This document shows positions 1 through 64,000 of a stretch of DNA of 64,000 nucleotides, piece after piece. Within the stretch, counting starts at the first letter, position 1. The number at the start of each line of letters is the position of its first letter. Both the position numbers and the translations under genes were made by a program. The stretch is from NCBI GenBank assembly GCA_002269645.1, contig NIVC01000010.1, positions 1,798,001 to 1,862,000 of the forward strand, given 5' to 3'. The stretch is from Macrostomum lignano (Eukaryota). The notes beneath the pieces are model-generated. The model saw only the letters and a program-made list of their open reading frames with translations. It was not told the origin of the DNA and made no database searches.

Positions 1-3000
1 GCTGGCCAAAGGACATGCTTGTTGCTAGATTTTATAGGTCCACTTTATTGAGATGGCATAGATATGTTTTTATGCAATATTTACATTTGGCTTTTTTTTA
101 AAGAACATACTTACCAAATTTAAAATGTATATACTTCAATATTTATTTTCAAATTATGCCAAGAAAGTATATTTCAAGAAAATATACATTTGTTCATTAG
201 TATTATTATTATTTTTATAGTTTCTAAAAGCCTGATTTACCAAAGTATCCTAATTTTATTATAGGAAGCTCAAATAAATATGATTTGCAAAATTGACTAT
301 AGAGTAATTTTTGGCATTTAACATTTCTTGGCATCAACCTTGACTACAGGCTTACTCTAAAACCCCATTGTGAGGCTGTTATCACCAAATGCAGAGCACT
401 TATTGTGCTATGGTGCTATGGTACAAACAGAGAGAGTGGGCCATCTCTGCACCTCTAATCTAGCCTACACTAGCAAAGAAAGCAAAAAGAACATTAAGCA
501 ACAACAAAGGAAATGAACAACAAACAAAAAAACTTGCCAAGAAGAGTCAGAATGGCATCCAAGCTAAATCCACATAGTAAATTGTTGCATAGGTCCCACA
601 CTGTGGATAACCTATAGATGCCAATTTCAGCCAGGAACCCACATTGGGCCTGCAGACCCTAACCTAGTAGACCTCAAAAGGCTCTTAATCTTGTACCAAG
701 CAACAATTGCTTTTCTGTGCTTTTGTCAATAGTTTGATTTTTTTTATATACCCATGAAAAAATCATGCATCCCGTGTCTAAACCCAATTCAAATATTTCT
801 TCTACTTTCACTATTTATACTAGCATCTAGAGAAGAAAGCCATTATAAATGATTATTAAAATGACAAAAATAAAAGTTTAAAAGAACGTCACCATTTGGG
901 CTGGAACAGTGCATAGGCTCACTCTTATCTATTATCAGGCTCTCAATTAGCTGTACTCACAAATATCTATTAAACAAAATAAATAGCTTTTACTACCTTT
1001 ATACTACATTTTTACTTCCAATTTTTTTTATACAAAATAACTATTATTGCAAACCTTCAAATAATGCTCATTTTAATAATTATAAATATGTATATTGCGG
1101 CTAAGCCCCCCCCCCCAAGGGCTGACCTATAACCTTAAATTTTTAAGGTCAATGCATATTAACAACAACAAAGTCATTTGATTAGAGCTATTAGAGTTGC
1201 ATTGGATGATACCAATGGTTGGCATTGGCACTAATGCTATGAAATTGCTTTGAGACCATACTACAAAGCAAAGCTCTATTATATAGGCATTAGTAATTAT
1301 GACTAAAACAGAATTAAGGTCTACTATTTTTACTTTAGGAACCAAGCAACAAAAATATGATTCAAGCAAAGCCATTGATTCTAGGTTTTTTGTTTCATAG
1401 GCATGCAATGACATGTCAAAATTAAAAATGGCATAATGATTTTTTGCCATTATGTTATTGTCAAATTGCCAATGCTAAATCCCTGATTCCAAATTTCAGT
1501 TTTAACCATAAACTTTTAAATTTGTTCAAATATTACCTTGTTTGTTGTGATAGCTGCATTTTATCAATTTATTTGTTATGCCAATGGCATATTGAAATTG
1601 AAAATGACATAATGATTTTGATACTATTATGCAAAATGGCAATAAAAAACCTAGCATTGATCAATACTAAGCAAAAGTGTATCAATATATTTTGTAAAAA
1701 TTTCAATTTCAATTTCAAAGGTAAAAAAATATATATTTTGCATTGGTAAAATTTCTTGTCTAGCTAGATATGAATCTAGAATCATATTTATAGAATTGGC
1801 TATCTAGCAATATCATTCATTAAACTCACTATAGGGCATAGGCCTATGTACATTTTTAGCTATTGACAAGAAAATTTCCAAAAATAAATATTTTCATATT
1901 ATGCCAACATTTTAGAAAGGTTTTTTTCATTAAAATTCCATTCCTTATTAATCATTAATTGAGATGGCATAATTTATGTTGGGGCAAAAGGTTGTCCACT
2001 AGCCATTTTAAAATAGAAAGCACTTTATTTGCAATATTTGTTGCTTAGCAACAAAATATTTCTAATTCCAAACCACTTTTCTTAAAGCCCCTGGATTCAT
2101 AACTAATTTTGGCCATAGAGTAGAGTAGGACATAAGCAATCCATTGTTACATATGAAAAAAAGACCTTAGTCTAGCTATGGCAATGGGATTCGTGTACTA
2201 TTGCTGCTACAAAGCAAAGCTGCAATGTCCAAATTGCAATCTAATTCCTGAACTGATTTATCATTTGGCAATATATTCATGTATTCATGAATGATATAAA
2301 ACTATTACTAATAGTACTGGCACTTATCCAAAACAAAGGTATGAATAAATAGTTGTTTTCAATTTATTTTGTGTCTAAATAATAAATTTTACTAATGGTA
2401 TGATGCAATTGCCATACCAAAAAACATTTATTGTAAATGAATCAATAGGGCAGGATTGCTAGCTAAATAATGATGCATTTATTTGACTGCTGCCACACTG
2501 GCTAAATGGTAACAAACTTATTCAACCAGTGCCAGCTAAATAAGCATTGCCTTTTCTTAACGATTTCTAACAATTTGAAGGCCTCCTAGCAGTGTTGATA
2601 GACTTAATAGTTGGTTAATGGTCTTACTCTTAGCAAGAACTAAAACAAATTAAAACAAAAAGCCAAAATATAAGTCAAAGTGCTTAACTTCCTCTCCCTC
2701 TAACCAACTCATCCTTTTGGGCCATAGACATTCTTAATAAGCATCAGAGCTACATTGGACACCATAGTCCAGAAAACTATGAATACACGCTATAGCCAAA
2801 TAAAATCTCCCATAATTTTTTTTGGTATGCCACTATAGGCCTATGCCAAACTTTTTCCAACTCAAAATTGTAATCCCAGAAAAAACAAGCCTAATTACAA
2901 GCCTTGTTTCTGGTGATTTCAATGTACCGATTGACCTTTTTTTGCTCTTTTGTTTCACTTTTTTGGTTTTTTGCTGATAGGCCTACTCTTTGTAGCAAAA

Positions 3001-3566
3001 CATCAATACATGCCAAGATTTCTTTCATTCTTTCAAAATAATTACTTTCCATTTTTATTTACTATTTTTTTAAATTTGATTCCGTGGCAGTATGCCACTT
3101 TTTCATTATTCATTTTTATATACCAGTGTAGCCAAATAAAATGCCAGATTAAAAAAAAAATTGTACACTAAGTGTATACCAAAAGCTATGAGTCTGGATT
3201 GCAAAACCCCTCTTCTAGACTATGGATTAGACAACATGTGTGGGATTTTTATCTTTTTAAAAAATATGTACTTTTTATTTTGCAATTTAGTCTGAAGTGT
3301 ACTTTTCAGTTAGCCAACTCTCTTTGTCTACCACACTCTTCCTTATAGACAATCCTAACCATAAATTTACCACAGATAAGGCCCTAACCTATTTGCTAGG
3401 TCTATGTTAGTATAAATATAAGTTTAATTCACAGCCTAGGCCTTTCACTTCTTTTTGCCCTAGGCAGTTGTTATTTGTCTAGTGACCGTGACCGGACGTC
3501 GGATGAATAGCGATGTGGTTATTTGTCTGGTTACTAGATAATAGCCATGCTTTCTCCAAGGACCAC

Positions 3567-4121
3567 CCACAGCCAGGAAGACGGTAGAATCCTCGGAATT
3601 TTCCGGCGCAAATCAGCAATTTGCCGGCGCACGGCGCACACTTCACTGCGCCGCGCGCATGGGCTCGGCGCATCGGCGCATGGCTCGGTGCATCGGTGCA
3701 TGGCTCGGCGCATGGCGCACAAGGTACGTCAGTGTACGTGACAATATAATAATGATATTGTATATTAAATGTCAATCAATCAATAAAATAAACGATAGTC
3801 GATACGATAGTCGTTATTTCCAATGTTGTTTCTATTTCAAATTTCATTAATTGACTTAACAAACTTAACAAATTTGCGCCTTTCGCGGCTTTTGTTGCGT
3901 CTTTTTGCTTATATTTTGCAAATAGAAGCTATGATTGAACTGCTTGAACTTCCATTGGTATTGATTCAATTTAGATACTTAATACTTGATGGTGCTTTTT
4001 TAAGTGTATTTTTCTCAGCGCATGGCGCACAAGTAATTTTTTTTTCTCGGCGCACGCGGCGCACAACAAAAATTTTGATGGATGTTATTCCGGCGCACAC
4101 GCTGCACCTTCCTGACCATGG
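3567..4121. mobile_element. MITE with 8 bp TSD (hAT- or P-superfamily-like)
   Basis: Ends CCACAGCCAGGAAG / CTTCCTGACCATGG; exact 8 bp TSD AGGACCAC at 3559-3566 and 4122-4129; many subterminal GCGCAC/GCGCAT motifs. Confidence 0.7.
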
Positions 4122-4411
4122 AGGACCACTAGGCCTAGAAGACTTCTAGTGGTCCTTGGCTTTCTTATTTATCTAGTTAATACCAGATGAATAGGCTTTT
4201 TGTTATTTGACTAGTTAAATTGATAATGCTAGCTGAAAATATCTATTTTATAGGAACTATAAAGGTAAATATTCCTAGACCTAGACTTCAAAGACTTCTT
4301 ACTCGTATCTTGATTATTATGTTGTTACACTAATTGTCTAATGTATGTCTTTGTCTTTTATACCAAATTATGCTAAATTCAAATTGAATACACTGCTTTT
4401 TTATATGTATA

Positions 4412-4900
4412 CCTTAGTTGGGAAGGTGGCATAGTGTGCGCCAGAACTATTTTGATGGCTTTTGACCACTGTGCGCTGTGCGCCATGAAGAAAATATTTT
4501 GTGCGCCACAGCGCGCCATGATAAGGTAAGTCTAAGCCAAGGTAAGGTAAGGTAAGGTAAGGTAATTAATAATTCACTGGTAAACAAATTTGAATTTATG
4601 GTAGACAAATTTGAATTTCATTTATGTATTTTATATCGTGATCTATGTAATTTTAGTACTCTTTGATAGTATAACATTTTATTTTATGAATTATGGAATT
4701 AGGCCTGACACTATATATTTTGCAAAGTATAACAAAGTGTAACTATATATTTTTTCAGCGTCATGCACTATCGACTATGTGCGCTGCTAGAGCATTTCTA
4801 ATTTTTCCTTATGGGCCTACCTAGTGTGCACCGTATGTGCCAAAAAAGGGCCAATTTGCGCTGGAAAATTCACCAAAAACTGCCACCTTCCCAGCTATGG
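4412..4900. mobile_element. MITE of the same CCATAG..GGAAGGTGGCA family
   Basis: 20 bp TIR CCTTAGTTGGGAAGGTGGCA / TGCCACCTTCCCAGCTATGG (2 mismatches); internal GTGCGCC motifs; flanking 8-mers TATGTATA and TACATATA match at 6 of 8 positions. Confidence 0.65.
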
Positions 4901-5632
4901 TACATATACTAATATATAATAAAATATTAATCAATATATACATGATTTATGAAAAGGTCTTAAAAATCTAGAATATTCATCACAAAATAAATAGCAATTT
5001 ATATAGTTAGCAATTTAACTGGACAAATAGTAAAAATGCTTTTTGTCTGGTCACCAGATAACTAACAACTGCCTTTGCCCTACTGGCTACTCTAAAGATA
5101 GAAAAAATGCTTCAAAAAACAGTTGTTAATTTTATTGTTTTAATACCTTGGAATATTTCCAAACATGCTAAAATCAGCTTCTCAAGTGGAGAAAGTGTGA
5201 AAAAACATTGAAAAAATAGTTTAACAAACAATTTAAGAGAAGAATGCCAACTTCATGCATCAATCGATCAATGAAGAAGAATATTGTCAAGTTCTAATCT
5301 AGAGGACAACATTTTTAGGCCATAGTCTAAAGCTATACGTATAAAGCTTCTAATGGGCCAAGGCCTAGCCTAGCTGGGAGCCTGGGGCTAGCCCTAGGCT
5401 TGGCTACCTAGCTCACTAGCTGTAATTTGAACAGGCCTAAGATATAATAGGACTTAGCGAAGTTAGCGACTCAACTTCGAAGATTTCGGATCCTGAGAAC
5501 TCCAAGTGAATGTCTCTAATAAAGCTTTAAGTAATGTCTTAAGAAAAGTAGTGTTATTTATTCTTCGATATGACCCGACCCGTCACCCCGCCGACCTGTT
5601 ACGCCGTTACTAGGCCACCTCATATAACAACA

Positions 5633-8600
5633 ACAAGCTGTTGAAACCCGCGGAATTTGAACCCGGGGAATTCCAACCCCCGGAACTATTTTTGCATGTA
5701 TTCTGAAATCTGAGCCCATACTTAAACAAAAACTTTTTAACAGTTAGGAATTTAGGATAGAGTTAAACATAAAATAGAGTACATTCGTGTACAATTAGTA
5801 TTTGAAGCAAACATTAATATTGTTGGTTGGGGTGCTGCACAGAATGTCAGGCAAACTCATGGCCTCTGCCTCTCCTTGTGTCCCTTTGAAGTTGGATCCT
5901 TAGAAACTTCTATCTCTACCTTCTCTTCTGTTTTCTCTCTTCTCTGGTCTATGGTCTCTTCTCTCTCTCTTCTATCCCCTCTTCTCTCGTCTATTCCCTC
6001 TTATTATTTTCTCTCCTCTCCTCTCCTCTCTCGTCTCTGCTCTCTTATCTCTCCCTTTCTCCTGTTTTATCTCTTCCCATTTCTCTCTGCTCTATATTCT
6101 ATCTTCTCTCTGCTCTCTACTCTCTCTTCTCTCCGCTCTCTACTCTATCTTCCCTCTGCTCGATCTGCACTATCTTCTCTCTGCTCTCTACTATCTTCTC
6201 TCTGCTCTCTACTATCTTCTCTCTGCTCTCTACTATCTTCTCTCTGCTCTCTACTCTCTATTCTCTCTTCCCTCTCCCCTCTTCTCACTCCTTACTCTAC
6301 CCTCTCCGAACACTTCTCCTCTCTCCTTTCTCCTCTCCTCCCTCCTCTGTACTCTGTACTCTCTCGTCTCTCTGTCCTCTCTTCTATCGTCTCTTCCTTC
6401 ACCTCTCCTCTCTCGTCTTTGCTCTCTTATCTATCTCACCTTTCTCTTCTTTTATATTTTCTCTCTTATCTCTTCTCATTTCTCTCTGCATGCTCTCTAC
6501 CTCTATCTCTCCCTCTCTCTCCTCACCCCTCTCTCATCCTTTCCCCTCTTTCCCCTGTCCTCTCGATTCTCTCCCCTCCCCTCCTCTTTCCTCACTCACT
6601 TCTCTCTCTCTCTCCCTTTGTCTCACCTTTCATCTCTCATCTCTTATTTCTTATCTATCCTCTTTTCTCTCTACTCTCCCATCTCTCCTGTGTTCACTCT
6701 CGTCTTTGCTCTCTTAGTCTTATCTTCCCTCTCTCATCTGTCATCTTTACTCTCGTATACTCGTATGTTCTCACCTCTCTCCTCTGTACTCTTCTCTTTC
6801 CCCTCATCTGACTCCTCTCTCCTCTCTCCTCTCAGATATCGTGTTCACTCTCATCCCCTCTCTTTTCTGCCATCTGTACTCTCCAATCTTCAGTGTACTC
6901 TTCTCTTTACCCTCCTCTGATTACTCTCTTTCCTTACTCCTCTTCTCTTCTCTCTTCTATACTCTCTCCCCTCTATTCTCTTCTCTCGCCTTTCTGCACT
7001 CTGCTCTCTCCTCCTTCATCTCTCATCTCTACTCTCTTCTCACTCTTCTCTGCTCTCCTCTGTCATCGATCCTGTCTCATCTCTCCCATCTTCTATCTCC
7101 CTCTTCTCACTTCTACTCTTTCCTCTCTCTTCTCTCTCCCGGGTCCATGAGAATTGCCCGCAGACGAATTGCCCGCCGAGATTTGCCCGCAGGAGATTTG
7201 CCCGTGGAGATTTGCCCGCCGAGCTTTTCCCGCGGAGATTTGCCCGCAGTGCATTTTGCCCGTGAGCGAATTGCCCGTGGAGATTTGCCCGCCGAGAATT
7301 GCCCGCCGAGATTTGCCCGCAGTGCAATTTTCCCGCGAGTGAATTGCCCGCGAGCGAATTGCCCGCCGAGTTTTTTCCCGCCGAGATTTGCCCGCAATCC
7401 TTTTTCCTGCAGCGCATTTGGCCACGCGGCAGATTTTGTCTGCATTGCCTTCCCAATGCTTAGTACGTGTTAATCTTAATAAAGAGATTTACACGATCAA
7501 AACGTTTTGATAGTAACTGCATATCAAATGCATATTTTGGGGGGAGCAATGTATGGACAGAATCTAGCTGCCAAATGCGCTGCAAAAAAAGGATTGCGGG
7601 CAAACCTCGGCGGGAAAAAACTCGGCGGGCAATTCGCTCGCGGGCAATTCACTCGCGGGAAAATTGCACTGCGGGCAAATCTCGGCGGGCAATTCTCGGC
7701 GGGCAAATCTCCACGGGCAATTCGCTCACGGGCAAAATGCACTGCGGGCAAATCTCCGCGGGAAAAGCTCGGCGGGCAAATCTCCACGGGCAAATCTCCT
7801 GCGGGCAAATCTCGGCGGGCAATTCGTCTGCGGGCATTTCTCGTGCTCCCCTCTCCCCTCCTCTCGCTTCTTACTCCAATATTATCTGCTCACTCCTTAT
7901 CCTTACCCCATCATCTCTCTTCTTGTCTTCTATCTTTTCTCTTATCCTCCTCTCGCTTCTCCTCTCTTCTTATAGTCTATTCCTTCTCCTTTTCACTCTC
8001 ATCTCATCAGCCATGAGCTTGATTCTTTATCTGGCATTTGAGGTTAAAGTCTGTCAATCCCCGCTTCGAAAGCGTTTGTGGGACGTAGTACTCTCATAGT
8101 TGTTATGCTTTAATCACATCATATTTCTGGCCAATTAGCAGCCCTGAGAGGAATTTGTGTATCTCCCTCCAGCCCAGCTCCACCACCACAGTCTGCAGCA
8201 GTCTAGCAACCAAGGAAATACGTATTTCTTAGGAGCCATTTAAATTTTAAAGTACCTTATGCGAATCTTGATGTTAAAATTTTCATGGTGTAACTAATTT
8301 AGTAGGATTGCATTGTAATCACTACTAATCAGTTATTCATTAATTTTTCGCTATTTTTATAAACCATCCCACATCGCCTTGATTTGCCATCCACTGTTAA
8401 ACGGCTGCAGACTTGTCTATACAGAGGACAGTGGTTTGAATCTCTCGCTGAAACTGTCTCTCCTCTCCACGCCTCTCCGCGCGCGGGGTGCCGAGAAGGC
8501 TATTAAAAAGTTATTCCAAAACACTGTACATTCGCTAAGTACATTGAGCCCTATCGCCTGACCCTTCGTCTGGGCTGGGGGAATGAGTGAGTGAGAGGCA

Positions 8601-9171
8601 CAAACAACAGAAAAGCAGACAAAATTCACATGCTTACAGTTTCTGTCCTGATTGAGATACAGAGTTGAGACTTTACATGTAGACAGAGAATGAGTCAATA
8701 AAGAATTGTGTCAAATTTGAAGTCAATCGCTTCACGTGGAGCAAAACTATGGCAGCCGAAAGTTAGGCATTTTAAAACCTACTCACACCCTTTGCCCAGA
8801 TCGGGAAAGAGAGGCAGGCGGGCGGAGGTTGGGGTGGCTGCCTCGCTGAAAAAAACAGCCAAACTTTAAAAGTGCACAGCGCCGTTCAGGATTAACTTTC
8901 AGACTCGAAATTTTACATGATTGTGCCAAAATAGTTTAAGATTATCTGTGTCAAATTTGAAGAGAATCGGTAGAAGTGGAGCTGCGCTATGGAGGATTTA
9001 GTGAAAAAAATGCGCATTTTGAGCAGTTTTTTGCACTTTTAGGTAGGAAGACTCAAATTTAGGAAATTAAAAGGTAGCCTAAGACATTCTCCGTAGTAAG
9101 TTTAGGGTGGGTGTAAAGTTTGGTGTCATTTGGTTGAGCGGTTTGGGAGTCCATAGCGAAGTAATTTGTCC

Positions 9172-9204
<33 letters not shown>

Positions 9205-9228
9205 GTTTTGATTTTTATATGTATAGAT
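5633..9228 (+). mobile_element. Non-autonomous Helitron/HINE-like element, copy 1
   Basis: Colinear with 12974-15845 from ACAAGCTGTTGAAACCCGCGG to (CAGA)n-GAGTTTTGATTTTTATA; repeated TGTCAAATTTGAAG..AATCG modules and a terminal (CAGA)n tract, as in invertebrate non-autonomous Helitron-like elements; CT-rich core at ~5915-7990. Superfamily assignment is inference. Confidence 0.6.
7141..7850. mobile_element. Foldback element with ~300 bp arms built from ~15 bp GCCCG subrepeats
   Basis: Left arm ~7141-7440 is nearly the reverse complement of right arm ~7557-7850; GGG...CCC termini; CTCTCCC on both flanks (7134-7140, 7851-7857; low complexity); absent at the paralogous site near 14480. Confidence 0.75.
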
Positions 9229-11764
9229 AAAAGTGTTGAATCTAGTTCAAACTTGTGCTAAAACTTATTTTTTAAACAAATATTGTTCTTTAAAACTTTT
9301 TTTGTTTTTTAATTTTGGTTTACTTTTGATTTTAAAAACTAAAAAATTAAAAATATTTAAAATTTGCAGGCATTCAGAACTTGTTCATGATTTTTAATTG
9401 AGAATTTGAATTAAATAAAATTTTAAAGAAATTTTAAAATGACGACGACGAAGGCCTGACGACGGGTTGGCTGGATTGCTGTCTAGCCACAAAATCTTTT
9501 TGTTTAGTGCCTAGCCTAAAGGAAGCTAGGATCAAGCGCGCCATGAATTGCCAGTTATTTATTTTACGCAAAAGGTAAATTTGAATGGAAAGTGAGTTTA
9601 TGCAATTGATTACTATGGGACCTAACCGCTAACCCTGCTGCTGCTTCTGCAGCTGTGCTCTGCCTCTGCAATGAAAATCACCTTGAATACAAAGCAAATA
9701 TAATTTTTTAACTAGAAAGAGGAGTAAGTAATAATATTTTTATATCGGTGGAAGGATTGTAATATATTTATTCACAATTTAACCTTTATTGACATTGAAC
9801 TTGGACATTGGAAATGGGATAATATATAATATTAATGATTTGGCATTCCTTCAGTTTACAATCATTTTTCGACCCACATTTTGGTTCACAATCCCCATGT
9901 AATTTTTCATATAAATTATCATAGCTTGCTTGAAATAAACAGAAATTGTTACACTGAGTTTAGGCCTATTCGTTACATTAGCGGGTTAGGCCTAGAAAAA
10001 ACTGAATGGAATTAGGGAATAGCCGACAAATGGTTTCTTTTATGGCATGGCGATGACAAGGATCCTATATATCCACTTCGGTTTATGATCATTTAAATGG
10101 AAGCAATACATGTAAATGATCCTGAACCAAAGCTAGGCCTAGCATGTGTGTAAGGCCATACTAAGGCCTACTAAGGGCATTAGTGCATTAATTCAATTTC
10201 TAAAAATGAATTCAAGAAGACAATCCTATATATAGGGGTTCTAGTGAGGTTTTTGAAGTTTTATTTTCTTTTATAGTTTTTTTACATTGTTAGATAGATC
10301 TTTGTGACCAAAATCCAAAATGGCCTCACATTTTAGATTTGGCAAAGGAATAAAAACCAAAAAAGTTATGCCATATTTTACTATATATTTTTTTCGCAAT
10401 TTCCTATTGCACTTTTGTATTACAATTTGTGACCTTTTTTTGCAAAAAATACATAATTTTCGCATGTTTTTGCCTGTCATTCTTTTTTCTCTAGACTAAT
10501 TTCTAAAAGCTTGGTGTCATTTTTTGCTTTCTTTTCATACTTTATTATCTCTTCAAGCCTCTTAATCTGCTTATGATATTGTCTTGTTCAGTTAGTTGAA
10601 GTAGTGTGTCCAAGCACCCGAAATGATCTTTATTGGTTAATTTTTTTTTCTTCAATAATGATTTTGAAAATGAAATATATTTTGCTTGTATATGTATTAA
10701 ACAATGTATTAGGCCTAAACAGAGTTGGCATTGCTGACCAGGCGAATGCCAGGGGTCGCTTGTTGGGATTGTCTTATGCTGGGGTCAAAAAAATCCAGTG
10801 ACTTTCCAACAGAAGCCTCCATTGTTGACCCCCATACAACATAAATGAAGAATTTGCATCCACTATTGCATTGCCATCATCATGTCAAAAATGTGAGCAG
10901 AAAATTAGAATTTTTTGTTTCTCATCTGAAAAATAGCTGCTAAATTCCATTCATCTACTATAAGTAGACACAAATATACCACAACAAAATATAATTTTTT
11001 GACCTTGCGGAAAGCTTTCCTTGAAAGTGTCTCTCTCCCAGTCATTTAGAATCGCATGATGTATACAAAAAAGCTATAAAATCCTTGTAGCTGCATCATT
11101 CCTTTGACTGCAGCAGATTTTTCATTTGGCAATGACAATTTATATGTATTGATAGAAAATTTATATCTTCCTAATGGAAGGTGCTAAGGAGATGTGGTTT
11201 TTTGCTTTTGGTAATTTGAAGCCCCTATTTATGAAATCCAACGGCTTTTCCAGGTAGCTCTTATAATAACTCAATGAAAAGAAAGAATAAAATTTTACAT
11301 TGTCTGTATAGGGGCATTAAGAAAAAAGTTTTATCCCAATTTCCCCAAAATTCATCTTTTAGATCATTTTCTGTGTATAGTCAATGGCCATTTTGTTATA
11401 TTCATTCATTTAAAAGCTCAAATTTCAATTTGTATTTCATATCCCCATTTTTCACAAAGGACACATTTCTGTTTTTTTTTGTTTTTTGCTTCAACTTTCG
11501 GTGCCTATAACTTCTATTGTAGGGCATATTTCACATTGTTTCAATACTCATAGGAAAGTATATTTTGTATACTTTCAGACATATATTTTGGATTTACGAT
11601 TTACTTACTTATATCATTTAGTGCCTCTTTGATCCAATTTGCATAACACACATTTGTACATTTTTTTTCATTTTTGGGACACATTGTACGAAGCTCATTG
11701 GAACCCCTACTATATATCCACTTTGTTTTTTGATCATATAAATGGAAGATAGACCCTAGGCCTA

Positions 11765-12550
11765 TACATGTAAATGATCGTGAACCAAAGCTAGCATATG
11801 TGTGTAATGGGGTTTTGGTATTTTACAAGCTTTATCTAAAATTGATCACTATCTCAATACATGACTAGCTTTGGTTCACAATCATTTACATGTATTTCTT
11901 CTATTTAAATGATTGTGTACCAAAGCTAGGGGGTGTCAAAGACATATGTAGTCACATGTATATATTTATTTGTTTGACTGAGACTTATTGGCAATTGAAA
12001 TGTCATCTTGAGTTAATGTGCACTCCCAAGTAACTTGATGCTTTATTATTCTCTGCACATTGCCACCCCTACTCAGCTTCAGTTTGATCATTTAGATATA
12101 AGCAATACATGTAAATGATCGTGAACCAAAGCTAGCCATATATTGAGATAGTGATCAATTTCAGATAGAGCTTGTAAAACACCAAAACCCCCTTACATAC
12201 ATATGCTAGCTTTGGTTCACAATCATTTACATGTATATCTTTCATTTAAATGATCGTAAACTGAAGTGGATATATAGGATCATCTTCTTGGGGAAATTGA
12301 ATTCATGCACTAATGCCTTTATACACATACTAGCTTTGGTTCATAATCATTTACATGCATCTTTTCCATTTAAATGATCGTAAACTAAAGTGGATATATA
12401 GGATCATCTTTTTGGATTCATTTTTGGAAATTGAATTCATGCACTAACCACCTTACACACATGCTAGCTTCAGTTCACGATTATTTACATAGATTGCTTT
12501 TGTTCAGATGATCATAAACTGAAGTAGATGTATAGGATCATCTTTGGATT
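11765..12550. repeat. Cluster of 130 bp hairpin units with 30 bp inverted ends plus ~125 bp tandem derivatives
   Basis: TACATGTAAATGATCGTGAACCAAAGCTAG at 11765-11794 with its inverse at 11865-11894; second unit at 12106-12235 whose loop is the reverse complement of the first; related copy at ~10060-10150. Confidence 0.7.
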
Positions 12551-12973
12551 CTTGGAACTGTGAAATAGATCACTGTAACCCCTTTACCTTCTTTTTTCAT
12601 TTGAACATGCAGCTAGTATTATGATAGATAAATAAAAAGGATTAGAGTGTTTGTCTACTGTTTTTTGCATTTTGATGAAATAAAAAAACAATTTTGTATC
12701 TTCCCTATCTTTCCAATAGGGATTGTCACTAATTTCAATGATTGTAAACCAAAGGAATGCCTTAATAACAAACTTGTGTTTTTTTTATAGAAAATATCTT
12801 TTTAAACTGACAACAGACAATCTGTGACAAAATAGGTCTTTTAGAATTTTATATTTAAAAAATTGAACAGAAACATTTTCAAATAGTATTAGTTATAGTT
12901 CTAGTATAAAAGATAATTTAAAATGCAAAGCCAATAAAATATAATAAAAAGTAGAGCCTAGTATATATATTAT

Positions 12974-13730
12974 ACAAGCTGTTGAAACCCGCGGATTTTG
13001 AACCCGGGGAATTCCAATACCCGGAACTACTTTTACACGTATTCTGAAATCTAAGGCCATACACAAACAAAAACTTGTTAATAGTTAGTAGGATAGAGGT
13101 AGACATAAAATGGAGCACATTCGTGTAAAATTAGGGTTTGAGGCAAACGTTGAAATTGTTGGCTGGGGTACTGCGCAGAATGTCAGGCAATGTCTGTCTG
13201 ACTCTAAAACATGTATTGGCAAACTCTGGCCAATATGTACTCTCCCTATGTCCCTTGGATCCTTTAAAATTTCTATCGTCTCTTCTGTTTCCTTTCTTCT
13301 CTCTTGTCCCTCGTCTCTCCTCTCTCTTCTCTCCTCTCTTCTCTCATATCTTCCCTCATCTCTTCCCTATTCTTTTCTCTCTCCTCTCCTCTCTCCTTTC
13401 TACTTTTTGTTTTCTCTCTGCTCTCCTCTCTCCTCTCTCCCATCTTCTTTCGTATCCTCCCTCATCTTTCTTCTCTTTCATATCTCTTATCTCATCTCAA
13501 TTCCCTCTTCTTTTCTCTCTCCTCTCCTCCCTCCTCTCTACTTTTTCGTTTTCGTTTTCGTTTCTCGTTGACCCTCCTCTCCTCTCTCCTCTCTCCCCCT
13601 CTTCTCTCTCGTCTCTTCCTTCTCCTCTCTATTCTTTTCTCTCATCTCTTAACTCTCTCCTCTACTCTCTCATCTCTCCTTTCTATTCTTTTATCTTTTC
13701 TCTCTTATCTCTTCTCATTTCTCTCTGCTC

Positions 13731-13789
<59 letters not shown>

Positions 13790-15845
13790 CCTCTCTCTCT
13801 CTCTTATCTCTCCTCTCCCATCTCTCTTCTCCTCTCTACTCTCTCCCCTCTTCATTCTCCTATTTCCTCTTCTCTCTCCCTGTCTCTCCTCTCTCCTCTA
13901 GTCTCTGTAATCTCTTCTCTCTTCTCTCTCCTCTGTTCTCTCTACTCTCCCATCTCTCGTCTGTTCACCCTCATCTCTGCTCTCTCATCTGTCATCTTTA
14001 CTCTCTTATACGTTCTCTCACTTATCTCCTCTGTACTCTTCTCTTTCACCTCTTCTGACTCCTCTCTTTCCTTTCTCCTTTCTCCTCTCCTCTTCTCTTC
14101 TCTTCCCTCTTCTATACTGTCTCCCTCTCTTGTCTTCTCTCGTCTCTCTGCACTCTCCTCTCACCTTTTTCATCTCTCATCTTTACTCTCTCATCTCTCC
14201 TTTAATCTGTCTCATCTCTACAATCTCATCTCTCCTTTCTCCCCTCTTCTTACACCCCTCTCTTATCTCTATCTCTTCTCTTCTCACTCCTCTCTCCCCC
14301 TCTTATCTCCTCTCTTCTTTATCCTTTCTACTCTCTCCTCTCCTCTCCTCCTCTTGACCCTCTGTCATCTTCTTTCTGCTCTCTCATCTCTACTCTCTTC
14401 TCACTCTTCTCTACTTTCCTCTCATCGATCCTCTGTCTCATCTCTCCCCTCTTCTTACATTTACTCTTTCCTCTCCCTCCTTTCTCCCCTCCTCTCGCTT
14501 CTTCCTCCCTTCTTCTCTGCTCTCTCCTCACCACTTGTCTCTCCTCTTATCTTCCATGTTTTCTCTTATCCCCCTCTCGCCTCTCCTCTCTTCTAATACT
14601 AATTAGTCTATTCCTTCTCCTTTCCACTCTCATCTGGCCCGCACATAAGCTGGATTCTTTATCTGGCTTTTGAAGTAAAAGTCTGCCGATCCCTGCTTCG
14701 AAAGCCAGTTTGTGGGACGTACTACTCTCATGGTTGTTCTCATGCTTTGATCACGTCATCTTTCTTGCCAATTTGCAGCCCTGAAAGGAATTTGTGTATC
14801 TTCAGCTCCACTGCAGTCTGCATCAGTCTAACAACCAAGGAAATACGCATTTCTTAGGAGGCCATTTAAATTTTAGAGTACTTTTAAGAGAAACTTAAAA
14901 TTTCCATGGTGTGCGGTGTGCCTAATTTAGTAGGGTTGTATTTCATTGCATCGCATCGCCTTTTCATAAATCTTTCGCTTTTACAAACCATGCTGGATTC
15001 CCTCGATTTGCCAATTGCCAATTGCCATCCACTGTTAAACTGCTGCAGAGTTTGGAGGGCAGTGGTTAGAATTTCTCACTAAACTGTTATGGCTAAACGA
15101 AGCCTCTCCACTCTCGGGGTGCAGAGAAGGCTATAAAAAAAGTTATTCCAAAACACTGTACATTTGCTATGTACATTCAGTCCTATCGCCTGACCCTTCG
15201 TCTGGCTCTGGGGGAATGAGTGAGTGAGTGGCACAAACAACAGAAAAAGCAGACAAACTTCACATGCTTACAGTTTCTTTTTCGGTTGAGTTACAGAGTT
15301 GAAACTTTACATTTAGACAGAGAATGGGTCAATGAAGAATTGTGTCAAGTTTGAAGTCAATCGCTTTACGTGAAGCAAACTTATGGCAGCTGAAAGTTAG
15401 TCAATTTTGAAACCCTTTTACACATCTGGGCCCAGATCGGGTAAGAGAGGCAGGCGGGCGGAGGTTGGGGTGGTTGCTACGCTGAAAAAACAGCCTAACT
15501 TTAAAAGCGCACAGCACCGCTCAGGATTAACTTTGATACTCGAAATTTTACACGATTGTGCCAAAATAGTTTAAGATTATCTGTGTCAAATTTGAAGAGA
15601 ATCGGTAGAAGTGGAGCGGCGCTATGGAGGATTTAGTGAAAAAATCGCGCATTTTGAGCAGTTTTTTGTACTTTTAGGTAGGAAGACTTGAGTCTAGGAA
15701 ATTAAAAGGTAGCCTAAGACATTCTCCGTAGTAAGTTTAGGGTGGGTGTAAAGTTTGGTGTCATTTGGTTGAGCGGTTTGGGAGTCCATAGCGAAGTAAT
15801 TTGTCCACAGACAGACAGAGTTTTGATTTTTATAGGTAGAGATAG
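12974..15845 (+). mobile_element. Non-autonomous Helitron/HINE-like element, copy 2
   Basis: Same termini and internal modules as 5633-9228; CT-rich core ~13270-14625 with a pure (CT)n run at ~13735-13785; lacks the foldback insertion. Confidence 0.6.
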
Positions 15846-16899
15846 ACTATAGACCTATTCAACTATTTAAACTTACTAAACTGACCTTTAATGCAATATT
15901 ATTAGTGCACATTTATTTATTTTTGATAGGCCCCTATGCCCTATGTAGGTTATATATTACCAATATATGTATGATAGGCAAGAAATTGAGTTTTTAATTC
16001 CAATATCAAAATAGTCATAGCAGATAGATAATATTTTGCATGTGATAGTTGAATCAAAATCAATGATAAATTTATATGCTATTCTAATAAGAACTATTAG
16101 TAAGTTTTTCTAACTTAGCCATTTGTATAATTGATAAGTTCCTATAGCTAGTTTATTGACATTTATTGATATTTAATTTATTGACTTAGTACTTATTATT
16201 ATTATTTAGTAGAATCATATTCATAATGACATAAGCTAGGCTAGCCTTGCTATCCCATATACGAAAAATGGTCAATCTGTGTTAATCTATCTATCTATAT
16301 GATCAATTAGAGAAAAATGGCTTAATAAATTTTCATGAGACTTGCAGTTGCACTGTTTGATCAAAAACTTTTCCTATGATGGTATATGTGTCTTTACTCA
16401 ATGAGAAATTGCTCAATGCTAAAGGGATTAAGTATTAAAAAAGATGCTTTTTTGCAAAGGTCAAGCAAACTTTTCATCTTGAAATGCATTGTAAGAATGC
16501 TAGAGACAAAATTGACTGGTTGAATTCTGATTCTAAAATAGATTGCATCATAACTGAATTGTAACTTTGTTACAGTATTGAAAATGCACTATAGAAACGT
16601 AGCACCAGATTGCATAATCATTTTGTTAACTGATACTGACCAACTGAGAAATTTATTATATAATAAATGCTTTGTGTGATTTACTCTATGCTTGGAGTTT
16701 TGAAAGTGTTGAATTATAAGTGCTGAAATTCATGTTATCAAAATGATAATATGATAAATGGCTAGCCTAGAGGTAAACAGACTAAACTGCTAAATGCAGC
16801 ACTGATAGTTCAAATTTTGAGAGAGTAGAATATTTTTTAATTAAAGCTTTCTAATGTCAAAACTAAAAAAAACTTTTTAAAACAAAGCATTCAAAGAAG

Positions 16900-17935
16900 T
16901 ATCATATAAAAAATGATAATAGATGTAGGAATAATAAAAGAAGCATCATGTCAGATATAAAAGAAATGTCATATAAAAGACAAAAGAAGAATCATTTCAA
17001 AGTTAAAAAATTCATTTTTCATTTCGGAATTGCTATAATGTCAAGGCTTGGGGGGAATTGCTATAGTGCTGTGATTCTTGGGGAGGAATCACTAAAATGT
17101 CAAGGCTTAGGGGAGAAAAATTGCTGAGATGTGAAAGCTTAGGGTTATGGTTAGTGTTAGGATTTTTCAGATTGCAAGGTTTATGGAGAGGCATTGCTGA
17201 GATGTCAATGCTTGCAAGGGGAATAGCTAGGATGTTAATGCTTGCAAAAGGAATAGCTAAGATGTTAAGGCTCACAAGGGATTGCTAAGGTTATTGCAAA
17301 GAGAAGCTGTAGTTTAAACAGGTAGTATAAATATGTAGTTTATTCTAAAGTAGAATAAAGCCTTGACAAAAGAAGTGTAATGTCAAAAATAAAAGAAATG
17401 TCATATCAGACATAAAAGAAGTGTCATGTAAAAATGTCACATGAAACTGTGTGCTATGACTCTTGGGGAGAAGTATTATGATGTCAAAGCTTATCTGAGA
17501 ATAGCTGAGATGTCAAGGCTAAAGTCAGAAGCTATATGTAGTTTATTCAAAACTTTTTATTACATTATTTGTTGGCTCTTCATGGGGGGGGGGTCACTGA
17601 TGGAAAAGTGTCATGTAAAAAATAAAAGAAGTGCCATGTCAAAATTAAGAAATTCATTTGGGAATCCTTACATTGTTGAGGCTTGCAGGAAATTGCTATA
17701 ATGCTAGTGCTATAATGACTCTTGGAGAAAATTACTGAAATGTCAATACTTTAGGGTTATGGTTAGGGTTAGGGCTAGGGTTAGAAGGTTGATAGATTTT
17801 TCAAGATTTCAAGGCCCTGACTATGTTTGACATCACTGAGATGTCAAGGGGGGAGTTGATATGTTAAGGCTTGTGGGGGAATTGCTGACATGTCAAGGCT
17901 TACAAGGGACTGCTGAGGTATATTGCAAAGAGATG
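16900..17935 (+). repeat. Degenerate repeat region with GGGGAATTGCTGAGATGTCAAGGCT units and TTAGGG-like tracts
   Basis: Multiple decayed GGGG(A)ATTGCT..ATGTCAAGGCT units; TTAGGGTTATGGTTAGGGTTAGGGCTAGGGTTAG at 17751-17784 and a shorter tract near 17140. Confidence 0.55.
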
Positions 17936-18111
17936 CTATATGTAGTTTATTAAAAAAACTTGTATTGCATTTTTTGGCTCCCCAATGGGGGTGCTGATTG
18001 ATAGTAGATACTATAAATGTATCTAACATTAGAGTTCTATTGTAATAAAACTTTTTCTGTATCCATATCTATAGCCATATATTAAAAAAATTCTTATAGT
18101 AAGTCTATCTA

Positions 18112-18735
18112 CGAGGGGTGTCCCAAAAGTTGGTACACTTTCTTCACTACAGCCTTTTCTGACCAATCAGAAATATTAAGTCTGTTTCAGTTGAAAAAAG
18201 AATTATCTGCCTGTTAAAATGACTTTCTGTTTATTTCTGTATCTGCTGGCATTCTTGAGATATGAGCACTTTTCTGCCCCACCACTTGTGCTACTTTTAC
18301 AAATTTCTATAGACCAAAGCTTTCCTGATGCACAAAACAACAAAACATTCAACAAATCAATAAAACATCTGCAACATGAAAGCTGAGGAAAGAACAGTTA
18401 AAAGTTAATCAACATTGTCCTGAGGCTTCTCCACATAGTCACCACTAGGTGCGCTGCACACTTCTGTCATCGGCTGTGCATGTCAACAATGCACGTCCCA
18501 CACAGCCAAGAAAACGGAGGAGACAATCGAGCAGGCAAATTTTGTGCTGCTCTCACTGCCACCCTATTCTCCGGATTTGTCAACAGCTGACTTTGCCTTC
18601 TTTCCAAAGAGGAAGAAGCTGCTGCATGGACAAATCTTTGCTTGTCGTGGGAGCCTGGAAGCATTGACTTGCCAAGTTCTCCTTCATGAGATGCCGCGCT
18701 CAGATTTTGCTAATTGACGACATTGATGACATGCC
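18112..18735 (+). pseudogene. Degenerate Tc1/mariner transposon fragment
   Basis: TA|CGAGGGGTGTCCCAAAAGT mariner-type TIR start at 18112; NNARP (cf. DNARPH) near 18485; PPYSPDLSTADFAFFPKRK from 18559 (cf. mariner PPYSPDLAPSDF.LFPKLK); frameshift and stops. Right end not found. Confidence 0.8.
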
Positions 18736-19139
18736 TTCTCTTTTTTCATTCCCTTTTTCCCTTTCTCACTACTTTCTCTTTCTCTTCTATTTCCCTTCTC
18801 TCCTTTCTATCTCTTTTTATATTGTTTAAGTAACTAAAGTAAAAAAAGTTGCCAATTCTTGCCAAGATTTTTTGCAACAGAGAAACCAACTTATTGGTTG
18901 GTTTCCAAGAAGCCTCTTGCAATCTAGCCTTATTTGATAGTAGCAGATGCTAGGCAGCTTACCTATTGGCTTAATTCATCTTAACTTAAGCCCCTACTAT
19001 CCTAACTACAATGTGTATATAGTGTCAAAAATGTTTTTTGAGTCCCTGAGCTTTAACCTCCCCTCCCCCTATTTTAACCTCAATATACTTGTAATATCAA
19101 ACATTTTTTGTCTTTGTTTGTTGCCTGAGTCCCCAATTC

Positions 19140-19625
19140 TAAAGACTTGAAAGCTCCTCTCGCATTGAAAGTGAAAACATTTATCTTAAATTTAGCCCCC
19201 AATATCCTAACCCCATCTGTCCTTGGCCCTAGGGACTTAAGAGCTTCCCTTGAAAGTGATATCATTTATCTTAATTTGAGTCCCACCACCCAACCCAAAC
19301 ATGCACATGGCAGCAAAACTCTTTGTGATTAAAGTGCCCAACCCTAGTAACTTAAAAGCTCTTTTTACATTGAAAGTAAAGACATTCATCTTAACATTAG
19401 TCCCATACCACCCAACCAGAGCATGCATATGGCATTGAAACTATTGCTAAGTCCCTAAATCCATGCAGGGGCTTTAGAGCCCCCCTTGGAAAATGAAAAC
19501 ATTCATCTTAACTTTAGCCTCTGCCACCTAACCACAATGTGGACATGGCATTGACAATCTATTTTGATGCTTAAGTCCTAAATTCAAGGGACTTATAAGT
19601 TCTTCTCACTTTGAAACTGGCAACA
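19140..19625 (+). repeat. Old degenerate tandem repeat, ~90-120 bp period, about 5 copies
   Basis: Recurring AAGCTC..TTGAAAGTGAAAACATT(T/C)ATCTTAA..TTAG(C/T)CC at ~19150, 19240, 19355, 19476 and 19597. Confidence 0.5.
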
Positions 19626-20324
19626 TTCTTTTTTTACTACCCTGATCCTATCAAATCAATAGCTTCGATATGCTAATATGCTTTGCCAAAGAACCTCCAT
19701 ATCTGTAACATCCTATAGCTGTATCCATAGCTACAATAGAACTCTAGTACCTATGGTTTATGCACATAATATAAAACAAAAAATTCTTGACTAATAGCTA
19801 TGTTTGTTGAAAATCTAGAACTATCTATCAAAATAATTTTAGCATAAGTAGAATATTTTATTCTAGATTTAAATAACCTTGAAAGTTTCATATCTCAAGT
19901 CTTAGCCTTAGGGGAGAGAGGCAAGTTGGGCAACTAACCTTTTCTTCCTTTGGTTAGTCCACTGGGAAGAATCTATTCAAATTCCTCCAGTAGACTTTGC
20001 ATTACCCTAGAGTTAATATAATCTAGAAAGTTAGAATGGCAATAATATTTTAGAAACAAAAACAAGCATAGACAATGTAGTTGATGCCTTAATTTTAGCT
20101 CATAAAATAGTATCTACAAAGTCACACGGTGGTAGAGTACTGTTTGCTGTGGCCTATTTTGCATTGATAAAGACCAATATATAATGCAATATCATGTAAA
20201 ACTTAGCTATCTTCTAAATTTGATGTTTACACTGTAAATAACAAACTTTTGCAGTTGATTCTTTAGCTTATTAAAAGCATAGAAATTGTGTATTGTTAAA
20301 AAGACAGGATAAACTAATACTGAA

Positions 20325-20580
20325 ATGCAAGGCGGTGGTGTGATAAGCATCACGGTTAAGTGCGACTTGGCCTACAGTCAAGCTGCTGGTCGGGTGCACC
20401 TGCGTCTGGGCGTTGATCGAACTCTCGACTCTCTTCTTGACGAATTCTGCTCTCATATGAGAATTCGAAGATTGCCAACTTTGTCACTGCGCAACGATTT
20501 GCATAGCGAGCTGGCATTGGACTTGACATTGGCTGCTGCTGGCCTGTCTGATGGCGACGTTATCTATGCCTTCGACTCTG
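20325..20580 (+). CDS. Exon encoding a ubiquitin-like (beta-grasp, SUMO/Rad60-SLD-like) domain
   Basis: ISITVK..RVHLRL..TLDSLLDEFCSHM..LSLRN..LDLTLAAAGLSDGDVIYAF matches the Ubl pattern (L.D..TL...G..DGD.I); strong donor G|GTGAGG at 20580/20581; no terminal diglycine. Confidence 0.7.
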
Positions 20581-23500
20581 GTGAGGGTTCAGTTAGTTTG
20601 CAGGCAGCTTCAAGCACTTTGGCTTTAGTTAGAGGCCCATTATTACTGCCCATTCCGCCGACTACCCTGAGCATGCACACTAGTGCGCGCGGATACGTAC
20701 GCAGCCATACGCACAGGCACACACTCACACAGGAGTGTACAGCGGCCCTAACTTTATTTATCGTCAGCCATGTACTTGGGGGTTGGCCCTCAGGGCCGTT
20801 AATTTTCAGCCCCGCTGGGAAAAAATTGCAGCGACGGCACTGTGACGACAAGCGACGACAGGCTAGAGACGATTTAGTCTTGAAGTCTTGATTAGCGCCT
20901 GAATATCTGAATATCTGTCATACGAGATTCATCTTTGTTTATCCCGTCTCATTGCTAAACTGCAGATCCGCCGCCTCCGCCCCCCGAACCGGTGCTGGCC
21001 AGGGACTCGGCTTCTAATTGGTGGATCTTAGCTGCGGCCGCACTGGCTATTGGCCTGTTCGGTGCTGCCGCCATCATTACAATGTTTGTCATTGGCAATC
21101 AGCCTATTGATGCGGTGAGATTAAAAACCAGGGCCACTGGTCCCCTGTTTAGGTTTGGAATGTCACTAATTCCATGTGATTCATTTTGGGATGTCTGATT
21201 CCAGATGACTCGGTTTGGGATGTCACTGATTCCAGCTGCTTTTTGTTTGGGATGTCACTGATTCCAGATGCTTCGATTTGGGATGTCACTGATCTCAGAT
21301 GCTTCAGTTTGGAATGTCACCGATTCCAGATATTTGTGTTTAAAATGTCACTGATTCCAGATATTTGTGTTTAGAATGTCACTGATTCCAGATATTTGTG
21401 TTTAGAATGTCACTGATTCCAGATATTTGCGTGTTTAGAATGTCACCGATTCGAGATATTTGTGTTTAAAATGTCACTGATTCCAGATATTTGTGTTTAG
21501 AATGTCACTGATTCCAGAAATTTTGTGTTTAGAATGTCACTGATTCCAGATCTTTGCGTGTTTAGAATGTCACTGATTCCAGATATTTGTGTTTAGAATG
21601 TCACTGATTCCAGATCTTCGTGTTGTTAGAATGTCACTGATTCCAGATCTTCGTGTTGTTAGAATGTTACTGATACTGTAATCCTAAACTTGTCACTGGA
21701 TAATTATCTCGTCACCGCTCGCACCCACAGTACGGAGTCATTATCGACGCCGGGTCCAGCTCATCCAAAGTGTACATCTACACCTGGCCAGCGTCCAAGA
21801 CAAATGGAAATGGCGTAGTGTCTCAACGCGCAGTAGCCAATAATTCTTGTACGTTTTGTTTATAAAATATTTATAAACTGGAAACCAGTTAAGATTAGAT
21901 ACTAAAAATTGTCGAATTATTTTTTGCAGCTGCTCCAATAGAAAGTTCTCAAGGCATTAACCAGATTGAATGGTCGCTAAGATCGTTGGATTCCGTGGTG
22001 CCAGAGGATCGGAAAGCCAAATCTGAACTGTTCCTTGGCGCCACTGCCGGCATGCGAATGTACAGGTGAATGGCATTGTCCGCTGCCAACTGTCATCATG
22101 GGTTCGAGCCCTAGATACTTGATATCTATGGCCAGCCTTGTAGAATTTAGACATGTTTCCTGTCAGTGTCCCATATCTTCAGTTGCTGGGCCTGTTTCCC
22201 AGATCCTCAGTTGCTGGGCCAGCCTCCAAATTCTCAGTTACTGGGCCAGCCTCCAGATTCTCAGTTGCTGTGCCAGCCTCCAGATTCTCAGTTGCTGTGC
22301 CAGCCTCCCAGATCCTCAGTTGCTGTGCCAGCCTCCAGATTCTCAGTTGCTGGGCCAGCCTCCAGATCCTCAGTTGCTGGGCCAGCCTCCTAAGATCCTC
22401 AGTTGCTAGGCCAGCCTCCCAGATCCTCAGTTGCTGGGCCAGCCTCCTAGATCCTCAGTTGCTGGGCCAGCCTCCTAAGATCCTCAGTTGCTGGGCCAGC
22501 CTCCCAGATCCTCAGTTGCTGGGCCAGCCTCCCAAGATCCTCAGTTGCTTGGCCAGCCTCCCAAGATCCTCAGTTGCTGGGCCAGCCTCCCAGATCCTCG
22601 GTTGCTGGGCCAGCCTCCCAAGATCCTCAGTTGCTGGGCCAGCCTCCCAAGATCCTCAGTTGCTGGGCCAGCCTCCCAGATCCTCGGTTGCTGGGCCAGC
22701 CTCCCAGATCCTCAGTTGCTGGGCCAGCCTCCCAAGATCTTCAGTTGCTGGGCCAGCCTCCCAGATCCTCAGTTGCTGGGCCAGCCTCCCAAGATCCTCA
22801 GTTGCTGGGCCAGCCTCCCAGATCCTCAGTTGCTGAGCCTCGATCCCAGATCCTCAGTTCCTGGGCCAGCCTCAATACCAGATTCTCAGTTGCTGCGCAT
22901 GGCGCCATCATTCTAAGAATTCCACTTGACACACAAAAAACCCGCAGCGCCGTCAACAGCACAGCAGCAGAGTTAGTATTGAACGGAGCTCGGCAGGTAC
23001 TAACCAGCAAGTTCGCTTACAAAGTATCCAACGCTACAGGACAGATTCGTATAATCACCGGAGCAGAAGAAGCAGTTGGCGCCTGGATTAGCGTTAATTA
23101 TCTCAAGGTATGCAATATCGCTATTCATTGCCGATATGTATCGAAAAATCACTTTTCTACTGACTCAATTGTAGAACAGTTTCGGAGATTTCGCCTCTTC
23201 CTCGCTGACCTCGCGAGTGGCCAGATCTGTTGGCTACCGTCAGCTAGCTAACGATTTTGACACCTTTGGCAGCTTGGACCTCGGCGGCGCCAGCACTCAG
23301 ATTGCATTCGTTCCGGCTGCCAATTTCACTCCAGCTGATTCGGTATCATCAAAGACTCACATTGTACCGTTGAGTTTGTACGGCAAAGTGTACAATGTGT
23401 ACGCTTATAGCTTCCTGTGCTACGGTAAAGCTGAAGCTGAAAACAGGATGCTGGCTAGCGTTATTGCTAATGCTGGCTATAATAGTTCGGCTGTCATAAA

Positions 23501-26500
23501 TACGCCTTGTTGGCAGGTGAGCATTTTTAGGGGTCTGCTTCTAAAGCATTAAATGTTTTGTAGCCCTGAAGTATCGGATGTTTTATAGCCCTGAAGTATC
23601 GGGGGGTTTTGTAGCCCTGGAGTATCGGGGGGTTTTGTAGCCCTGAAGTATCGGATGTTTTATAGCCCTGAAGTATCGGATGTTTTATAGCCCTGAAGTA
23701 TCGGATGTTTTTTAGCCCTGGAGTATCGGATGTTTTATAGCCCTGGAGTATCGGATGTTTTATAGCCCTGGAGTATCGGGGGGTTTTGTAGCCCTGAAGT
23801 ATCGGATGTTTTATAGCCCTGGAGTATCGGGGGGTTTTGTAGCCCTGAAGTATCGGATGTTTTATAGCCCTGGAGTATCGGATGTTTTATAGCCCTGGAG
23901 TATCGGATGTTTTATAGCCCTGGAGTATCGGATGTTTTGTAGCCCTGGAGTATCGGGGGGTTTTGTAGCCCTGAAGTATCGGATGTTTTATAGCCCTGGA
24001 GTATCGGATGTTTTTTAGCCCTGGAGTATCGGGGGGTTTTGTAGCCCTGAAGTATCGGATGTTTTATAGCCCTGGAGTATCGGGGGGTTTTGTAGCCCTG
24101 AAGTATCGGAGGCTTCAGTAGCCTGAAGTATCGGCGGTTTCAGTAGCCTGAAGTATCGGCGGTTTCAGTAGCCTGAAGTATTGGAAGTTTCAGTAGCCTG
24201 AAGTATCGGCGGTTTCAGTAGCCTGAAGTATCGGCGGTTTCAGTAGCCTGAAGTATCGGCGGTTTCAGTAGCCTGAAGTATCGGCGGTTTCAGTAGCCTG
24301 AAGTATCGGCGGTTTCAGTAGCCTGAAGTATCGGCGGTTTCAGTAGCCTGAAGTATCGGCGGTTTCAGTAGCCTGAAGTATCGGCGGTTTCAGTAGCCTG
24401 AAGTATCGGCGGTTTCAGTAGCCTGAAGTATCGGAAGTTTCAGTAGCCTGAAGTATCGGAGGTTTCAGTAGCCTGAAGTATCGGCGGTTTCAGTAGCCTG
24501 AAGTATTGGAAGTTTCAGAACCAATAAGTGTTTATAGAAGTTTTTATGGCCCTTAATTATAGATGGTTTCAGCGCTCTGAAGTATCAGATCAGAGTGATG
24601 ATCTTGCACCAATCCGCCATACTACACAGGCTGACTACACAGCAACTGTCCGAGCAACTGACGTATTTCAACGTCCCTGCTCTGATCGCTGGCAGCTGCA
24701 GCCTTCGCCGCCTCCGCCATCAGTTCTCGCTAGACTCAATTTCACAATTCGGGGCACTGGCAGCTATGAGAACTGCTCAAAATTAGTTGGTAAATTTTTT
24801 AACGCCAGTTGCGATCAGAGCACGTGCTCGTTTAATGGCGTTTTCCAACCGGCGCCCGCTAGCAAGTTTGTGGCATTCTCCGGCTTCTACTATGTGGCGT
24901 CATTTTTCAACGCTAGTAATATTGGATCCGACCGAATGCAGTTTGTTAATGCTGTGAGAGCCTTCTGCCAGAAGAGATATCTCGCATCCATTGGCTATAG
25001 CGATAGCTTCCTGAGATGGTACTGCTTTGATGGAGTGTACGTTCTGTCGTTATTGAATGCCTATGGATTCAATGAGACTAACTGGGGTCTGCTTGAGTTT
25101 GAGGACTCGGTATGTTTGGGGGGTTTTATACATATTTTTTTCTGGGATAATGGGATTTTAATAATAGGATTACCTTGAGTCGAATAAGAGAGTTTATGAG
25201 GATTTTAATAATGAGTCCACCTTGGGTCTAATGGGAAATTGAGGATTTAAATTATGAGTCCATCTTAAGTCGAATGGGAGAAAGGGTCCGGGGATTTTAA
25301 TAATGAGTCCACCTTGAGTCGAATGGGAGAATGAAGATTTTAATAATGAGTCCACCTTCCTTGAGTCGATTGGGAGAAAGAGGATTTTGATAATGAGTCC
25401 ACTTTCCTTGAGTCGATTGGGAGAAAGAGGATTTTGATAATGAGTCCACCTTGAGTCGAATGGGGGAATGAGGATTTTAATAATGAGTCCACCTTGAGTC
25501 GAATGGGAGAATGGGGATTTTAATAATGAGTCCACCTTGAGTCGATTGGGAGAATGAGGATTTTAATAATGAGTCCACCTTGAGTCGATTGGGAGAAAGA
25601 GGATTTTAATAATGAGTCCACTTTCCTTGAGTCGATTGGGAGAATGAGGATTTTAATAATGAGTCCACCTTGAGTCGAATGGGAAAATGAGGATTTTAAT
25701 AATGAGTCCACCTTGAGTCGAATGGGAAAATGAGGATTTTAATAATGAGTCCACCTTGAGTCGAATGGGGGAATGAGGATTTTAATAATGAGTCCACCTT
25801 GAGTCGAATGGGGGAATGGGGAATTTAATAATGAGTCCACCTTGAGTCGAATGGGAGAATGAGGATTTTAATAATGAGTCCACCTTCCTTGAGTCGATTG
25901 GGAGAAAGAGGATTTTGATAATGAGTCCACTTTCCTTGAGTCGATTGGGAGAAAGAGGATTTTGATAATGAGTCCACTTTCCTTGAGTCGATTGGGAGAA
26001 AGAGGATTTTGATAATGAGTCCACCTTGAGTCGAATGGGGGAATGAGGATTTTAATAATGAGTCCACCTTGAGTCGAATGGGAGAATGGGGATTTTAATA
26101 ATGAGTCCACCTTGAGTCGAATGGGAAAATGAGGATTTTGATAATGAGTCCACTTTCCTTGAGTCGATTGGGAGAAAGAGGATTTTGATAATGAGTCCAC
26201 CTTGAGTCGAATGGGGGAATGAGGATTTTAATAATGAGTCCACCTTGAGTCGAATGGGAAAATGAGGATTTTAATAATGAGTCCACCTTGAGTCGATTGG
26301 GAGAAAGAGGATTTTAATAATGAGTCCACCTTGAGTTGATTGGGAGAATGAGGATTTTAATAATGAGTCCACCTTGAGTCGATTGGGAGAAAGAGGATTT
26401 TAATAATGAGTCCACCTTAAGTCGAATGGGAAAATGAGGATTTTAATAATGAGTCCACCTTGAGTCGAATGGGAAAATGAGGATTTTAATAATGAGTCCA

Positions 26501-28347
26501 CCTTGAGTCGAATGGGGGAATGAGGATTTTAATAATGAGTCCACCTTGAGTCGAATGGGGGAATGAGGATTTTAATAATGAGTCCACCTTGAGTCGAATG
26601 GGGGAATGAGGATTTTAATAATGAGTCCACCTTGAGTCGAATGGGGGAATGAGGATTTTAATAATGAGTCCACATTGAGTCGAATGGGGGAATGAGGATT
26701 TTAATAATGAGTCCACCTTGAGTCGAATGGGAAAATGAGGATTTTAATAATGAGTCCACCTTGAGTCGAATGGGGGAATGAGGATTTTAATAATAAGTCC
26801 ACCTTGAGTCGAATGGGGGAATGAGGATTTTAATAATGAGTCCACCTTGAGTCGAATGGGAGAATGAGGATTTTAATAATGAGTCCACCTTCCTTGAGTC
26901 GATTGGGAGAAAGAGGATTTTAATAATGAGTCCACATTGAGTCGAATGGGGGAATGAGGATTTTAATAATGAGTCCACCTTGAGTCGAATGGGAGAATGA
27001 GGATTTTAATAATGAGTCCACCTTCCTTGAGTCGATTGGGAGAAAGAGGATTTTAATAATGAGTCCACCTTGAGTCGAATGGGAGAATGAAGATTTTAAT
27101 AATGAGTCCACCTTGAGTCGAATGGGAGAATGAGGATTTTAATAATGAGTCCACCTTGAGTCGAATGGGGGAATGAGAATTTTAATAATGAGTCCACCTT
27201 GAGTCGAATGGGGGAATGAGGATTTTAATAATGAGTCCACATTGAGTCGAATGGGGGAATGAGGATTTTAATAATGAGTCCACCTTGAGTCGAATGGGAG
27301 AATGAGGATTTTAATAATGAGTCCACCTTCCTTGAGTCGATTGGGAGAAAGAGGATTTTAATAATGAGTCCACATTGAGTCGAATGGGGGAATGAGGATT
27401 TTAATAATGAGTCCACCTTGAGTCGAATGGGAAAATGAGAATTTTAATAATGAGTCCACCTTAAGTCGATTGGGAGAATGAGGATTTTAATAATGAGTCC
27501 ACCTTGAGTCGAGTAGGAGAATGAAGATTTTAATAATGAGTCCACCTTGAGTCGATTGGGAGAATGAGGATTTTAATAATGAGCCCACATTGAGTCGAAT
27601 GGGAGAATGAAGATTTTAATAATGAGTCCACCTTGAGTCGATTGGGAGAATGAGGATTTTAATAATGAGCCCACATTGAGTCGATTGGGAGAATGAGGAT
27701 TTTAATAATGAGCCCACATTGAGTCGAATGGGAGAATGAGGATTTTAATAATGAGTCCACCTTGAGTCGAGTAGGAGAATGAAGATTTTAATAATGAGTC
27801 CACCTTGAGTCGATTGGGAGAATGAGGATTTTAATAATGAGCCCACATTGAGTCGAATGGGAGAATGAAGATTTTAATAATGAGTCCACCTTAAGCTTCT
27901 GTAGTTGAGGTAGCAGCACTTTAAATAACTATTCTAGCAAACTTTTTTACACAAAAATTTAATGCATGTTGCTATTTGTAATAATTAATTTTAGATTACT
28001 GTCAATCATTCTACAAGTGCAGGCGAACAGGTAAGGCTGGTACAAAAATTATAATTTGTGGACTTTATTGTTTCTTTATAATGTTTAATTTTAACAAAAG
28101 TAAACTGGTGGTTAAAATGTCTCAAATCTTTTGTCAGGCCACGTCAGCTAACAAAGTGGGCTGGTCGCTTGGCTACACGATACTTCAGTCCGGTCTGATA
28201 CCCGCCGAATCGCCTCTGATGTCGCTCTCGCTCCCCATGTTCATCATTCTATTAATAATGTTCGCCGCCTTCTTGGGGTTCGCCGTGCTGTTTGGCTGTT
28301 TGGGTAGGCGAGTTAAACAGCGAGCTCAAGGCTATGTGACTATCTGA
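20325..28347 (+). CDS. ENTPD: CD39/GDA1-family ecto-NTPDase (apyrase) with an N-terminal ubiquitin-like domain, two TM helices and a C-terminal GYVTI motif; 616 aa (628 with the optional exon)
   Basis: Exons 20325-20580, 20966-21114, 21731-21848, 21930-22065, 22948-23107, 23175-23516, 24630-25109, [27995-28030], 28138-28347; all GT-AG and phase-compatible; 1851 nt without the optional exon. Apyrase motifs: YGVIIDAGSS (ACR1), LGATAGMR (ACR2), GAEEAVGAWISVNYL (ACR3), GSLDLGGASTQ (ACR4), VGWSLGY (ACR5); also CSFNGVFQP and FVAFSGFYY of the CD39 clade. In-frame TAA at 20310 precedes the ATG. Linkage of exon 1 is less certain than that of the catalytic exons. Confidence 0.9.
21150..21672 (+). repeat. 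31 bp minisatellite in NTPDase intron 2
   Basis: Unit GTTTAGAATGTCACTGATTCCAGATATTTGT; degenerate at the 5' edge. Confidence 0.9.
22175..22895 (+). repeat. 28-29 bp minisatellite in NTPDase intron 4
   Basis: Unit CCAGATCCTCAGTTGCTGGGCCAGCCTC. Confidence 0.95.
23555..24520 (+). repeat. 25 bp minisatellite with two sub-arrays in NTPDase intron 6
   Basis: TAGCCCTGAAGTATCGGATGTTTTA up to ~24110, then CAGTAGCCTGAAGTATCGGCGGTTT. Confidence 0.95.
25185..27893 (+). repeat. 43 bp minisatellite (47 bp variant) in NTPDase intron 7
   Basis: Unit GAGTCCACCTTGAGTCGAATGGGAGAATGAGGATTTTAATAAT; variant units carry an extra TTCC. Confidence 0.95.
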
Positions 28348-28434
28348 TCGGGCCGGATATGCGAACTTTGACTATTTTCAAATCGTAAAGTGATTCTTTC
28401 GTTTTTATGCATGGTTTCAACAATAGGCACTTTG

Positions 28435-29612
28435 ACCTGAATAGCCCTGAAGTAATCCCTAGCCCTGACTTATCCCACCTGAATAGCCCTGAAGTATCTC
28501 ACCTGAATAGCCCTGAAGTATCCATAGCCCTGAAGTATCCCTAGCCCTGACTTATCCCACCTGAATAGCCCTGAAGTATCTCATCTAAATAGCCCTGAAT
28601 TCTCCCACCTGAATAGCCCTGACTTAACCCACCTGAATAGCCCTGAAGTATCCCATCTGAATAGCCCTGACTTATCCCACCTGAATAGCCCTGAAGTATC
28701 TCATCTAAATAGCCCTGAATTATCCCACCTGAATAGCCCTGACTTAACCCACCTGAATAGCCCTGAAGTATCCCATCTGAATATCCCTGAAGTATCCCAC
28801 CTGAATAGCCCTGAAGTATTCCATCTGAATAGCCCTGAAGTATCCCTAGCCCTGAAGTATCCCCCTGAATAGCCCTGAAGTATCCCACCTGAATAGCCCT
28901 GACTTATCCCACCTGAATAGCCCTGAAGTATCCCACCTGAATAGCCCTGAAGTATCCCACCTGAATAGCCCTGAAGTATTCCATCTGAATAGCCCTGAAG
29001 TATTCCATCTGAATAGCCCTGAAGTATCCCACCTGAATAGCCCTGACGTATCCCACCTGAATAGCCCTGAAGTATTCCATCTGAATAGCCCTGAAGTATC
29101 CCACCTGAATATCCCTGAAGTATCCCACCTGAATAGCCCTGAAGTATTCCATCTGAATAGCCCTGAAGTATTCCATCTGAATAGCCCTGAAGTATCCCAT
29201 CTGAATAGCCCTGAAGTATCCCACCTGAATAGCCCTGAAGTATCCCACCTGAATAGCCCTGAAGTATCCCATCTGAATAGCCCTGAAGTATCCCATCTGA
29301 ATAGCCCTGAAGTATCCCACCTGAATAGCCCTGAAGTATCCCATCTGAATAGCCCTGAAGTGTCCCATCTGAATAGCCCTGAAGTATCCCATCTGAATAG
29401 CCCTGAAGTGTCCCATCTGAATAGCCCTGAAGTATCCCACCTAAATAGCCCTGAAGTATCCCACCTGAATAGCCCTGAAGTATCCCATCTGAATAGCCCT
29501 GAAGTATCCCACCTAAATAGCCCTGAAGTATCCCACCTAAATAGCCCTGAAGTATCCCATCTGAATAGCCCTGAAGTGTCCCACCTAAATAGCCCTGAAG
29601 TATCCCACCTGT
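28435..29612 (+). repeat. 24 bp minisatellite just 3' of the NTPDase stop
   Basis: Unit ATAGCCCTGAAGTATCCCACCTGA. Confidence 0.95.
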
Positions 29613-29867
29613 ATTAAGTTTTTATAATCACTTTGCTTTGCGGATTTTAATTTTCTGTAATTTAGTTTCATACTTAAATTTATTCTTTTTCAAAATAAGT
29701 ATTCTGCGCTGGTTACACTAATTGCATGCGATACCAACCAAACTTTCAGATTATCAGTTCCGCAATTAAGAATATTATATTGGCGCCAAACTTTTTTAAC
29801 GGTAACCACTTCTTTTCTTCAATAATCTGTAAGATTTAAACCATCAACATCCAATAATGTTTAAAAT

Positions 29868-30900
29868 TGCCCTAGAATCATGTCTTGAATCGCCCTAGAA
29901 TCATGTCTTGAATCGCCTTACAATCATGTCTAGAATCGCCATAAAATCATGTCTAGAATCGCCCTACAATCATGTCTAGAATCGCCATACAATCATGTCT
30001 AGAATCGCCCTACAATCATGTCTAGAATCGCCATACAATCATGTCTAGAATCGCCATACAATCATGTCTAGAATCGCCATAAAATCATAATCGCCCTACA
30101 ATCTTGTCTAGAATCGCCATACAATCATGTCTTGAATCGCCATACAATCATAATCGCCCTACAATCTTGTCTAGAATCGCCCTGCAATCATGTCTTCAAT
30201 CGCCCTACAATCATGTCTAGAATCGCCCTACAATCATGTCTTGAATCGCCCTGCAATCATGTCTTGAATCGCCCTGCAATCATGTCTTGAATCGCCCTGC
30301 AATCATGTCTTGAATCGCCCTGCAATCATGTCTTGAATCGCCCTGCAATCATGTCTTGAATCACCCTACAATCATGTCTAGAATCGCCCTACAATCTTGT
30401 CTTAAATCACCCTGCAATCATGTCTTGAATCGCCCTGCAATCATGTCTTGAATCGCCCTGCAATCATGTCTTGAATCGCCCTGCAATCATGTCTTGAATC
30501 GCCCTGCAATCATGTCTAGAATCGCCCTACAATCATGTCTTGAATCGCCCTGCAATCATGTCTTGAATCGCCCTGCAATCATGTCTTGAATCGCCCTGCA
30601 ATCATGTCTTGAATCGCCCTGCAATCATGTCTTGAATCGCCCTGCAATCATGTCTTGAATCACCCTACAATCATGTCTAGAATCGCCCTACAATCTTGTC
30701 TGGAATAGCCCTGCAATCATGTCTTGAATCGCCATACAATCATGTCTGGAATCGCCCTACAATCATGTCTGGAATCGCCCTACAATCATGTCTTGAATCG
30801 CCCTGTAATCATGTCTTGAATCGCCCTGCAATCATGTCTTAAATCGCCCTACAATCATGTCTAGAATCGCCATACAATCATGTCTTGAATCGCCCTGTAA
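29868..30900 (+). repeat. 23 bp minisatellite
   Basis: Unit GAATCGCCCT(A/G)CAATCATGTCT(A/T). Confidence 0.95.
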
Positions 30901-31502
30901 TTCTGCCCAGAGTTGTTTTTCTACAAAAGCTCGGAAAAACATCGATTCGATTTGCGACTCTTCAAAGCTTAGTTCATAGTTTTTTCATGCTTATTTTTTA
31001 CATTCCCTTAACTTGTAAAATACTTCATTGATAATTGGCACAGTTGTCATTTTCAATATCCCATGCGCGGTCCGTTGATGATTTATTATTTAGCACACTT
31101 CTAATTATTTTTCATAAATGATATTTTTTTAAGTTTTCGATTGTTATGCCATTTGCGAGTCTCATCCTTTTGTTTTTTACTTGTGGACCGTTTCTATTTT
31201 TCATTGATCAATTTGCTCTAAAATGTGAAAATCTAATTGATAGGTCATCATCACTAATATAAATATACAGAATGTACCTAAAATAATTGTATTGCTGAAT
31301 CATTTGATTTTCCTAGTAAGTTATTTGATCATTTTATTTAAAAGTTAGCTTAAAACATTGGCCCCTAAAATTTATTTACCAAAAATTTTGAATCATACTA
31401 AAATTGTCCATTTATACTGTGCACTTTAGAATTACTCTTCAAACCCGTTTCTATTAAAAACAGGCCTTCAAATCCGTAGCCAATGAAAATCCTTGAGACC
31501 CC

Positions 31503-33414
31503 TTGAGAATCGGCCTTCAAATCCAAACCACCTTAAGAATCGGCCTTCAAATCCAGACCACCTTAAAAATCGACCTTCAAATCCGGACCACCCTAAGAAT
31601 TGACCTTCAAATCCAGACAACCTTAAGAATCGGCCTTCAAATCCAGACCACCTTAAAAATCGACCTTCAAATCCGGACCACCCTAAGAATCGACCTTCAA
31701 ATCCAGACAACCTTAAGAATCAGCCTTCGAATCCAGACTTCCTTAACGATCGGCCTTTAAATCCAGACACCTTAAGAATCAGCCTTCAAATCCAGACATT
31801 AAGAATCGGCCTTCAAATCCGGACCACCTTAGGAATCGACCTTCAAATCCAGACCACCTTAAGAATCGACCTTCAAATCCGGACCACCCTAAGAATCGGC
31901 CTTCAAATCCAGATAACCTTAAGAATCGACCTTCAAATCCAGATAACCTTAAGAATCAGCCTTCGAATCCAAACTTCCTTAACGATCGGCCTTTAAATCC
32001 AGACACCTTAAGAATCAGCCTTCAAATCCAGACATTAAGAATCGGCCTTCAAATCCGGACCACCTTAGGAATCGACCTTCAAATCCAGACCACCTTAAGA
32101 ATCGACCTTCAAATCCGGACCACCCTAAGAATCGGCCTTCAAATCCAGATAACCTTAAGAATCGACCTTCAAATCCAGATAACCTTAAGAATCAGCCTTC
32201 GAATCCAAACTTCCTTAACGATCGGCCTTTAAATCCAGACACCTTAAGAATCAGCCTTCAAATCCAGACTATTAAGAATCGGCCTTCAAATCCGGACCAC
32301 CTTAAGAATCGACCTTCAAATCCAGATAACCTTAAGAATCGACCTTCAAATCCAGATAACCTTAAGAATCAGCCTTCGAATCCAAACTTCCTTAACGATC
32401 GGCCTTTAAATCCAGACACCTTAAGAATCAGCCTTCAAATCCAGACTATTAAGAATCGGCCTTCAAATCCGGACCCCCTTAAGAATCGACCTTCAAATCC
32501 AGATAACCTTAAGAATCGACCTTCAAATCCAGATAACCTTAAGAATCAGCCTTCGAATCCAAACTTCCTTAACGATCGGCCTTTAAATCCAGACACCTTA
32601 AGAATCAGCCTTCAAATCCAGACTATTAAGAATCGGCCTTCAAATCCGGACCACCTTAAGAATCGGCCTTCAAATCCAGACCACCTTAAAAATCGGCCTT
32701 CAAATCCAGACCACCTTAAGAATAGGCCTTAAATCCAGACCACCTTAAGAATCGGCCTTCAAATCCAGACCACCTTAAGAATCGACCTTCAAATCCAGAT
32801 AACCTTAAGAATCGGCCTTCAAATCCAGACCACCTTAAGAATCGGCCTTCAAATCCAGACCACCTTAAGAATCGGCCTTAAATCCAGACCACCTTAAGAA
32901 TCGGCCTTCAAATCCAGACCACCTTAAGAATCGGCCTTAAATCCAGACCACCTTAAGAATCGGCCTTCAAATCCAGACCACCTTAAGAATCGGCCTTAAA
33001 TCCAGACCACCTTAAGAATCGACCTTCAAATCCAGACCACCTTAAGAATCGGCCTTCAAATCCAGACCACCTTAAGAATCGGCCTTAAATCCAGACCACC
33101 TTAAGAATCGGCCTTAAAACCAGACCACCTTAAGAATCGGCCTTCAAATCCAGACCACCTTAAAAATCGGCCTTCAAATCCAGACCACCTTAAGAATCGG
33201 CCTTCAAATCCAGACCACCTTAAGAATCGGCCTTAAATCCAGACCACCTTAAGAATCGGCCTTAAATCCAGACCACCTTAAGAATCGACCTTCAAATCCA
33301 GACCACCTTAAGAATCGACCTTCAAATCCAGACCACCTTAAGAATCGGCCTTAAATCCAGACCACCTTAAGAATCGGCCTTCAAATCCAGACCCCTCGAA
33401 AATCGGCCTTCAAA
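31503..33414 (+). repeat. 30 bp minisatellite with higher-order repeats, directly upstream of cactin
   Basis: Unit AAGAATCGGCCTTCAAATCCAGACCACCTT. Confidence 0.95.
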
Positions 33415-33500
33415 AGCAGATCCATTATGAAGACAAAGCGATTTTTTAAATAAAAAAACTGTAACCAACTTTTTAATACTTTCTGGAAACGAAATCAAAG

Positions 33501-36500
33501 CATCATCAGCATTATCGCGACAGAGATCGCGTGGACAGAGACAGAGAGAGGGATAAAACTAGAGACAGAGATCGTGACAGACAAAGCGGCAGGCGTCGCG
33601 AAGATCGTCGCGAAGATCGAAAGCATCACCGCCATGCCGATGAGGTAGAGAAGCACAGAAAATCGAGACACAGACGGAAGTCCTCCAGCAGCAGCAGCAG
33701 TTCGTCCTCGTCAGATGATTCTCCAGCCAGACAAAAATCTGAAAAACAGTCCAGCGGCGCCTCTATTGAAGAGCGTCGTCGGGTGAAAGCGCTGCTCAAA
33801 GCTGCCGAGACTCCCGAGCAGAAGCGGGCCCGTCGGTTGGCTAAGAAGGCGGCTAAGTCGGAACGACGGCGTCGGGAACTGGGCTGGGAGGGCGACTACA
33901 CGGATAGAGATAATCCGTTTGGCGACGAGAAGCTAACGCAGACTTTCGTTTGGCATAAGAAACTGCAACGCGAGGGCGGCACTATGGCCGACGTGGAGAG
34001 AAAAGCGGCTGAGAATCGGGCTGAGCTCGAAAAGGTTTTGTTTTGGGTTCATTGTTTAAGTCATTGTTTGGTTATAAGTCATAATTCTAATTCAAAATTT
34101 TAGTCATTGACGTCATAGATCAGTCATTGAAGTCATAGATCAGTCATAGATCAGTCATAGATCAGTCATTGAAGTCATTGATCAGTCATTGAAGTCATAG
34201 ATCAGTCATTGAAGTCATAGATCAGTCATTGAAGTCATAGATCAGTCATTGAAGTCATTGATCAGTCATTGAAGTCATTGATCAGTCATTGAAGTCATAG
34301 ATCAGTCATTGAAGTCATTGATCAGTCATTGAAGTCATTGATCAGTCATTGAAGTCATAGATCAGTCATTGAAGTCATTGATCGGTCATTGATCAGTCAT
34401 TGAAATCATAGATCAGTCATAGATCAGTCATTGATGTCATAGATCAGTCATTGAAGTCATTGATCGGTCATTGATCAGTCATTGAAATCATAGATCGGTC
34501 ACTGATGTGTCATCACATGCTCATTAGGATCATTGCTATAGCCTTATCCTATTCCCCAAACAAACCGCAGGTCCGCGAGCGTTGCCGTCAGAACGAGCTG
34601 GAACGCGAGGCCCGGCTGAAGGAGCAGGAGCAGGAGCAGCGCGATCGCGAGTCTGAGAACTTTCGCCAGTGGTGGCAGCAGGAGGACGCGTTCCACTTGA
34701 AGCAGGCGCGGGCCAGATCGGCCATCCGCATAGCCGAAGGTCGCGCCAAGCCTATCGACCTGCTGGGCAGGTATGCCGAAGCTTTGCAAAGAATCTCTGG
34801 TATTAAAATTAAACGCGATGACGGGGCGGACGACAATGATGACGAATTTGATGAAGACGAGAGTCTGGCTTTCTTAGACGCCCATTCGCCGGACGCCCTG
34901 CTCACCGGCTTGAGCGTTGACGATCTCGAGGATTTAAAAGTCGATATCGGCGTCTATCAGAAATTGGAACGGCAGAGCGGCTTAACCGAAGGCGCCTGTC
35001 GGGACAGCGAGACTTTCTGGAGCTGCGTAGCTCTGCTAGTTCAGCACGCTCTGGATAGCAAGACTGCACCGGCTGCCAGCTCCGCCACGGCTGCCGTTGC
35101 TGACAGAATCGACGCCGTCATCAGGGGCAAGTCGGCCAGCCAGTTGGCCGCTCTGGAAGACTCCGTGTCCGCCAGAATCTGCGCGGCCGGACCGGGCACC
35201 GATCTGGCCTACTGGGAGGAGATGCTGGACAAAGTTAAAGTGGCCAAGGGGAAGGCTACGCTGCAGGAGTTGCATAAAGTGCTGCTGCGTAGGCGAATGC
35301 AGAGACTGCAGGTTAGTAGGTTTGATAGAATCTTCATCTTCATTTAATACCTTAACTAGCGCTAATCCCCAATCGGAAGTATCCCGCTAATCCATACCCG
35401 GAAACCCGATGAAAACTCTAGCGCTCTGGCGATTCTAGCGCTTATTTTTATGGTAGATCGTTTTCAACTGGAAATACCCCGCTGATCCTCATCAGGAAAT
35501 ACCCGGCTGATCCTCATCAGGAAATACCCGGCTGATCCTCATCAGGAAATACCCCACTGATCCTCATCAGGAAATACCCCACTGATCCTCATCAGGAAAT
35601 ACCCCACTGATCCTCATCAGGAAATACCCGGCTGATCCTCATCAGGAAATACCCCACTGATCCTCATCAGGAAATACCCCACTGATCCTCATCAGGAAAT
35701 ACCCCACTGATCCTCATCAGGAAATACCCCCATTGATCCTCATCAGAAAATACCCAGATAATCCCATCCGAAAATTCCCCCCTAATGTCCAACCGAAAAT
35801 GCCCCGCTAATCCCTATCTAAAATACCCCTCACTTTGATTATAAAATCTAAAAAATACCCCTAATCCCAGTCCAGGAGCACCCATCTATACCATTCCCGC
35901 CGTCAAAACACTCTAGGAGCGTCAGTCGGCCGACCAGGGAGCGGAAGTCGACGACCCGGAAGTGGCAGCGGCGTCGGCCACGGCAGCGACGGCAACCAGC
36001 AGCGCCGCCTCCGAGGAAGGCGGCGGCGACACCGCCGAGTCAGCCGATGACGACGAGGCCGAGCAGCAGAGGCAGCAACAGCAAAAGCAACAGCAGCAGC
36101 AGCAGCAGGCTCTTGATGCGTACGATTCTGGTCGATATTCGCCGGCAAAACTCGACCCGGACACGGTCGCCGGTCAGATAGTGATCAACTGGAGCGAAGA
36201 GTCGGTCAGGCTGGAGCATCTCCGACGTCAGGCTGGCGACGCGGCAGCGCCCGAGCCGGAAGAGAAAACCGAAGAGATTGCGGTGAAAACTCCCGGCCTG
36301 GCGGCCTGGTCAGACCGGCTGAAGCCAAAGAAGCCGCGGTATTTTAATCGGGTTAATACCGGCTACAATTGGGGCGCTTATAATCGGACGCATTTCGATT
36401 CGGACAATCCGCCGCCGAAGATTGTGCAGGTGAGAGCGGAAACTAATTTAAATTTGTGTTTATTTTCGTTTTGATTAAAATCCTACTGGTTGGCAAACTT

Positions 36501-38191
36501 TTTACCTCAAGGAGAATCCAGCTCAGAATGCAGAATCCAGCTCAAAATGCAGAATCTAGCTCAGAATGCAGAATCCAGCTCAAAATGCAGAATCTAGCTC
36601 AGAATGCAGCGAAGAATCCAGCTCAGAATGTGGAATTCAGCTCAGAATGTGGAATCCAGCTCAGAATGTGGAATCCAGCTCAGAATGTGGAATCCAGCTC
36701 AGAATGTGGAATCCAGCTCAGAATGTGGAATCCAGCTCAGAATGTGGAATCCAGCTCAGAATGTGGAATCCAGCTCAGAATGTGGAATCCAGCTCATAAT
36801 GAGGAACCCAGCTCAGAATGTGGAATCCAGCTCATAATGTGGAACCCAGCTCAGAATGTGGAACCCAGCTCAGAATGTGGAATCCAGCTCAGAATGTGGA
36901 ATCCAGCTCAGAATGTGGAATCCAGCTCAGAATGTGGAATCCAGCTCAGAATGTGGAATCCAGCTCAGAATGTGGAATCCAGCTCATAATGAGGAACCCA
37001 GCTCAGAATGTGGAATCCAGCTCATAATGTGGAACCCAGCTCAGAATGTGGAACCCAGCTCAGAATGTGGAACCCAGCTCAGAATGTGGAATCCAGCTCA
37101 GAATGTGGAATCCAGCTCAGAATGCAGAATCCAGCTCAGAATGCAGAACCCAACTCAGAATGCAGAATCCAGCTCAGAATGCAGAATCCAGCTCAGAATG
37201 CAGAATCCAGCTCAGAATGCAGAATCCAGCTCAGAATGCAGAATCCAGCTCAGAATGCAGAATCCAGCTCAGAATGCAGAATCCAGCTCAGAATGCAGAA
37301 TCCAGCTCAGAATGCAGAATCCAGCTCAGAATGCAGAATCCAGCTCAGAATGCAGAATCCAGCTCAGAATGCAGAATCCAGCTCATGGCTACGGGCCAGA
37401 TGAGAGAGGAAAGGAAAGGGAATAGAAGGGATAAGAAACAATACAGGGTGAAAAAAGGGGGGAGACGATCTCAGAGAGAGGGGAGTGGGGATAGGAGAGA
37501 GAGAAGAGACCAAAGCCTTGAGCGGGCCAGATTACTGTTGTAAAGTTTCAATGGACCCGAAGGCCGGATAGAGAGGCCTCTGAATTGCTTCGGTTCACCC
37601 AGCTGTAAAATGGGTGCCAGCATTAGCTGGGGTAATTGAGGCTGTGTGTGGCGACCCCCCAGTCCTTGGACTGAACAGCCGTACGCAGCCTTCAGATGCG
37701 CCGCGCAAATAGCTGCGGCTGAACTGTCGGTTGCAAATCTGGCCCAATTGGGGCAGGTGTAATCAATTGTTAATATTTTTTTTAGTTATACATGGTAGAT
37801 AGTTATATTAAGCACAGGGTAGACAGACTGCTGGTGGACAGGTTAGTGAGATATTTTAGGACAGGTAGAGGGGCTGATAATGGACAGGTACCTAGACTCG
37901 AGTTCATAAGCCAAACCTCGCCTGTTAATCGCTCAGGGCTACAAGTTCAACATATTCTACCCGGATCTGCTGGACAAGTCCAAGGCGCCCAGCTACAGCA
38001 CCGAGCCGTGCAAAGACGATCCGCAATTTGCCATCCTGCGCTTCACTGCTGGGCCGCCTTATGAAGACGTTGCTTTCAAAATTGTCCGCAACGAATGGGA
38101 CACATCATTTAGGCACGGGTTCCGCTGCCAGTTTGTTAATAATACGTTCCAGTTGCACTTTCATTTTCGTAGGAATCGCTACAGAAAGTAG
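33501..38191 (+). CDS. CACTIN: Cactin (spliceosome C-complex factor); 5' end unresolved
   Basis: Exons ~33501/33510-34034, 34571-35311, 35917-36429, 37937-38191, all joined in phase 0. Motifs ETPEQKRARRLAKK, NPFGD..FVW.KK, QEDAFHLKQARARSAIRIAEGRAKPIDLL, KKPRYFNRVNTGYNWGAYNRTHFDSDNPPPKIVQ|GYKFNIFYPDLLDK..GPPYEDVAFKIV..W..FRCQF..FQLHFHF..RYRK*. No in-frame ATG between TAA 33474 and the conserved region. Confidence 0.95.
34103..34503 (+). repeat. 20 bp (2 x 10 bp) minisatellite in the first modelled cactin intron
   Basis: Unit GATCAGTCATTGAAGTCAT(A/T). Confidence 0.9.
35470..35755 (+). repeat. 25 bp minisatellite in a cactin intron, with a decaying 3' edge to ~35880
   Basis: Unit GGAAATACCCCACTGATCCTCATCA. 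Confidence 0.9.
36512..37386 (+). repeat. 19 bp minisatellite in the last cactin intron
   Basis: Unit GAATCCAGCTCAGAATG(TG/CA). Confidence 0.95.
37555..37720 (+). mobile_element. Possible SINE fragment in the cactin intron
   Basis: CACCCAGCTGTAAAATGGGT at 37596-37615 resembles the conserved central-domain motif of invertebrate tRNA-derived SINEs; no A/B boxes recognised. Confidence 0.35.
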
Positions 38192-38359
38192 AATTGTTGC
38201 TTATCTCCGTGCTATTTGCATTGACGTTTGCGTTTATTATCTGATTCTACTACTGTTGTATCCGCGAGTTTTAGTAGCAGGTAGCGGGTGTAAATGTAAT
38301 AATTTGCTGGGACATTTTTTTGCGATTGAGGACATTCTAGGGTTATAGATGATGTAAGC

Positions 38360-38940
38360 TTGATCTTACATCTCCGCTCACTCAGAATCCTTGATCCTGC
38401 ATCTCCGCTCACTCAGAATCCTTGATCCTGCATCTCCGCTCCCTCAGAATCCTTAATCCTGCATCTCCACTCCCTCAGAATCCTTGATCCTGCATCTCCG
38501 CTCCCTCAGCTTCCTTAATCCTGCATCTCCACTCCCTCAGAATCCTTGATTCTGCATCTCCGCTCCCTCAGCTTCCTTGATCCTGCATCTCCGCTCCCTC
38601 AGAATCATTGATCCTGCATCTCCACTTCCTCAGTATCCTTGATCCTGCATCTCCGCTCCCTCAGCTTCCTTGATCCTGCATCTCCGCTCCCTCAGAATCC
38701 TTAATCCTGCATCGCCGCTCCCTCAGAATCCTTGATCCTGCATCTCCGCTCCCTCAGAATCCTTAATCCTGCATCTCCGCTCCCTCAGAATCCTTAATCC
38801 TGCATCTCCGCTCCCTCAGAATCCTTAATCCTGCATCGCCGCTCCCTCAGAATCCTTAATCCTGCATCTCCGCTCCCTCAGAATCCTTAATCCTGCATCG
38901 CCGCTCCCTCAGAATCCTTAATCCTGCATCTCCGCTCCCT
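38360..38940 (+). repeat. 31 bp minisatellite 3' of cactin
   Basis: Unit CAGAATCCTT(A/G)ATCCTGCATCTCCGCTCCCT. Confidence 0.95.
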
Positions 38941-38984
38941 TTGAATAAAAGATAAAAATTTTCGTGCCCTTTGCCTATATCGAA

Positions 38985-39907
38985 ATGAAAGAGTGAGTAT
39001 GGAACAGGCTTTGATTTTTTTGTCAGTGCAGGCGCTTGAAAAACTGGTTGGGTTGATTTTAAGCGCACGATAACCTTGACTACTTTGTACTTTAGCTGTC
39101 ATTTTTCTATTGTATGCACTTTTAAATGTGTCAGCTCAAAACCCTGCCCATAATTCTTCTTTATCTGTTATTTTAATTACTGAGTATATGCCGCTTGTAT
39201 GATTATAATTTGTGCGTTTTATATATATATACATATGTGCTACCGTTTCTACGTGTTAGGCGTGTATATCTATTCCGCTGGGAGTACTGCAACACACGGT
39301 AAACTGTGAAATGTATATTGATATTGGGTTTATTGATTTGATCGATTTAAATCTGATATAAATATTATACGAGTATTCGTATATTACAATTTGCATATTA
39401 ATCTGGATTGCAGTCCAAAAACTCTGCTTTGTGGGCTTAGCCTCAGTACCCCTTCTGAAAATCGCCCTCTGATCTCCATTGAGAATCGCCCTCTGATCTC
39501 CATTGAGAATCGCCCTCTGATCCCCATTGAGAATCGCCCTCTGATCTCCATTGAGAATCGCCCTCTGATCTCCATTGAGAATCGCCCTCTGATCCCCATT
39601 GAGAATCGCCCTCTGATCCCCATTGAGAATCGCCCTATATTCCAGATTTCAATCATCTGCGCTTTGACAAGCGGCATTGCACGGTAGATTAGTATCATGG
39701 ATGCGGCAGTCGGTTCCCATATGAAAGGCAAAAAATAGATAAAATATCTAAATCATAGCATTCCATTCCTTTTTTAGGCTGAGCATACTGGTGTCATCTG
39801 AGACTCCAATTGAGCAGGAAGATGACAATGTAACTATATACGGATTTGCTATTGCTTATGCAATTGCTGCCGTTAAAGAATCTGTCTATGTCGTTATTGT
39901 ATTATAA
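38985..39907 (+). CDS. Candidate small hydrophobic protein (orphan, speculative)
   Basis: Phase-compatible putative exons [38985-38992, 39032-39051], 39414-39445, 39646-39683, 39778-39907 give ..QKLCFVGLASISIICALTSGIARLSILVSSETPIEQEDDNVTIYGFAIAYAIAAVKESVYVVIVL*; the first intron is only 39 nt and the donors are weak; no family recognised. Confidence 0.25.
39455..39637 (+). repeat. 24 bp minisatellite
   Basis: Unit GAGAATCGCCCTCTGATC(T/C)CCATT. Confidence 0.9.
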
Positions 39908-40089
39908 TCGACCTAGCGCTCTGTCGAACACTGTCAGCTAACCGAATCTGAGTTAAAATATTTCTATATGAAAAAATCAATTCGGAACCGTGCATCGATA
40001 TCTTATGTCATTACAGTCCGTCAGTCAGCAGATAGGTAGATGGGTATGTCGAGCTTGTAAGTACAATGTGACACTCTTATTAGATCTAA

Positions 40090-40460
40090 TGAGGCACTTT
40101 TATCAAAGTAAAACTGGCACTTTATCAAAGTAAAAGTGGCACTTTGTCAAAGTAAAAGTGGCATTCTGTCAGATCAAAAGTGGCATTCTGTCAGATCAAA
40201 AGTGGCTCCTTATCTAAGTGAAAGTGGCTCTTTATCAATGTGAAAGTGGCACTTTATCAAAGTGAAAGTGGCACTTTATCAAAGTAAAAGTGGCACTTTG
40301 TCAAAGTAAAAGTGGCACTTTTATCAAAGTAAAAGTGGCACTTTATTAAAGTTAAAATGGCACTTCATCTAAGTAAAAGTGGCACTTTATCTAAGTGAAA
40401 GTGGCACTTTATCTAAGTGAAAGTGGCACTTTATCAAAGTAAAACTGGCACTTTGTCAGA
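40090..40460 (+). repeat. 21 bp minisatellite
   Basis: Unit AAAGTGGCACTTTATCAAAGT. Confidence 0.9.
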
Positions 40461-40929
40461 TAAAAAATGAGACTTACGAGCGTAATAAAAGTAAAGTTTT
40501 GTTGGTACAACCCAAAGTGTCAAGTTTTTTAATCTTAAAGCGAGTCTCATGTGGCCCTTGCCAACCTATACATGCATTCACAACATTTTATATCTTATAG
40601 TTTCGTTTCATAGTTGACAGTGTTGGCGCATTTCTACGACCAAGTAATAGTAAAAATGATTGCAAAATCGAATCAAAGGACATTCGGTGGTAAATTATTT
40701 AACGATTCGACTGTCCCTGGTAACGGCGGAGGCTGTAGCTTCATCTCAGTCGTCGCTAATGCGTTCCGCCTTTAGCTCTGATAGGATGCATGAGAGCATG
40801 CTAAATCACATTTCTGTGCCGGGCAACAGACTGAAAATACTCCTACCTAGAATTAGTACAGCTAATGCGATTGGGTTCGGGCTTGTACTTTTCCACTTTT
40901 AACACTAGAGTATCTGCTAGACTGACGGT

Positions 40930-42972
40930 GTATCACATGTAGGATTGAGTAGGGCACCTGTTAGAGTCACCTGTAGGATTGAGTAGGGCACCTGTTAGTG
41001 TCACCTGTAGGATTGAGTAGGGCAACTGTTAGTGTCACCTGTAGGATTGAGTAGGGCACCTGTTAGTATCACCTGTAGGATTGAGTAGGGCACCACCTGT
41101 TAGTGTCACCTGTAGGATTGAGTAGGGCCCTGTTAGTGTCACCTGTAGGATTGAGTAGGGCACCTGTTAGTGTCACCTGTAGGATTGAGTAGGGTACCTG
41201 TTAGTGTCACCTGTAGGATTGAGTAGGGCACCTGTTAGTGTCACCTGTAGGATTGAGTAGGGCACCATCTGTTAGTGTCACCTGTAGGATTGAGTAGGGT
41301 ACCTGATAGTGTCACCTATATGATTGAGTAGGGCACCACCAATAGGATTGAGTAGGGTACCTGTTAGTGTCACCTGTAGGATTGAGTAGGGCACCACCTG
41401 TAGGATTGAGTAGGGCACCTGTTAGTGTCACCTGTATGATTGAGTAGGGCACCTGTTAGTGTCACCTGTAGGATTGAGTAGGGCACCATTTGTTAGTGTC
41501 ACCTGTAGGATTGAGTAGGGCACCTGTTAGTGTCACCTGTAGGATTGAGTAGGGCACCTGTTAGTGTCACCTGTAGGATTGAGTAGGGTACCTGTTAGTG
41601 TCACCTATAGGATTGAGTAGGGCACCTCTTAGTGTCACCTGTAGGATTGAGTAGGGCACCTGTTAGTGTCACCTGTAGGATTGAGTAGGGTACCTGTTAG
41701 TGTCACCTGTAGGACTGAGTAGGGTACCTATTAGTGTCACCTGTAGGATTGAGTAGGGCACCACCTGTAGGATTGAGTAGGGCACCTGTTAGTGTCACCT
41801 GTAGAATTGAGTAGGGCACCTGTTAGTGTCACCTGTAGGATTGAGTAGGGTACCTGTTAGTGTCACCTATAGGATTGAGTAGGGCACCTCTTAGTGTCAC
41901 CTGTAGGATTGAGTAGGGCACCTGTTAGTGTCACCTGTAGGATTGAGTAGGGCACCACCTGTAGGATTGAGTAGGGCACCTGTTAGTGTCACCTGTAGGA
42001 TTGAATAGGGCACCACCTGTAGGATTGAGTAGGGCACCACCTGTTAGTGTCACCTGTAGGATAGAGTAGGGCACCATCTGTTAGTGTCACCTGTAGGATT
42101 GCGTAGGGTACCTGTTAGTGTCACCTATAGGACTGAGTCGGGCACCACCTATAGGATTGAGTAGGGTACCTGTTAGTATCACCTGTAGGATTGAGTAGGG
42201 CACCTGTTAGTGTCACCTGTAGGATTGAGTAGGGCACCTGTTAGTGTCACCTGTAGGATTGAGTAGGGTACCTGTTAGTGTCACCTATAGGATTGAGTAG
42301 GGCACCTCTTAGTGTCACCTGTAGGATTGAGTAGGGCACCTGTTAGTGTCACCTGTAGGATTGAGTAGGGTACCTGTTAGTGTCACCTGTAGGACTGAGT
42401 AGGATACCTATTAGTGTCACCTGTAGGATTGAGTAGGGCACCACCTGTAGGATTGAGTAGGGCACCTGTTAGTGTCACCTGTAGAATTGAGTAGGGCACC
42501 TGTTAGTGTCACCTGTAGGATTGAGTAGGGTACCTGTTAGTGTCACCTATAGGATTGAGTAGGGCACCTCTTAGTGTCACCTGTAGGATTGAGTAGGGCA
42601 CCTGTTAGTGTCACCTGTAGGATTGAGTAGGGCACCACCTGTAGGATTGAGTAGGGCACCTGTTAGTGTCACCTGTAGGATTGAATAGGGCACCACCTGT
42701 AGGATTGAGTAGGGCACCACCTGTTAGTGTCACCTGTAGGATAGAGTAGGGCACCATCTGTTAGTGTCACCTGTAGGATTGCGTAGGGTACCTGTTAGTG
42801 TCACCTATAGGACTGAGTAGGGCACCACCTATAGGATTGAGTAGGGTACCTGTTAGTATCACCTGTAGGATTGAGTAGGGCACCTGTTAGTGTCACCTGT
42901 AGGATTGAGTAGGGCACCTGTTAGTGTCACCTGTAGGATTGAGTAGGGTACTAGCTGTTAGTGTCACCTGTA
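40930..42972 (+). repeat. 34 bp minisatellite with a 680 bp internal duplication
   Basis: Unit GTAGGATTGAGTAGGGCACCTGTTAGTGTCACCT. Confidence 0.95.
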
Positions 42973-43277
42973 TGAAATGATATTTTAGGTCAGTGCCTCT
43001 TTGATAGTTGAGAATCAATGCAACTACGAGCGTATAAGTGAGACCTTTGGTTTAATAGATTTTGTAAATTCTTTTTCGCTGTCTTTTTGGCTTGCTAAGA
43101 TATTCTCTTTTGACCGGGAAATACAAGTGGGCTCTGTCTAATAAGATGGCGGTCAACTCAAAAGATGCAAATGGAATTGATTTATGAATAATCAGTGTTA
43201 GTATCACTGTTAATGCATGATGGTTAATGGCTCGCGACAGTTCCAAAATCGTTTCCTTTAGATTTCTCAATGGTTCT

Positions 43278-43757
43278 TTTAAGATTCCCGATGATGCCTT
43301 TTAAGATTCCCGATGATGCCTTTTAAGATTCCCGATGATTCCTGTTAAGATTCCCGATGATGCCTTTTAAGATTCCCGATGATTCCTGTTAAGATTCCCG
43401 ATGATTCCTGTTAAGATTCCCGATGATTCCTGTTAAGATTCCCGATGATTCCTGTTAAGATTCCCGATGATTCCTTTTAAGATTCCCGATGATTCCTTTT
43501 AAGATTCCCGATGATTCCTGTTAAGATTCCCGATGATTCCTTTTAAGATTCCCGATGATTCCTGTTAAGATTCCCGATGATTCCTTTTAAGATTCCCGAT
43601 GATTTCTTTTAAGATTCCCGATGATTCCTTTTAAGATTCCCGATGATTCCTTTTAAGATTCCCGATGATTCCTGTTAAGATTCCCGATGATTCCTGTTAA
43701 GATTCCCGATGGTTCCTTTTAAGATTCCCGATGATTCCTGTTAAGATTCCCGATGAT
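43278..43757 (+). repeat. 22 bp minisatellite
   Basis: Unit AAGATTCCCGATGATTCCT(G/T)TT. Confidence 0.95.
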
Positions 43758-44299
43758 GAAAAATAAGTTTACTACATAATTGACATTCACTGCACTGCGC
43801 TTGAAATGGGTAAACATTGCATTTATTACTGTACGAGTTGCAACGAACAATTCACCGTCAAAATTTCGCTCATGTGTAAGAAAAAATATAGTTAAACGGA
43901 TATGACATGCTTCATCGGACAGAAAAGGGAGCTGGAAAAAACTAATGCAGAAATACAGCAAAGATAAAACAATAAGCTTCTATAGAGCAACTCTGAAAAA
44001 AATATATCTATTTTTCTAGAGAAACGGGCGGAGAAACAATCTACTTTGTCGTAATCGTATGCTTGATTGGCTCGCGATATTTGTTTAAATCAGTTGTTGA
44101 AATTTCGTTTTTTTTAGATTTTTCCTAGTACAATACTCAAAATTAGTCACTGCAGCTCGACGTTCGAACGGTTCCTTTGGAGCCGGCTTTTGCTTGTTAG
44201 AGTACGCGCGTTGAGGATATAAACAGACAGTAGATTTGATATAATCACAGCTAAATGTGCTTTCAAATTGTGAGATGACTTGGCTCAAGAGAGAAAGCA

Positions 44300-45250
44300 A
44301 TTTCTGAGATGTCCAGGCTCATGGGAAATTGCTGGGATGTCAAGGCTCATGGGGAATTGCTGGGATGTCAAGGCTCATGGGGAATTGCTGGGATGTCAAG
44401 GCTCATGGGGAATTGCTGGGATGTCAAGACTCATTGGGGAATTGCTGAGGTGCCGAGGCTCATGGGGAATTGCTGAGGTGCCGAGGCTCATGGGGGAATT
44501 GCTGAGGTGCCGAGGCTCATGGGGGAATTGCTGAGGTGCCGAGGCTCATGGGGGAATTGCTGAGGTGCCGAGGCTCATGGGGGAATTGCTGAGGTACCGA
44601 GGCTCATGGGGGAATTGCTGAGGTGCCGAGGCTCATGGGGGAATTGCTGGGATGTCAAGGCTCAGGGGGGAATTGCTGGGATGTCAAGGCTCAGGGGGGG
44701 GGATTGCTGAGGTGCCAAGGCTCATGGGGGAATTGCTGGGATGTCGAGGCTCATGGGGGAATTGCTGAGGTGCCGAGGCTTATGGGGGAATTGCTGAGGT
44801 GCCGAGGCTCATGGGGGAATTGCTGAGGTGCCAAGGCTCATGGGGGAATTGCTGAGGTGCCAAGGCTCATGGGGGAATTGCTGGGATGTCGAGGCTCATG
44901 GGGGAATTGCTGAGGTGCCGAGGCTCATGTGGGAATTGCTGGGATGTCAAGGCTCATGGGGGAATTGCTGAGGTGCCGAGGCTCATGGGGGAATTGCTGA
45001 GGTGCCAAGGCTCATGGGGGAATTGCTGGGATGTCGAGGCTCATGGGGGAATTGCTGAGGTGCCGAGGCTCATGGGGGAATTGCTGAGGTGCCGAGGCTC
45101 ATGGGGGAATTGCTGGGATGTCAAGGCTCAGGGGGGAATTGCTGGGATGTCGAGGCTCATGGGGGAATTGCTGAGGTGCCGAGGCTCATGGGGGAATTGC
45201 TGAGGTGCCGAGGCTCATGGGGGAATTGCTAAGGTGCCGAGGCTCATGGG
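44300..45250 (+). repeat. 28-29 bp G-rich minisatellite
   Basis: Unit GGGGGAATTGCTGAGGTGCCGAGGCTCAT with variant ..GCTGGGATGTCAAGGCTCAT. Confidence 0.95.
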
Positions 45251-46116
45251 TAGCTGTTTTTGCTGCATCCTTAATTACCTCCCAACGCGGCTAGAATTGC
45301 CAGCTCTCTCTAAAGCTTACTTGACAGACTCTCGAATCAAGCCTCAACCTATGGGATGAGCAGAAACGTAAAAAAGTGAATCAAGGCTTGTGTTAACCAG
45401 TAAAGTAGCAAAAATCAAACAGAATGCAATGTACCGGTAAAAATTTGAAATTCAGCTAATAACTAAAATATTATCTGTTCCAATTAGCTGAACGAGACAT
45501 CTAAGAGATGCTATATACCTTGAGACGAAAGGTCAATCGAATGTTAACTATCATCGGCAACTCCTATTACCGCTGCGATATTTGAGATAAAAACTGCGTA
45601 TTAAATACTAGACTAAACCGGATTCCGGGCACGCAAACGTTCTTCGTGACGTGACGTACGCTCGTGCCTCGTATTTCACTTTTTTAAATTCGTGATCTAA
45701 GTCGTAGCTCGTGTTTCTTTTGTTGAAAAATGACTTCATAACTGATTGAATTGAAAATTTCTTGATTTGCTCTAAAAAATTTTAGGACACTGGAGCCAAA
45801 GGCAGCTTTTGGGGCTTAAAATTGTCTTGTGGGTTGTACCGTGCGATTCTCACCCAGGAGAACCAACCCACAAAACACAGAGAATGTACATGCCAGACGA
45901 TTAGAAAGTCAGGCCCGCTGTGCACCCTGAGTGAGCGCGTGTGTGAGTGCGTGGCTGAGCTTGCATGTGCTCAGCAGTCAGAGGAATGGGCAGAATTTCC
46001 TCAGACGTCGCGAGGCTTGGACGCTAAGCTGCTCTGTTCATATTTGCTTTATGGCTTTAAAAGCCCGGGAAATTGATTTTTAACAAATGTCTTTTTCATC
46101 AATCATCGACTGTCCC

Positions 46117-47733
46117 TCACACAGAGGTCTCGTACACCAGGCAGACAGCCTCGACCAGCATGGGAGTCGGGCTAGGGCTGGGACTGGCACTGCGGGCCCC
46201 CTGAAGGCAGCCGCGACCTCCTGGTGGCAGCAGGCGCACATGCTGCTGCTGATTGCCGTCTCTGCTGAAAACCGGTATAAGACCAGCCGACTTCTTGTCT
46301 CTCCGCGGCTGCTCCTCGCAGTCCTGACTGAGCGGCTCGCTGAACCGGACCAGCCGAGGCCGCTGACGCCATTGGCGACGCCGATGCCAGCAGCAGAAGT
46401 TGGCCAGGCCTTCGCGGCAACGACAGACCAGCCGGCGACCGAAATCCGTGGTGCAGGCCAGCAGTAGGAAGTTGAACAGCGAGTCCAACTCAACCAGAGT
46501 GTTCACAACCAGTTCCGTGAGCGGCGCTTTGTCCTCAACAAAGCCGCAGAGATCGGTGGGACTCTCCAGGATTAAACAGCTGACTGACAGGGCCACGATA
46601 ATGCGAATCGCTTGCCGTTCTCGCCGGCTCTGTCGGCGGCCCTGCCGCATGTCGGCGGGCGGCCGGGTTCGCCTGGCCGGAGCCAAGCGGCTTCGAGCCG
46701 CGGAGGCCTGGCGCAGCACCCGCACCGTGATGCAGGTGGCCACGAATATTGACACGATCGGGAGCAGGCCCTGCAGCACCGGTTGGATGGGTGATAAGGT
46801 TTAGTATATTAGACTAGCGGTTTTCGGCCCCCCTCTGGGGGTATAATTGATCTCAGCAGATATTGTTGATCCTGCTTTCCCATACTATGCATCCCATCCT
46901 ATTACTATGGATCCTATAACATACTATATAGATCCCATCCCATCCTATTACTATGGATCCCATAGTAGGGTTAAAAGGTTAAAAGGTTAGAAAGGGATTA
47001 CAGATAGCTGCAGTTTACATCAGCGTGCGTCTCAGCACTAGCACTATAATTTCGAGCTAAACCCTTCCCCTAAAAATGCGCATTAGGCATCACCTGACCT
47101 CACCTGGAAAGCGTAGAATGCAAATTCGATCGCCCGTGCCTGACTCGAACTTAAATACTGACTTCTCAGCTGCCCATCCTGCGCCATCACCATGGCAACG
47201 CTAAGCGTCATAGCTACACAGCCGATACCGGTTTCCATGACAACCAGGTAAGCCAGACGAAACGCTGTGCCTCGCTGCGACGTCAACGGACGAAAGACCG
47301 CTTCTACGCGCGACCAGGACACGAGGCACATCGTCCAATTGCGCATGCACAGTGCGGCGCGAAGCGCGCACAGCAGCACCAAAATTGGCGCCGGAGTCTC
47401 CGCAGATTGGTCAGCCGAGGCGGGCAACACGGCGGCAGGCAGGTAGGAGGCGATCACGCAGCTGTGAAACAGCAGCTCGAACAGGGACATGGCGACCAAC
47501 AGGCGGCGCAGCACTGGGTGCACGCTGCGACCTCGGCGCAGAAAATGGGCAAACGCCAGTACAGACAGGCAGCAATTCACGCTGGACAATGGCAGGTAGA
47601 AGTACGGCTCCAGTGGGTGAGCGAACCGTTTCACTGGGCTGCTGATATTGCTGAAGTTGCTGACGCCGCCGCCGATTCTGTTGTAGTTTGACGTCAAAGC
47701 AGCTGCAAGCTCGTCGTAAGTTGCCAAGTCCAT
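46117..47733 (-). CDS. Rhodopsin-class (peptide-receptor-like) 7TM GPCR, 427 aa, two exons
   Basis: Exons 47733-47104 and 46770-46117, phase 0 (CAG|GTGAGG ... CTGCAG|GGC). N-terminal NFS/NIS sequons, hydrophobic TM segments, WSRVEAVFRPL at the DRY position, GLLPIVSIFVATCITV (TM5), AIRIIVALSVSCLILESP (TM6), LVELDSLFNFLLLAC (TM7). Confidence 0.8.
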
Positions 47734-48317
47734 ATTGTGCTCTAGGCCAGCTAAAAGATTTCGTGCAAGTAAAGACTTCTTCTGTTTTGTGCCTACATAG
47801 GTATATATATAGAGAGAGCTACCGTTCTTCATCCGTGCATGCGTATGTGCTGAAGCGGCTTAAAACCCAGGGAGCGAGAGCAGCCAATCCGGTTGCAAAA
47901 TTGGATTCGGAGAAGGCGGTTGCTGAGGCTGAATCGCGGAGGATGAGGTGGAGAGGCTGGGTAGGGGGGATGAGCTACTCTCCGGAGAGGCTAAGAGGAT
48001 ATTTCAAAGGGGATTATTGAGTGACTTAGGAGCAGCTAAGTTCTACTGAATCCCCATGCGTCTGCAGCATAAATGAGTTTTTGTTAATCCACCTGTAAGA
48101 GAAAACAAATTAAATTTTTATTTGTTTCTTTGTTTGTTCAGTGATTAATTTTGCATTCTGTTTTGTTGCTGGTGATTTTAATGAAGAATTGAAAGAAAGA
48201 AGAAATTTTAACCAAAATCAGTGATTACAAACCACTTTTACAAATGGAGATGATAATAAATAATGCCGTTTTAAAATATTCATTTGTGTTCATGCCTTTT
48301 ATCATACAGGAGCTGTC

Positions 48318-49352
48318 TTTGTGAGTAGGTTATCCTACAAGTGATGTCATTTGTGAGTAGGTTATCCTACAAGTGCTATCATTTGTGAGTAGGTCATCCT
48401 ACAAGTGCTGTCATTTGTGAGTAGGTTATCCTACATGTTTTGTCATTTGTGAGTAGTTTATCCTACAAGTGCTGTCATTTGTGAGTAGGTCATCCTACAT
48501 GTTTTGTCATTTGTGAGTAGTTTATCCTACAAGTGCTGTCATTTGTGAGTAGGTCATCCTACATGTTTTGTCATTTGTGAGTAGGTCATCCTACAAGTGC
48601 TGTCATTTGTGAGTAGGTTATCCTACAAGTGCTGTCATTTGTGAGTAGGTTATCCTACAAGTGCTGTCATTTGTGAGTAGGTCATCCTACATGTTTTGTC
48701 ATTTGTGAGTAGTTTATCCTACAAGTGCTGTCATTTGTGAGTAGGTCATCCTACAAGTGCTGTCATTTGTGAGTAGGTTATCCTACAAGTGCTGTCATTT
48801 GTGAGTAGGTCATCCTACATGTTTTGTCATTTGTGAGTAGTTTATCCTACAAGTGCTGTCATTTGTGAGTAGGTCATCCTACATGTTTTGTCATTTGTGA
48901 GTAGGTCATCCTACAAGTGCTGTCATTTGTGAGTAGGTTATCCTACAAGTGCTGTCATTTGTGAGTAGGTCATCCTACAAGTGCTGTCATTTGTGAGTAG
49001 GTCATCCTACATGTTTTGTCATTTGTGAGTAGGTCATCCTACAAGTGCTGTCATTTGTGAGTAGTTTATCCTACAAGTGCTGTCATTTGTGAGTAGGTCA
49101 TCCTACATGTTTTGTCATTTGTGAGTAGGTCATCCTACAAGTGCTGTCATTTGTGAGTAGGTTATCCTACATGTTTTGTCATTTGTGAGTAGGTCATCCT
49201 ACAAGTGCTGTCATTTGTGAGTAGGTCATCCTACAAGTGCTGTCATTTGTGAGTAGGTCATCCTACAAGTGCTGTCATTTGTGAGTAGGTCATCCTACAA
49301 GTGCTGTCATTTGTGAGTAGGTCATCCTACAAGTGCTGTCATTTGTGAGTAG
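48318..49352 (+). repeat. 32 bp minisatellite
   Basis: Unit GTGAGTAGGTCATCCTACAAGTGCTGTCATTT. Confidence 0.95.
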
Positions 49353-49681
49353 ATCAAGCCAACATCTTGCATCCTTGTAAAGTTTTTCACTGAAGCGTTT
49401 ACTGTTGGGGAGGCACAGCTTCAAACGGAATTATGTTCGCGTTTTAAGAGCGACTCAACATCGACTCAAAAGAAACCGAAGGCTTTATAAAATTACTTCG
49501 GTAGAAGCTTCAGCTTCTTTAGTCATTTTCCTGCAATTAAGAAAATTTCTACAACTAATGCCAGAAGAAAATCTAGGCTAAAAGATGCTTTTGTAAATAA
49601 AAGGTTATTAGTCTTAAAAAAACCTTCTTTGATGCACTCTTCAGAGTTTTCGCTAAGTTTGCTCGTATTACCGTCTCTACC

Positions 49682-52019
49682 TTGCAGGCTTGGCGCCCCA
49701 GTCTTGCAGCTCTGGCCGCCCCAGTCTTGCAGCTCTGGCCGCCCCAGTCTTGCAGCTCTGGCCGCCCCAATCTTGCAGCTCTGGCCGCCCCAGTCTTGCA
49801 GCTCTGGCCGCCCCAATCTTGCAGCTCTGGCCGCCCCAGTCTTGCAGCTCTGGCCGCCCCAATCTTGCAGCTCTGGCCGCCCCAGTCTTGCAGTTGCAGC
49901 TCTGGCGCCCCAGTCTTGCAGCTCTGGCCGCCCCAGTCTTGCAGCTCTGGCCGCCCCAGTCTTGCAGCTCTGGCCGCCCCAGTCTTGCAGCTCTGGCCGC
50001 CCCAGTCTTGCAGCTCTGGCCGCCCCAATCTTGCAGCTCTGGCCGCCCCAGTCTTGCAGTTGCAGCTCTGGCGCCCCAGTCTTGCAGCTCTGGCCGCCCC
50101 AGTCTTGCAGCTCTGGCCGCCCCAGTCTTGCAGCTCTGGCCGCCCCAGTCTTGCAGCTCTGGCCGCCCCAGTCTTGCAGCTCTGGCCGCCCCAATCTTGC
50201 AGCTCTGGCCGCCCCAGTCTTGCAGCTCTGGCCGCCCCAATCTTGCAGCTCTGGCCGCCCCAGTCTTGCAGTTGCAGCTCTGGCGCCCCAGTCTTGCAGC
50301 TCTGGCCGCCCCAGTCTTGCAGCTCTGGCCGCCCCAGTCTTGCAGCTCTGGCCGCCCCAGTCTTGCAGCTCTGGCCGCCCCAGTCTTGCAGCTCTGGCCG
50401 CCCCAATCTTGCAGCTCTGGCCGCCCCAGTCTTGCAGTTGCAGCTCTGGCGCCCCAGTCTTGCAGCTCTGGCCGCCCCAGTCTTGCAGCTCTGGCCGCCC
50501 CAGTCTTGCAGCTCTGGCCGCCCCAGTCTTGCAGCTCTGGCCGCCCCAGTCTTGCAGCTCTGGCCGCCCCAATCTTGCAGCTCTGGCCGCCCCAGTCTTG
50601 CAGCTCTGGCCGCCCCAGTCTTGCAGCTCTGGCCGCCCCAGTCTTGCAGCTCTGGCCGCCCCAATCTTGCAGCTCTGGCCGCCCCAGTCTTGCAGCTCTG
50701 GCCGCCCCAATCTTGCAGCTCTGGCCGCCCCAGTCTTGCAGTTGCAGCTCTGGCGCCCCAGTCTTGCAGCTCTGGCCGCCCCAGTCTTGCAGCTCTGGCC
50801 GCCCCAGTCTTGCAGCTCTGGCCGCCCCAGTCTTGCAGCTCTGGCCGCCCCAGTCTTGCAGCTCTGGCCGCCCCAATCTTGCAGCTCTGGCCGCCCCAGT
50901 CTTGCAGTTGCAGCTCTGGCGCCCCAGTCTTGCAGCTCTGGCCGCCCCAGTCTTGCAGCTCTGGCCGCCCCAGTCTTGCAGCTCTGGCCGCCCCAGTCTT
51001 GCAGCTCTGGCCGCCCCAGTCTTGCAGCTCTGGCCGCCCCAATCTTGCAGCTCTGGCCGCCCCAGTCTTGCAGCTCTGGCCGCCCCAATCTTGCAGCTCT
51101 GGCCGCCCCAGTCTTGCAGTTGCAGCTCTGGCGCCCCAGTCTTGCAGCTCTGGCCGCCCCAGTCTTGCAGCTCTGACGCCCCAGGCTTGCAGCTCTGACG
51201 CCCCAGGCTTGCAGCTCTGACGCCCCAGTCTTGCAGCTCTGACGCCCCAGTCTTGCAGCTCTGACGCCCCAGTCTTGCAGCTCTGACGCCCCAGGCTTGC
51301 AGCTCTGACGCCCCAGTCTTGCAGCTCTGACGCCCCAGTCTTGCAGCTCTGACGCCCCAGTCTTGCAGCTCTGACGCCCCAGGCTTGCAGCTCTGACGCC
51401 CCAGTCTTGCAGCTCTGACGCCCCAGTCTTGCAGCTCTGGCCGCCCCAGTCTTGCAGCTCTGGCCGCCCCAGTCTTGCAGCTCTGGCCGCCCCAATCTTG
51501 CAGCTCTGGCCGCCCCAGTCTTGCAGCTCTGGCCGCCCCAATCTTGCAGCTCTGGCCGCCCCAGTCTTGCAGTTGCAGCTCTGGCGCCCCAGTCTTGCAG
51601 CTCTGGCCGCCCCAGTCTTGCAGCTCTGACGCCCCAGGCTTGCAGCTCTGACGCCCCAGGCTTGCAGCTCTGACGCCCCAGTCTTGCAGCTCTGACGCCC
51701 CAGTCTTGCAGCTCTGACGCCCCAGTCTTGCAGCTCTGACGCCCCAGGCTTGCAGCTCTGACGCCCCAGTCTTGCAGCTCTGACGCCCCAGTCTTGCAGC
51801 TCTGACGCCCCAGTCTTGCAGCTCTGACGCCCCAGGCTTGCAGCTCTGACGCCCCAGTCTTGCAGCTCTGACGCCCCAGTCTTGCAGCTCTGACGCCCCA
51901 GTCTTGCAGCTCTGACGCCCCAGTCTTGCAGCTCTGATGCCCCAGTCTTGCAGCTCTGACGCCCCAGTCTTGCAGCTCTGATGCCCCAGTCTTGCAGCTC
52001 TGATGCCCCAGTCTTGCAG
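49682..52019 (+). repeat. 22-23 bp GC-rich minisatellite with higher-order structure
   Basis: Unit GCAGCTCTGGCCGCCCCAGTCTT; 22 bp variant GCAGCTCTGACGCCCCAGTCTT dominates after ~51170. Confidence 0.95.
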
Positions 52020-52177
52020 GTAGTCACGCTACACTTTCACCACAGCAATCATCCCAGCAACAAGGAATCCTTAGTTCGGCATGGCTGAGCAAAGTGCACA
52101 GAACAAGAGCCATTCGCAAAGAGCAGATATCGGATTGCTCTTTGAGATAAAATCAAAGTCACGTGATGTTGACGGCT

Positions 52178-55100
52178 TCAAATGACGTCTAACAAAACGA
52201 CGTCTGCCTTTTTGTTAAGATCAGGCGAAGCAGCCAGCTGGGACTCCCTGCAGAGAGCGGGGTGCCAAGAGGCTGAGTTTATCATGCCTGCGATGCAAGG
52301 CAGTTCTTTCAAAATCCTATTCAGTGATTGTGAAAGGCGAATTCGGGAATAATTTGTTTCAGAAATTATATCAATAGTTTTGTGAGACCGCCAAACAGAT
52401 TGTAAATTACGTTGTTGGACCATATCTATCGATTTTTGCATGCTATCGTCTCCGACTCCCTATCGTCTTCTCTGAAACCCCGCTGTCGCGTCTGACACCC
52501 TGCCGTCTCATCTGACACCCTGATGTCTCATCTGACACTCCGCTGTCTCATCTGACACCCTGCTGTTTCATCTGACACCCTGCTGTCTCATCTGACACTC
52601 CGCTGTCTCATCTGACACCCTGCTGTCTCATCTGACACCCTGTGGTCTCATCTGACACCCTGCTGTCTCATCTGACACCCTGCTGTCTCTTCCGACACTT
52701 CGCTGTCTCATCTGACACCCTGCTGTCTCATCTGACACTCCGCTGTCTCATCTGACACCCTGCTGTTTCATCTGACACCCTGCTGTCTCATCTGACACCC
52801 TGCTGTCTCTTCCGACACTTCGCTGTCTCATCTGACACTTCGCTGTCTCATCTGACACCCTGCGGTTTCATCTGACACCCTGTGGTCTCATCTGACACCC
52901 TGATGTCTCATCTGACACCCTGTGGTCTCATCTGACGCCCTGCTGTCTCATCTGACACCCTGTGGTCTCATCTGACACCCTGCTGTCTCATCTGACACCC
53001 TGCTGTCTCTTCCGACACTTCGCTGTCTCATCTGACACTTCGGTGTCTCATCTGACACCCTGCGGTCTCATCTGACACCCTGTGGTCTCATCTGACACCC
53101 TGATGTCTCATATGACACCCTGCTGTCTCATCTGACACCCTCCTGCCTCATCTGTCACCCTGTGGTCTCATCTGACACCCTGATGTCTCATCTGACACCC
53201 TGTGGTCTCATTTGACACCCTGTGGTCTCATCTGACACCCTGTGGTCTCATCTGACGCCCTGCTGTCTCATCTGACACCCTGTGGTCTCATTTGACACCC
53301 TGTGGTCTCTTCCGACACTTCGCTGTCTCATCTGACACTTCGCTGTCTCATCTGACACCCTGCGGTCTCATCTGACACCCTGATGTCTCATATGACACCC
53401 TGCTGTCTCATCTGACACCCTGTGGTCTCATCTGACACCCTGATGTCTCATCTGACACCCTGTGGTCTCATTTGACGCCCTGCTGTCTCATCTGACACCC
53501 TGTGGTCTCATCTGACGCCCTGCTGTCTCATCTGACACCCTGTGGTCTCATCTGACACTTCGGTGTCTCATCTGACACCCTGTGGTCTCATCTGACGCCC
53601 TGCTGTCTCATCTGACGCCCTGCTGTCTCATCTGACACCCTGCTGTCTCTTCCGACACTTCGCTGTCTCATCTGACACTTCGCTGTCTCATCTGACACCC
53701 TGCGGTCTCATCTGACACCCTGTGGTCTCATCTGACACCCTGATGTCTCATATGACACCCTGCGGTTTCATCTGACACCCTGTGGTCTCATCTGACACCC
53801 TGATGTCTCATCTGACACCCTGTGGTCTCATCTGACACCCTGCTGCCTCATCTGACACCCTGTGGTCTCATCTGACACCCTGATGTCTCATCTGACACCC
53901 TGTGGTCTCATTTGACACCCTGTGGTCTCATCTGACACCCTGTGGTCTCATCTGACGCCCTGCTGTCTCATCTGACACCCTGTGGTCTCATTTGACACCC
54001 TGTGGTCTCTTCCGACACTTCGCTGTCTCATCTGACACTTCGCTGTCTCATCTGACACCCTGCGGTCTCATCTGACACCCTGTGGTCTCATCTGACACCC
54101 TGATGTCTCATATGACACCCTGCTGTCTCATCTGACACCCTGCTGCCTCATCTGACACCCTGTGGTCTCATCTGACACCCTGATGTCTCATCTGACACCC
54201 TGTGGTCTCATTTGACACCCTGTGGTCTCATCTGATACCCTGTGGTCTCATCTGACGCCCTGCTGTCTCATCTGACACCCTGTGGTCTCATTTGACGCCC
54301 TGCTGTCTCATCTGACACCCTGTGGTCTCATCTGACACCCTGCTGTCTCATCTGACACCCTGTGGTCTCATCTGACGCCCTGCTGTCTCATCTGACGCCC
54401 TGCTGTCTCATCTGACACCCTGTGGTCTCATCTGACGCCCTGCTGTCTCATCTGACACCCTGTGGTCTCATCTGACACCCTGATGTCTCATCTGACACTC
54501 CACTGTCTCATCTGACACTCCGCTGTCTCATCTGACACCCTGCTGTCTCATCTGACACTCCGCTGTCTCATCTGACACTCTGTGGTCTCATCTGACGCCC
54601 TGCTGTCTCATCTGACACCCTGTGGTCTCATTTGACACCCTGTGGTCTCATCTGACACCCTGTGGTCTCATCTGACGCCCTGCTGTCTCATCTGACACCC
54701 TGTGGTCTCATCTGACGCCCTGCTGTCTCATCTGACACCCTGTGGTCTCATCTGACGCCCTGCTGTCTCATCTGACACCCTGTGGTCTCATCTGACGCCC
54801 TGCTGTCTCATCTGACACCCTGTGGTCTCATCTGACACCCTGATGTCTCATCTGACACTCCGCTGTCTCATCTGACACCCTGCTGGCTCATCTGATATTC
54901 TTTATTTAATATATTTAAGACAAATTTACAATTTTCTCCGACAAAACCTGGATTCTGCTGTCTCCCTGTGAACCGCTAGATGGTTTTGATCCTACAAAAA
55001 CTACAAAGTCAAAGTCTAACATATCATTGCCATAAGCATTTTGTAATAAGGAACTATAATTGAATTAACAACCTGAGCATCAGCGACGTACTGCAGTTCA

Positions 55101-55880
55101 GCCGCATTAAATGAGGGGCTAGTTTGTGTGAGATCACGAACTGGACTTTAAAGTCGAATTTATCGATACTCATCAAATAATCCTTGATATAAGAGGTACG
55201 ATTAATTAGAGGGTCTAAAATCACCGCCTGCTCAATGAGGGCGCTTTCGAAGTTCTCCGTAATGAATTCTTTCTTGTAAGTCGATAAGCGCTGCAGATTA
55301 ATGCAAATCCGATATCCTAGCTGCAACCTACTAGCTGTGTCAGAAATTCAGTCACGAGGAGAAAAAAATTGTTTCTAAAACGGATCAAGGGTCGAGTCGC
55401 CCTCGAGTGGAAATTATTTTTTCAGCACAGCTGTTATAGCCAGCGAGGGCTGCTCAGCTAAAGATTTGTTTACCACAGATTCAACAGCTTCACAAGAAAT
55501 GATTTCCGGAGTAGGGCTTATGCTGAGACTGGAACTATTAAAGATTGTATAGGGGTGTAATTGTTGCACCTGGCGTAACCCCAACTGTGCAGGAAATGGC
55601 CGATTAAAGGCCTCTCTATGCGAGCCATACAAGCACAGTCCAGTCAGTGCAGGTGAGCGCTTTAGACTATAATTCCTCTAAGCCCCAGGATTCCAAGGGT
55701 GGATAATAGATAACGCCATTTTAGTCTTTCCTGGTAGATGGATTCGATGCGGCAGGGGATAGGGATGTGCAGGTAGCCTTAAACTGTATTTAGAGGTATT
55801 GTTTCTGTTATGATTATTTTATTGAATTCAGTTCATACTCGGTTACCTTCCACTCTGATCCCCAGCTTCTATTCCATGCC
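52178..55880 (-). CDS. Candidate multi-exon orphan gene (~210 aa modelled), function unknown
   Basis: Stop-free, phase-compatible GT-AG exons 55880-55847, 55615-55570, 55320-55092, 54991-54948, 52459-52178; the 20 bp array falls inside the last intron. Start codon uncertain and last acceptor weak; no family recognised. Confidence 0.4.
52490..54897 (+). repeat. 20 bp minisatellite
   Basis: Unit CATCTGACACCCTG(CT/TG)GTCT. Confidence 0.95.
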
Positions 55881-56262
55881 CTGCGACAGGCGCACTCACA
55901 TATACTCACACTTCATGGAAAATAAATAAACAGATATGGAAGCAACAAAGAGTGGAATAGCTATGCCCTGAATTGCTGCCTCTAAACTTGGCCCTAACAG
56001 TTGGGTTAATTTTTAAAACGGAATAGGTTAAGGTTGAAATATTTTGAAATGGGGGAGCAATGGGGAAGACCGCAACAAAGGAAAAATACCTTAACAGACG
56101 CGGCCGACGGGCGGGGCTGTTTAGCGCGATGGACGTCGGATGGTCACGGCAGTCACGGACGATCCGGAAAGGTGTTAGGGAATTAAAGTCTCAAATGATG
56201 GGGAAGGAAAGGACAGCTAGCGCGGGTGCTTCTGAGGATCCTGAGGATCTAGGAGGTACATG

Positions 56263-57450
56263 TACAGTTGGGTCCGCGGAAAGGCTCCAAATTCCTCTTT
56301 GACATGCTACTTTTTCCTTAGTAGCACACTATGAACGAAATTTAAAGCCATACTTTCTAGTTATCATATAGCCTTAAGTGCTTGATTAATTTTTGACTAA
56401 TTTTTTATGTCAGGCCATCAAGTCACCGAAAATCAAGACGGTAGAGAAGAGGCGGTAGAGAAGAAGAGGCAACAGAGAGAATGAGAGAGAAGGAGAGATG
56501 CGGCAGAGAGAAGGAAAAGAAGTAGAGAGAAGGGTAGAGAAGGAGAGAGGAGAGAGAAGGAGAGAGGAGAGAGAAGGAGAGAGGAGAGAGGAGAGAGGAG
56601 AGAGAAGGAGAGAGAGAAGGAGAGAAGGAGAGAGGAGAGAGAAGGAGAGAGGAGAGAGAAGGAGAGAGGAGAGAGAAGGAGAGAGGAGAGAGAAGGAGAG
56701 AGGAGAGAGGAGAGAGGAGAGAGAAGGAGAGAGAGAAGGAGAGAAGGAGAGAGGAGAGAGAAGGAGAGAGGAGAGAGAAGGAGAGAGGAGAGAGAAGGAG
56801 AGAGGAGAGAGAAGGAGAGAGAGAAGGAGAGAAGGAGAGAGGAGAGAGAAGGAGAGAGGAGAGAGAAGGAGAGAGGAGAGAGAAGGAGAGAGGAGAGAGA
56901 AGGAGAGAGAGAAGGAGAGAAGGAGAGAGGAGAGAGAAGGAGAGAGGAGAGAGAAGGAGAGAGGAGAGAGAAGGAGAGAGGAGAGAGAAGGAGAGAGGAG
57001 AGAGAAGGAGAGAGGAGAGAGAAGGAGAGAGGAGAGAGAAGGAGAGAGGAGAGAGAAGGAGAGAGGAGAGAGAAGGAGAGAGGAGAGAGAAGGAGAGAGG
57101 AGAGAGAAGGAGAGAGGAGAGAGAAGGAGAGAGGAGAGAGAAGGAGAGAGGAGAGAGAAGGAGAGAGGAGAGAGAAGGAGAGAGGAGAGAGAAGGAGAGA
57201 GGAGAGAGAAGGAGAGAGAGAAGGAGAGAAGGAGAGAGGAGAGAGGAGAGAGAGAAGGAGAGAAGAGAGAAAAGAGGAGAGAGAAGGAGAGAGGAGAGAG
57301 AAGGAGAGAGGGAGAGAGAGATGTGGCAGAGAGAGGAGAGAGGCTGTTTGGTGAGTCCGTTGCCCTTTTGCAATTATAAAACGCATACAAAGTGATCTTT
57401 TTTCAAAGGTTTCGAACTACAAGTGTTGAGTATCTCTTCCCGCCTTCTGA
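56263..57450 (+). mobile_element. Dispersed repeat (HINE-like), copy A, with an expanded 17 bp GA array
   Basis: Reverse-complement match to 58665-60140; starts TACAGTTGGGTCCGCGGAAAGG; internal (GAAGGAGAGAGGAGAGA)n at ~56545-57320. Confidence 0.65.
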
Positions 57451-58664
57451 AGCTGCCATCAGCAGGAATGAGATCATACTATGATCACGCAAGTTCGGTG
57501 CGATAAAAATTCAAGTCATTTATCAACGTATCCTGACAGGGGGTTGTATCGCTTATAAAAATTATTAGGGCATCATCGAATTATTTGCTGGCCTCCTTCG
57601 CGCTCACGGAATTTCTATAGTTGGTGAGGCGACCCTCTTTGCATGTACATCAGGAATGAAAACTATTTTATGTGCATGGAACAGGGCAAGAAGAACTAAA
57701 AATCCCTTCCAAATAATGGCGAACAATAGAAAGCAGAGAGGAGAACTCGAATGGGGGTATAGTTGGCAGGGCCTCACTACATGACTAAACAGCGAGATAA
57801 AAAGGCTGGGAAGAGAAGAGGCGGTCTTTCAGTCACCCTCCGACCACCTCACACAGATCGATCGATATTCGAGATGGGGTGAGGGGCACGGGGAGTTACT
57901 CTGCGAATTTCCTTTTCCCTTGGTTCCCTGCTTTTGCCCGTGACAGCGAACTCGAGCTTCATAAACCTCGTAGAACACACAGGCGATATAGAAGTCTCAC
58001 ATCACACGTCTCACACTCCCAAAATGGGACAGATTTGACCAACTCAGACGGATTCGTTCTAAAGACAGCTGAGTAAAAAACACGAAAATCTAAGTGTAAT
58101 TTACCGTCATCTTACCGCGCTCACAACTGTATATTCGATTTTTCTCGAATTGCTCGTATCTCTAGATTTATAAGATAAATTTTGCTGATCAAATATTCCA
58201 TGACTCACATTTAGTTCTCCATAGACTCCCAGAAAAGAATTCGCAATCGGTGACAACAATGTCTCAGTAAATGACTGGCAGAGAGAAGCCAAAAGAAAAG
58301 AAAGGTTTGCGGGCCTATATAATTGCGTCATCCCGTGGGCCGTCGGTTTGGGACCCCAAGAGTATATAGATTTGGGATTGAAACCTTTCGTGTTAATGCT
58401 TGTTAATGCTTTGCATCCATACCTTTGCTCAGTTAAACAAAACAGACTACGGGACTCAATTGTCCCCTGGATATGCTATGTGCATGTGGAATCATTTTTA
58501 TACATTGTGCACGGATAAAACCTTGGAGGAAACCATTTCTCACTGGTGTTCCGTGCCTCCCTACCTCCCAATAGGGTGAATCCCTTCCCAGAGTTTCAAG
58601 AATACCCCCTCTCCCTCTCTCTCACTCTTTCTCTCTTTCTCTCCCTTCTTCTCATTATTGCTTA

Positions 58665-60140
58665 GCGGCGGCTTCAAAAAGAGATACTCAAAACTTTTAG
58701 TTTGAAACCTTTGCAAAAATATCACTCACTTTGTATGCATTTTATAATTGCGGGAGGGCAACGGACCCCAAACAGCCTCTCTCCTCTTTCATTCTCACTT
58801 CTCCCTGCCGCCTCTCTTCTTCTCTCTGTCTCCTCTCTCCTTTTCTATGCCGCCCCTTCTCCTTCCATCTCTATGTTTCTCTCCTTGTTTTTAATAAAAA
58901 AGCGCTTCAATATTTCAGCATTTGATTTTCGGTGACGTAATGGCCTGACTTAAAAAATTTAGTCAAAGATTATTCAAGCACTTAAGGCTATATGATAACT
59001 AGCAAGTATGGCTTTTGTAGTGATCCGCTAGTTTAGTGTTAGGCGTCGCACTTTGTCAGCAGTTGCCCTTGCCCTCGCCCTCGCCCTGGGTTGCTGTCTG
59101 CCGCTGGTCAGCTTCCCGCCTCCCTCCTTTTGGCTGTCTGTTGCTCCTCCCTTCCCTACCTCTGCCCGTTTGCCCTTCGTTTCTCACCGCTCAGCTTCTC
59201 TGCTGTGGGCTGTCTTTGTTTCGTCAGTCTCTGTTTCTCCTGTCATGTGAGCCAGTCACATGACATGATGACAGGCCTCTCGTTCTTGGAGTCCTAAAGT
59301 GCAGTAAACAAGTTATTGCACTCGCTGGTCCTGTTTACTGGGAGAGTCACGTGCTTAAGGCCCCTCCCTTCTCTAAGGAGAGGAGTGATTCATGTTGCTA
59401 AAAATAGCTACTGAATCACAGCCGCGTGTACTCTGCCCGAAGACCCCAAGTGACGTCAGTTCTAAAAATAGAACGAGTCACGAGATCTTGTGCAATATTG
59501 GGCCAGAGGTGAATCCCGCGCTATAAATAGGACCCCTCTCCCCCTTGTTCCGTCAAGGAGTTCCTAGTTTTCAGCGTTTCTGAGTGTCTGTGCTGAGCGA
59601 CCGTTCTCTAAGTGTTTGCGTATATTGAGCTCTCTCTCCTATTGGTCTGACTGCGACCCTACTAAAGCCAACCCTAGCCTAAGAGAGACTAACACAGCCC
59701 TCCCTGTACCAACCAAGCCCGGCAGGTACTGCTGACGAGACGCCTGAGCTGCAAATCTGCACGTCGTGCTGAGTTCGTTGACTTGTTTATTTCGTTCCGA
59801 CAGGAAGCTCACCTCATCGAAGGCCGAGACCTGAAGGAACTGGTGGCAGCACTACCTACATGTACGCTACGAAGAGCTACGAAGACTTCCCACGGAAGAA
59901 GAGGCCCGAGACTTAAGGTAAACTTAAGGGCGTTAAAGCGGGAAGCATAGAGCATTCTACTTCACTTTAAATCTCGTTCATAATGTGCTACTAAGGAAAA
60001 AGTAGCATGTCAAGGAGGAATTTGGTCCATCCAATCCCCATCGGCCCAGCCATGCAATAGGAGCGCATTTCACACAGTTTTCCATAGAATTCCGCGGCCG
60101 TTTCGCGGGAATTTGGACCCTTTCCGCGGACCCAACTGTA
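58665..60140 (-). mobile_element. Dispersed repeat copy B (inverted relative to copy A), split by a solo LTR
   Basis: 58665-59015 and 59965-60140 match the reverse complement of 56263-57450. Confidence 0.65.
59016..59964 (+). mobile_element. Solo LTR (949 bp), probably Ty3/gypsy-type
   Basis: TGTAG...TTCA termini; 4 bp TSD CTTT at 59012-59015 and 59965-59968; paralog copy A shows the empty site with a single AAAG at 56344-56347; TATA box CTATAAATAGGA at 59521. Confidence 0.8.
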
Positions 60141-61589
60141 TAGCTATAATTAGAGTATATATTTATGGGAGATTGACTTGGTCCTACTAGGGGGAGATCG
60201 CGCGGCGATCCCGTGAGAAAACAAAACGATGCAAGGGGAAGAAAACCAGTAAATTATAATTAAGACACCAAGCAGCATACGATGCCACTCAGGGCTCAAA
60301 ACGGGCTCCTATTTATAGCCTTGGCATGACATTGAATGCCATAATTGACGTCCTGTATGTCCTTGACATCCGTTAACCAAAGCAACCCTGATGATCTGAC
60401 GTAACCCGCCAGCCGCGCGCGCTGTGATTTGACAAGAAATTTGGATCGGGTGCAGCAGAGAAAATGAATGATGATGGGGGATTACCTAACACAGGCGGCG
60501 AAAAGCTTCGGAAGATAGATCGTCATGCGCGCGTCAAGCACTGCAGACCACCACAGATACTCCAAATGACATTTGGAGGGATCGTAAAAGCAGCAGGGGA
60601 TCTCACAAGCGGGTCAAATTTCAGACTTACATGTACTGGTACTATAATCACAAATGACAATATCATTCTAACGCATTCTCAAAACGTTTAAAGATGCAGG
60701 GTTCCGGTTGTTGGTGGTTCAATATAGCTTCGCCATTACCTTTACACATGTGTACATGTAAATCCAACAGATTGATTCCTTTAATTGCATGTAGCGGACA
60801 ATGTTAAATACCTATACAGTGGACGACGCCCATATAATATAACACGGCGCCATGCAATACATGTACACACTACTAAAGGGGCCGGGGGCGCCATACTGAT
60901 CGAGCGAATTGAGGGCGGTACGTGTGTGAGGACGTTTTAAAGCAAAAGGAAACAGGGCGCCATCATCGCCAGCCTCAAGAAAAGGGGCGGCCCCCCGCCA
61001 ACCCCCCCCCCTATATTCACCTCTGCCTGCAAGGTATGCCTGCTGCAGCTCAATCTACTCAAGCTACTCGATCGTAACATTATTGTTACTCTCCTCCTTC
61101 CTAGAGGGGTTATCGCAAAGAGGGGTATGCAGTCACTACCTCCTTCCTAGTCTCATACCTTCCTTGCTATTATGATACCTTCATTGTTACTCTTGTACCT
61201 TTCCCCTTTTTTCATAGCCTCCTCATCTCGACTGGTATCAGAACGCGACATATTTAAACTAGAAACTTAATTTCTCATAGACTCAAAACGAAAATTTTAA
61301 CACGTTTAAAATAATTAATAAAATTATTTTCTAGAAAATTTTTTTTGCATTTAGGATCTACAAATTGTGTAAAAAGGTATTGGAAGAAATTGTTTTAATA
61401 TTTTATTTAAATAATTGTTTTCTAATAAATTTATCAAATTTAAAATTTAGTTAGATAATTAAAAGATTTTTATATATACAATGACCGGTTTTTTAGTTCC
61501 AGTTCCCGTTCCCGATAAGAAAAAAATACCAAAAAGATCGATTTAGCAAAAACAATTAAATGTAGAACGATTTTTGAAATCGTTCTAAA

Positions 61590-61990
61590 GTCTGTGTATA
61601 TATAAAAATCAGCTTCACAGACCTTACTGTTGCTTCAGTGCACGTCTGAGGTCTCCAATATTGCATAGCGACTAGCGTGATGTTGAAACGTTAGAAACTG
61701 TAGGATTTCGCATACAGGCCAAATAAATATGCCCCTGGAACTACGACATACCCAACAACAACTGTTAACCAAATTTATTTAGAGATACAGAGATACAGAT
61801 GGAGATACAGAAATATTGTAAAAGGATTGTAGAAGAAAAATTGTATCTCCAATCTCCATAGTGTTTTTAGGCATTGTGAAGTTTAGGGCTTGCGAAATTT
61901 AGGGCTTGTCAAATTTATAGTTTATTGTAGGAGTTCACTTGCAAGATACATACAGACAGACAAAAAACACATCAGTTTTAGTATTAGGAT
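61590..61990 (+). mobile_element. Possible short Helitron/HINE-like remnant
   Basis: Repeated AATTTAGGGCTTG / GTCAAATTT modules followed by ACATACAGACAGACA, echoing the 3' end of the 5.6 and 13 kb elements. Confidence 0.3.
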
Positions 61991-62116
61991 GCATTCTGAT
62001 GCAAGTTTTGTTTTTCATGTTGTGTAATTTAGAGCTTATAATAAAAGTTTGTGTCTTGTGATCCTAATTGGCAGAAAAACTAGCATGCTCTTATAGACAA
62101 TCACAATATGTGGCCC

Positions 62117-63375
62117 CCATAGTCAGGATCATGCTAAGTGTGCGCCAGAAGCCCATACTCAAGAAGGTGGCCTGCACGCGGGAATTTTCCCGCGTGCACA
62201 AGCCACGCTAAAATTTTGGCGTGCAAAGTTGGCGTGCAAATAGGGGTCTCAAGCCACGTCTAAATTTTCAGCGTACAAGTTTTTTACTTGGCATGTAACC
62301 TTGGCATGCAATTACAAACTGACAGTATATCAACAAGTCAGATATAGATGTATACACTATATATATACAATATATAAAGTTAAACGTGAACAATTGAATT
62401 TGAATATTGATTAAACCAACTAGTTGAGGCTACAGCCTAGCCTATAGCCAGGCCTACACTCTACAGCCTACATTAAAATTAAAATATCCAATAACTTTTA
62501 AACACTCTTATTTTGTGACTCTTGTAGACTTTTAGTTTATTTGTTTCTTGAAATGTGAAGAAAAAGTTTTTGATACTCACTATGTTCTTTGTAGCGAATT
62601 TCCTTTTTTTATATAAACTTTGTTTAACGTAAGTAGAAAATTTATTTAAAAATAGTATCTAATACGGTATACACAATTTTTGGCGTACATGATTTTTGGT
62701 ATTCAAGATTTTTGGCATGCAACAGAAATGTCATGTTAAGGGTTTAAAAAAATTGGCGTACATCGGCGTGCACCAGGGATTTTTCCATAAATTGATTCCC
62801 GCGTGCACTTGCCACCTTCCTGACTATGGCCAGAAGCCACCCCAAAAATTTTTTTGGTGTGCGCCAGCTAGCCTGCCAGGTATGCTAGGCAAAATGCACA
62901 AGTGCACCAGGTGCGCCAGTCCTAAATCCTAATTGCAATATATTGTAAGTTATAATGTTTGTGTAATTATAAGTAAAAATTATAAATTGAAGATTTGCAG
63001 ATTAATGTTTTTAATTTCAAAAATAAAGAATAAAAAGGAGAAATAAAACACAATTTAAAGAATATTTTAAATGAAGCAATGGTTGTCAATTGTCATTACA
63101 ATATATTTGCGAAATCATTGTTATATCATTGTTGTGCAAAATTTCATGCTTCATGTACTTTATGTTCTTTGATTTTGTCTTTCGCAATAGCCATGGCACA
63201 GCTTCCTCCAGCCAGTGTGCGCCATGCATGTGCGCCATGCAGTGTGCACCAATTGTATATATGCCAAGGTGTATGCCAGAGGACCTTTTTAAAAATTTTG
63301 TGCACTAAGTGTACGTTAGCTGTCCCAAATGTGCGCCAGAAATTTCTGGCATACATGACATGATCCTGAGTGTGG
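62117..63375. mobile_element. Outer TIR element of the CCATAG family, containing a nested MITE
   Basis: Ends CCATAGTCAGGATCATG / CATGATCCTGAGTGTGG (14 of 17 match); subterminal GTGCGCCA motifs; no TSD recognised. Confidence 0.5.
62153..62829. mobile_element. MITE with exact 8 bp TSD
   Basis: TIRs CCATACTCAAGAAGGTGGCCTGCACGCGGG / CCCGCGTGCACTTGCCACCTTCCTGACTATGG; TSD CCAGAAGC at 62145-62152 and 62830-62837. Confidence 0.75.
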
Positions 63376-64000
63376 CAAAAAACTAAACTAGGATTTTGCA
63401 ATCTCTATTCCTGCAAAAGCAAAGGCTAGTGTTGTTACTAAAGTGGAGATACTTTGTTACCAAAGTGTATATTACCAAAGTGGGCTCTAGGCTGTCTCTA
63501 AAGAGATATAGCCTAGGCTTTGAAAGATAATTAGGCCTAGGCTAATAATAAGAATATCAATAGAATCAAAAACAATATAGGCCTAGGTGCTAGGCCTAAG
63601 CCTTGACATAATAAATATATAGGTATATTATTAATATTAGGCCTAGGCTAAACAGAATAAAACAATTATAAATTTAAACTTAGACAGTCTTACTCTTAGT
63701 TATTTCATTGATTGATAATAATAATAATAATTAAATTTGCAATTGTAAACCTTTGGTTTGTACACAAGTTTAGTAAGTGTGTAAACACATCTGCCATATA
63801 GTAAAAGTGGGGTAAAACAGGCAAATTTTTTTACTTAAGTATATTTATAGGGTTCTTAGTCATTTCATCATTTGCCATTTCATCATCTAGGATGTCTGCA
63901 GTGCTCACCTTGACTAGGGTTAGTTCGTCATCTTAATTAGCATGCACTACGGTGGCCCCTTAGATCAAATCATTTTTTATTTCCCTGAATAGGCCTATTA

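Follow-up and report, generated by a model that had tools for sequence, protein, structure and literature searches.

It was found that the ORF predicted for a cell-surface-type NTPDase gene of Macrostomum lignano begins with an exon that encodes a ubiquitin-like (Ubl) sequence. The gene lies in a 64,000-nucleotide stretch of the contig NIVC01000010.1 (hereafter, the window). The best explanation of the evidence as a whole, which I consider very probable, is that the Ubl exon is part of the NTPDase gene and encodes an integral, non-conjugatable beta-grasp. The initial annotation of this DNA implied that the fusion was unique. However, the Ubl-NTPDase architecture is widespread across Bilateria in public protein sets, and UniProt already labels a paralogue "Ubiquitin-like domain-containing protein". 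The Ubl-NTPDase is an old, uncharacterised invertebrate feature and not a one-off fusion.

The gene spans positions 20325-28347 of the window in 9 exons, which form an uninterrupted 628-aa ORF for a predicted two-TM GDA1/CD39 NTPDase. The features are as follows.

20310..20312, + strand: in-frame TAA stop, 15 nt 5′ of the ATG (20265-20600 translates as ...KKTG, stop, TNTEMQGGG)
20325..20580, + strand: exon 1, with the start codon and the Ubl (aa 1-85, plus base 1 of the D86 codon); donor G/GTGAGG, phase 1
20340..20576, + strand: beta-grasp core, aa 6-84, predicted with AlphaFold2 and Foldseek
20581..20965, + strand: intron 1 (GT...AG, phase 1); exon 1 can be read on into it as far as 20888
20966..21114, + strand: exon 2, with the rest of D86, the linker (aa 86-103), and TM1; phase-0 end, GCG/gtgaga
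20968..20985, + strand: Pro6 tract (P87-P92) in the linker, from the translation of exon 2
21019..21096, + strand: TM1, W104-G129, predicted signal-anchor helix (predicted helix 104-129, hydrophobic WWILAAAALAIGLFGAAAIITMFVIG)
21731..21848, + strand: exon 3, with ACR1 YGVIIDAGSSSSK; begins YGVIIDAGSS, with a conserved phase-0 intron before YG
21930..22065, + strand: exon 4, with ACR2 (LGATAGMR), from the gene model
22948..23107, + strand: exon 5, with ACR3 IITGAEEAVGAWISVNY; acceptor picked for agreement with PAA48824.1
23175..23516, + strand: exon 6, with ACR4 (DLGGASTQ), from the gene model
24630..25109, + strand: exon 7, ectodomain C-terminal lobe with conserved cysteines, from the gene model
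27995..28030, + strand: exon 8, 36-nt microexon ITVNHSTSAGEQ, also in PAA48824.1 and PAA81568.1
28138..28347, + strand: exon 9, with ACR5 (VGWSLGY), TM2 (about 28237-28305), a short cytosolic tail, and the stop TGA (28345-28347), from the gene model

Exon 1 translates as MQGGG...VIYAFDS plus one nucleotide before the donor (ACTCTG/gtgagg). The acceptor at 20966 (ctgcag/AT) completes GAT (D86), after which PPPPPP-EPVLARDSASN and then TM1 follow. Translation thus bore out what had been noticed of exon 1 (20325-20580, ending in phase 1 and encoding an Ubl-like sequence of ~85 aa), and the reading from the acceptor at 20966 through the PPPPPP linker and TM1 into the apyrase domain was reproduced. 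The window protein is identical at 625 of 628 residues to the M. lignano protein PAA48824.1, which derives from an RNA-seq-guided transcriptome with 5′ ends defined by SL; the transcript support is at the level of this gene model. The exact 628-aa sequence had no identical entry in the protein collection searched, and the N-terminus encoded by exon 1 is the same as in PAA48824.1 and PAA81568.1. Earlier gene models, with an acceptor at 22918 for exon 5, at 24573 or 24594 for exon 7, and without the microexon, gave ORFs of 628-646 aa; these were dropped because the 9-exon model agrees with both GenBank proteins. The locus is one of several near-identical M. lignano copies of an ENTPD1/2/3/8-like NTPDase gene. 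In a second genomic copy (L001), exon 1 has four synonymous and no non-synonymous differences from the window, and intron 1 has another length and sequence.

The NTPDase part is readily recognized. Pfam GDA1_CD39 (PF01150) matches residues 134-586 over profile positions 8-420 of 423 with 251 bits (cut-off 24.9; E 2.3e-74). All five ACRs are readable in the model (DAGSS, LGATAGMR, GAEEAVGAW, DLGGASTQ, and VGWSLGY), with EEG changed to EEA in ACR3, where both Glu residues are retained. The hydrophobic segments are TM1 and a C-terminal one at about aa 593-615. Eight of the ten conserved ectodomain cysteines of cell-surface NTPDases are present. The vertebrate matches among the best 120 are ENTPD1, 2, 3, or 8 only, at 28-36% identity. 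By sequence, the window protein is a cell-surface-type (ENTPD1/2/3/8-like) NTPDase with predicted enzyme activity. Unlike the short tail of cell-surface NTPDases, its N-terminus is predicted to be a folded domain of ~100 aa.

Two independent AlphaFold2 runs of this domain (pLDDT 84.3 and 86.5) gave a beta-beta-alpha-beta-beta topology, with strands at 6-13 and 22-29, a helix at 34-45, and strands at 53-56 and 79-84. Foldseek returned 379-389 PDB matches at E<=1e-3, topped by SUMO1/2, archaeal ubiquitin, and Rad60 SLD2. The probability was 1.00 for SUMO1/2, ubiquitin, and Rad60 SLD2, with TMt of 0.76-0.90 and rmsd of 1.2-2.7 Å, the best figures being those of Rad60 SLD2 (TMt 0.90, rmsd 1.2 Å). 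Hence the beta-grasp that had been expected from AlphaFold and Foldseek was predicted with confidence. By itself, the window Ubl is sub-threshold in Pfam (YukD, 19 bits where 27 are required), and a phmmer search of PDB sequences with the window N-terminus found nothing beyond polyproline or chance matches. For the Ubls of 26 orthologues, Pfam matched YukD in 23, Rad60-SLD in 19, and ubiquitin in 15 (best E 2-5e-6). A profile of the 26 sequences matched di-ubiquitin (1e-7), the DSK2 Ubl (3e-5), and mono-ubiquitin (5e-4) in the PDB. With hhalign, aa 21-83 were aligned to ubiquitin residues 10-70, which places L55 opposite I44 of ubiquitin, give or take one residue in the strand register. The predicted structure and the family profile together allow the N-terminal ~85 aa to be assigned with confidence to a ubiquitin-like beta-grasp. 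The C-terminal Gly-Gly is absent from all 26 Ubl sequences, and in the window protein FDSDPPPPPPEP and TM1 come after the last strand. Thus, the Ubl is taken to be integral and not a conjugatable modifier.

The subclass of the Ubl is ambiguous; by structure it is nearest to SUMO and Rad60, and by sequence profile to ubiquitin, DSK2, talin F1, and the ELMO RBD. The recruitment of proteasome receptors, p97 cofactors, or SIM partners, as put forward in the initial annotation, would be a candidate role, with no Ubl subclass favored by sequence or fold. Could the Ubl be a small-GTPase-binding (RA/RBD-type) or FERM-F1-like beta-grasp, which would couple the enzyme to Ras/Rap/Rho signalling or to the cortical cytoskeleton instead of the ubiquitin system? 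A 14-sequence profile had the ELMO2 RBD (8e-5) and talin F1 (1e-4) as its best PDB matches, with a common "xxxC-x3-gI-x5-Y-x-L" pattern that includes the near-invariant Cys42, and Pfam detected RA_2 in two (1e-4) and RBD_SIN1 in one of the 26 Ubls. Moreover, the Ubl adjoins the membrane as RA/RBD and FERM-F1 modules do, and the Pro6 linker of Macrostomum has a weak likeness to Ena/VASP or profilin ligands. Nevertheless, the broader 26-sequence profile ranks ubiquitin and DSK2 above talin and ELMO, for which the specific ELMO/talin assignment was downgraded. The top 50 Foldseek matches are SUMO, ubiquitin, and Rad60, with no RA/RBD domains, and the Ubl alignment shows no conservation of the basic residues that Ras-binding interfaces typically have on strand 2 and helix 1. 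I therefore regard a GTPase- or cytoskeleton-coupling Ubl as unlikely, albeit with some sequence evidence in its favor.

The Ubl had been placed on the cytosolic side of TM1, and this placement stands insofar as the Ubl shares one ORF with a predicted two-TM CD39-type NTPDase, the side being deduced from CD39 topology. By the established CD39 topology, TM1 would be a signal anchor and the Ubl would fold in the cytosol; it may lie on the cytosolic face about 20 residues off the membrane, with the catalytic domain outside the cell. There, the Ubl might offer cytosolic partners a docking surface in cis. The most plausible partners are receptors for ubiquitin or Ubls that belong to the machinery of sorting or degradation, and their docking might govern the delivery of the ecto-enzyme to the surface, its internalisation, or its half-life. 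It is tentatively suggested that the main role of the Ubl may be that of a cytosolic docking module controlling the trafficking, turnover, or regulation of the ecto-enzyme, a proposal that is plausible but falls short of an even chance. Alternatively, the Ubl may act on the enzyme itself, through oligomerisation or restraint of TM1, and tune its catalysis allosterically from within the cytosol, without outside partners. Cell-surface NTPDases are oligomeric, and the packing and mobility of TM1 and TM2 govern how active they are and which substrates they prefer. The linker between the Ubl and TM1 is short in all orthologues (about 18-25 residues; 18 Pro-rich residues in the window protein), and EccD3, a bacterial analogue with an Ubl before TM helices, appears among the Foldseek matches of the Ubl+TM1 model. 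However, the linker is poorly conserved and predicted to be flexible (pLDDT about 64), which argues against rigid mechanical coupling, and the vertebrate and schistosome enzymes function without the Ubl. Such a self-acting Ubl is rather improbable. The polyproline spacer, proposed earlier as a defining feature, did not hold up as one; Pro6 was found only in two M. lignano paralogues, and other phyla have short acidic linkers.

Is the Ubl-NTPDase common in other animals? In public protein sets, the architecture was found in many phyla, the outcome that the initial annotation had named as speaking against novelty. Ubl-TM1-NTPDase proteins are present in flatworm, molluscs, annelids, brachiopod, arthropods, starfish, and acorn worm; the members include Lingula, Owenia, Dimorphilus, Crassostrea, Mytilus, Patella, Plakobranchus, Pycnogonum, Nymphon, Strigamia, Chamberlinius, Ischnura, Penaeus, Asterias, and Saccoglossus. 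ACR1 is located at residue 121-143 in the full-length Ubl-bearing proteins, compared with 20-105 in the others. The Ubls of the two Macrostomum paralogues are 50% identical, and those of different phyla 25-39%, compared with 36-45% for the catalytic part. In contrast, the Ubl is missing from vertebrate ENTPD1/2/3/8 and from parasitic flatworm NTPDases. In a bootstrapped NJ tree rooted at the midpoint, Macrostomum (with Ubl) and Neodermata (without Ubl) cluster at 97.5%, which suggests that the Ubl was lost in Neodermata, and the vertebrate enzymes form one clan apart from the Ubl-bearing invertebrate sequences at 93.5%. In the searches, multi-Ubl matches of 1000-2000 aa turned out to be polyubiquitin-like proteins of diatoms and other protists, unrelated to the fusion. 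Short mussel-like fragments with the Ubl only (P0121 and P0122) were also seen, and P0122 carries a precomputed PF00240.

The intron positions are conserved as well. The phase-1 intron in the D/E codon right after the Ubl is also found in Crassostrea (L002) and Owenia (L003), as is the phase-0 intron 5′ of YG in ACR1 in the same comparison. Since the Ubl architecture and the phase-1 intron occur in both protostomes and ambulacrarian deuterostomes, the fusion appears to predate the bilaterian radiation. The taxonomic spread, which is the main basis, implies that the Ubl would be ancestral and lost in vertebrates and parasitic flatworms. The conserved phase-1 intron, together with the ORF of PAA48824.1 and the synonymous-only differences in the L001 copy, also indicates that the join of exon 1 and exon 2 is more than chance.

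It is very improbable that exon 1 lies outside the NTPDase mRNA, as a separate small Ubl gene or as untranslated sequence, and that the message starts at exon 2, for example by SL trans-splicing at 20966. Trans-splicing affects 30-39% of M. lignano genes, and operons exist. The open exon 1 frame in intron 1 would yield a 188-aa Ubl-only product from an unspliced transcript, and mussel-like transcript data contain short Ubl-only ORFs (P0121 and P0122). However, the SL ends in ATG, and if it were spliced to 20966, this AUG would be out of frame and reach a stop after 22 codons. The sole in-frame ATG of exon 2 (21082, M125) lies within TM1 and would give a product without the signal anchor. The GenBank models derived from RNA-seq begin with MQGGG and continue through into the NTPDase, and the orthologues of at least six phyla have a single Ubl-NTPDase ORF, many of them on transcript-sized contigs of ~2 kb. 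A separate gene is also at odds with the conserved position and phase of the intron after the Ubl. The ATG at 20325, which had been called the likely start, is thus upheld by the upstream TAA and by the GenBank models that start there, and the reading frame excludes both exon 2 and an SL acceptor as the starting point. As for a spurious ubiquitin similarity, with the N-terminus being a lineage-specific cytosolic tail, the sub-threshold Pfam score and the lack of a notable PDB sequence match for the window sequence alone would fit, but two AlphaFold2 runs with a confident beta-grasp, hundreds of Foldseek Ubl matches, the significant match of the family profile to ubiquitin, and a Ubl whose hydrophobic core pattern is conserved in an alignment across phyla make this hardly credible.

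The integral Ubl of the NTPDase can be compared with several known systems. Vertebrate CD39/ENTPD1, ENTPD2, ENTPD3, and ENTPD8 share the GDA1/CD39 domain (33-36% identity), the five ACRs, and, by prediction, the two terminal TM helices with the window protein, but their N-terminal tail is just 5-40 residues long and has no Ubl. Most invertebrate orthologues have a juxtamembrane Cys (C-N/S-x-W-W) at the position of the N-tail Cys of mammalian ENTPD1. In vertebrate CD39, nothing but this short tail, with its palmitoylated Cys, occupies the place next to the membrane. The window gene belongs with the invertebrate "ENTPD1-like/ENTPD8-like" RefSeq proteins of 590-640 aa, which have the same order of Ubl, linker, TM1, NTPDase, and TM2 (Crassostrea virginica P0007, Lingula XP_013419262.1, Asterias XP_033632927.1, Saccoglossus XP_006815561.1, and Ischnura XP_046386805.1) and the same intron positions and phases on both sides of the linker/TM1 exon. 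Their linkers are acidic (DTEDDVD, ENEDD), in contrast to the polyproline of Macrostomum, and most of them retain the juxtamembrane Cys and the first ectodomain disulfide, whereas the Macrostomum protein has neither. A literature search on NTPDase, CD39, or ENTPD with ubiquitin-like domains found no description of the Ubl-NTPDase architecture and no functional characterisation of the invertebrate proteins.

The closest relatives without Ubl are the SmATPDase1-type tegumental NTPDase of Schistosoma (P0013) and a cestode homologue (P0103). They share the missing first Cys pair (between ACR1 and ACR2) with the window protein and its paralogue, and have a cytosolic N-tail of about 45-60 aa. DSK2/ubiquilin, Rad23, Ddi1/2, HERPUD1, and TMUB1/2 likewise have an N-terminal non-conjugatable Ubl as a docking module, and the Ubls of DSK2 and DDI2 rank among the better matches by profile or Foldseek, although the relation is at the superfamily level only, with no specific relationship detected. 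Those proteins work in the ubiquitin-proteasome/ERAD system, while here the Ubl is joined to an extracellular nucleotidase. YukD and EccD of bacterial ESX/type VII secretion are another likeness, YukD being the commonest Pfam match and EccD3 having a cytosolic Ubl directly ahead of its TM helices. EccD differs in being bacterial and in belonging to a secretion machine that has 11 TM helices. These matches fall below the threshold or barely reach it; the generic beta-grasp, and not a shared origin of the fusion, is their most likely cause.

In summary, the window yields a verified, transcript-consistent gene model, and the idea of a fusion unique to this genome is corrected. Ecto-NTPDases end extracellular ATP/ADP signalling, and their regulation has been studied almost wholly in vertebrates, whose enzymes have tiny cytosolic parts. 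On the presumed cytosolic end of the invertebrate enzymes, the Ubl appears to have persisted for over 500 million years, nearly as conserved as the catalytic domain, and this long retention suggests a function overlooked by the vertebrate-centred picture. A more speculative and somewhat doubtful scenario is that the ancestral bilaterian ecto-NTPDase used its cytosolic Ubl to bring a receptor for ubiquitin/Ubls, or a small GTPase, to the enzyme, so that surface residence or activity was set from inside, and that vertebrates and parasitic flatworms gave up this control and retain just an acylated stub. The loss of the Ubl in the parasite lineage may be relevant to the origin of the schistosome tegumental ATP-diphosphohydrolase. 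Transgenesis and RNAi exist for Macrostomum, and the oyster and sea-star proteins can be expressed heterologously. If control from inside is true, it would be an unrecognised inside-out regulatory layer of purinergic signalling in most invertebrate phyla.

The best protein matches to the window gene of the free-living flatworm Macrostomum lignano are the M. lignano proteins PAA81568.1 and PAA48824.1. Its start codon, ATG at 20325, is preceded by an in-frame TAA 15 nt upstream in the translation. Exon 1 is open to a phase-1 donor at 20580 (ACTCTG/gtgagg), and the exon 2 acceptor at 20966 (ctgcag/AT) completes a GAT codon; on the start, upstream stop, donor and acceptor the sequence agrees with the initial annotation. 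Exon 2 reads D-PPPPPP-EPVLARDSASN-WWILAAAALAIGLFGAAAIITMFVIG-NQPIDA and ends in a phase-0 donor at 21114. The final model, in which two acceptors and a 36-nt microexon were set by agreement with database proteins, has nine exons and only GT-AG introns, and encodes 628 amino acid residues.

Exons of the NTPDase gene (forward strand)
20325-20580, exon 1
20966-21114, exon 2
21731-21848, exon 3
21930-22065, exon 4
22948-23107, exon 5
23175-23516, exon 6
24630-25109, exon 7
27995-28030, exon 8 (36-nt microexon)
28138-28347, exon 9

Is exon 1, which encodes the ubiquitin-like (Ubl) domain, a true part of the NTPDase gene? Four independent lines of evidence agree that it is, and together they bear out the proposed 20580/20966 junction. 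Firstly, the model and GenBank PAA48824.1 (BOX15_Mlig010970g1) are identical at 625 of 628 residues and have the same exon structure. The GenBank annotation of assembly Mlig_3_7 derives from a genome-guided RNA-seq transcriptome; spliced-leader sites mapped by experiment were used to cut the 5′ ends of genes, and TransDecoder predicted the ORFs (PMC5730564). Secondly, TTGCATG is the end of the M. lignano spliced leader (PMC8629364). If the leader is spliced to 20966, the AUG it supplies lies out of frame, with a stop after 22 codons, and the sole in-frame AUG that exon 2 offers, M125, falls midway along the first membrane helix (TM1). The reading frame thus rules out an NTPDase starting at exon 2 or at a spliced-leader acceptor at 20966. 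Thirdly, in both the oyster Crassostrea virginica and the annelid Owenia fusiformis the orthologous gene has the post-Ubl intron at the same position and phase (phase 1, within the D/E codon after the last Ubl strand), and the intron after it is shared as well (phase 0, immediately before YG(I/V)V-DAGSS). Lastly, exon 1 of L001, a second genomic copy on NIVC01000523.1, shows four differences from the window, each a synonymous substitution; intron 1 measures 638 nt there versus 385 nt in the window and is alignable only in part. The frame of exon 1 runs on without a stop through 103 codons of intron 1 (20581-20888), and an unspliced transcript would encode a 188-residue Ubl-only protein. Two mussel-like transcript assemblies (P0121 and P0122) have short Ubl-only ORFs reading into the equivalent intron.

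Introns 2, 4, 6 and 7 and the 3′ flank are largely long minisatellite arrays with periods of 23-43 nt and up to 63 copies; the intron 7 array is 2.75 kb long.

Minisatellite arrays
21153-21674
22169-22895
23555-24515
25143-27892
28460-29611
29865-30896
31496-33414

Their copy number differs in L001. The last exon of L001 (10964-11172) is 209 nt long, 1 nt less than the 210 nt in the window, and therefore PAA81568.1 ends in LSLPCLSFC without the C-terminal membrane helix; the cause is either decay of a duplicate or an error of assembly. Downstream of the NTPDase gene, the next one on this strand (33477-36471, +) is a cactin homologue with an RS/RD-rich N-terminus (Cactin_mid E 1e-43, CactinC_cactus E 1e-15). 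Elsewhere in the window, two similar segments (5756-7470 and 13092-14670, +) open with related ORF pieces, DRVKHKIEYIRVQLVFEANINIVGWGAAQNVRQ and DRGRHKMEHIRVKLGFEANVEIVGWGTAQNVRQ. In each, about 1 kb of low-complexity sequence comes next, rich in Ser/Leu and with GC and AT skew both strongly negative; the two are probably a repeated element. A GC-rich (67%) 2.5-kb tandem-repeat block at 49491-52036 has several open frames on both strands, and a 1-kb purine-rich repeat at 56413-57416 reads (GERREKER)n.

The Ubl identity of the N-terminus, claimed from the sequence, is supported by a predicted beta-grasp and by family profile matches to ubiquitin. Residues 1-100 alone matched the ubiquitin-clan Pfam families YukD (E 0.002) and Rad60-SLD (E 0.055) below threshold, while among 26 orthologue domains YukD matched 23, Rad60-SLD 19 and ubiquitin 15 (best E 2-5e-6). 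AlphaFold2 runs with 14 or 26 orthologues gave a confident beta-grasp (mean pLDDT 84.3 and 86.5; pTM 0.71 for the domain alone), with strands at 6-13, 22-29, 53-56 and 79-84 and a helix at 34-45; in a longer model a lower-confidence linker leads to a membrane helix at 104-129. With this prediction, Foldseek returned about 380 PDB matches at E<=1e-3, topped by SUMO1/2, an archaeal ubiquitin and Rad60 SLD2 (TMt 0.90, rmsd 1.2 Å); query-normalised TM-scores are 0.67-0.77. By hhalign, residues 21-83 align with ubiquitin 10-70. The 26-sequence profile matched di-ubiquitin (1e-7), the DSK2 Ubl (3e-5) and mono-ubiquitin (5e-4) among PDB sequences, and an exhaustive search also recovered protist polyubiquitin-like repeat proteins. 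No single Ubl subclass stands out: the 14-sequence profile matched the ELMO2 RBD and talin F1 best, and with 26 sequences ubiquitin and DSK2 rank above them. Since no orthologue in the alignment has a Gly-Gly after the last strand, the domain, judged by sequence, is an integral Ubl rather than a modifier that could be conjugated. A Cys at the C-terminal end of the helix (C42, nt 20448-20450) is kept in 23 of the 26 orthologues across phyla, and aligns with a Cys of the ELMO2 RBD and talin F1 in alignments A3/A4 of the orthologue domains.

The enzyme part matches Pfam GDA1_CD39 at 251 bits and has all five apyrase conserved regions (ACRs), a second hydrophobic helix close to the C-terminus and 8 of the 10 conserved ectodomain cysteines; the first Cys pair is absent here, in an M. 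lignano paralogue and in Schistosoma. All vertebrate relatives in the homologue list are ENTPD1/2/3/8. Homology with CD39 suggests an extracellular catalytic domain and two cytosolic termini; in this topology the Ubl would lie on the cytosolic side, about 20 residues away from the membrane. The linker had been described as a rigid polyproline spacer. The Pro6 tract is present in the window, but it is confined to the two Macrostomum paralogues; the linkers of other phyla are short and acidic, and a conserved C-(N/S)-x-W-W usually comes next, directly before TM1. Thus, the spacer is a lineage detail outside the conserved design. Mammalian ENTPD1 has a Cys, palmitoylated in CD39, at the position of the invertebrate motif Cys; Macrostomum has a Ser.

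The initial annotation implied that the fusion is unique; instead, the architecture is present in public protein databases for many phyla. Among the first 120 homologues, the N-terminus-to-ACR1 distance has a bimodal distribution, with about 20-105 residues in ordinary NTPDases versus 121-143 in full-length Ubl-bearing proteins. The exhaustive profile search recovered 309 proteins, and about 25 of its top clusters (at 50% identity) are Ubl-NTPDases of about 600 residues.

Ubl-NTPDases outside flatworms
Brachiopod: Lingula anatina
Annelids: Owenia, Dimorphilus
Bivalves: Crassostrea, Mytilus, Solemya, Pinctada, Mercenaria, Argopecten
Gastropods: Patella, Plakobranchus
Sea spiders: Pycnogonum, Nymphon
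Myriapods: Strigamia, Chamberlinius
Damselfly: Ischnura
Shrimp: Penaeus
Sea stars: Asterias
Hemichordate: Saccoglossus

The second M. lignano paralogue, named 'Ubiquitin-like domain-containing protein' in UniProt, has the same layout at 41-45% identity. The two Macrostomum paralogues share 50% of their Ubl residues, and comparisons across phyla give 25-39%; for the catalytic part, these comparisons give 36-45% identity. In a neighbour-joining tree of catalytic domains, the vertebrate enzymes ENTPD1/2/3/8 make up a single clan (93.5% bootstrap). Macrostomum clusters with the schistosome and cestode enzymes, which lack the Ubl (97.5%), and a chiton model without the Ubl is paired with a sequence that has it (97.5%). 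Read most simply, the fusion would have arisen once, before the bilaterian radiation, and been lost later in vertebrates and the parasitic Neodermata, and perhaps in further lineages; part of the apparent losses may reflect incomplete annotation. The chiton Liolophura model (P0019) keeps a GCNYWW juxtamembrane motif after an unrelated 24-residue N-terminus, its Ubl exon possibly having been missed. Octopus bimaculoides ENTPD1 (P0028) lacks the Ubl; the sequence it begins with, MGCCGSNGHCKRWW, resembles a myristoylation/palmitoylation motif in its stead. Strigamia maritima T1IIW9 (P0141; 1697 residues) contains one Ubl-NTPDase and two more NTPDase units, most likely a tandem gene cluster fused by annotation.

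What might the Ubl do? It is predicted to be folded, is non-conjugatable, always lies at the extreme N-terminus on a short flexible tether to TM1, and is conserved to a degree comparable to the enzyme part. The likeliest role, tentatively, is that of a putative cis-acting docking module: by binding cytosolic ubiquitin/Ubl receptors, it would control the trafficking or turnover of the NTPDase. A GTPase- or cytoskeleton-binding beta-grasp is a less likely reading. An allosteric or oligomerisation role through TM1 seems less likely still.

The presence of the fusion beyond the M. lignano genome removes most of the initial surprise. No mention of the architecture was found in full-text searches with coverage mostly outside subscription journals, and it may be described elsewhere. 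Being visible in databases with no description found, the Ubl-NTPDase is classed as a new, undescribed variant within a known enzyme family. Its value is moderate, and lies mainly in being an evolutionary and cell-biological lead.

Follow-up and report, generated by a model that had tools for sequence, protein, structure and literature searches.

A conserved tyrosine-based motif at the C-terminus of a CD39-type NTPDase from Macrostomum lignano, a probable sorting signal on a predicted cytosolic tail

CD39-type NTPDases set extracellular ATP/ADP levels and hence purinergic signalling, and NTPDase4 and NTPDase7 are the known intracellular apyrases (Golgi, lysosomal or autophagic vacuole). To our knowledge, NTPDase trafficking is understood from vertebrate enzymes, whose cytosolic ends are minimal. 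For LAMP1, LAMP2 and CD63, the reading of G-Y-x-x-hydrophobic-COOH signals by adaptor mu subunits is established, and in LAMP1 the spacing is critical, with the tyrosine about 7-8 residues from the membrane. According to one report, removal of one residue from LAMP1 or addition of five almost abolished lysosomal delivery while internalisation was kept, and the spacing mutants were trapped in recycling between the surface and endosomes (PMC2199866). In mammalian cells, "virtually all" Y-x-x-hydrophobic signals give rapid internalisation (PMC2133128). Our literature search returned nothing relevant on tyrosine-based or internalisation motifs of NTPDases, on a ubiquitin-like domain in these enzymes, or on such features in Macrostomum.

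Gene structure, enzyme class and topology

The window (the whole stretch of 64,000 nucleotides that was analysed) comes from Macrostomum lignano, a transgenic-capable laboratory flatworm. It carries a CD39-type NTPDase gene whose eight GT-AG exons span 20325-28347 on the plus strand (the strand of all features given below) and encode a protein of 616 amino acids. Exon 1 (20325..20580), delimited by its open reading frame and a GTGAGG donor, contains the start codon and the entire N-terminal ubiquitin-like domain (Ubl, residues 1-85), and exon 2 (20966..21114), placed by its AG/GT boundaries, frame and hydrophobic residues 103-131, contributes a poly-proline linker and membrane helix 1 (about 21016-21102). 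Homologue alignment assigned apyrase conserved region 1 (YGVIIDAGSSSS) to exon 3 (21731..21848), region 2 (LGATAGMR) to exon 4 (21930..22065), region 3 (ITGAEEAVGAWISVNY) to exon 5 (22948..23107) and region 4 (DLGGASTQ) to exon 6 (23175..23516). By the same evidence, exon 7 (24630..25109) encodes the cysteine-rich, membrane-distal lobe of the ectodomain, while region 5 (GWSLGY) and the stalk occupy the first part (28138..28236) of the last exon (28138-28347).

This last exon continues with membrane helix 2 (MFIILLIMFAAFLGFAVLFGCL, residues 581-602; 28237..28302), which holds the top Kyte-Doolittle window of 2.93 and whose eight nucleotide differences in a second genomic copy of the gene are all synonymous, and has the tail at its end. 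The codons at 28300-28347, which begin with TTG GGT AGG and finish with GGC TAT GTG ACT ATC TGA, translate into Leu-GRRVKQRAQGYVTI-stop, and the segment from 28303 to 28347, coding for GRRVKQRAQGYVTI-stop, is the predicted cytosolic tail past the second helix. It consists of a basic juxtamembrane part (GRRVKQRAQ, 28303..28329), whose four Arg/Lys residues fit the positive-inside rule, and of the terminal tyrosine-based motif G-Y-V-T-I (28330..28344; Y613 at 28333-28335, I616 at 28342-28344), followed by the stop codon TGA (28345..28347). The GRRVKQRAQGYVTI ending is also found in the independent M. lignano database gene models P0121, P0124, P0122 and P0127.

An optional cassette exon of 36 nt (ITVNHSTSAGEQ; 27995..28030, phase 0, with a TTTTAG acceptor and a GTAAGG donor) is present in models P0001 and P0121 and missing from P0124 and P0122. 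As the models differ and the homologues have no matching insertion, it was dropped as a constitutive exon; the tail is unaffected either way. A cryptic donor at 28302/28303 (TGG/GTAGGC) that would splice out the tail was likewise rejected, given that all four full-length or C-terminal models run to GYVTI, and that the downstream codons are identical in the second genomic copy, where similarity collapses only past TGA. The deviant ending of P0001 (..SLSLPCLSFC) was rejected as evidence of an alternative C-terminus, being traced to a C-run that is one base shorter on contig NIVC01000523.1. Beyond this run, all eight differences are synonymous when read in the frame of the window, and the short run is likely a homopolymer error of the assembly or a lesion of very recent date.

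Pfam GDA1_CD39 covers residues 134-574 of the 616-residue protein (E 3.8e-77), and the apyrase conserved regions 1-5 could all be aligned (DAGSS, GATAGMR, GAEE..W..NY, DLGGASTQ and GWSLGY). A phmmer search of the PDB returned rat NTPDase1 (1e-61), NTPDase2 (1e-55) and NTPDase4 (4e-20), the best named matches were NTPDase1/3/8/2, and there is one membrane helix at each end, as in CD39-type NTPDases. A rough neighbour-joining tree, with no NTPDase4-7 outgroup and no bootstrap, put the protein outside the monophyletic vertebrate NTPDase1/2/3/8 group, and its position with respect to NTPDase4/7 is taken from the PDB E-values. On sequence grounds the enzyme is of the CD39 type and not of the NTPDase4/7 type. 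Its ectodomain holds eight cysteines, compared with ten conserved ones (five disulfides) in the NTPDase1/2/3/8 group, and a cysteine pair between conserved regions 1 and 2, which other invertebrate homologues possess, is missing from both M. lignano paralogues.

Only two hydrophobic segments are found in the protein (about residues 103-131 and 581-602), and none of the ten N-x-S/T sequons falls outside the stretch between the helices; both protein ends are therefore predicted to be cytosolic. The tail amounts to 13-14 residues past the second segment; counting from its first basic residue puts Y613 at tail position 10, and counting from where helix 2 ends puts it at 11. Under the predicted topology it thus lies in a cytosolic segment and at the bilayer distance of at least about 7 residues required of Y-x-x-hydrophobic signals. 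At the other end, the exon 1 product is predicted to fold as a ubiquitin/SUMO-like beta-grasp domain: its AlphaFold2 model (pLDDT 86.4) has the order beta-beta-alpha-beta-beta, and the best Foldseek matches are SUMO1/2 and ubiquitin (TM 0.75-0.85, E about 1e-6). The preliminary description of this locus had claimed a predicted cytosolic tail ending in G-Y-x-x-I, which the codons, gene models and topology bear out, and an N-terminal Ubl, which the AlphaFold2 and Foldseek results uphold as a prediction; its view of the enzyme as CD39-like rather than ENTPD4/7-like agrees with the PDB E-values, the best named matches and the rough tree.

Conservation of the terminal motif

A paralogue in M. lignano, 41% identical (UniRef name 'Ubiquitin-like domain-containing protein'), ends in RTSRGKRKGYKPF, that is, with a GYKPF terminus; counted from the first basic residue, its tail has the same length of 13 residues, and the G-Y-x-x-hydrophobic-COOH arrangement is the same too. 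Among 20 named invertebrate homologues, which include both M. lignano proteins, Y-x-x-hydrophobic stands at the C-terminus or at most three residues from it in 18, a count that ignores phylogeny. The motif is carried by Crassostrea, Mytilus, Solemya, Pinctada, Pecten, Owenia, Capitella, Lingula, Lineus, Hypsibius, a millipede, an ostracod, Antedon, Asterias, Saccoglossus and Branchiostoma, and so occurs in molluscs, annelids, a brachiopod, a nemertean, a tardigrade, the millipede and ostracod, echinoderms, an acorn worm and amphioxus. The named orthologues without it are a damselfly, which has none, and octopus, whose tail ends in YGSTDVA.

Our first search recovered the motif in 16 of 17 invertebrate versus 0 of 101 vertebrate NTPDase1/2/3/8 matches. 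A representative search with a profile of 15 homologue sequences (50%-identity representatives) added the vertebrate exceptions, namely one bird NTPDase8-like cluster (GYEQL) and one hagfish protein (YERV). For the Ubl-bearing representatives, the motif lies at most three residues from the end in 19 of 30 parseable tails, as against a mean of about 1.4 of 30 and a maximum of 7 in 2000 composition-preserving tail shuffles, again without regard to phylogeny. Y613 itself falls in a nearly invariant alignment column, and the remainder of the tail is unalignable.

With a pattern as short and degenerate as Y-x-x-hydrophobic, a chance match without function has to be weighed: when the single M. lignano tail was shuffled, about 2% of trials ended in Y-x-x-[LIVMF] (about 0.2% with G before Y), and one tail alone would be weak evidence. 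Conservation in orthologues, however, puts the motif well beyond chance, as it is kept at the C-terminus across three bilaterian superphyla on tails that are otherwise unalignable. The second gene copy (L001), moreover, diverged only synonymously. Purifying selection on the tail reading frame is demonstrated by the comparison of the two copies, because their last exons differ by eight synonymous and no non-synonymous changes, the tail codons are identical and similarity is lost four bases past the stop codon. We consider a chance origin extremely improbable. The alignments establish that co-orthologues ranging from flatworm to amphioxus keep, at their C-termini, a tyrosine in position -3 and a hydrophobic residue at the end. 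The terminal motif is almost certainly functional, since its end position is kept across invertebrates and not in vertebrate CD39, NTPDase2 and NTPDase3.

Candidate readers of the tail

Y613-V-T-I616 fits the consensus Tyr-x-x-[L/I/M/F/V], and GYVTI-COOH is probably a functional Y-x-x-bulky hydrophobic sorting signal on the tail of an ancient bilaterian CD39-type ecto-NTPDase. By analogy with known signals of this kind, the tail would bind the mu subunit of the clathrin adaptor AP-2, and the enzyme would therefore be taken up from the cell surface; AP-1 or AP-3 may also read the tail and send the enzyme to endosomes or lysosomes. Cycling between the surface and endosomes would follow, and trafficking could thereby regulate the surface activity of the enzyme. 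The Ubl at the cytosolic N-terminus may be a second trafficking or turnover module, and both it and the motif were lost in vertebrate NTPDase1, 2 and 3.

A second, upstream Y-x-x-hydrophobic motif is present in 12 of the 20 tails, with Arg or Lys at Y+2, the form preferred by mu2 (PMC2133128), in eight of those. The two motifs of such tails lie 3 to 10 residues apart, and YDQL-x7-YGTL in Pecten fits ITAM spacing. Such pairs speak for a tail that acts as a phosphotyrosine switch or SH2 docking site (ITIM- or ITAM-like), coupling nucleotide hydrolysis to signalling or controlling adaptor binding. We find this very improbable, given that M. lignano, its paralogue, Saccoglossus, Antedon, Crassostrea and the ostracod have a single motif, that the spacing between motifs varies widely, and that the residue at Y-2, which an ITIM needs, is not conserved.

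The sorting signal might instead be of the LAMP type, in which case AP-3 or AP-1 would read the tail and the enzyme would reside in lysosomes or late endosomes, degrading lumenal nucleotides. Features in common with LAMP1 are a glycine in front of the tyrosine, placement at the extreme C-terminus and a short basic tail; both M. lignano paralogues possess all three at equal tail length, and some Y-x-x-hydrophobic signals do give lysosomal targeting in addition to internalisation (PMC2133128). We nevertheless judge this unlikely. Y613 is at tail position 10-11, compared with 8 in the 11-residue LAMP1 tail, and those orthologue tyrosines that were measured lie 14-24 residues from the membrane. 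Acidic residues adjoining the tyrosine, which mu3A prefers (PMC2133128), are missing, the neighbours being G, V and T, and the catalytic domain groups with cell-surface NTPDases rather than with NTPDase4/7. The preceding glycine, finally, is found in both M. lignano paralogues, the oysters Crassostrea and Pinctada and a millipede, and most orthologues are without it.

Rapid internalisation is thus better supported than lysosomal residence, because the glycine is not general, the LAMP1 spacing differs and the acidic neighbours are missing. Of the earlier proposal of an "endolysosomal or rapidly internalised" enzyme, the second half gains from the conserved motif, while the lysosomal half is supported in part only, its glycine and terminal position agreeing with LAMP1 and its spacing and lack of acidic neighbours not. 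That proposal named conservation of GYxxI in orthologues as a check and its loss there as refuting; the motif survives this check in that terminal Y-x-x-hydrophobic is kept across Bilateria (18 of 20), although the glycine in front of it is not general.

Nor is G-Y-x-x-I the general form: the usual orthologue ending is Y-G-[AST]-[VILF]-COOH, from which M. lignano departs with V (window) or K (paralogue) instead of G after the tyrosine. This consensus fixes small residues (G, then A/S/T) that adaptor binding does not need, and the residue that ends the free C-terminus is V, I, L or F without exception, as might be expected if a PDZ-type or other reader of the C-terminus used the tetrapeptide to anchor the enzyme to a cortical scaffold or membrane subdomain, and not for endocytosis. 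V-T-I-COOH fits the PDZ class II pattern (hydrophobic-x-hydrophobic at the C-terminus), and fish NTPDase2 tails end in a class I-like E-S-x-I. Yet position -2, the main specificity position of PDZ domains, varies (V in the window, K in the paralogue, G in most orthologues), whereas positions -3 (Tyr) and 0 do not vary, which matches Y-x-x-hydrophobic exactly. The motif is exactly C-terminal in 11 of the 19 motif-bearing Ubl representatives and is followed by one to three residues in the other eight, which a C-terminus reader would not tolerate. Anchoring in place of endocytosis is, in our assessment, quite unlikely. Still, the Y-G-[AST]-hydrophobic-COOH consensus is tighter than mu subunits are known to need, and it hints at a different or additional reader.

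A broader scenario, which we regard as speculative and rather doubtful, is that the ancestral bilaterian CD39-type ecto-NTPDase was regulated in its trafficking by a three-part cytosolic module with its own C-terminal reader. This module would comprise the N-terminal SUMO/ubiquitin-like domain, an internal AP-2-type Y-x-[R/K]-hydrophobic and a strictly C-terminal Y-G-[AST]-hydrophobic-COOH, the last read by a dedicated partner and not by clathrin adaptors, and vertebrates would have dismantled it after the NTPDase1/2/3/8 duplications. If this were true, extracellular ATP control in most animal phyla would involve a mechanism never studied, because the fly, nematode and vertebrate models are without the module.

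The motif class itself is textbook, and the finding has no bearing on a long-standing open question. Nonetheless, the longer form of the enzyme, with a cytosolic Ubl and the conserved terminal tyrosine motif, is kept in most of the invertebrate phyla examined, including amphioxus. If the sorting-signal reading is correct and the motif drives endocytosis, internalisation probably tunes surface nucleotidase activity in these animals, and the disappearance of the module from vertebrates would mark a datable shift in enzyme regulation.

Comparison with known NTPDases and sorting signals

Vertebrate NTPDase1 (CD39), 2, 3 and 8, of all four of which the M. lignano enzyme is a co-ortholog, share with it the GDA1_CD39 ectodomain, conserved regions 1-5 and two terminal helices at 33-36% identity. 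They differ in their short N-termini without a ubiquitin-like domain and in their tail ends (KGIV or KDMV, ES-x-I, RFCY), and the first of their five conserved disulfide pairs is missing in M. lignano. NTPDase4 and NTPDase7 (LALP70/LALP1) are two-helix NTPDases too, but far more distant in sequence.

With regard to the signal, LAMP1, LAMP2 and CD63 have the same G-Y-x-x-hydrophobic as the last residues of a cytosolic tail that is short and basic. Compared with LAMP1, the M. lignano tyrosine stands another 2-3 residues away from the membrane, and orthologue tyrosines are much further away; acidic neighbours are missing in M. lignano, and the glycine is kept in few lineages only. The cargo, too, is different, being a two-helix ecto-enzyme here and type I or tetraspanin lysosomal glycoproteins there. 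The signals read by mu2 of AP-2, such as YTRF of the transferrin receptor and YQRL of TGN38, follow the same consensus and are likewise cytosolic and at least 7 residues from the membrane, and many orthologues add an upstream Y-x-[R/K]-hydrophobic of the mu2-preferred form. We know of no mu2 preference for Gly at Y+1. Unlike YTRF and YQRL, however, the conserved copy in the CD39-type enzymes stands at the free C-terminus and has Gly at Y+1 in most orthologues.

The terminal exon and its surroundings

The tail L-G-R-R-V-K-Q-R-A-Q-G-Y-V-T-I and a stop codon are encoded by window positions 28300-28347, at the end of the last exon of a plus-strand gene, and translation returned the residues given in the preliminary description. 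Our gene model has eight exons (20325-20580, 20966-21114, 21731-21848, 21930-22065, 22948-23107, 23175-23516, 24630-25109, and 28138-28347, all +), whose boundaries are AG/GT throughout and whose phases are compatible, and Pfam GDA1_CD39 covers residues 134-574 of the 616-aa product (E 3.8e-77). The closest database matches are Macrostomum lignano proteins with 96-98% identity, and GRRVKQRAQGYVTI is the exact C-terminus of four database models (P0121, P0124, P0122, and P0127). A 36-nt phase-0 exon (ITVNHSTSAGEQ; 27995-28030, +) just 5' of apyrase conserved region 5 is probably a cassette exon, since it has good splice sites and is included in two database models while missing from two others; no counterpart was found in the homologues compared.

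Between the window and a second genomic copy (L001, contig NIVC01000523.1), the last exon shows eight substitutions, each of them synonymous when read in the frame of the window; the tail codons are the same, and an indel lies four bases past the TGA. This is the pattern expected of a coding frame that is under constraint and terminates at the 28347 stop. P0001 (PAA81568.1, GCA_002269645.1), the annotated protein of the L001 copy, is truncated inside helix 2 and ends ..SLSLPCLSFC because the C-run before this helix is one base shorter in L001 (9052-9062) than in the window (28226-28236), and this alternative C-terminus was rejected for that reason. As all L001 sequence 3' of the short C-run is conserved with synonymous changes only, the shortening is likely an assembly error. 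A possible cryptic donor at 28302/28303, used by no database model, was also rejected.

Minisatellite arrays (period 23-43 bp, up to 63 copies) fill most of introns 2, 4, 6, and 7 and of the 3' flank, at 21153-21674, 22169-22895, 23555-24515, 25143-27892, and 28460-29611, respectively. The core TAGCCCTGAAGTATC is common to units of the intron 6 and 3' flank arrays. Other parts of the window contain arrays of a similar kind, e.g. the long repetitive ORFs of the plus and minus strands at 49523-52027. A multi-exon neighbour is a cactin homologue with an N-terminus rich in Arg/Asp/Ser (33531-36474, +; Pfam Cactin_mid E 1e-43, CactinC_cactus E 1e-15). Two long minus-strand ORFs with several hydrophobic stretches (46117-47832) gave no Pfam match at E 0.01 and possibly encode a multi-pass receptor.

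Relationship and topology of the enzyme

PDB sequences of rat NTPDase1 (1e-61) and NTPDase2 (1e-55) were matched far better than human NTPDase4 (4e-20), and the top named database matches were NTPDase1, 3, 8, and 2 (33-36% identity). A rough neighbour-joining tree, built with no outgroup or bootstrap, unites vertebrate NTPDase1, 2, 3, and 8 in one group and leaves the invertebrate proteins, both M. lignano paralogues included, outside it. Judged by these E-values, matches and tree, the gene is co-orthologous to all four cell-surface enzymes of vertebrates and does not belong with the intracellular NTPDase4/7, in agreement with its earlier assignment as CD39-like. The window NTPDase and its paralogue have eight ectodomain cysteines, against ten in CD39-type enzymes of other invertebrates and of vertebrates; both lack the pair that lies between apyrase conserved regions 1 and 2 (model residues 155-200; exons 3-4, 21790-21990). 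Apyrase conserved region 1 reads DAGSSSS in M. lignano rather than DAGSSHT.

NTPDase1/2/3/8 have both ends in the cytosol. The window NTPDase contains only two hydrophobic segments (approximately residues 103-131 and 581-602), and because its ten N-glycosylation sequons and eight ectodomain cysteines all lie between them and its C-terminal tail is basic, both of its ends should likewise be cytosolic.

Conservation of the terminal motif and the ubiquitin-like domain

Conservation in orthologues was the check proposed earlier for this tail. RTSRGKRKGYKPF closes the M. lignano paralogue (41% identity), whose tail, like that of the window NTPDase, is 13 residues long when counted from its first basic residue and has G-Y-x-x-hydrophobic-COOH. 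Homologues of ~590-630 aa that cover the entire query, including the N-terminal domain, end in ..DGYGAIQ (Crassostrea), ..KSYGAV (Mytilus), ..NYGSI (Solemya), ..GYGAI (Pinctada), ..HYGSLD (Owenia), ..EYGSV (Lingula), ..EYGTV (Lineus), ..TYGAI (the tardigrade Hypsibius), ..GYGSIDSA (a millipede), ..AYGTI (an ostracod), ..KYGSV (Asterias), ..KYGAI (Saccoglossus), and ..NYGSV (Branchiostoma), and shorter forms or isoforms in ..SYGTL (Pecten), ..SYGSI (Capitella), and ..MYVSI (the crinoid Antedon). Y-x-x-[LIVMF] lies within three residues of the end in 18 of 20 named invertebrate tails, a count that ignores phylogeny, and was not found in those of damselfly and octopus. In a less redundant set, obtained by searching 1.84 billion representatives with a profile, 19 of 30 proteins with the N-terminal domain and a parseable tail carry the motif (phylogeny again ignored), 11 of them exactly at the terminus, versus a mean of 1.4 and a maximum of 7 in 2000 composition-preserving shuffles of these tails. 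None of the 101 vertebrate NTPDase1/2/3/8 matches of the first search has it, their tails ending in KGIV or KDMV, ES-x-I, or RFCY; the profile search added a bird NTPDase8-like cluster (..LGYEQL) and a hagfish protein (..QYERV) as exceptions. Vertebrate tails have their own lineage-specific endings, such as the class I PDZ-like E-S-x-I of fish NTPDase2 (P0042, P0056, P0071, P0080, P0104, P0110, and others) and C-L-Q-K-G-I-[IV] in bird, reptile, and amphibian NTPDase1 (P0014-P0041, non-mammalian).

The tyrosine column is almost invariant in the alignment, the remainder of the tail being unalignable. Exactly terminal motifs have Tyr in 11/11 and Gly next in 9/11, then Ala/Ser/Thr/Pro and a C-terminal Val/Ile/Phe; this Gly is missing in the window (Y-V-T-I), the paralogue (Y-K-P-F), and the crinoid (Y-V-S-I). 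The GYxxI suggested earlier is hence conserved in its tyrosine and terminal hydrophobic residue, but the LAMP1-like preceding Gly is not general, being present in M. lignano, the oysters Crassostrea and Pinctada, and a millipede. A consensus as tight as Y-G-[AST]-hydrophobic-COOH would also be compatible with some dedicated partner that reads the free C-terminus. Since position -2 varies among homologues and one to three residues trail the motif in several species, the motif is unlikely to be a classical PDZ ligand, and a phosphotyrosine switch is a remote possibility.

At the other end, residues 1-85 are encoded by exon 1 alone (20325-20580), and their structure model (13 homologues) shows with confidence a beta-grasp fold (mean pLDDT 86.4), with SUMO1/2 and ubiquitin as top structural matches (TM 0.75-0.85, E ~1e-6). 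As modelled, this is an integral domain and not a cleavable modifier, since it has no C-terminal Gly-Gly and continues into a poly-proline linker and helix 1. Its profile was detected in 56 of 291 proteins collected, with named carriers among flatworms, molluscs, annelids, brachiopods, nemerteans, tardigrades, myriapods, crustaceans, insects, echinoderms, hemichordates, and cephalochordates, and in none of the vertebrate proteins of this collection. The terminal motif accompanies the domain in 19/30 proteins versus 18/68 without it (Fisher p ~7e-4, confounded by phylogeny and isoform models). Isoforms with and without the domain are annotated in several species, including Pecten (P0043), Lineus (P0139/P0273; 629 versus 545 aa), and Branchiostoma (P0136/P0295-P0299; 604/638 versus 527 aa), which, for a domain confined to exon 1, suggests that alternative first exons switch it on or off. 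The anatomy of two cytosolic modules, beta-grasp fold and terminal motif, was therefore described correctly, while their role in sorting or degradation we only infer.

Probable sorting by the tail

The Y-x-x-hydrophobic class is textbook knowledge. Database entries for the gene exist, but they label it only a predicted 'hypothetical protein' or 'NTPDase 1'. In the literature searched, no paper turned up on NTPDases of M. lignano, or on NTPDases with a tyrosine motif or a ubiquitin-like domain. What is new is a CD39-type enzyme with a terminal tyrosine motif, the joint conservation of motif and ubiquitin-like domain across Bilateria, and the loss of both in vertebrate NTPDase1, 2, and 3.

The tail is likely a sorting signal. 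Its two invariant positions coincide with those read by adaptors, and in mammalian cells virtually all signals of the Y-x-x-hydrophobic class mediate rapid internalisation (PMC2133128), so that we lean towards an adaptor-binding endocytic signal. Twelve of 20 named invertebrate tails have a further Y-x-x-hydrophobic motif upstream, eight of them with Arg/Lys at Y+2 (YERL, YEKI, YKRM, YQKL, YRRI, YSRL, YQRI, and YNKL), the form favoured by AP-2 mu2 (Bonifacino and Dell'Angelica review, PMC2133128); the shorter M. lignano tail has the terminal copy only. The enzyme had earlier been proposed to be endolysosomal or rapidly internalised, and some Y-x-x-hydrophobic signals do target lysosomes as well (PMC2133128), but a LAMP-like lysosomal steady state is the weaker part of that proposal: mu3A prefers acidic residues beside the tyrosine (PMC2133128), and none flank it in the window. 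A more economical reading, given this missing acidic flank and a spacing unlike that of LAMP1, would be an enzyme taken up from the surface and recycled. In the LAMP1 study, YXXI in an 11-residue tail was enough for lysosomal delivery, which was nearly abolished when the membrane-motif spacing was changed by -1 or +5 residues, internalisation being largely kept (PMC2199866); the tyrosine is at position 8 from the membrane in LAMP1, compared with 10-11 in the window NTPDase and 14-24 in the orthologues measured.

What the first reader, a model, noticed from the sequence alone, without database searches (positions are those of the whole stretch)
33474..33540. Cactin has no start codon of its own: candidate for a spliced-leader-donated AUG
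Seen: the frame is closed by TAA at 33474, and the first in-frame ATG (GGTMADV, ~33985) lies after the conserved ETPEQKRARRLAKK and NPFGD motifs. Two AG acceptors (AAG ending 33500, CAG ending 33509) are exactly phase 0 and follow a T-rich stretch; the nearby ATG at 33427 is out of frame and closes after 8 codons. Established: flatworm spliced leaders end in AUG, which can act as the initiator. Inference: SL-AUG + CATTATCGC gives M-H-Y-R-D-R-D. The alternative is an unseen upstream mini-exon beyond the 1.9 kb array.
Basis: partly seen in the sequence, partly recalled or inferred. Interest (0 to 1): 0.7.

Follow-up and report, generated by a model that had tools for sequence, protein, structure and literature searches.

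The report
Cactin start codon supplied by spliced leader

Summary
The window is Macrostomum lignano assembly Mlig_3_7 (scaffold NIVC01000010.1). The gene is the splicing factor Cactin, with 4 exons on the + strand.

TAA at 33474-33476 closes the frame. The only in-frame ATG in exon 1 is at 33984, downstream of residues that are invariant in nine animal Cactins. AG|33501 and AG|33510 are both phase 0.

The M. lignano spliced leader (SL) ends in ATG, and use of the flatworm SL AUG as initiator is published. I reached no RNA reads, so the support here is indirect:
- GenBank annotates this gene (PAA94483.1) as 5'-partial, starting at GAA 33486, also phase 0.
- Given the TAA nine bases upstream of that start, the annotated transcript must begin at 33484-33486.
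- That boundary follows CTTTCTG, one base off the published trans-splice acceptor motif [T/C]TNCAG.
- An older-assembly model of the same gene reads Gln (CAG) there instead of Leu (CTG).
- No credible upstream ATG exon exists in the 5.1 kb intergenic region.

Most likely product: SL-AUG + GAA..., giving METKSKHHQHYRDRDR... rather than MHYRDRD.

This is a known mechanism and a routine new example. The one curiosity is the TG/AG discrepancy at the acceptor.

The parts
33474..33476 (+). In-frame TAA that closes the Cactin reading frame upstream
33459..33485 (+). Acceptor-like region ahead of the annotated 5' end. It holds candidate branch sites CTGTAAC (33459-33465) and TTAAT (33473-33477), then a pyrimidine run ending CTTTCTG. 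That ending is one base (T33484) away from the published trans-splice acceptor motif [T/C]TNCAG.
   Evidence: Sequence. Motif from PMC8629364. Only 0.9% of window positions follow [TC]TNCNG. The ML2 model P0121 reads Q (CAG) where the window reads L (CTG). The branch sites are inference from sequence only.
33486..34034 (+). Cactin exon 1 as annotated in GenBank (5'-partial CDS PAA94483.1 starts at GAA 33486, phase 0). With the SL AUG the product begins METKSKHHQHYRDRDR.
   Evidence: window identical to NIVC01000010.1; gene start L001:10001 = window 33486; donor AAG|GTTTTG
33499..33500 (+). Phase 0; would give M-HHQHYR.
33508..33509 (+). Phase 0; would give M-HYRDRD.
33984..33986 (+). First and only in-frame genomic ATG of exon 1 (Met168 in the METKSK numbering). 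It lies downstream of the invariant ETPE.KR.RRL..K and DNPFGD residues.
33427..33453 (+). Out-of-frame upstream ATG with an 8-codon ORF. It lies in the presumed outron, the 5' pre-mRNA segment that trans-splicing discards.
34571..35311 (+). Cactin exon 2 (holds most of Cactin_mid)
35917..36429 (+). Cactin exon 3
37937..38191 (+). Cactin exon 4 (CactinC_cactus), with stop TAG at 38189-38191
   Evidence: the GenBank CDS ends at L001:14706 = window 38191
31496..33414 (.). 1.9 kb array of a 30-nt unit directly upstream. It contains no ATG and no GT on the + strand, so it cannot hold a start-codon exon or a splice donor.
33594..33619 (+). 12-nt coding tandem repeat (CGTCGCGAAGAT x2.2). The GenBank protein lacks one copy (4 aa, REDR), although the genome has it.

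Best explanation
The Cactin pre-mRNA of Macrostomum lignano is SL trans-spliced immediately upstream of window position 33486. The 35-nt spliced leader (...TTATTGCATG) replaces the outron, meaning the 5' pre-mRNA segment discarded by trans-splicing. Here the outron includes the out-of-frame ATG at 33427 and the in-frame TAA at 33474.

The leader's 3'-terminal AUG becomes the initiator, fused in phase 0 to GAA ACG AAA. The result is a 686-aa Cactin starting METKSKHHQHYRDRDR. The gene therefore encodes no initiator of its own.

In this assembly the acceptor dinucleotide reads TG (T33484), whereas the older ML2 assembly implies CAG. Either this is an allelic or paralogous variant, or it is a consensus or polishing error. 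If the T is real in this copy, the next AGs (ending at 33500 and 33509) are both also in phase 0. They would still place the SL AUG in frame, giving proteins 5 or 8 residues shorter.

What is shown:
- the frame structure;
- the absence of a usable genomic ATG;
- conservation upstream of Met168;
- the identity of the organism;
- the annotated 5'-partial boundary.

What is inferred:
- that the boundary is an SL junction;
- that the SL AUG is the codon actually translated.
For: 1. The window is 100% identical to M. lignano Mlig_3_7 scaffold NIVC01000010.1 around the gene.

2. The M. lignano SL is CGGTCTCTTACTGCGAAGACTCAATTTATTGCATG. About 30% of genes are trans-spliced, and these are enriched for conserved genes (PMC8629364). 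Macrostomum authors themselves mark the terminal ATG as a translation start (PMC10468722).

3. In Schistosoma mansoni the SL AUG is in frame in 28% of trans-spliced transcripts, and more than 40 cDNAs need it (Cheng et al. 2006, as cited in PMC9851317; also PMC12582326, and PMC7653826).

4. GenBank PAA94483.1 (BOX15_Mlig030086g1) is marked 'partial' and begins ETKSK, which is window 33486. The in-frame TAA lies nine bases upstream of that start. A 5'-partial ORF starting at that codon therefore requires a transcript 5' end at 33484-33486.

5. Gene 5' ends in that annotation were set by SL-trimmed transcripts and by peaks of SL-containing reads, using the TBONE pipeline (PMC5730564).

6. Gene models from the separately annotated ML2 assembly start at the same place. 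P0002, P0003 and P0070 start ETKSK. The frameshifted models P0004 and P0006 start one base later.

7. The boundary follows CTTTCTG. Only 0.9% of window positions follow [TC]TNCNG. ML2 model P0121 reads FQETKSK, which means TTT CAG GAA. Its only amino-acid difference from the window in the first 483 residues is this L to Q change.

8. No in-frame ATG occurs before 33984, and three out-of-frame ATGs precede it. There are 26 invariant Cactin columns upstream of Met168.

9. No ATG followed by a phase-0 GTRAG donor exists in the 5.1 kb between the upstream gene's stop codon and the Cactin ORF. The 1.9 kb array has no ATG and no GT on the + strand.

10. The upstream GDA1/CD39 gene is on the same strand. 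The spacer is about 1.0 kb once the tandem arrays are subtracted. That sits at the published operon threshold and would make trans-splicing obligatory.
Against: - No SL-containing read or transcript for this gene could be retrieved, so the junction is inferred from annotation boundaries only.
- The dinucleotide before 33486 in this assembly is TG, not AG, so the canonical acceptor is absent from the very sequence under study.
- The CAG reading rests on one protein model from an error-prone assembly.
- I could not see whether GenBank or the macgenome browser flags this gene as trans-spliced.
- A 5'-partial annotation can also result from an incomplete transcript.
Confidence: 0.72

Rival explanations
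1. The SL AUG is donated, but at the first reader's acceptors (AG ending at 33500 or 33509). This would give MHHQHYRDRD or MHYRDRD as the main product of this gene copy.
For: - These are the only AGs between 33439 and 33522, and both are in phase 0.
- The site at 33485 is TG in this assembly.
- A TTAAT branch-like site at 33473-33477 lies 24-33 nt upstream of them (sequence).
Against: - The GenBank model and five ML2 models all place the 5' end at 33485-33487, not at 33501 or 33510.
- Neither site fits [T/C]TNCAG well: TCAAAG and CATCAG (motif).
- The pyrimidine content of the 20 nt upstream is only 0.40-0.45.
- Genes with multiple SL sites are rare in Macrostomum, at 0.2-1.4%.
Confidence: 0.12
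2. An ATG-bearing upstream exon is cis-spliced onto the same acceptor region. It would lie beyond the tandem arrays, possibly within or before the upstream GDA1/CD39 gene.
For: - Flatworm acceptors are often shared between cis- and trans-splicing (PMC12582326).
- Repeat-rich spacers break transcript assemblies (PMC8629364).
Against: - Between 28348 and 33476 there are 16 ATG-to-phase-0-GT candidates. None has a GTRAG donor, and 15 of the 16 end at donors inside the tandem arrays; the remaining one is a bare ATG followed by GTTTC.
- The unique 600 nt at 30897-31495 has no candidate at all.
- Two independent annotations found no such exon.
Confidence: 0.06
3. The mRNA is not trans-spliced. Translation starts either at a near-cognate codon (for example the in-frame CTG at 33483 or ACG at 33489) or at Met168, which would give an N-terminally truncated Cactin. 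Alternatively this copy is a non-functional allele.
For: - In-frame CTG at 33483 with G at +4, and ACG at 33489.
- The Pfam Cactin_mid and CactinC_cactus domains both lie downstream of Met168.
- The acceptor is TG in this copy.
Against: - CTG 33483 lies upstream of the annotated transcript start.
- A scanning ribosome would meet three out-of-frame AUGs before Met168.
- 26 invariant residues would be lost.
- The ORF is intact over all 4 exons, with no sign of decay.
Confidence: 0.06
4. T33484 is an assembly artefact. Mlig_3_7 was polished with RNA-seq reads, and reads carrying the SL end ...ATG next to GAAACG could have overwritten the genomic A of CAG with the T of the SL.
For: - Pilon polishing used Illumina DNA and STAR-mapped RNA-seq (PMC5730564).
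- ML2 and Mlig_3_7 were built from the same PacBio data, yet differ at this one base.
- T is the base the SL carries at position -2.
Against: - The neighbouring base at -3 is still C, not the A of the SL. Reads aligned end to end would have changed both.
- Soft-clipped reads would change neither.
- A true variant among the duplicated chromosome copies of line DV1 explains it equally well.
Confidence: 0.15

Closest known systems
[quoted passage not shown]
   Same: - The SL ends in AUG.
- The recipient ORF is open up to the acceptor, in frame with that AUG.
- There is no genomic initiator ahead of conserved protein sequence.
- The outron carries upstream out-of-frame AUGs and a stop, all of which are removed.
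   Different: - The species is different: a free-living macrostomid rather than a parasite.
- Use of the SL AUG is not experimentally shown here.
- The acceptor dinucleotide is TG in the reference assembly.
SL trans-splicing in Macrostomum lignano (Wasik 2015; Wudarski 2017; Ustyantsev & Berezikov 2021)
   Same: - The same organism and the same assembly.
- A conserved housekeeping gene, the class that is enriched among trans-spliced genes.
- A pyrimidine-rich acceptor context.
- A same-strand upstream gene at an operon-like, repeat-adjusted distance.
   Different: - Those papers do not discuss this gene. No paper in the searched library mentions Mlig030086.
- They do not analyse use of the SL AUG.
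slORFs: ORFs created by SL-borne start codons (slORFfinder, PMC9851317)
   Same: The start codon lies in the leader and the body of the ORF lies in the recipient mRNA.
   Different: slORFs are mostly alternative or extended ORFs found by ribosome profiling. Here the SL AUG would be the only way to make the full-length conserved protein.
Cactin (splicing factor; Pfam Cactin_mid plus CactinC_cactus)
   Same: Both domains are present well above threshold. The conserved N-terminal ETPEEKRARRLAKK and DNPFGD motifs are present. The leading region rich in Arg, Asp and Ser resembles that of other animal Cactins.
   Different: The other aligned Cactins start with their own Met. This one has none in the genome.

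Membership tests
Gene that takes its initiator AUG from the flatworm spliced leader | The organism has an SL whose last three bases are AUG | tested here: met
   The window is M. lignano. The SL ...TTATTGCATG is reported in PMC8629364 and PMC5173321. No SL RNA gene lies in the window itself.
Gene that takes its initiator AUG from the flatworm spliced leader | The mRNA carries the SL at its 5' end (SL-bearing reads or cDNA at the acceptor) | not testable with these tools
   No M. lignano transcripts or reads were reachable. There is only indirect support: a 5'-partial GenBank CDS starting at 33486, from a pipeline that cuts genes at SL-read peaks.
Gene that takes its initiator AUG from the flatworm spliced leader | A canonical AG acceptor ([T/C]TNCAG in M. 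lignano) immediately before the first exon base | tested here: inconclusive
   At 33480-33485 the window reads TTTCTG, with TG rather than AG. ML2 model P0121 implies TTTCAG. Downstream AGs exist at 33500 and 33509 but fit the motif poorly.
Gene that takes its initiator AUG from the flatworm spliced leader | The SL AUG is in frame with the main conserved ORF | tested here: met
   33486, 33501 and 33510 are all phase 0 relative to the Cactin frame.
Gene that takes its initiator AUG from the flatworm spliced leader | No genomic in-frame AUG between the acceptor and the conserved protein sequence | tested here: met
   The first in-frame ATG is 33984, which is Met168. Invariant residues K106-G165 precede it.
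Gene that takes its initiator AUG from the flatworm spliced leader | Translation actually starts at the SL AUG | not testable with these tools
   This needs ribosome profiling, N-terminal proteomics or a reporter assay.
Cactin | Cactin_mid (PF10312) and CactinC_cactus (PF09732) domains above the gathering score | tested here: met
   146 bits against a cut-off of 23, and 183 bits against a cut-off of 30. Identity to animal Cactins is 36-41% over 84-99% of the length for nearly all of the full-length hits listed.

The most novel reading that the evidence does not exclude
T33484 is a real variant in one of the duplicated gene copies of line DV1. It destroys the main trans-splice acceptor, and this copy then shifts to the two downstream AGs. 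Both of these are in phase 0, so the SL AUG still opens the Cactin frame. That would be a natural example of in-frame back-up acceptors buffering a gene that depends entirely on the leader for its start codon. A less likely version is SL addition at a non-AG (TG) acceptor.
Probability: 0.15. Interest if true: 0.45.

Novelty: new member of a known kind. Interest (0 to 1): 0.25.

Why it matters
The main value is for annotation. A conserved, essential splicing factor in a model flatworm has no genomic start codon, so gene finders either truncate it to Met168 or flag it as 'partial', as GenBank does. Recognising the SL-donated AUG gives the correct full-length protein, METKSK..., 686 aa.

It also adds a free-living, early-branching flatworm example to a mechanism documented experimentally mainly in schistosomes. 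It shows that anyone designing transgenes or knock-ins for such genes in M. lignano must supply an ATG or keep the acceptor.

The TG/AG discrepancy is a reminder that assemblies polished with RNA-seq, or collapsed from polyploid copies, can misreport splice sites.

Tried and rejected
Searches that found nothing useful:
- Protein searches for transcript-derived M. lignano Cactin proteins that would include the SL Met. The N-terminal query returned only two distant hits, possibly because of the composition-biased N-terminus. The mid-region query returned only ML2 UniProt models.
- Exact look-up of six hypothetical full-length products: M+ETKSK, M+HHQHY and M+HYRDR, each with one or two copies of the REDR repeat. 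None is in the collection.
- Look-ups of three exon-level ORFs, intended to fetch other assemblies of the locus. None is on record.
- A scan of the metagenome contigs for the SL 3' end plus the exon, allowing all three junctions. No hits.
- Searches for Mlig030086 or Cactin in the paper library and in the supplements of three M. lignano papers. Nothing found. PMC8629364 has no supplements held, and Wasik 2015 is not held.
- The SL sequence is not in the window, even with up to 3 mismatches, and there are no Rfam matches.

Explanations considered and rejected:
- An assembly error hiding an ATG. [quoted passage not shown]
- An exon inside the 30-nt array. The array has no ATG and no GT on the + strand.
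Full report
**What the sequence is.** The window around the finding is 100% identical to scaffold NIVC01000010.1 of the Macrostomum lignano assembly Mlig_3_7, GCA_002269645.1. The gene is the splicing factor Cactin.
- The best protein hit is GenBank PAA94483.1, 'hypothetical protein BOX15_Mlig030086g1, partial', at 99% identity. Hundreds of animal Cactins follow, mostly at 36-41% identity.
- Pfam finds Cactin_mid (146 bits) and CactinC_cactus (183 bits).
- My gene model on the + strand is: exon 1 ending at 34034, exon 2 at 34571-35311, exon 3 at 35917-36429, exon 4 at 37937-38191. All introns are GT-AG, all are phase 0, and the stop is TAG at 38189-38191.

**Checking the observation.**
- TAA at 33474-33476 closes the frame.
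- The frame then runs open to the exon 1 donor.
- The only in-frame ATG is 33984 (GGT-M-ADV).
- ATG 33427 is out of frame and stops after 8 codons.
- There are further out-of-frame ATGs at 33634, 33640 and 33715.
- No AG occurs between 33438 and 33499.
- The AGs ending at 33500 and 33509 both leave the next base in phase 0.

An alignment with eight Cactins, from insects, fish, frog, tunicate, leech, fluke and bryozoan, shows 26 invariant columns upstream of the internal Met, including ETPE.KR.RRL..K and DNPFGD. A protein starting at 33984 would lose conserved sequence. One nuance: the Pfam Cactin_mid model begins only after that Met, so this argument rests on the ortholog alignment.

**Does the organism have the required leader?** Yes.
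- The M. lignano spliced leader (SL) is CGGTCTCTTACTGCGAAGACTCAATTTATTGCATG.
- About 30% of genes are trans-spliced, with enrichment for conserved genes.
- The top motif at trans-splice acceptors is [T/C]TNCAG (PMC8629364; PMC5173321).
- Authors of the M. cliftonense and M. hystrix genomes explicitly mark the terminal ATG as a translation start codon (PMC10468722).
- Use of the flatworm SL AUG as initiator was established by Cheng et al. 2006. Later papers report it as in frame in 28% of trans-spliced S. mansoni transcripts and required by more than 40 cDNAs (PMC9851317; PMC12582326; PMC7653826).

**Where is the junction?** I could reach no reads, so this rests on annotation boundaries.
- GenBank's CDS is 5'-partial and starts with ETKSK, which is GAA at window 33486, also phase 0.
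- The in-frame TAA lies just nine bases upstream of that codon. A 5'-partial ORF beginning at that codon implies that the annotated transcript starts at 33484-33486. A longer transcript would have been bounded by the stop and called from Met168.
- In that annotation, 5' ends came from SL-trimmed de novo transcripts and from peaks of SL-containing reads, using the TBONE pipeline (PMC5730564).
- Models from the separately annotated ML2 assembly begin at the same place. P0002, P0003 and P0070 begin ETKSK. The frameshifted models P0004 and P0006 begin one base later.
- The boundary is preceded by TTTTTAATACTTTCTG. Only 0.9% of positions in the window follow [TC]TNCNG, so the boundary looks like an acceptor rather than a random end.
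- With the SL attached, ...GCAUG|GAA ACG AAA UCA AAG reads M-E-T-K-S-K-H-H-Q-H-Y-R, giving a 686-aa protein.

**The catch.** The dinucleotide before 33486 is TG, not AG, in this assembly.
- ML2 model P0121 (UniProt A0A1I8IUU2) starts FQETKSK, where the window encodes FLETKSK. The L to Q change is its only amino-acid difference from the window in the first 483 residues.
- Gln can be reached from CTG by a single change only as CAG. That ML2 contig therefore most likely reads TTTCAG|GAA, a perfect match to the published acceptor motif.
- Both assemblies were built from the same PacBio data of line DV1. Mlig_3_7 was then polished with Illumina DNA and also with RNA-seq.
- T33484 is therefore one of two things. 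It may be a real variant among the duplicated chromosome copies of DV1. Or it may be a consensus or polishing error; notably, T is the base the SL carries at that offset, although the unchanged C at -3 argues against a simple imprint of SL reads.
- The GenBank protein also lacks one copy of a 12-nt coding repeat that the genome has. This shows that the model was built from a transcript of a slightly different allele or copy.

If T33484 is real in this copy, the acceptor at 33485 is dead. As the main junction they are less likely, for three reasons.
- No annotation starts there.
- Their fit to the motif is poor (TCAAAG, CATCAG).
- Their upstream pyrimidine content is low.

**Alternatives.**
- Upstream cis-spliced ATG exon. 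Between the stop codon of the upstream gene (28347) and the Cactin frame there are 16 ATG-to-phase-0-GT candidates. None has a GTRAG donor, and 15 of the 16 end at donors inside the tandem arrays. The 1.9 kb 30-mer array has no ATG and no GT on the + strand, and the unique 600 nt at 30897-31495 has no candidate.
- Non-AUG initiation. CTG 33483 lies upstream of the annotated transcript start.
- Start at Met168. A scanning ribosome would first meet three out-of-frame AUGs, and conserved residues would be lost.

**Context.** The upstream neighbour on the same strand is a GDA1/CD39 nucleoside phosphatase gene, with exons between about 22.9 and 28.3 kb and a stop at 28345-28347. Of the 5138 nt spacer, 4103 nt are three tandem arrays. 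That leaves about 1.0 kb, right at the repeat-adjusted 1 kb limit used to call operons in this species. If Cactin is a downstream operon gene, trans-splicing would be obligatory. This is inference only.

**Verdict.**
- The interpretation that the AUG comes from the leader is well supported indirectly, and it matches how the public annotation already treats the gene.
- The specific acceptors and N-terminus proposed are probably secondary at best.
- The mechanism has been known since 2006, so this is a routine new example.
- One small unresolved oddity remains, TG against AG at the acceptor. Read-level data would settle it in minutes.

Noticed in passing
window 33484 (L001:9999): The base two positions before the annotated Cactin 5' end is T (CTG) in Mlig_3_7, but the ML2-derived UniProt model A0A1I8IUU2 implies A (CAG). 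It is the only amino-acid-changing difference in the first 483 residues. Mlig_3_7 was polished with RNA-seq, and T is the base the SL carries at that offset.
   Followed up: partly
window 33594-33619: A 12-nt coding tandem repeat (CGTCGCGAAGAT, encoding REDR). The genome has two full copies, but GenBank protein PAA94483.1 has one. The deposited model therefore does not translate the deposited genome exactly, probably because a transcript from another allele was mapped with a 12-nt gap.
   Followed up: partly
window 22900-28347 (+ strand): An upstream GDA1/CD39 (NTPDase/apyrase) gene on the same strand. Pfam hits fall on ORFs at 22574-23251, 23217-23552 and 24528-25178. A C-terminal hydrophobic stretch that looks like a membrane anchor ends at stop 28345-28347. 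The gene was not among the called genes returned for the GenBank locus. After subtracting repeats, its distance to Cactin is about 1 kb, so the two may form an operon.
   Followed up: partly
window 21153-57343 (30 TRF rows): Nearly every intron and spacer holds its own long array of a 17-43 nt unit, and each unit is different. Cactin intron 1 has a 20-mer (34102-34474), intron 2 a 25-mer (35470-35755) and intron 3 a 19-mer (36514-37385). A 31-mer lies downstream (38359-38940). Upstream there are a 24-mer, a 23-mer and a 30-mer. The arrays are strongly strand-asymmetric in composition.
   Followed up: no
window 38186-38192 and 39769-39830: Two ML2 models (P0003, P0070) continue past the Cactin stop with LSILVSSETPIEQEDDN. 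This corresponds to a donor AA|GTAGAA overlapping the stop codon, spliced to the acceptor TTTTTTAG|GCTGAGC at 39777. That acceptor may be shared with a downstream trans-spliced gene, or it may be a mis-joined model.
   Followed up: no
window 46117-47832 (- strand): Two long minus-strand ORFs (220 and 249 aa) that look hydrophobic and membrane-protein-like. ML2 model P0121 wrongly appends the antisense of this region (46087-46467, + strand) to Cactin.
   Followed up: no
protein search tool behaviour: Queries restricted to the N-terminal or middle part of the protein failed to return PAA94483.1, even though it matches them almost identically (exactly, for the mid-region query). The absence of transcript-derived hits in those searches is therefore weak negative evidence.
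   Followed up: no
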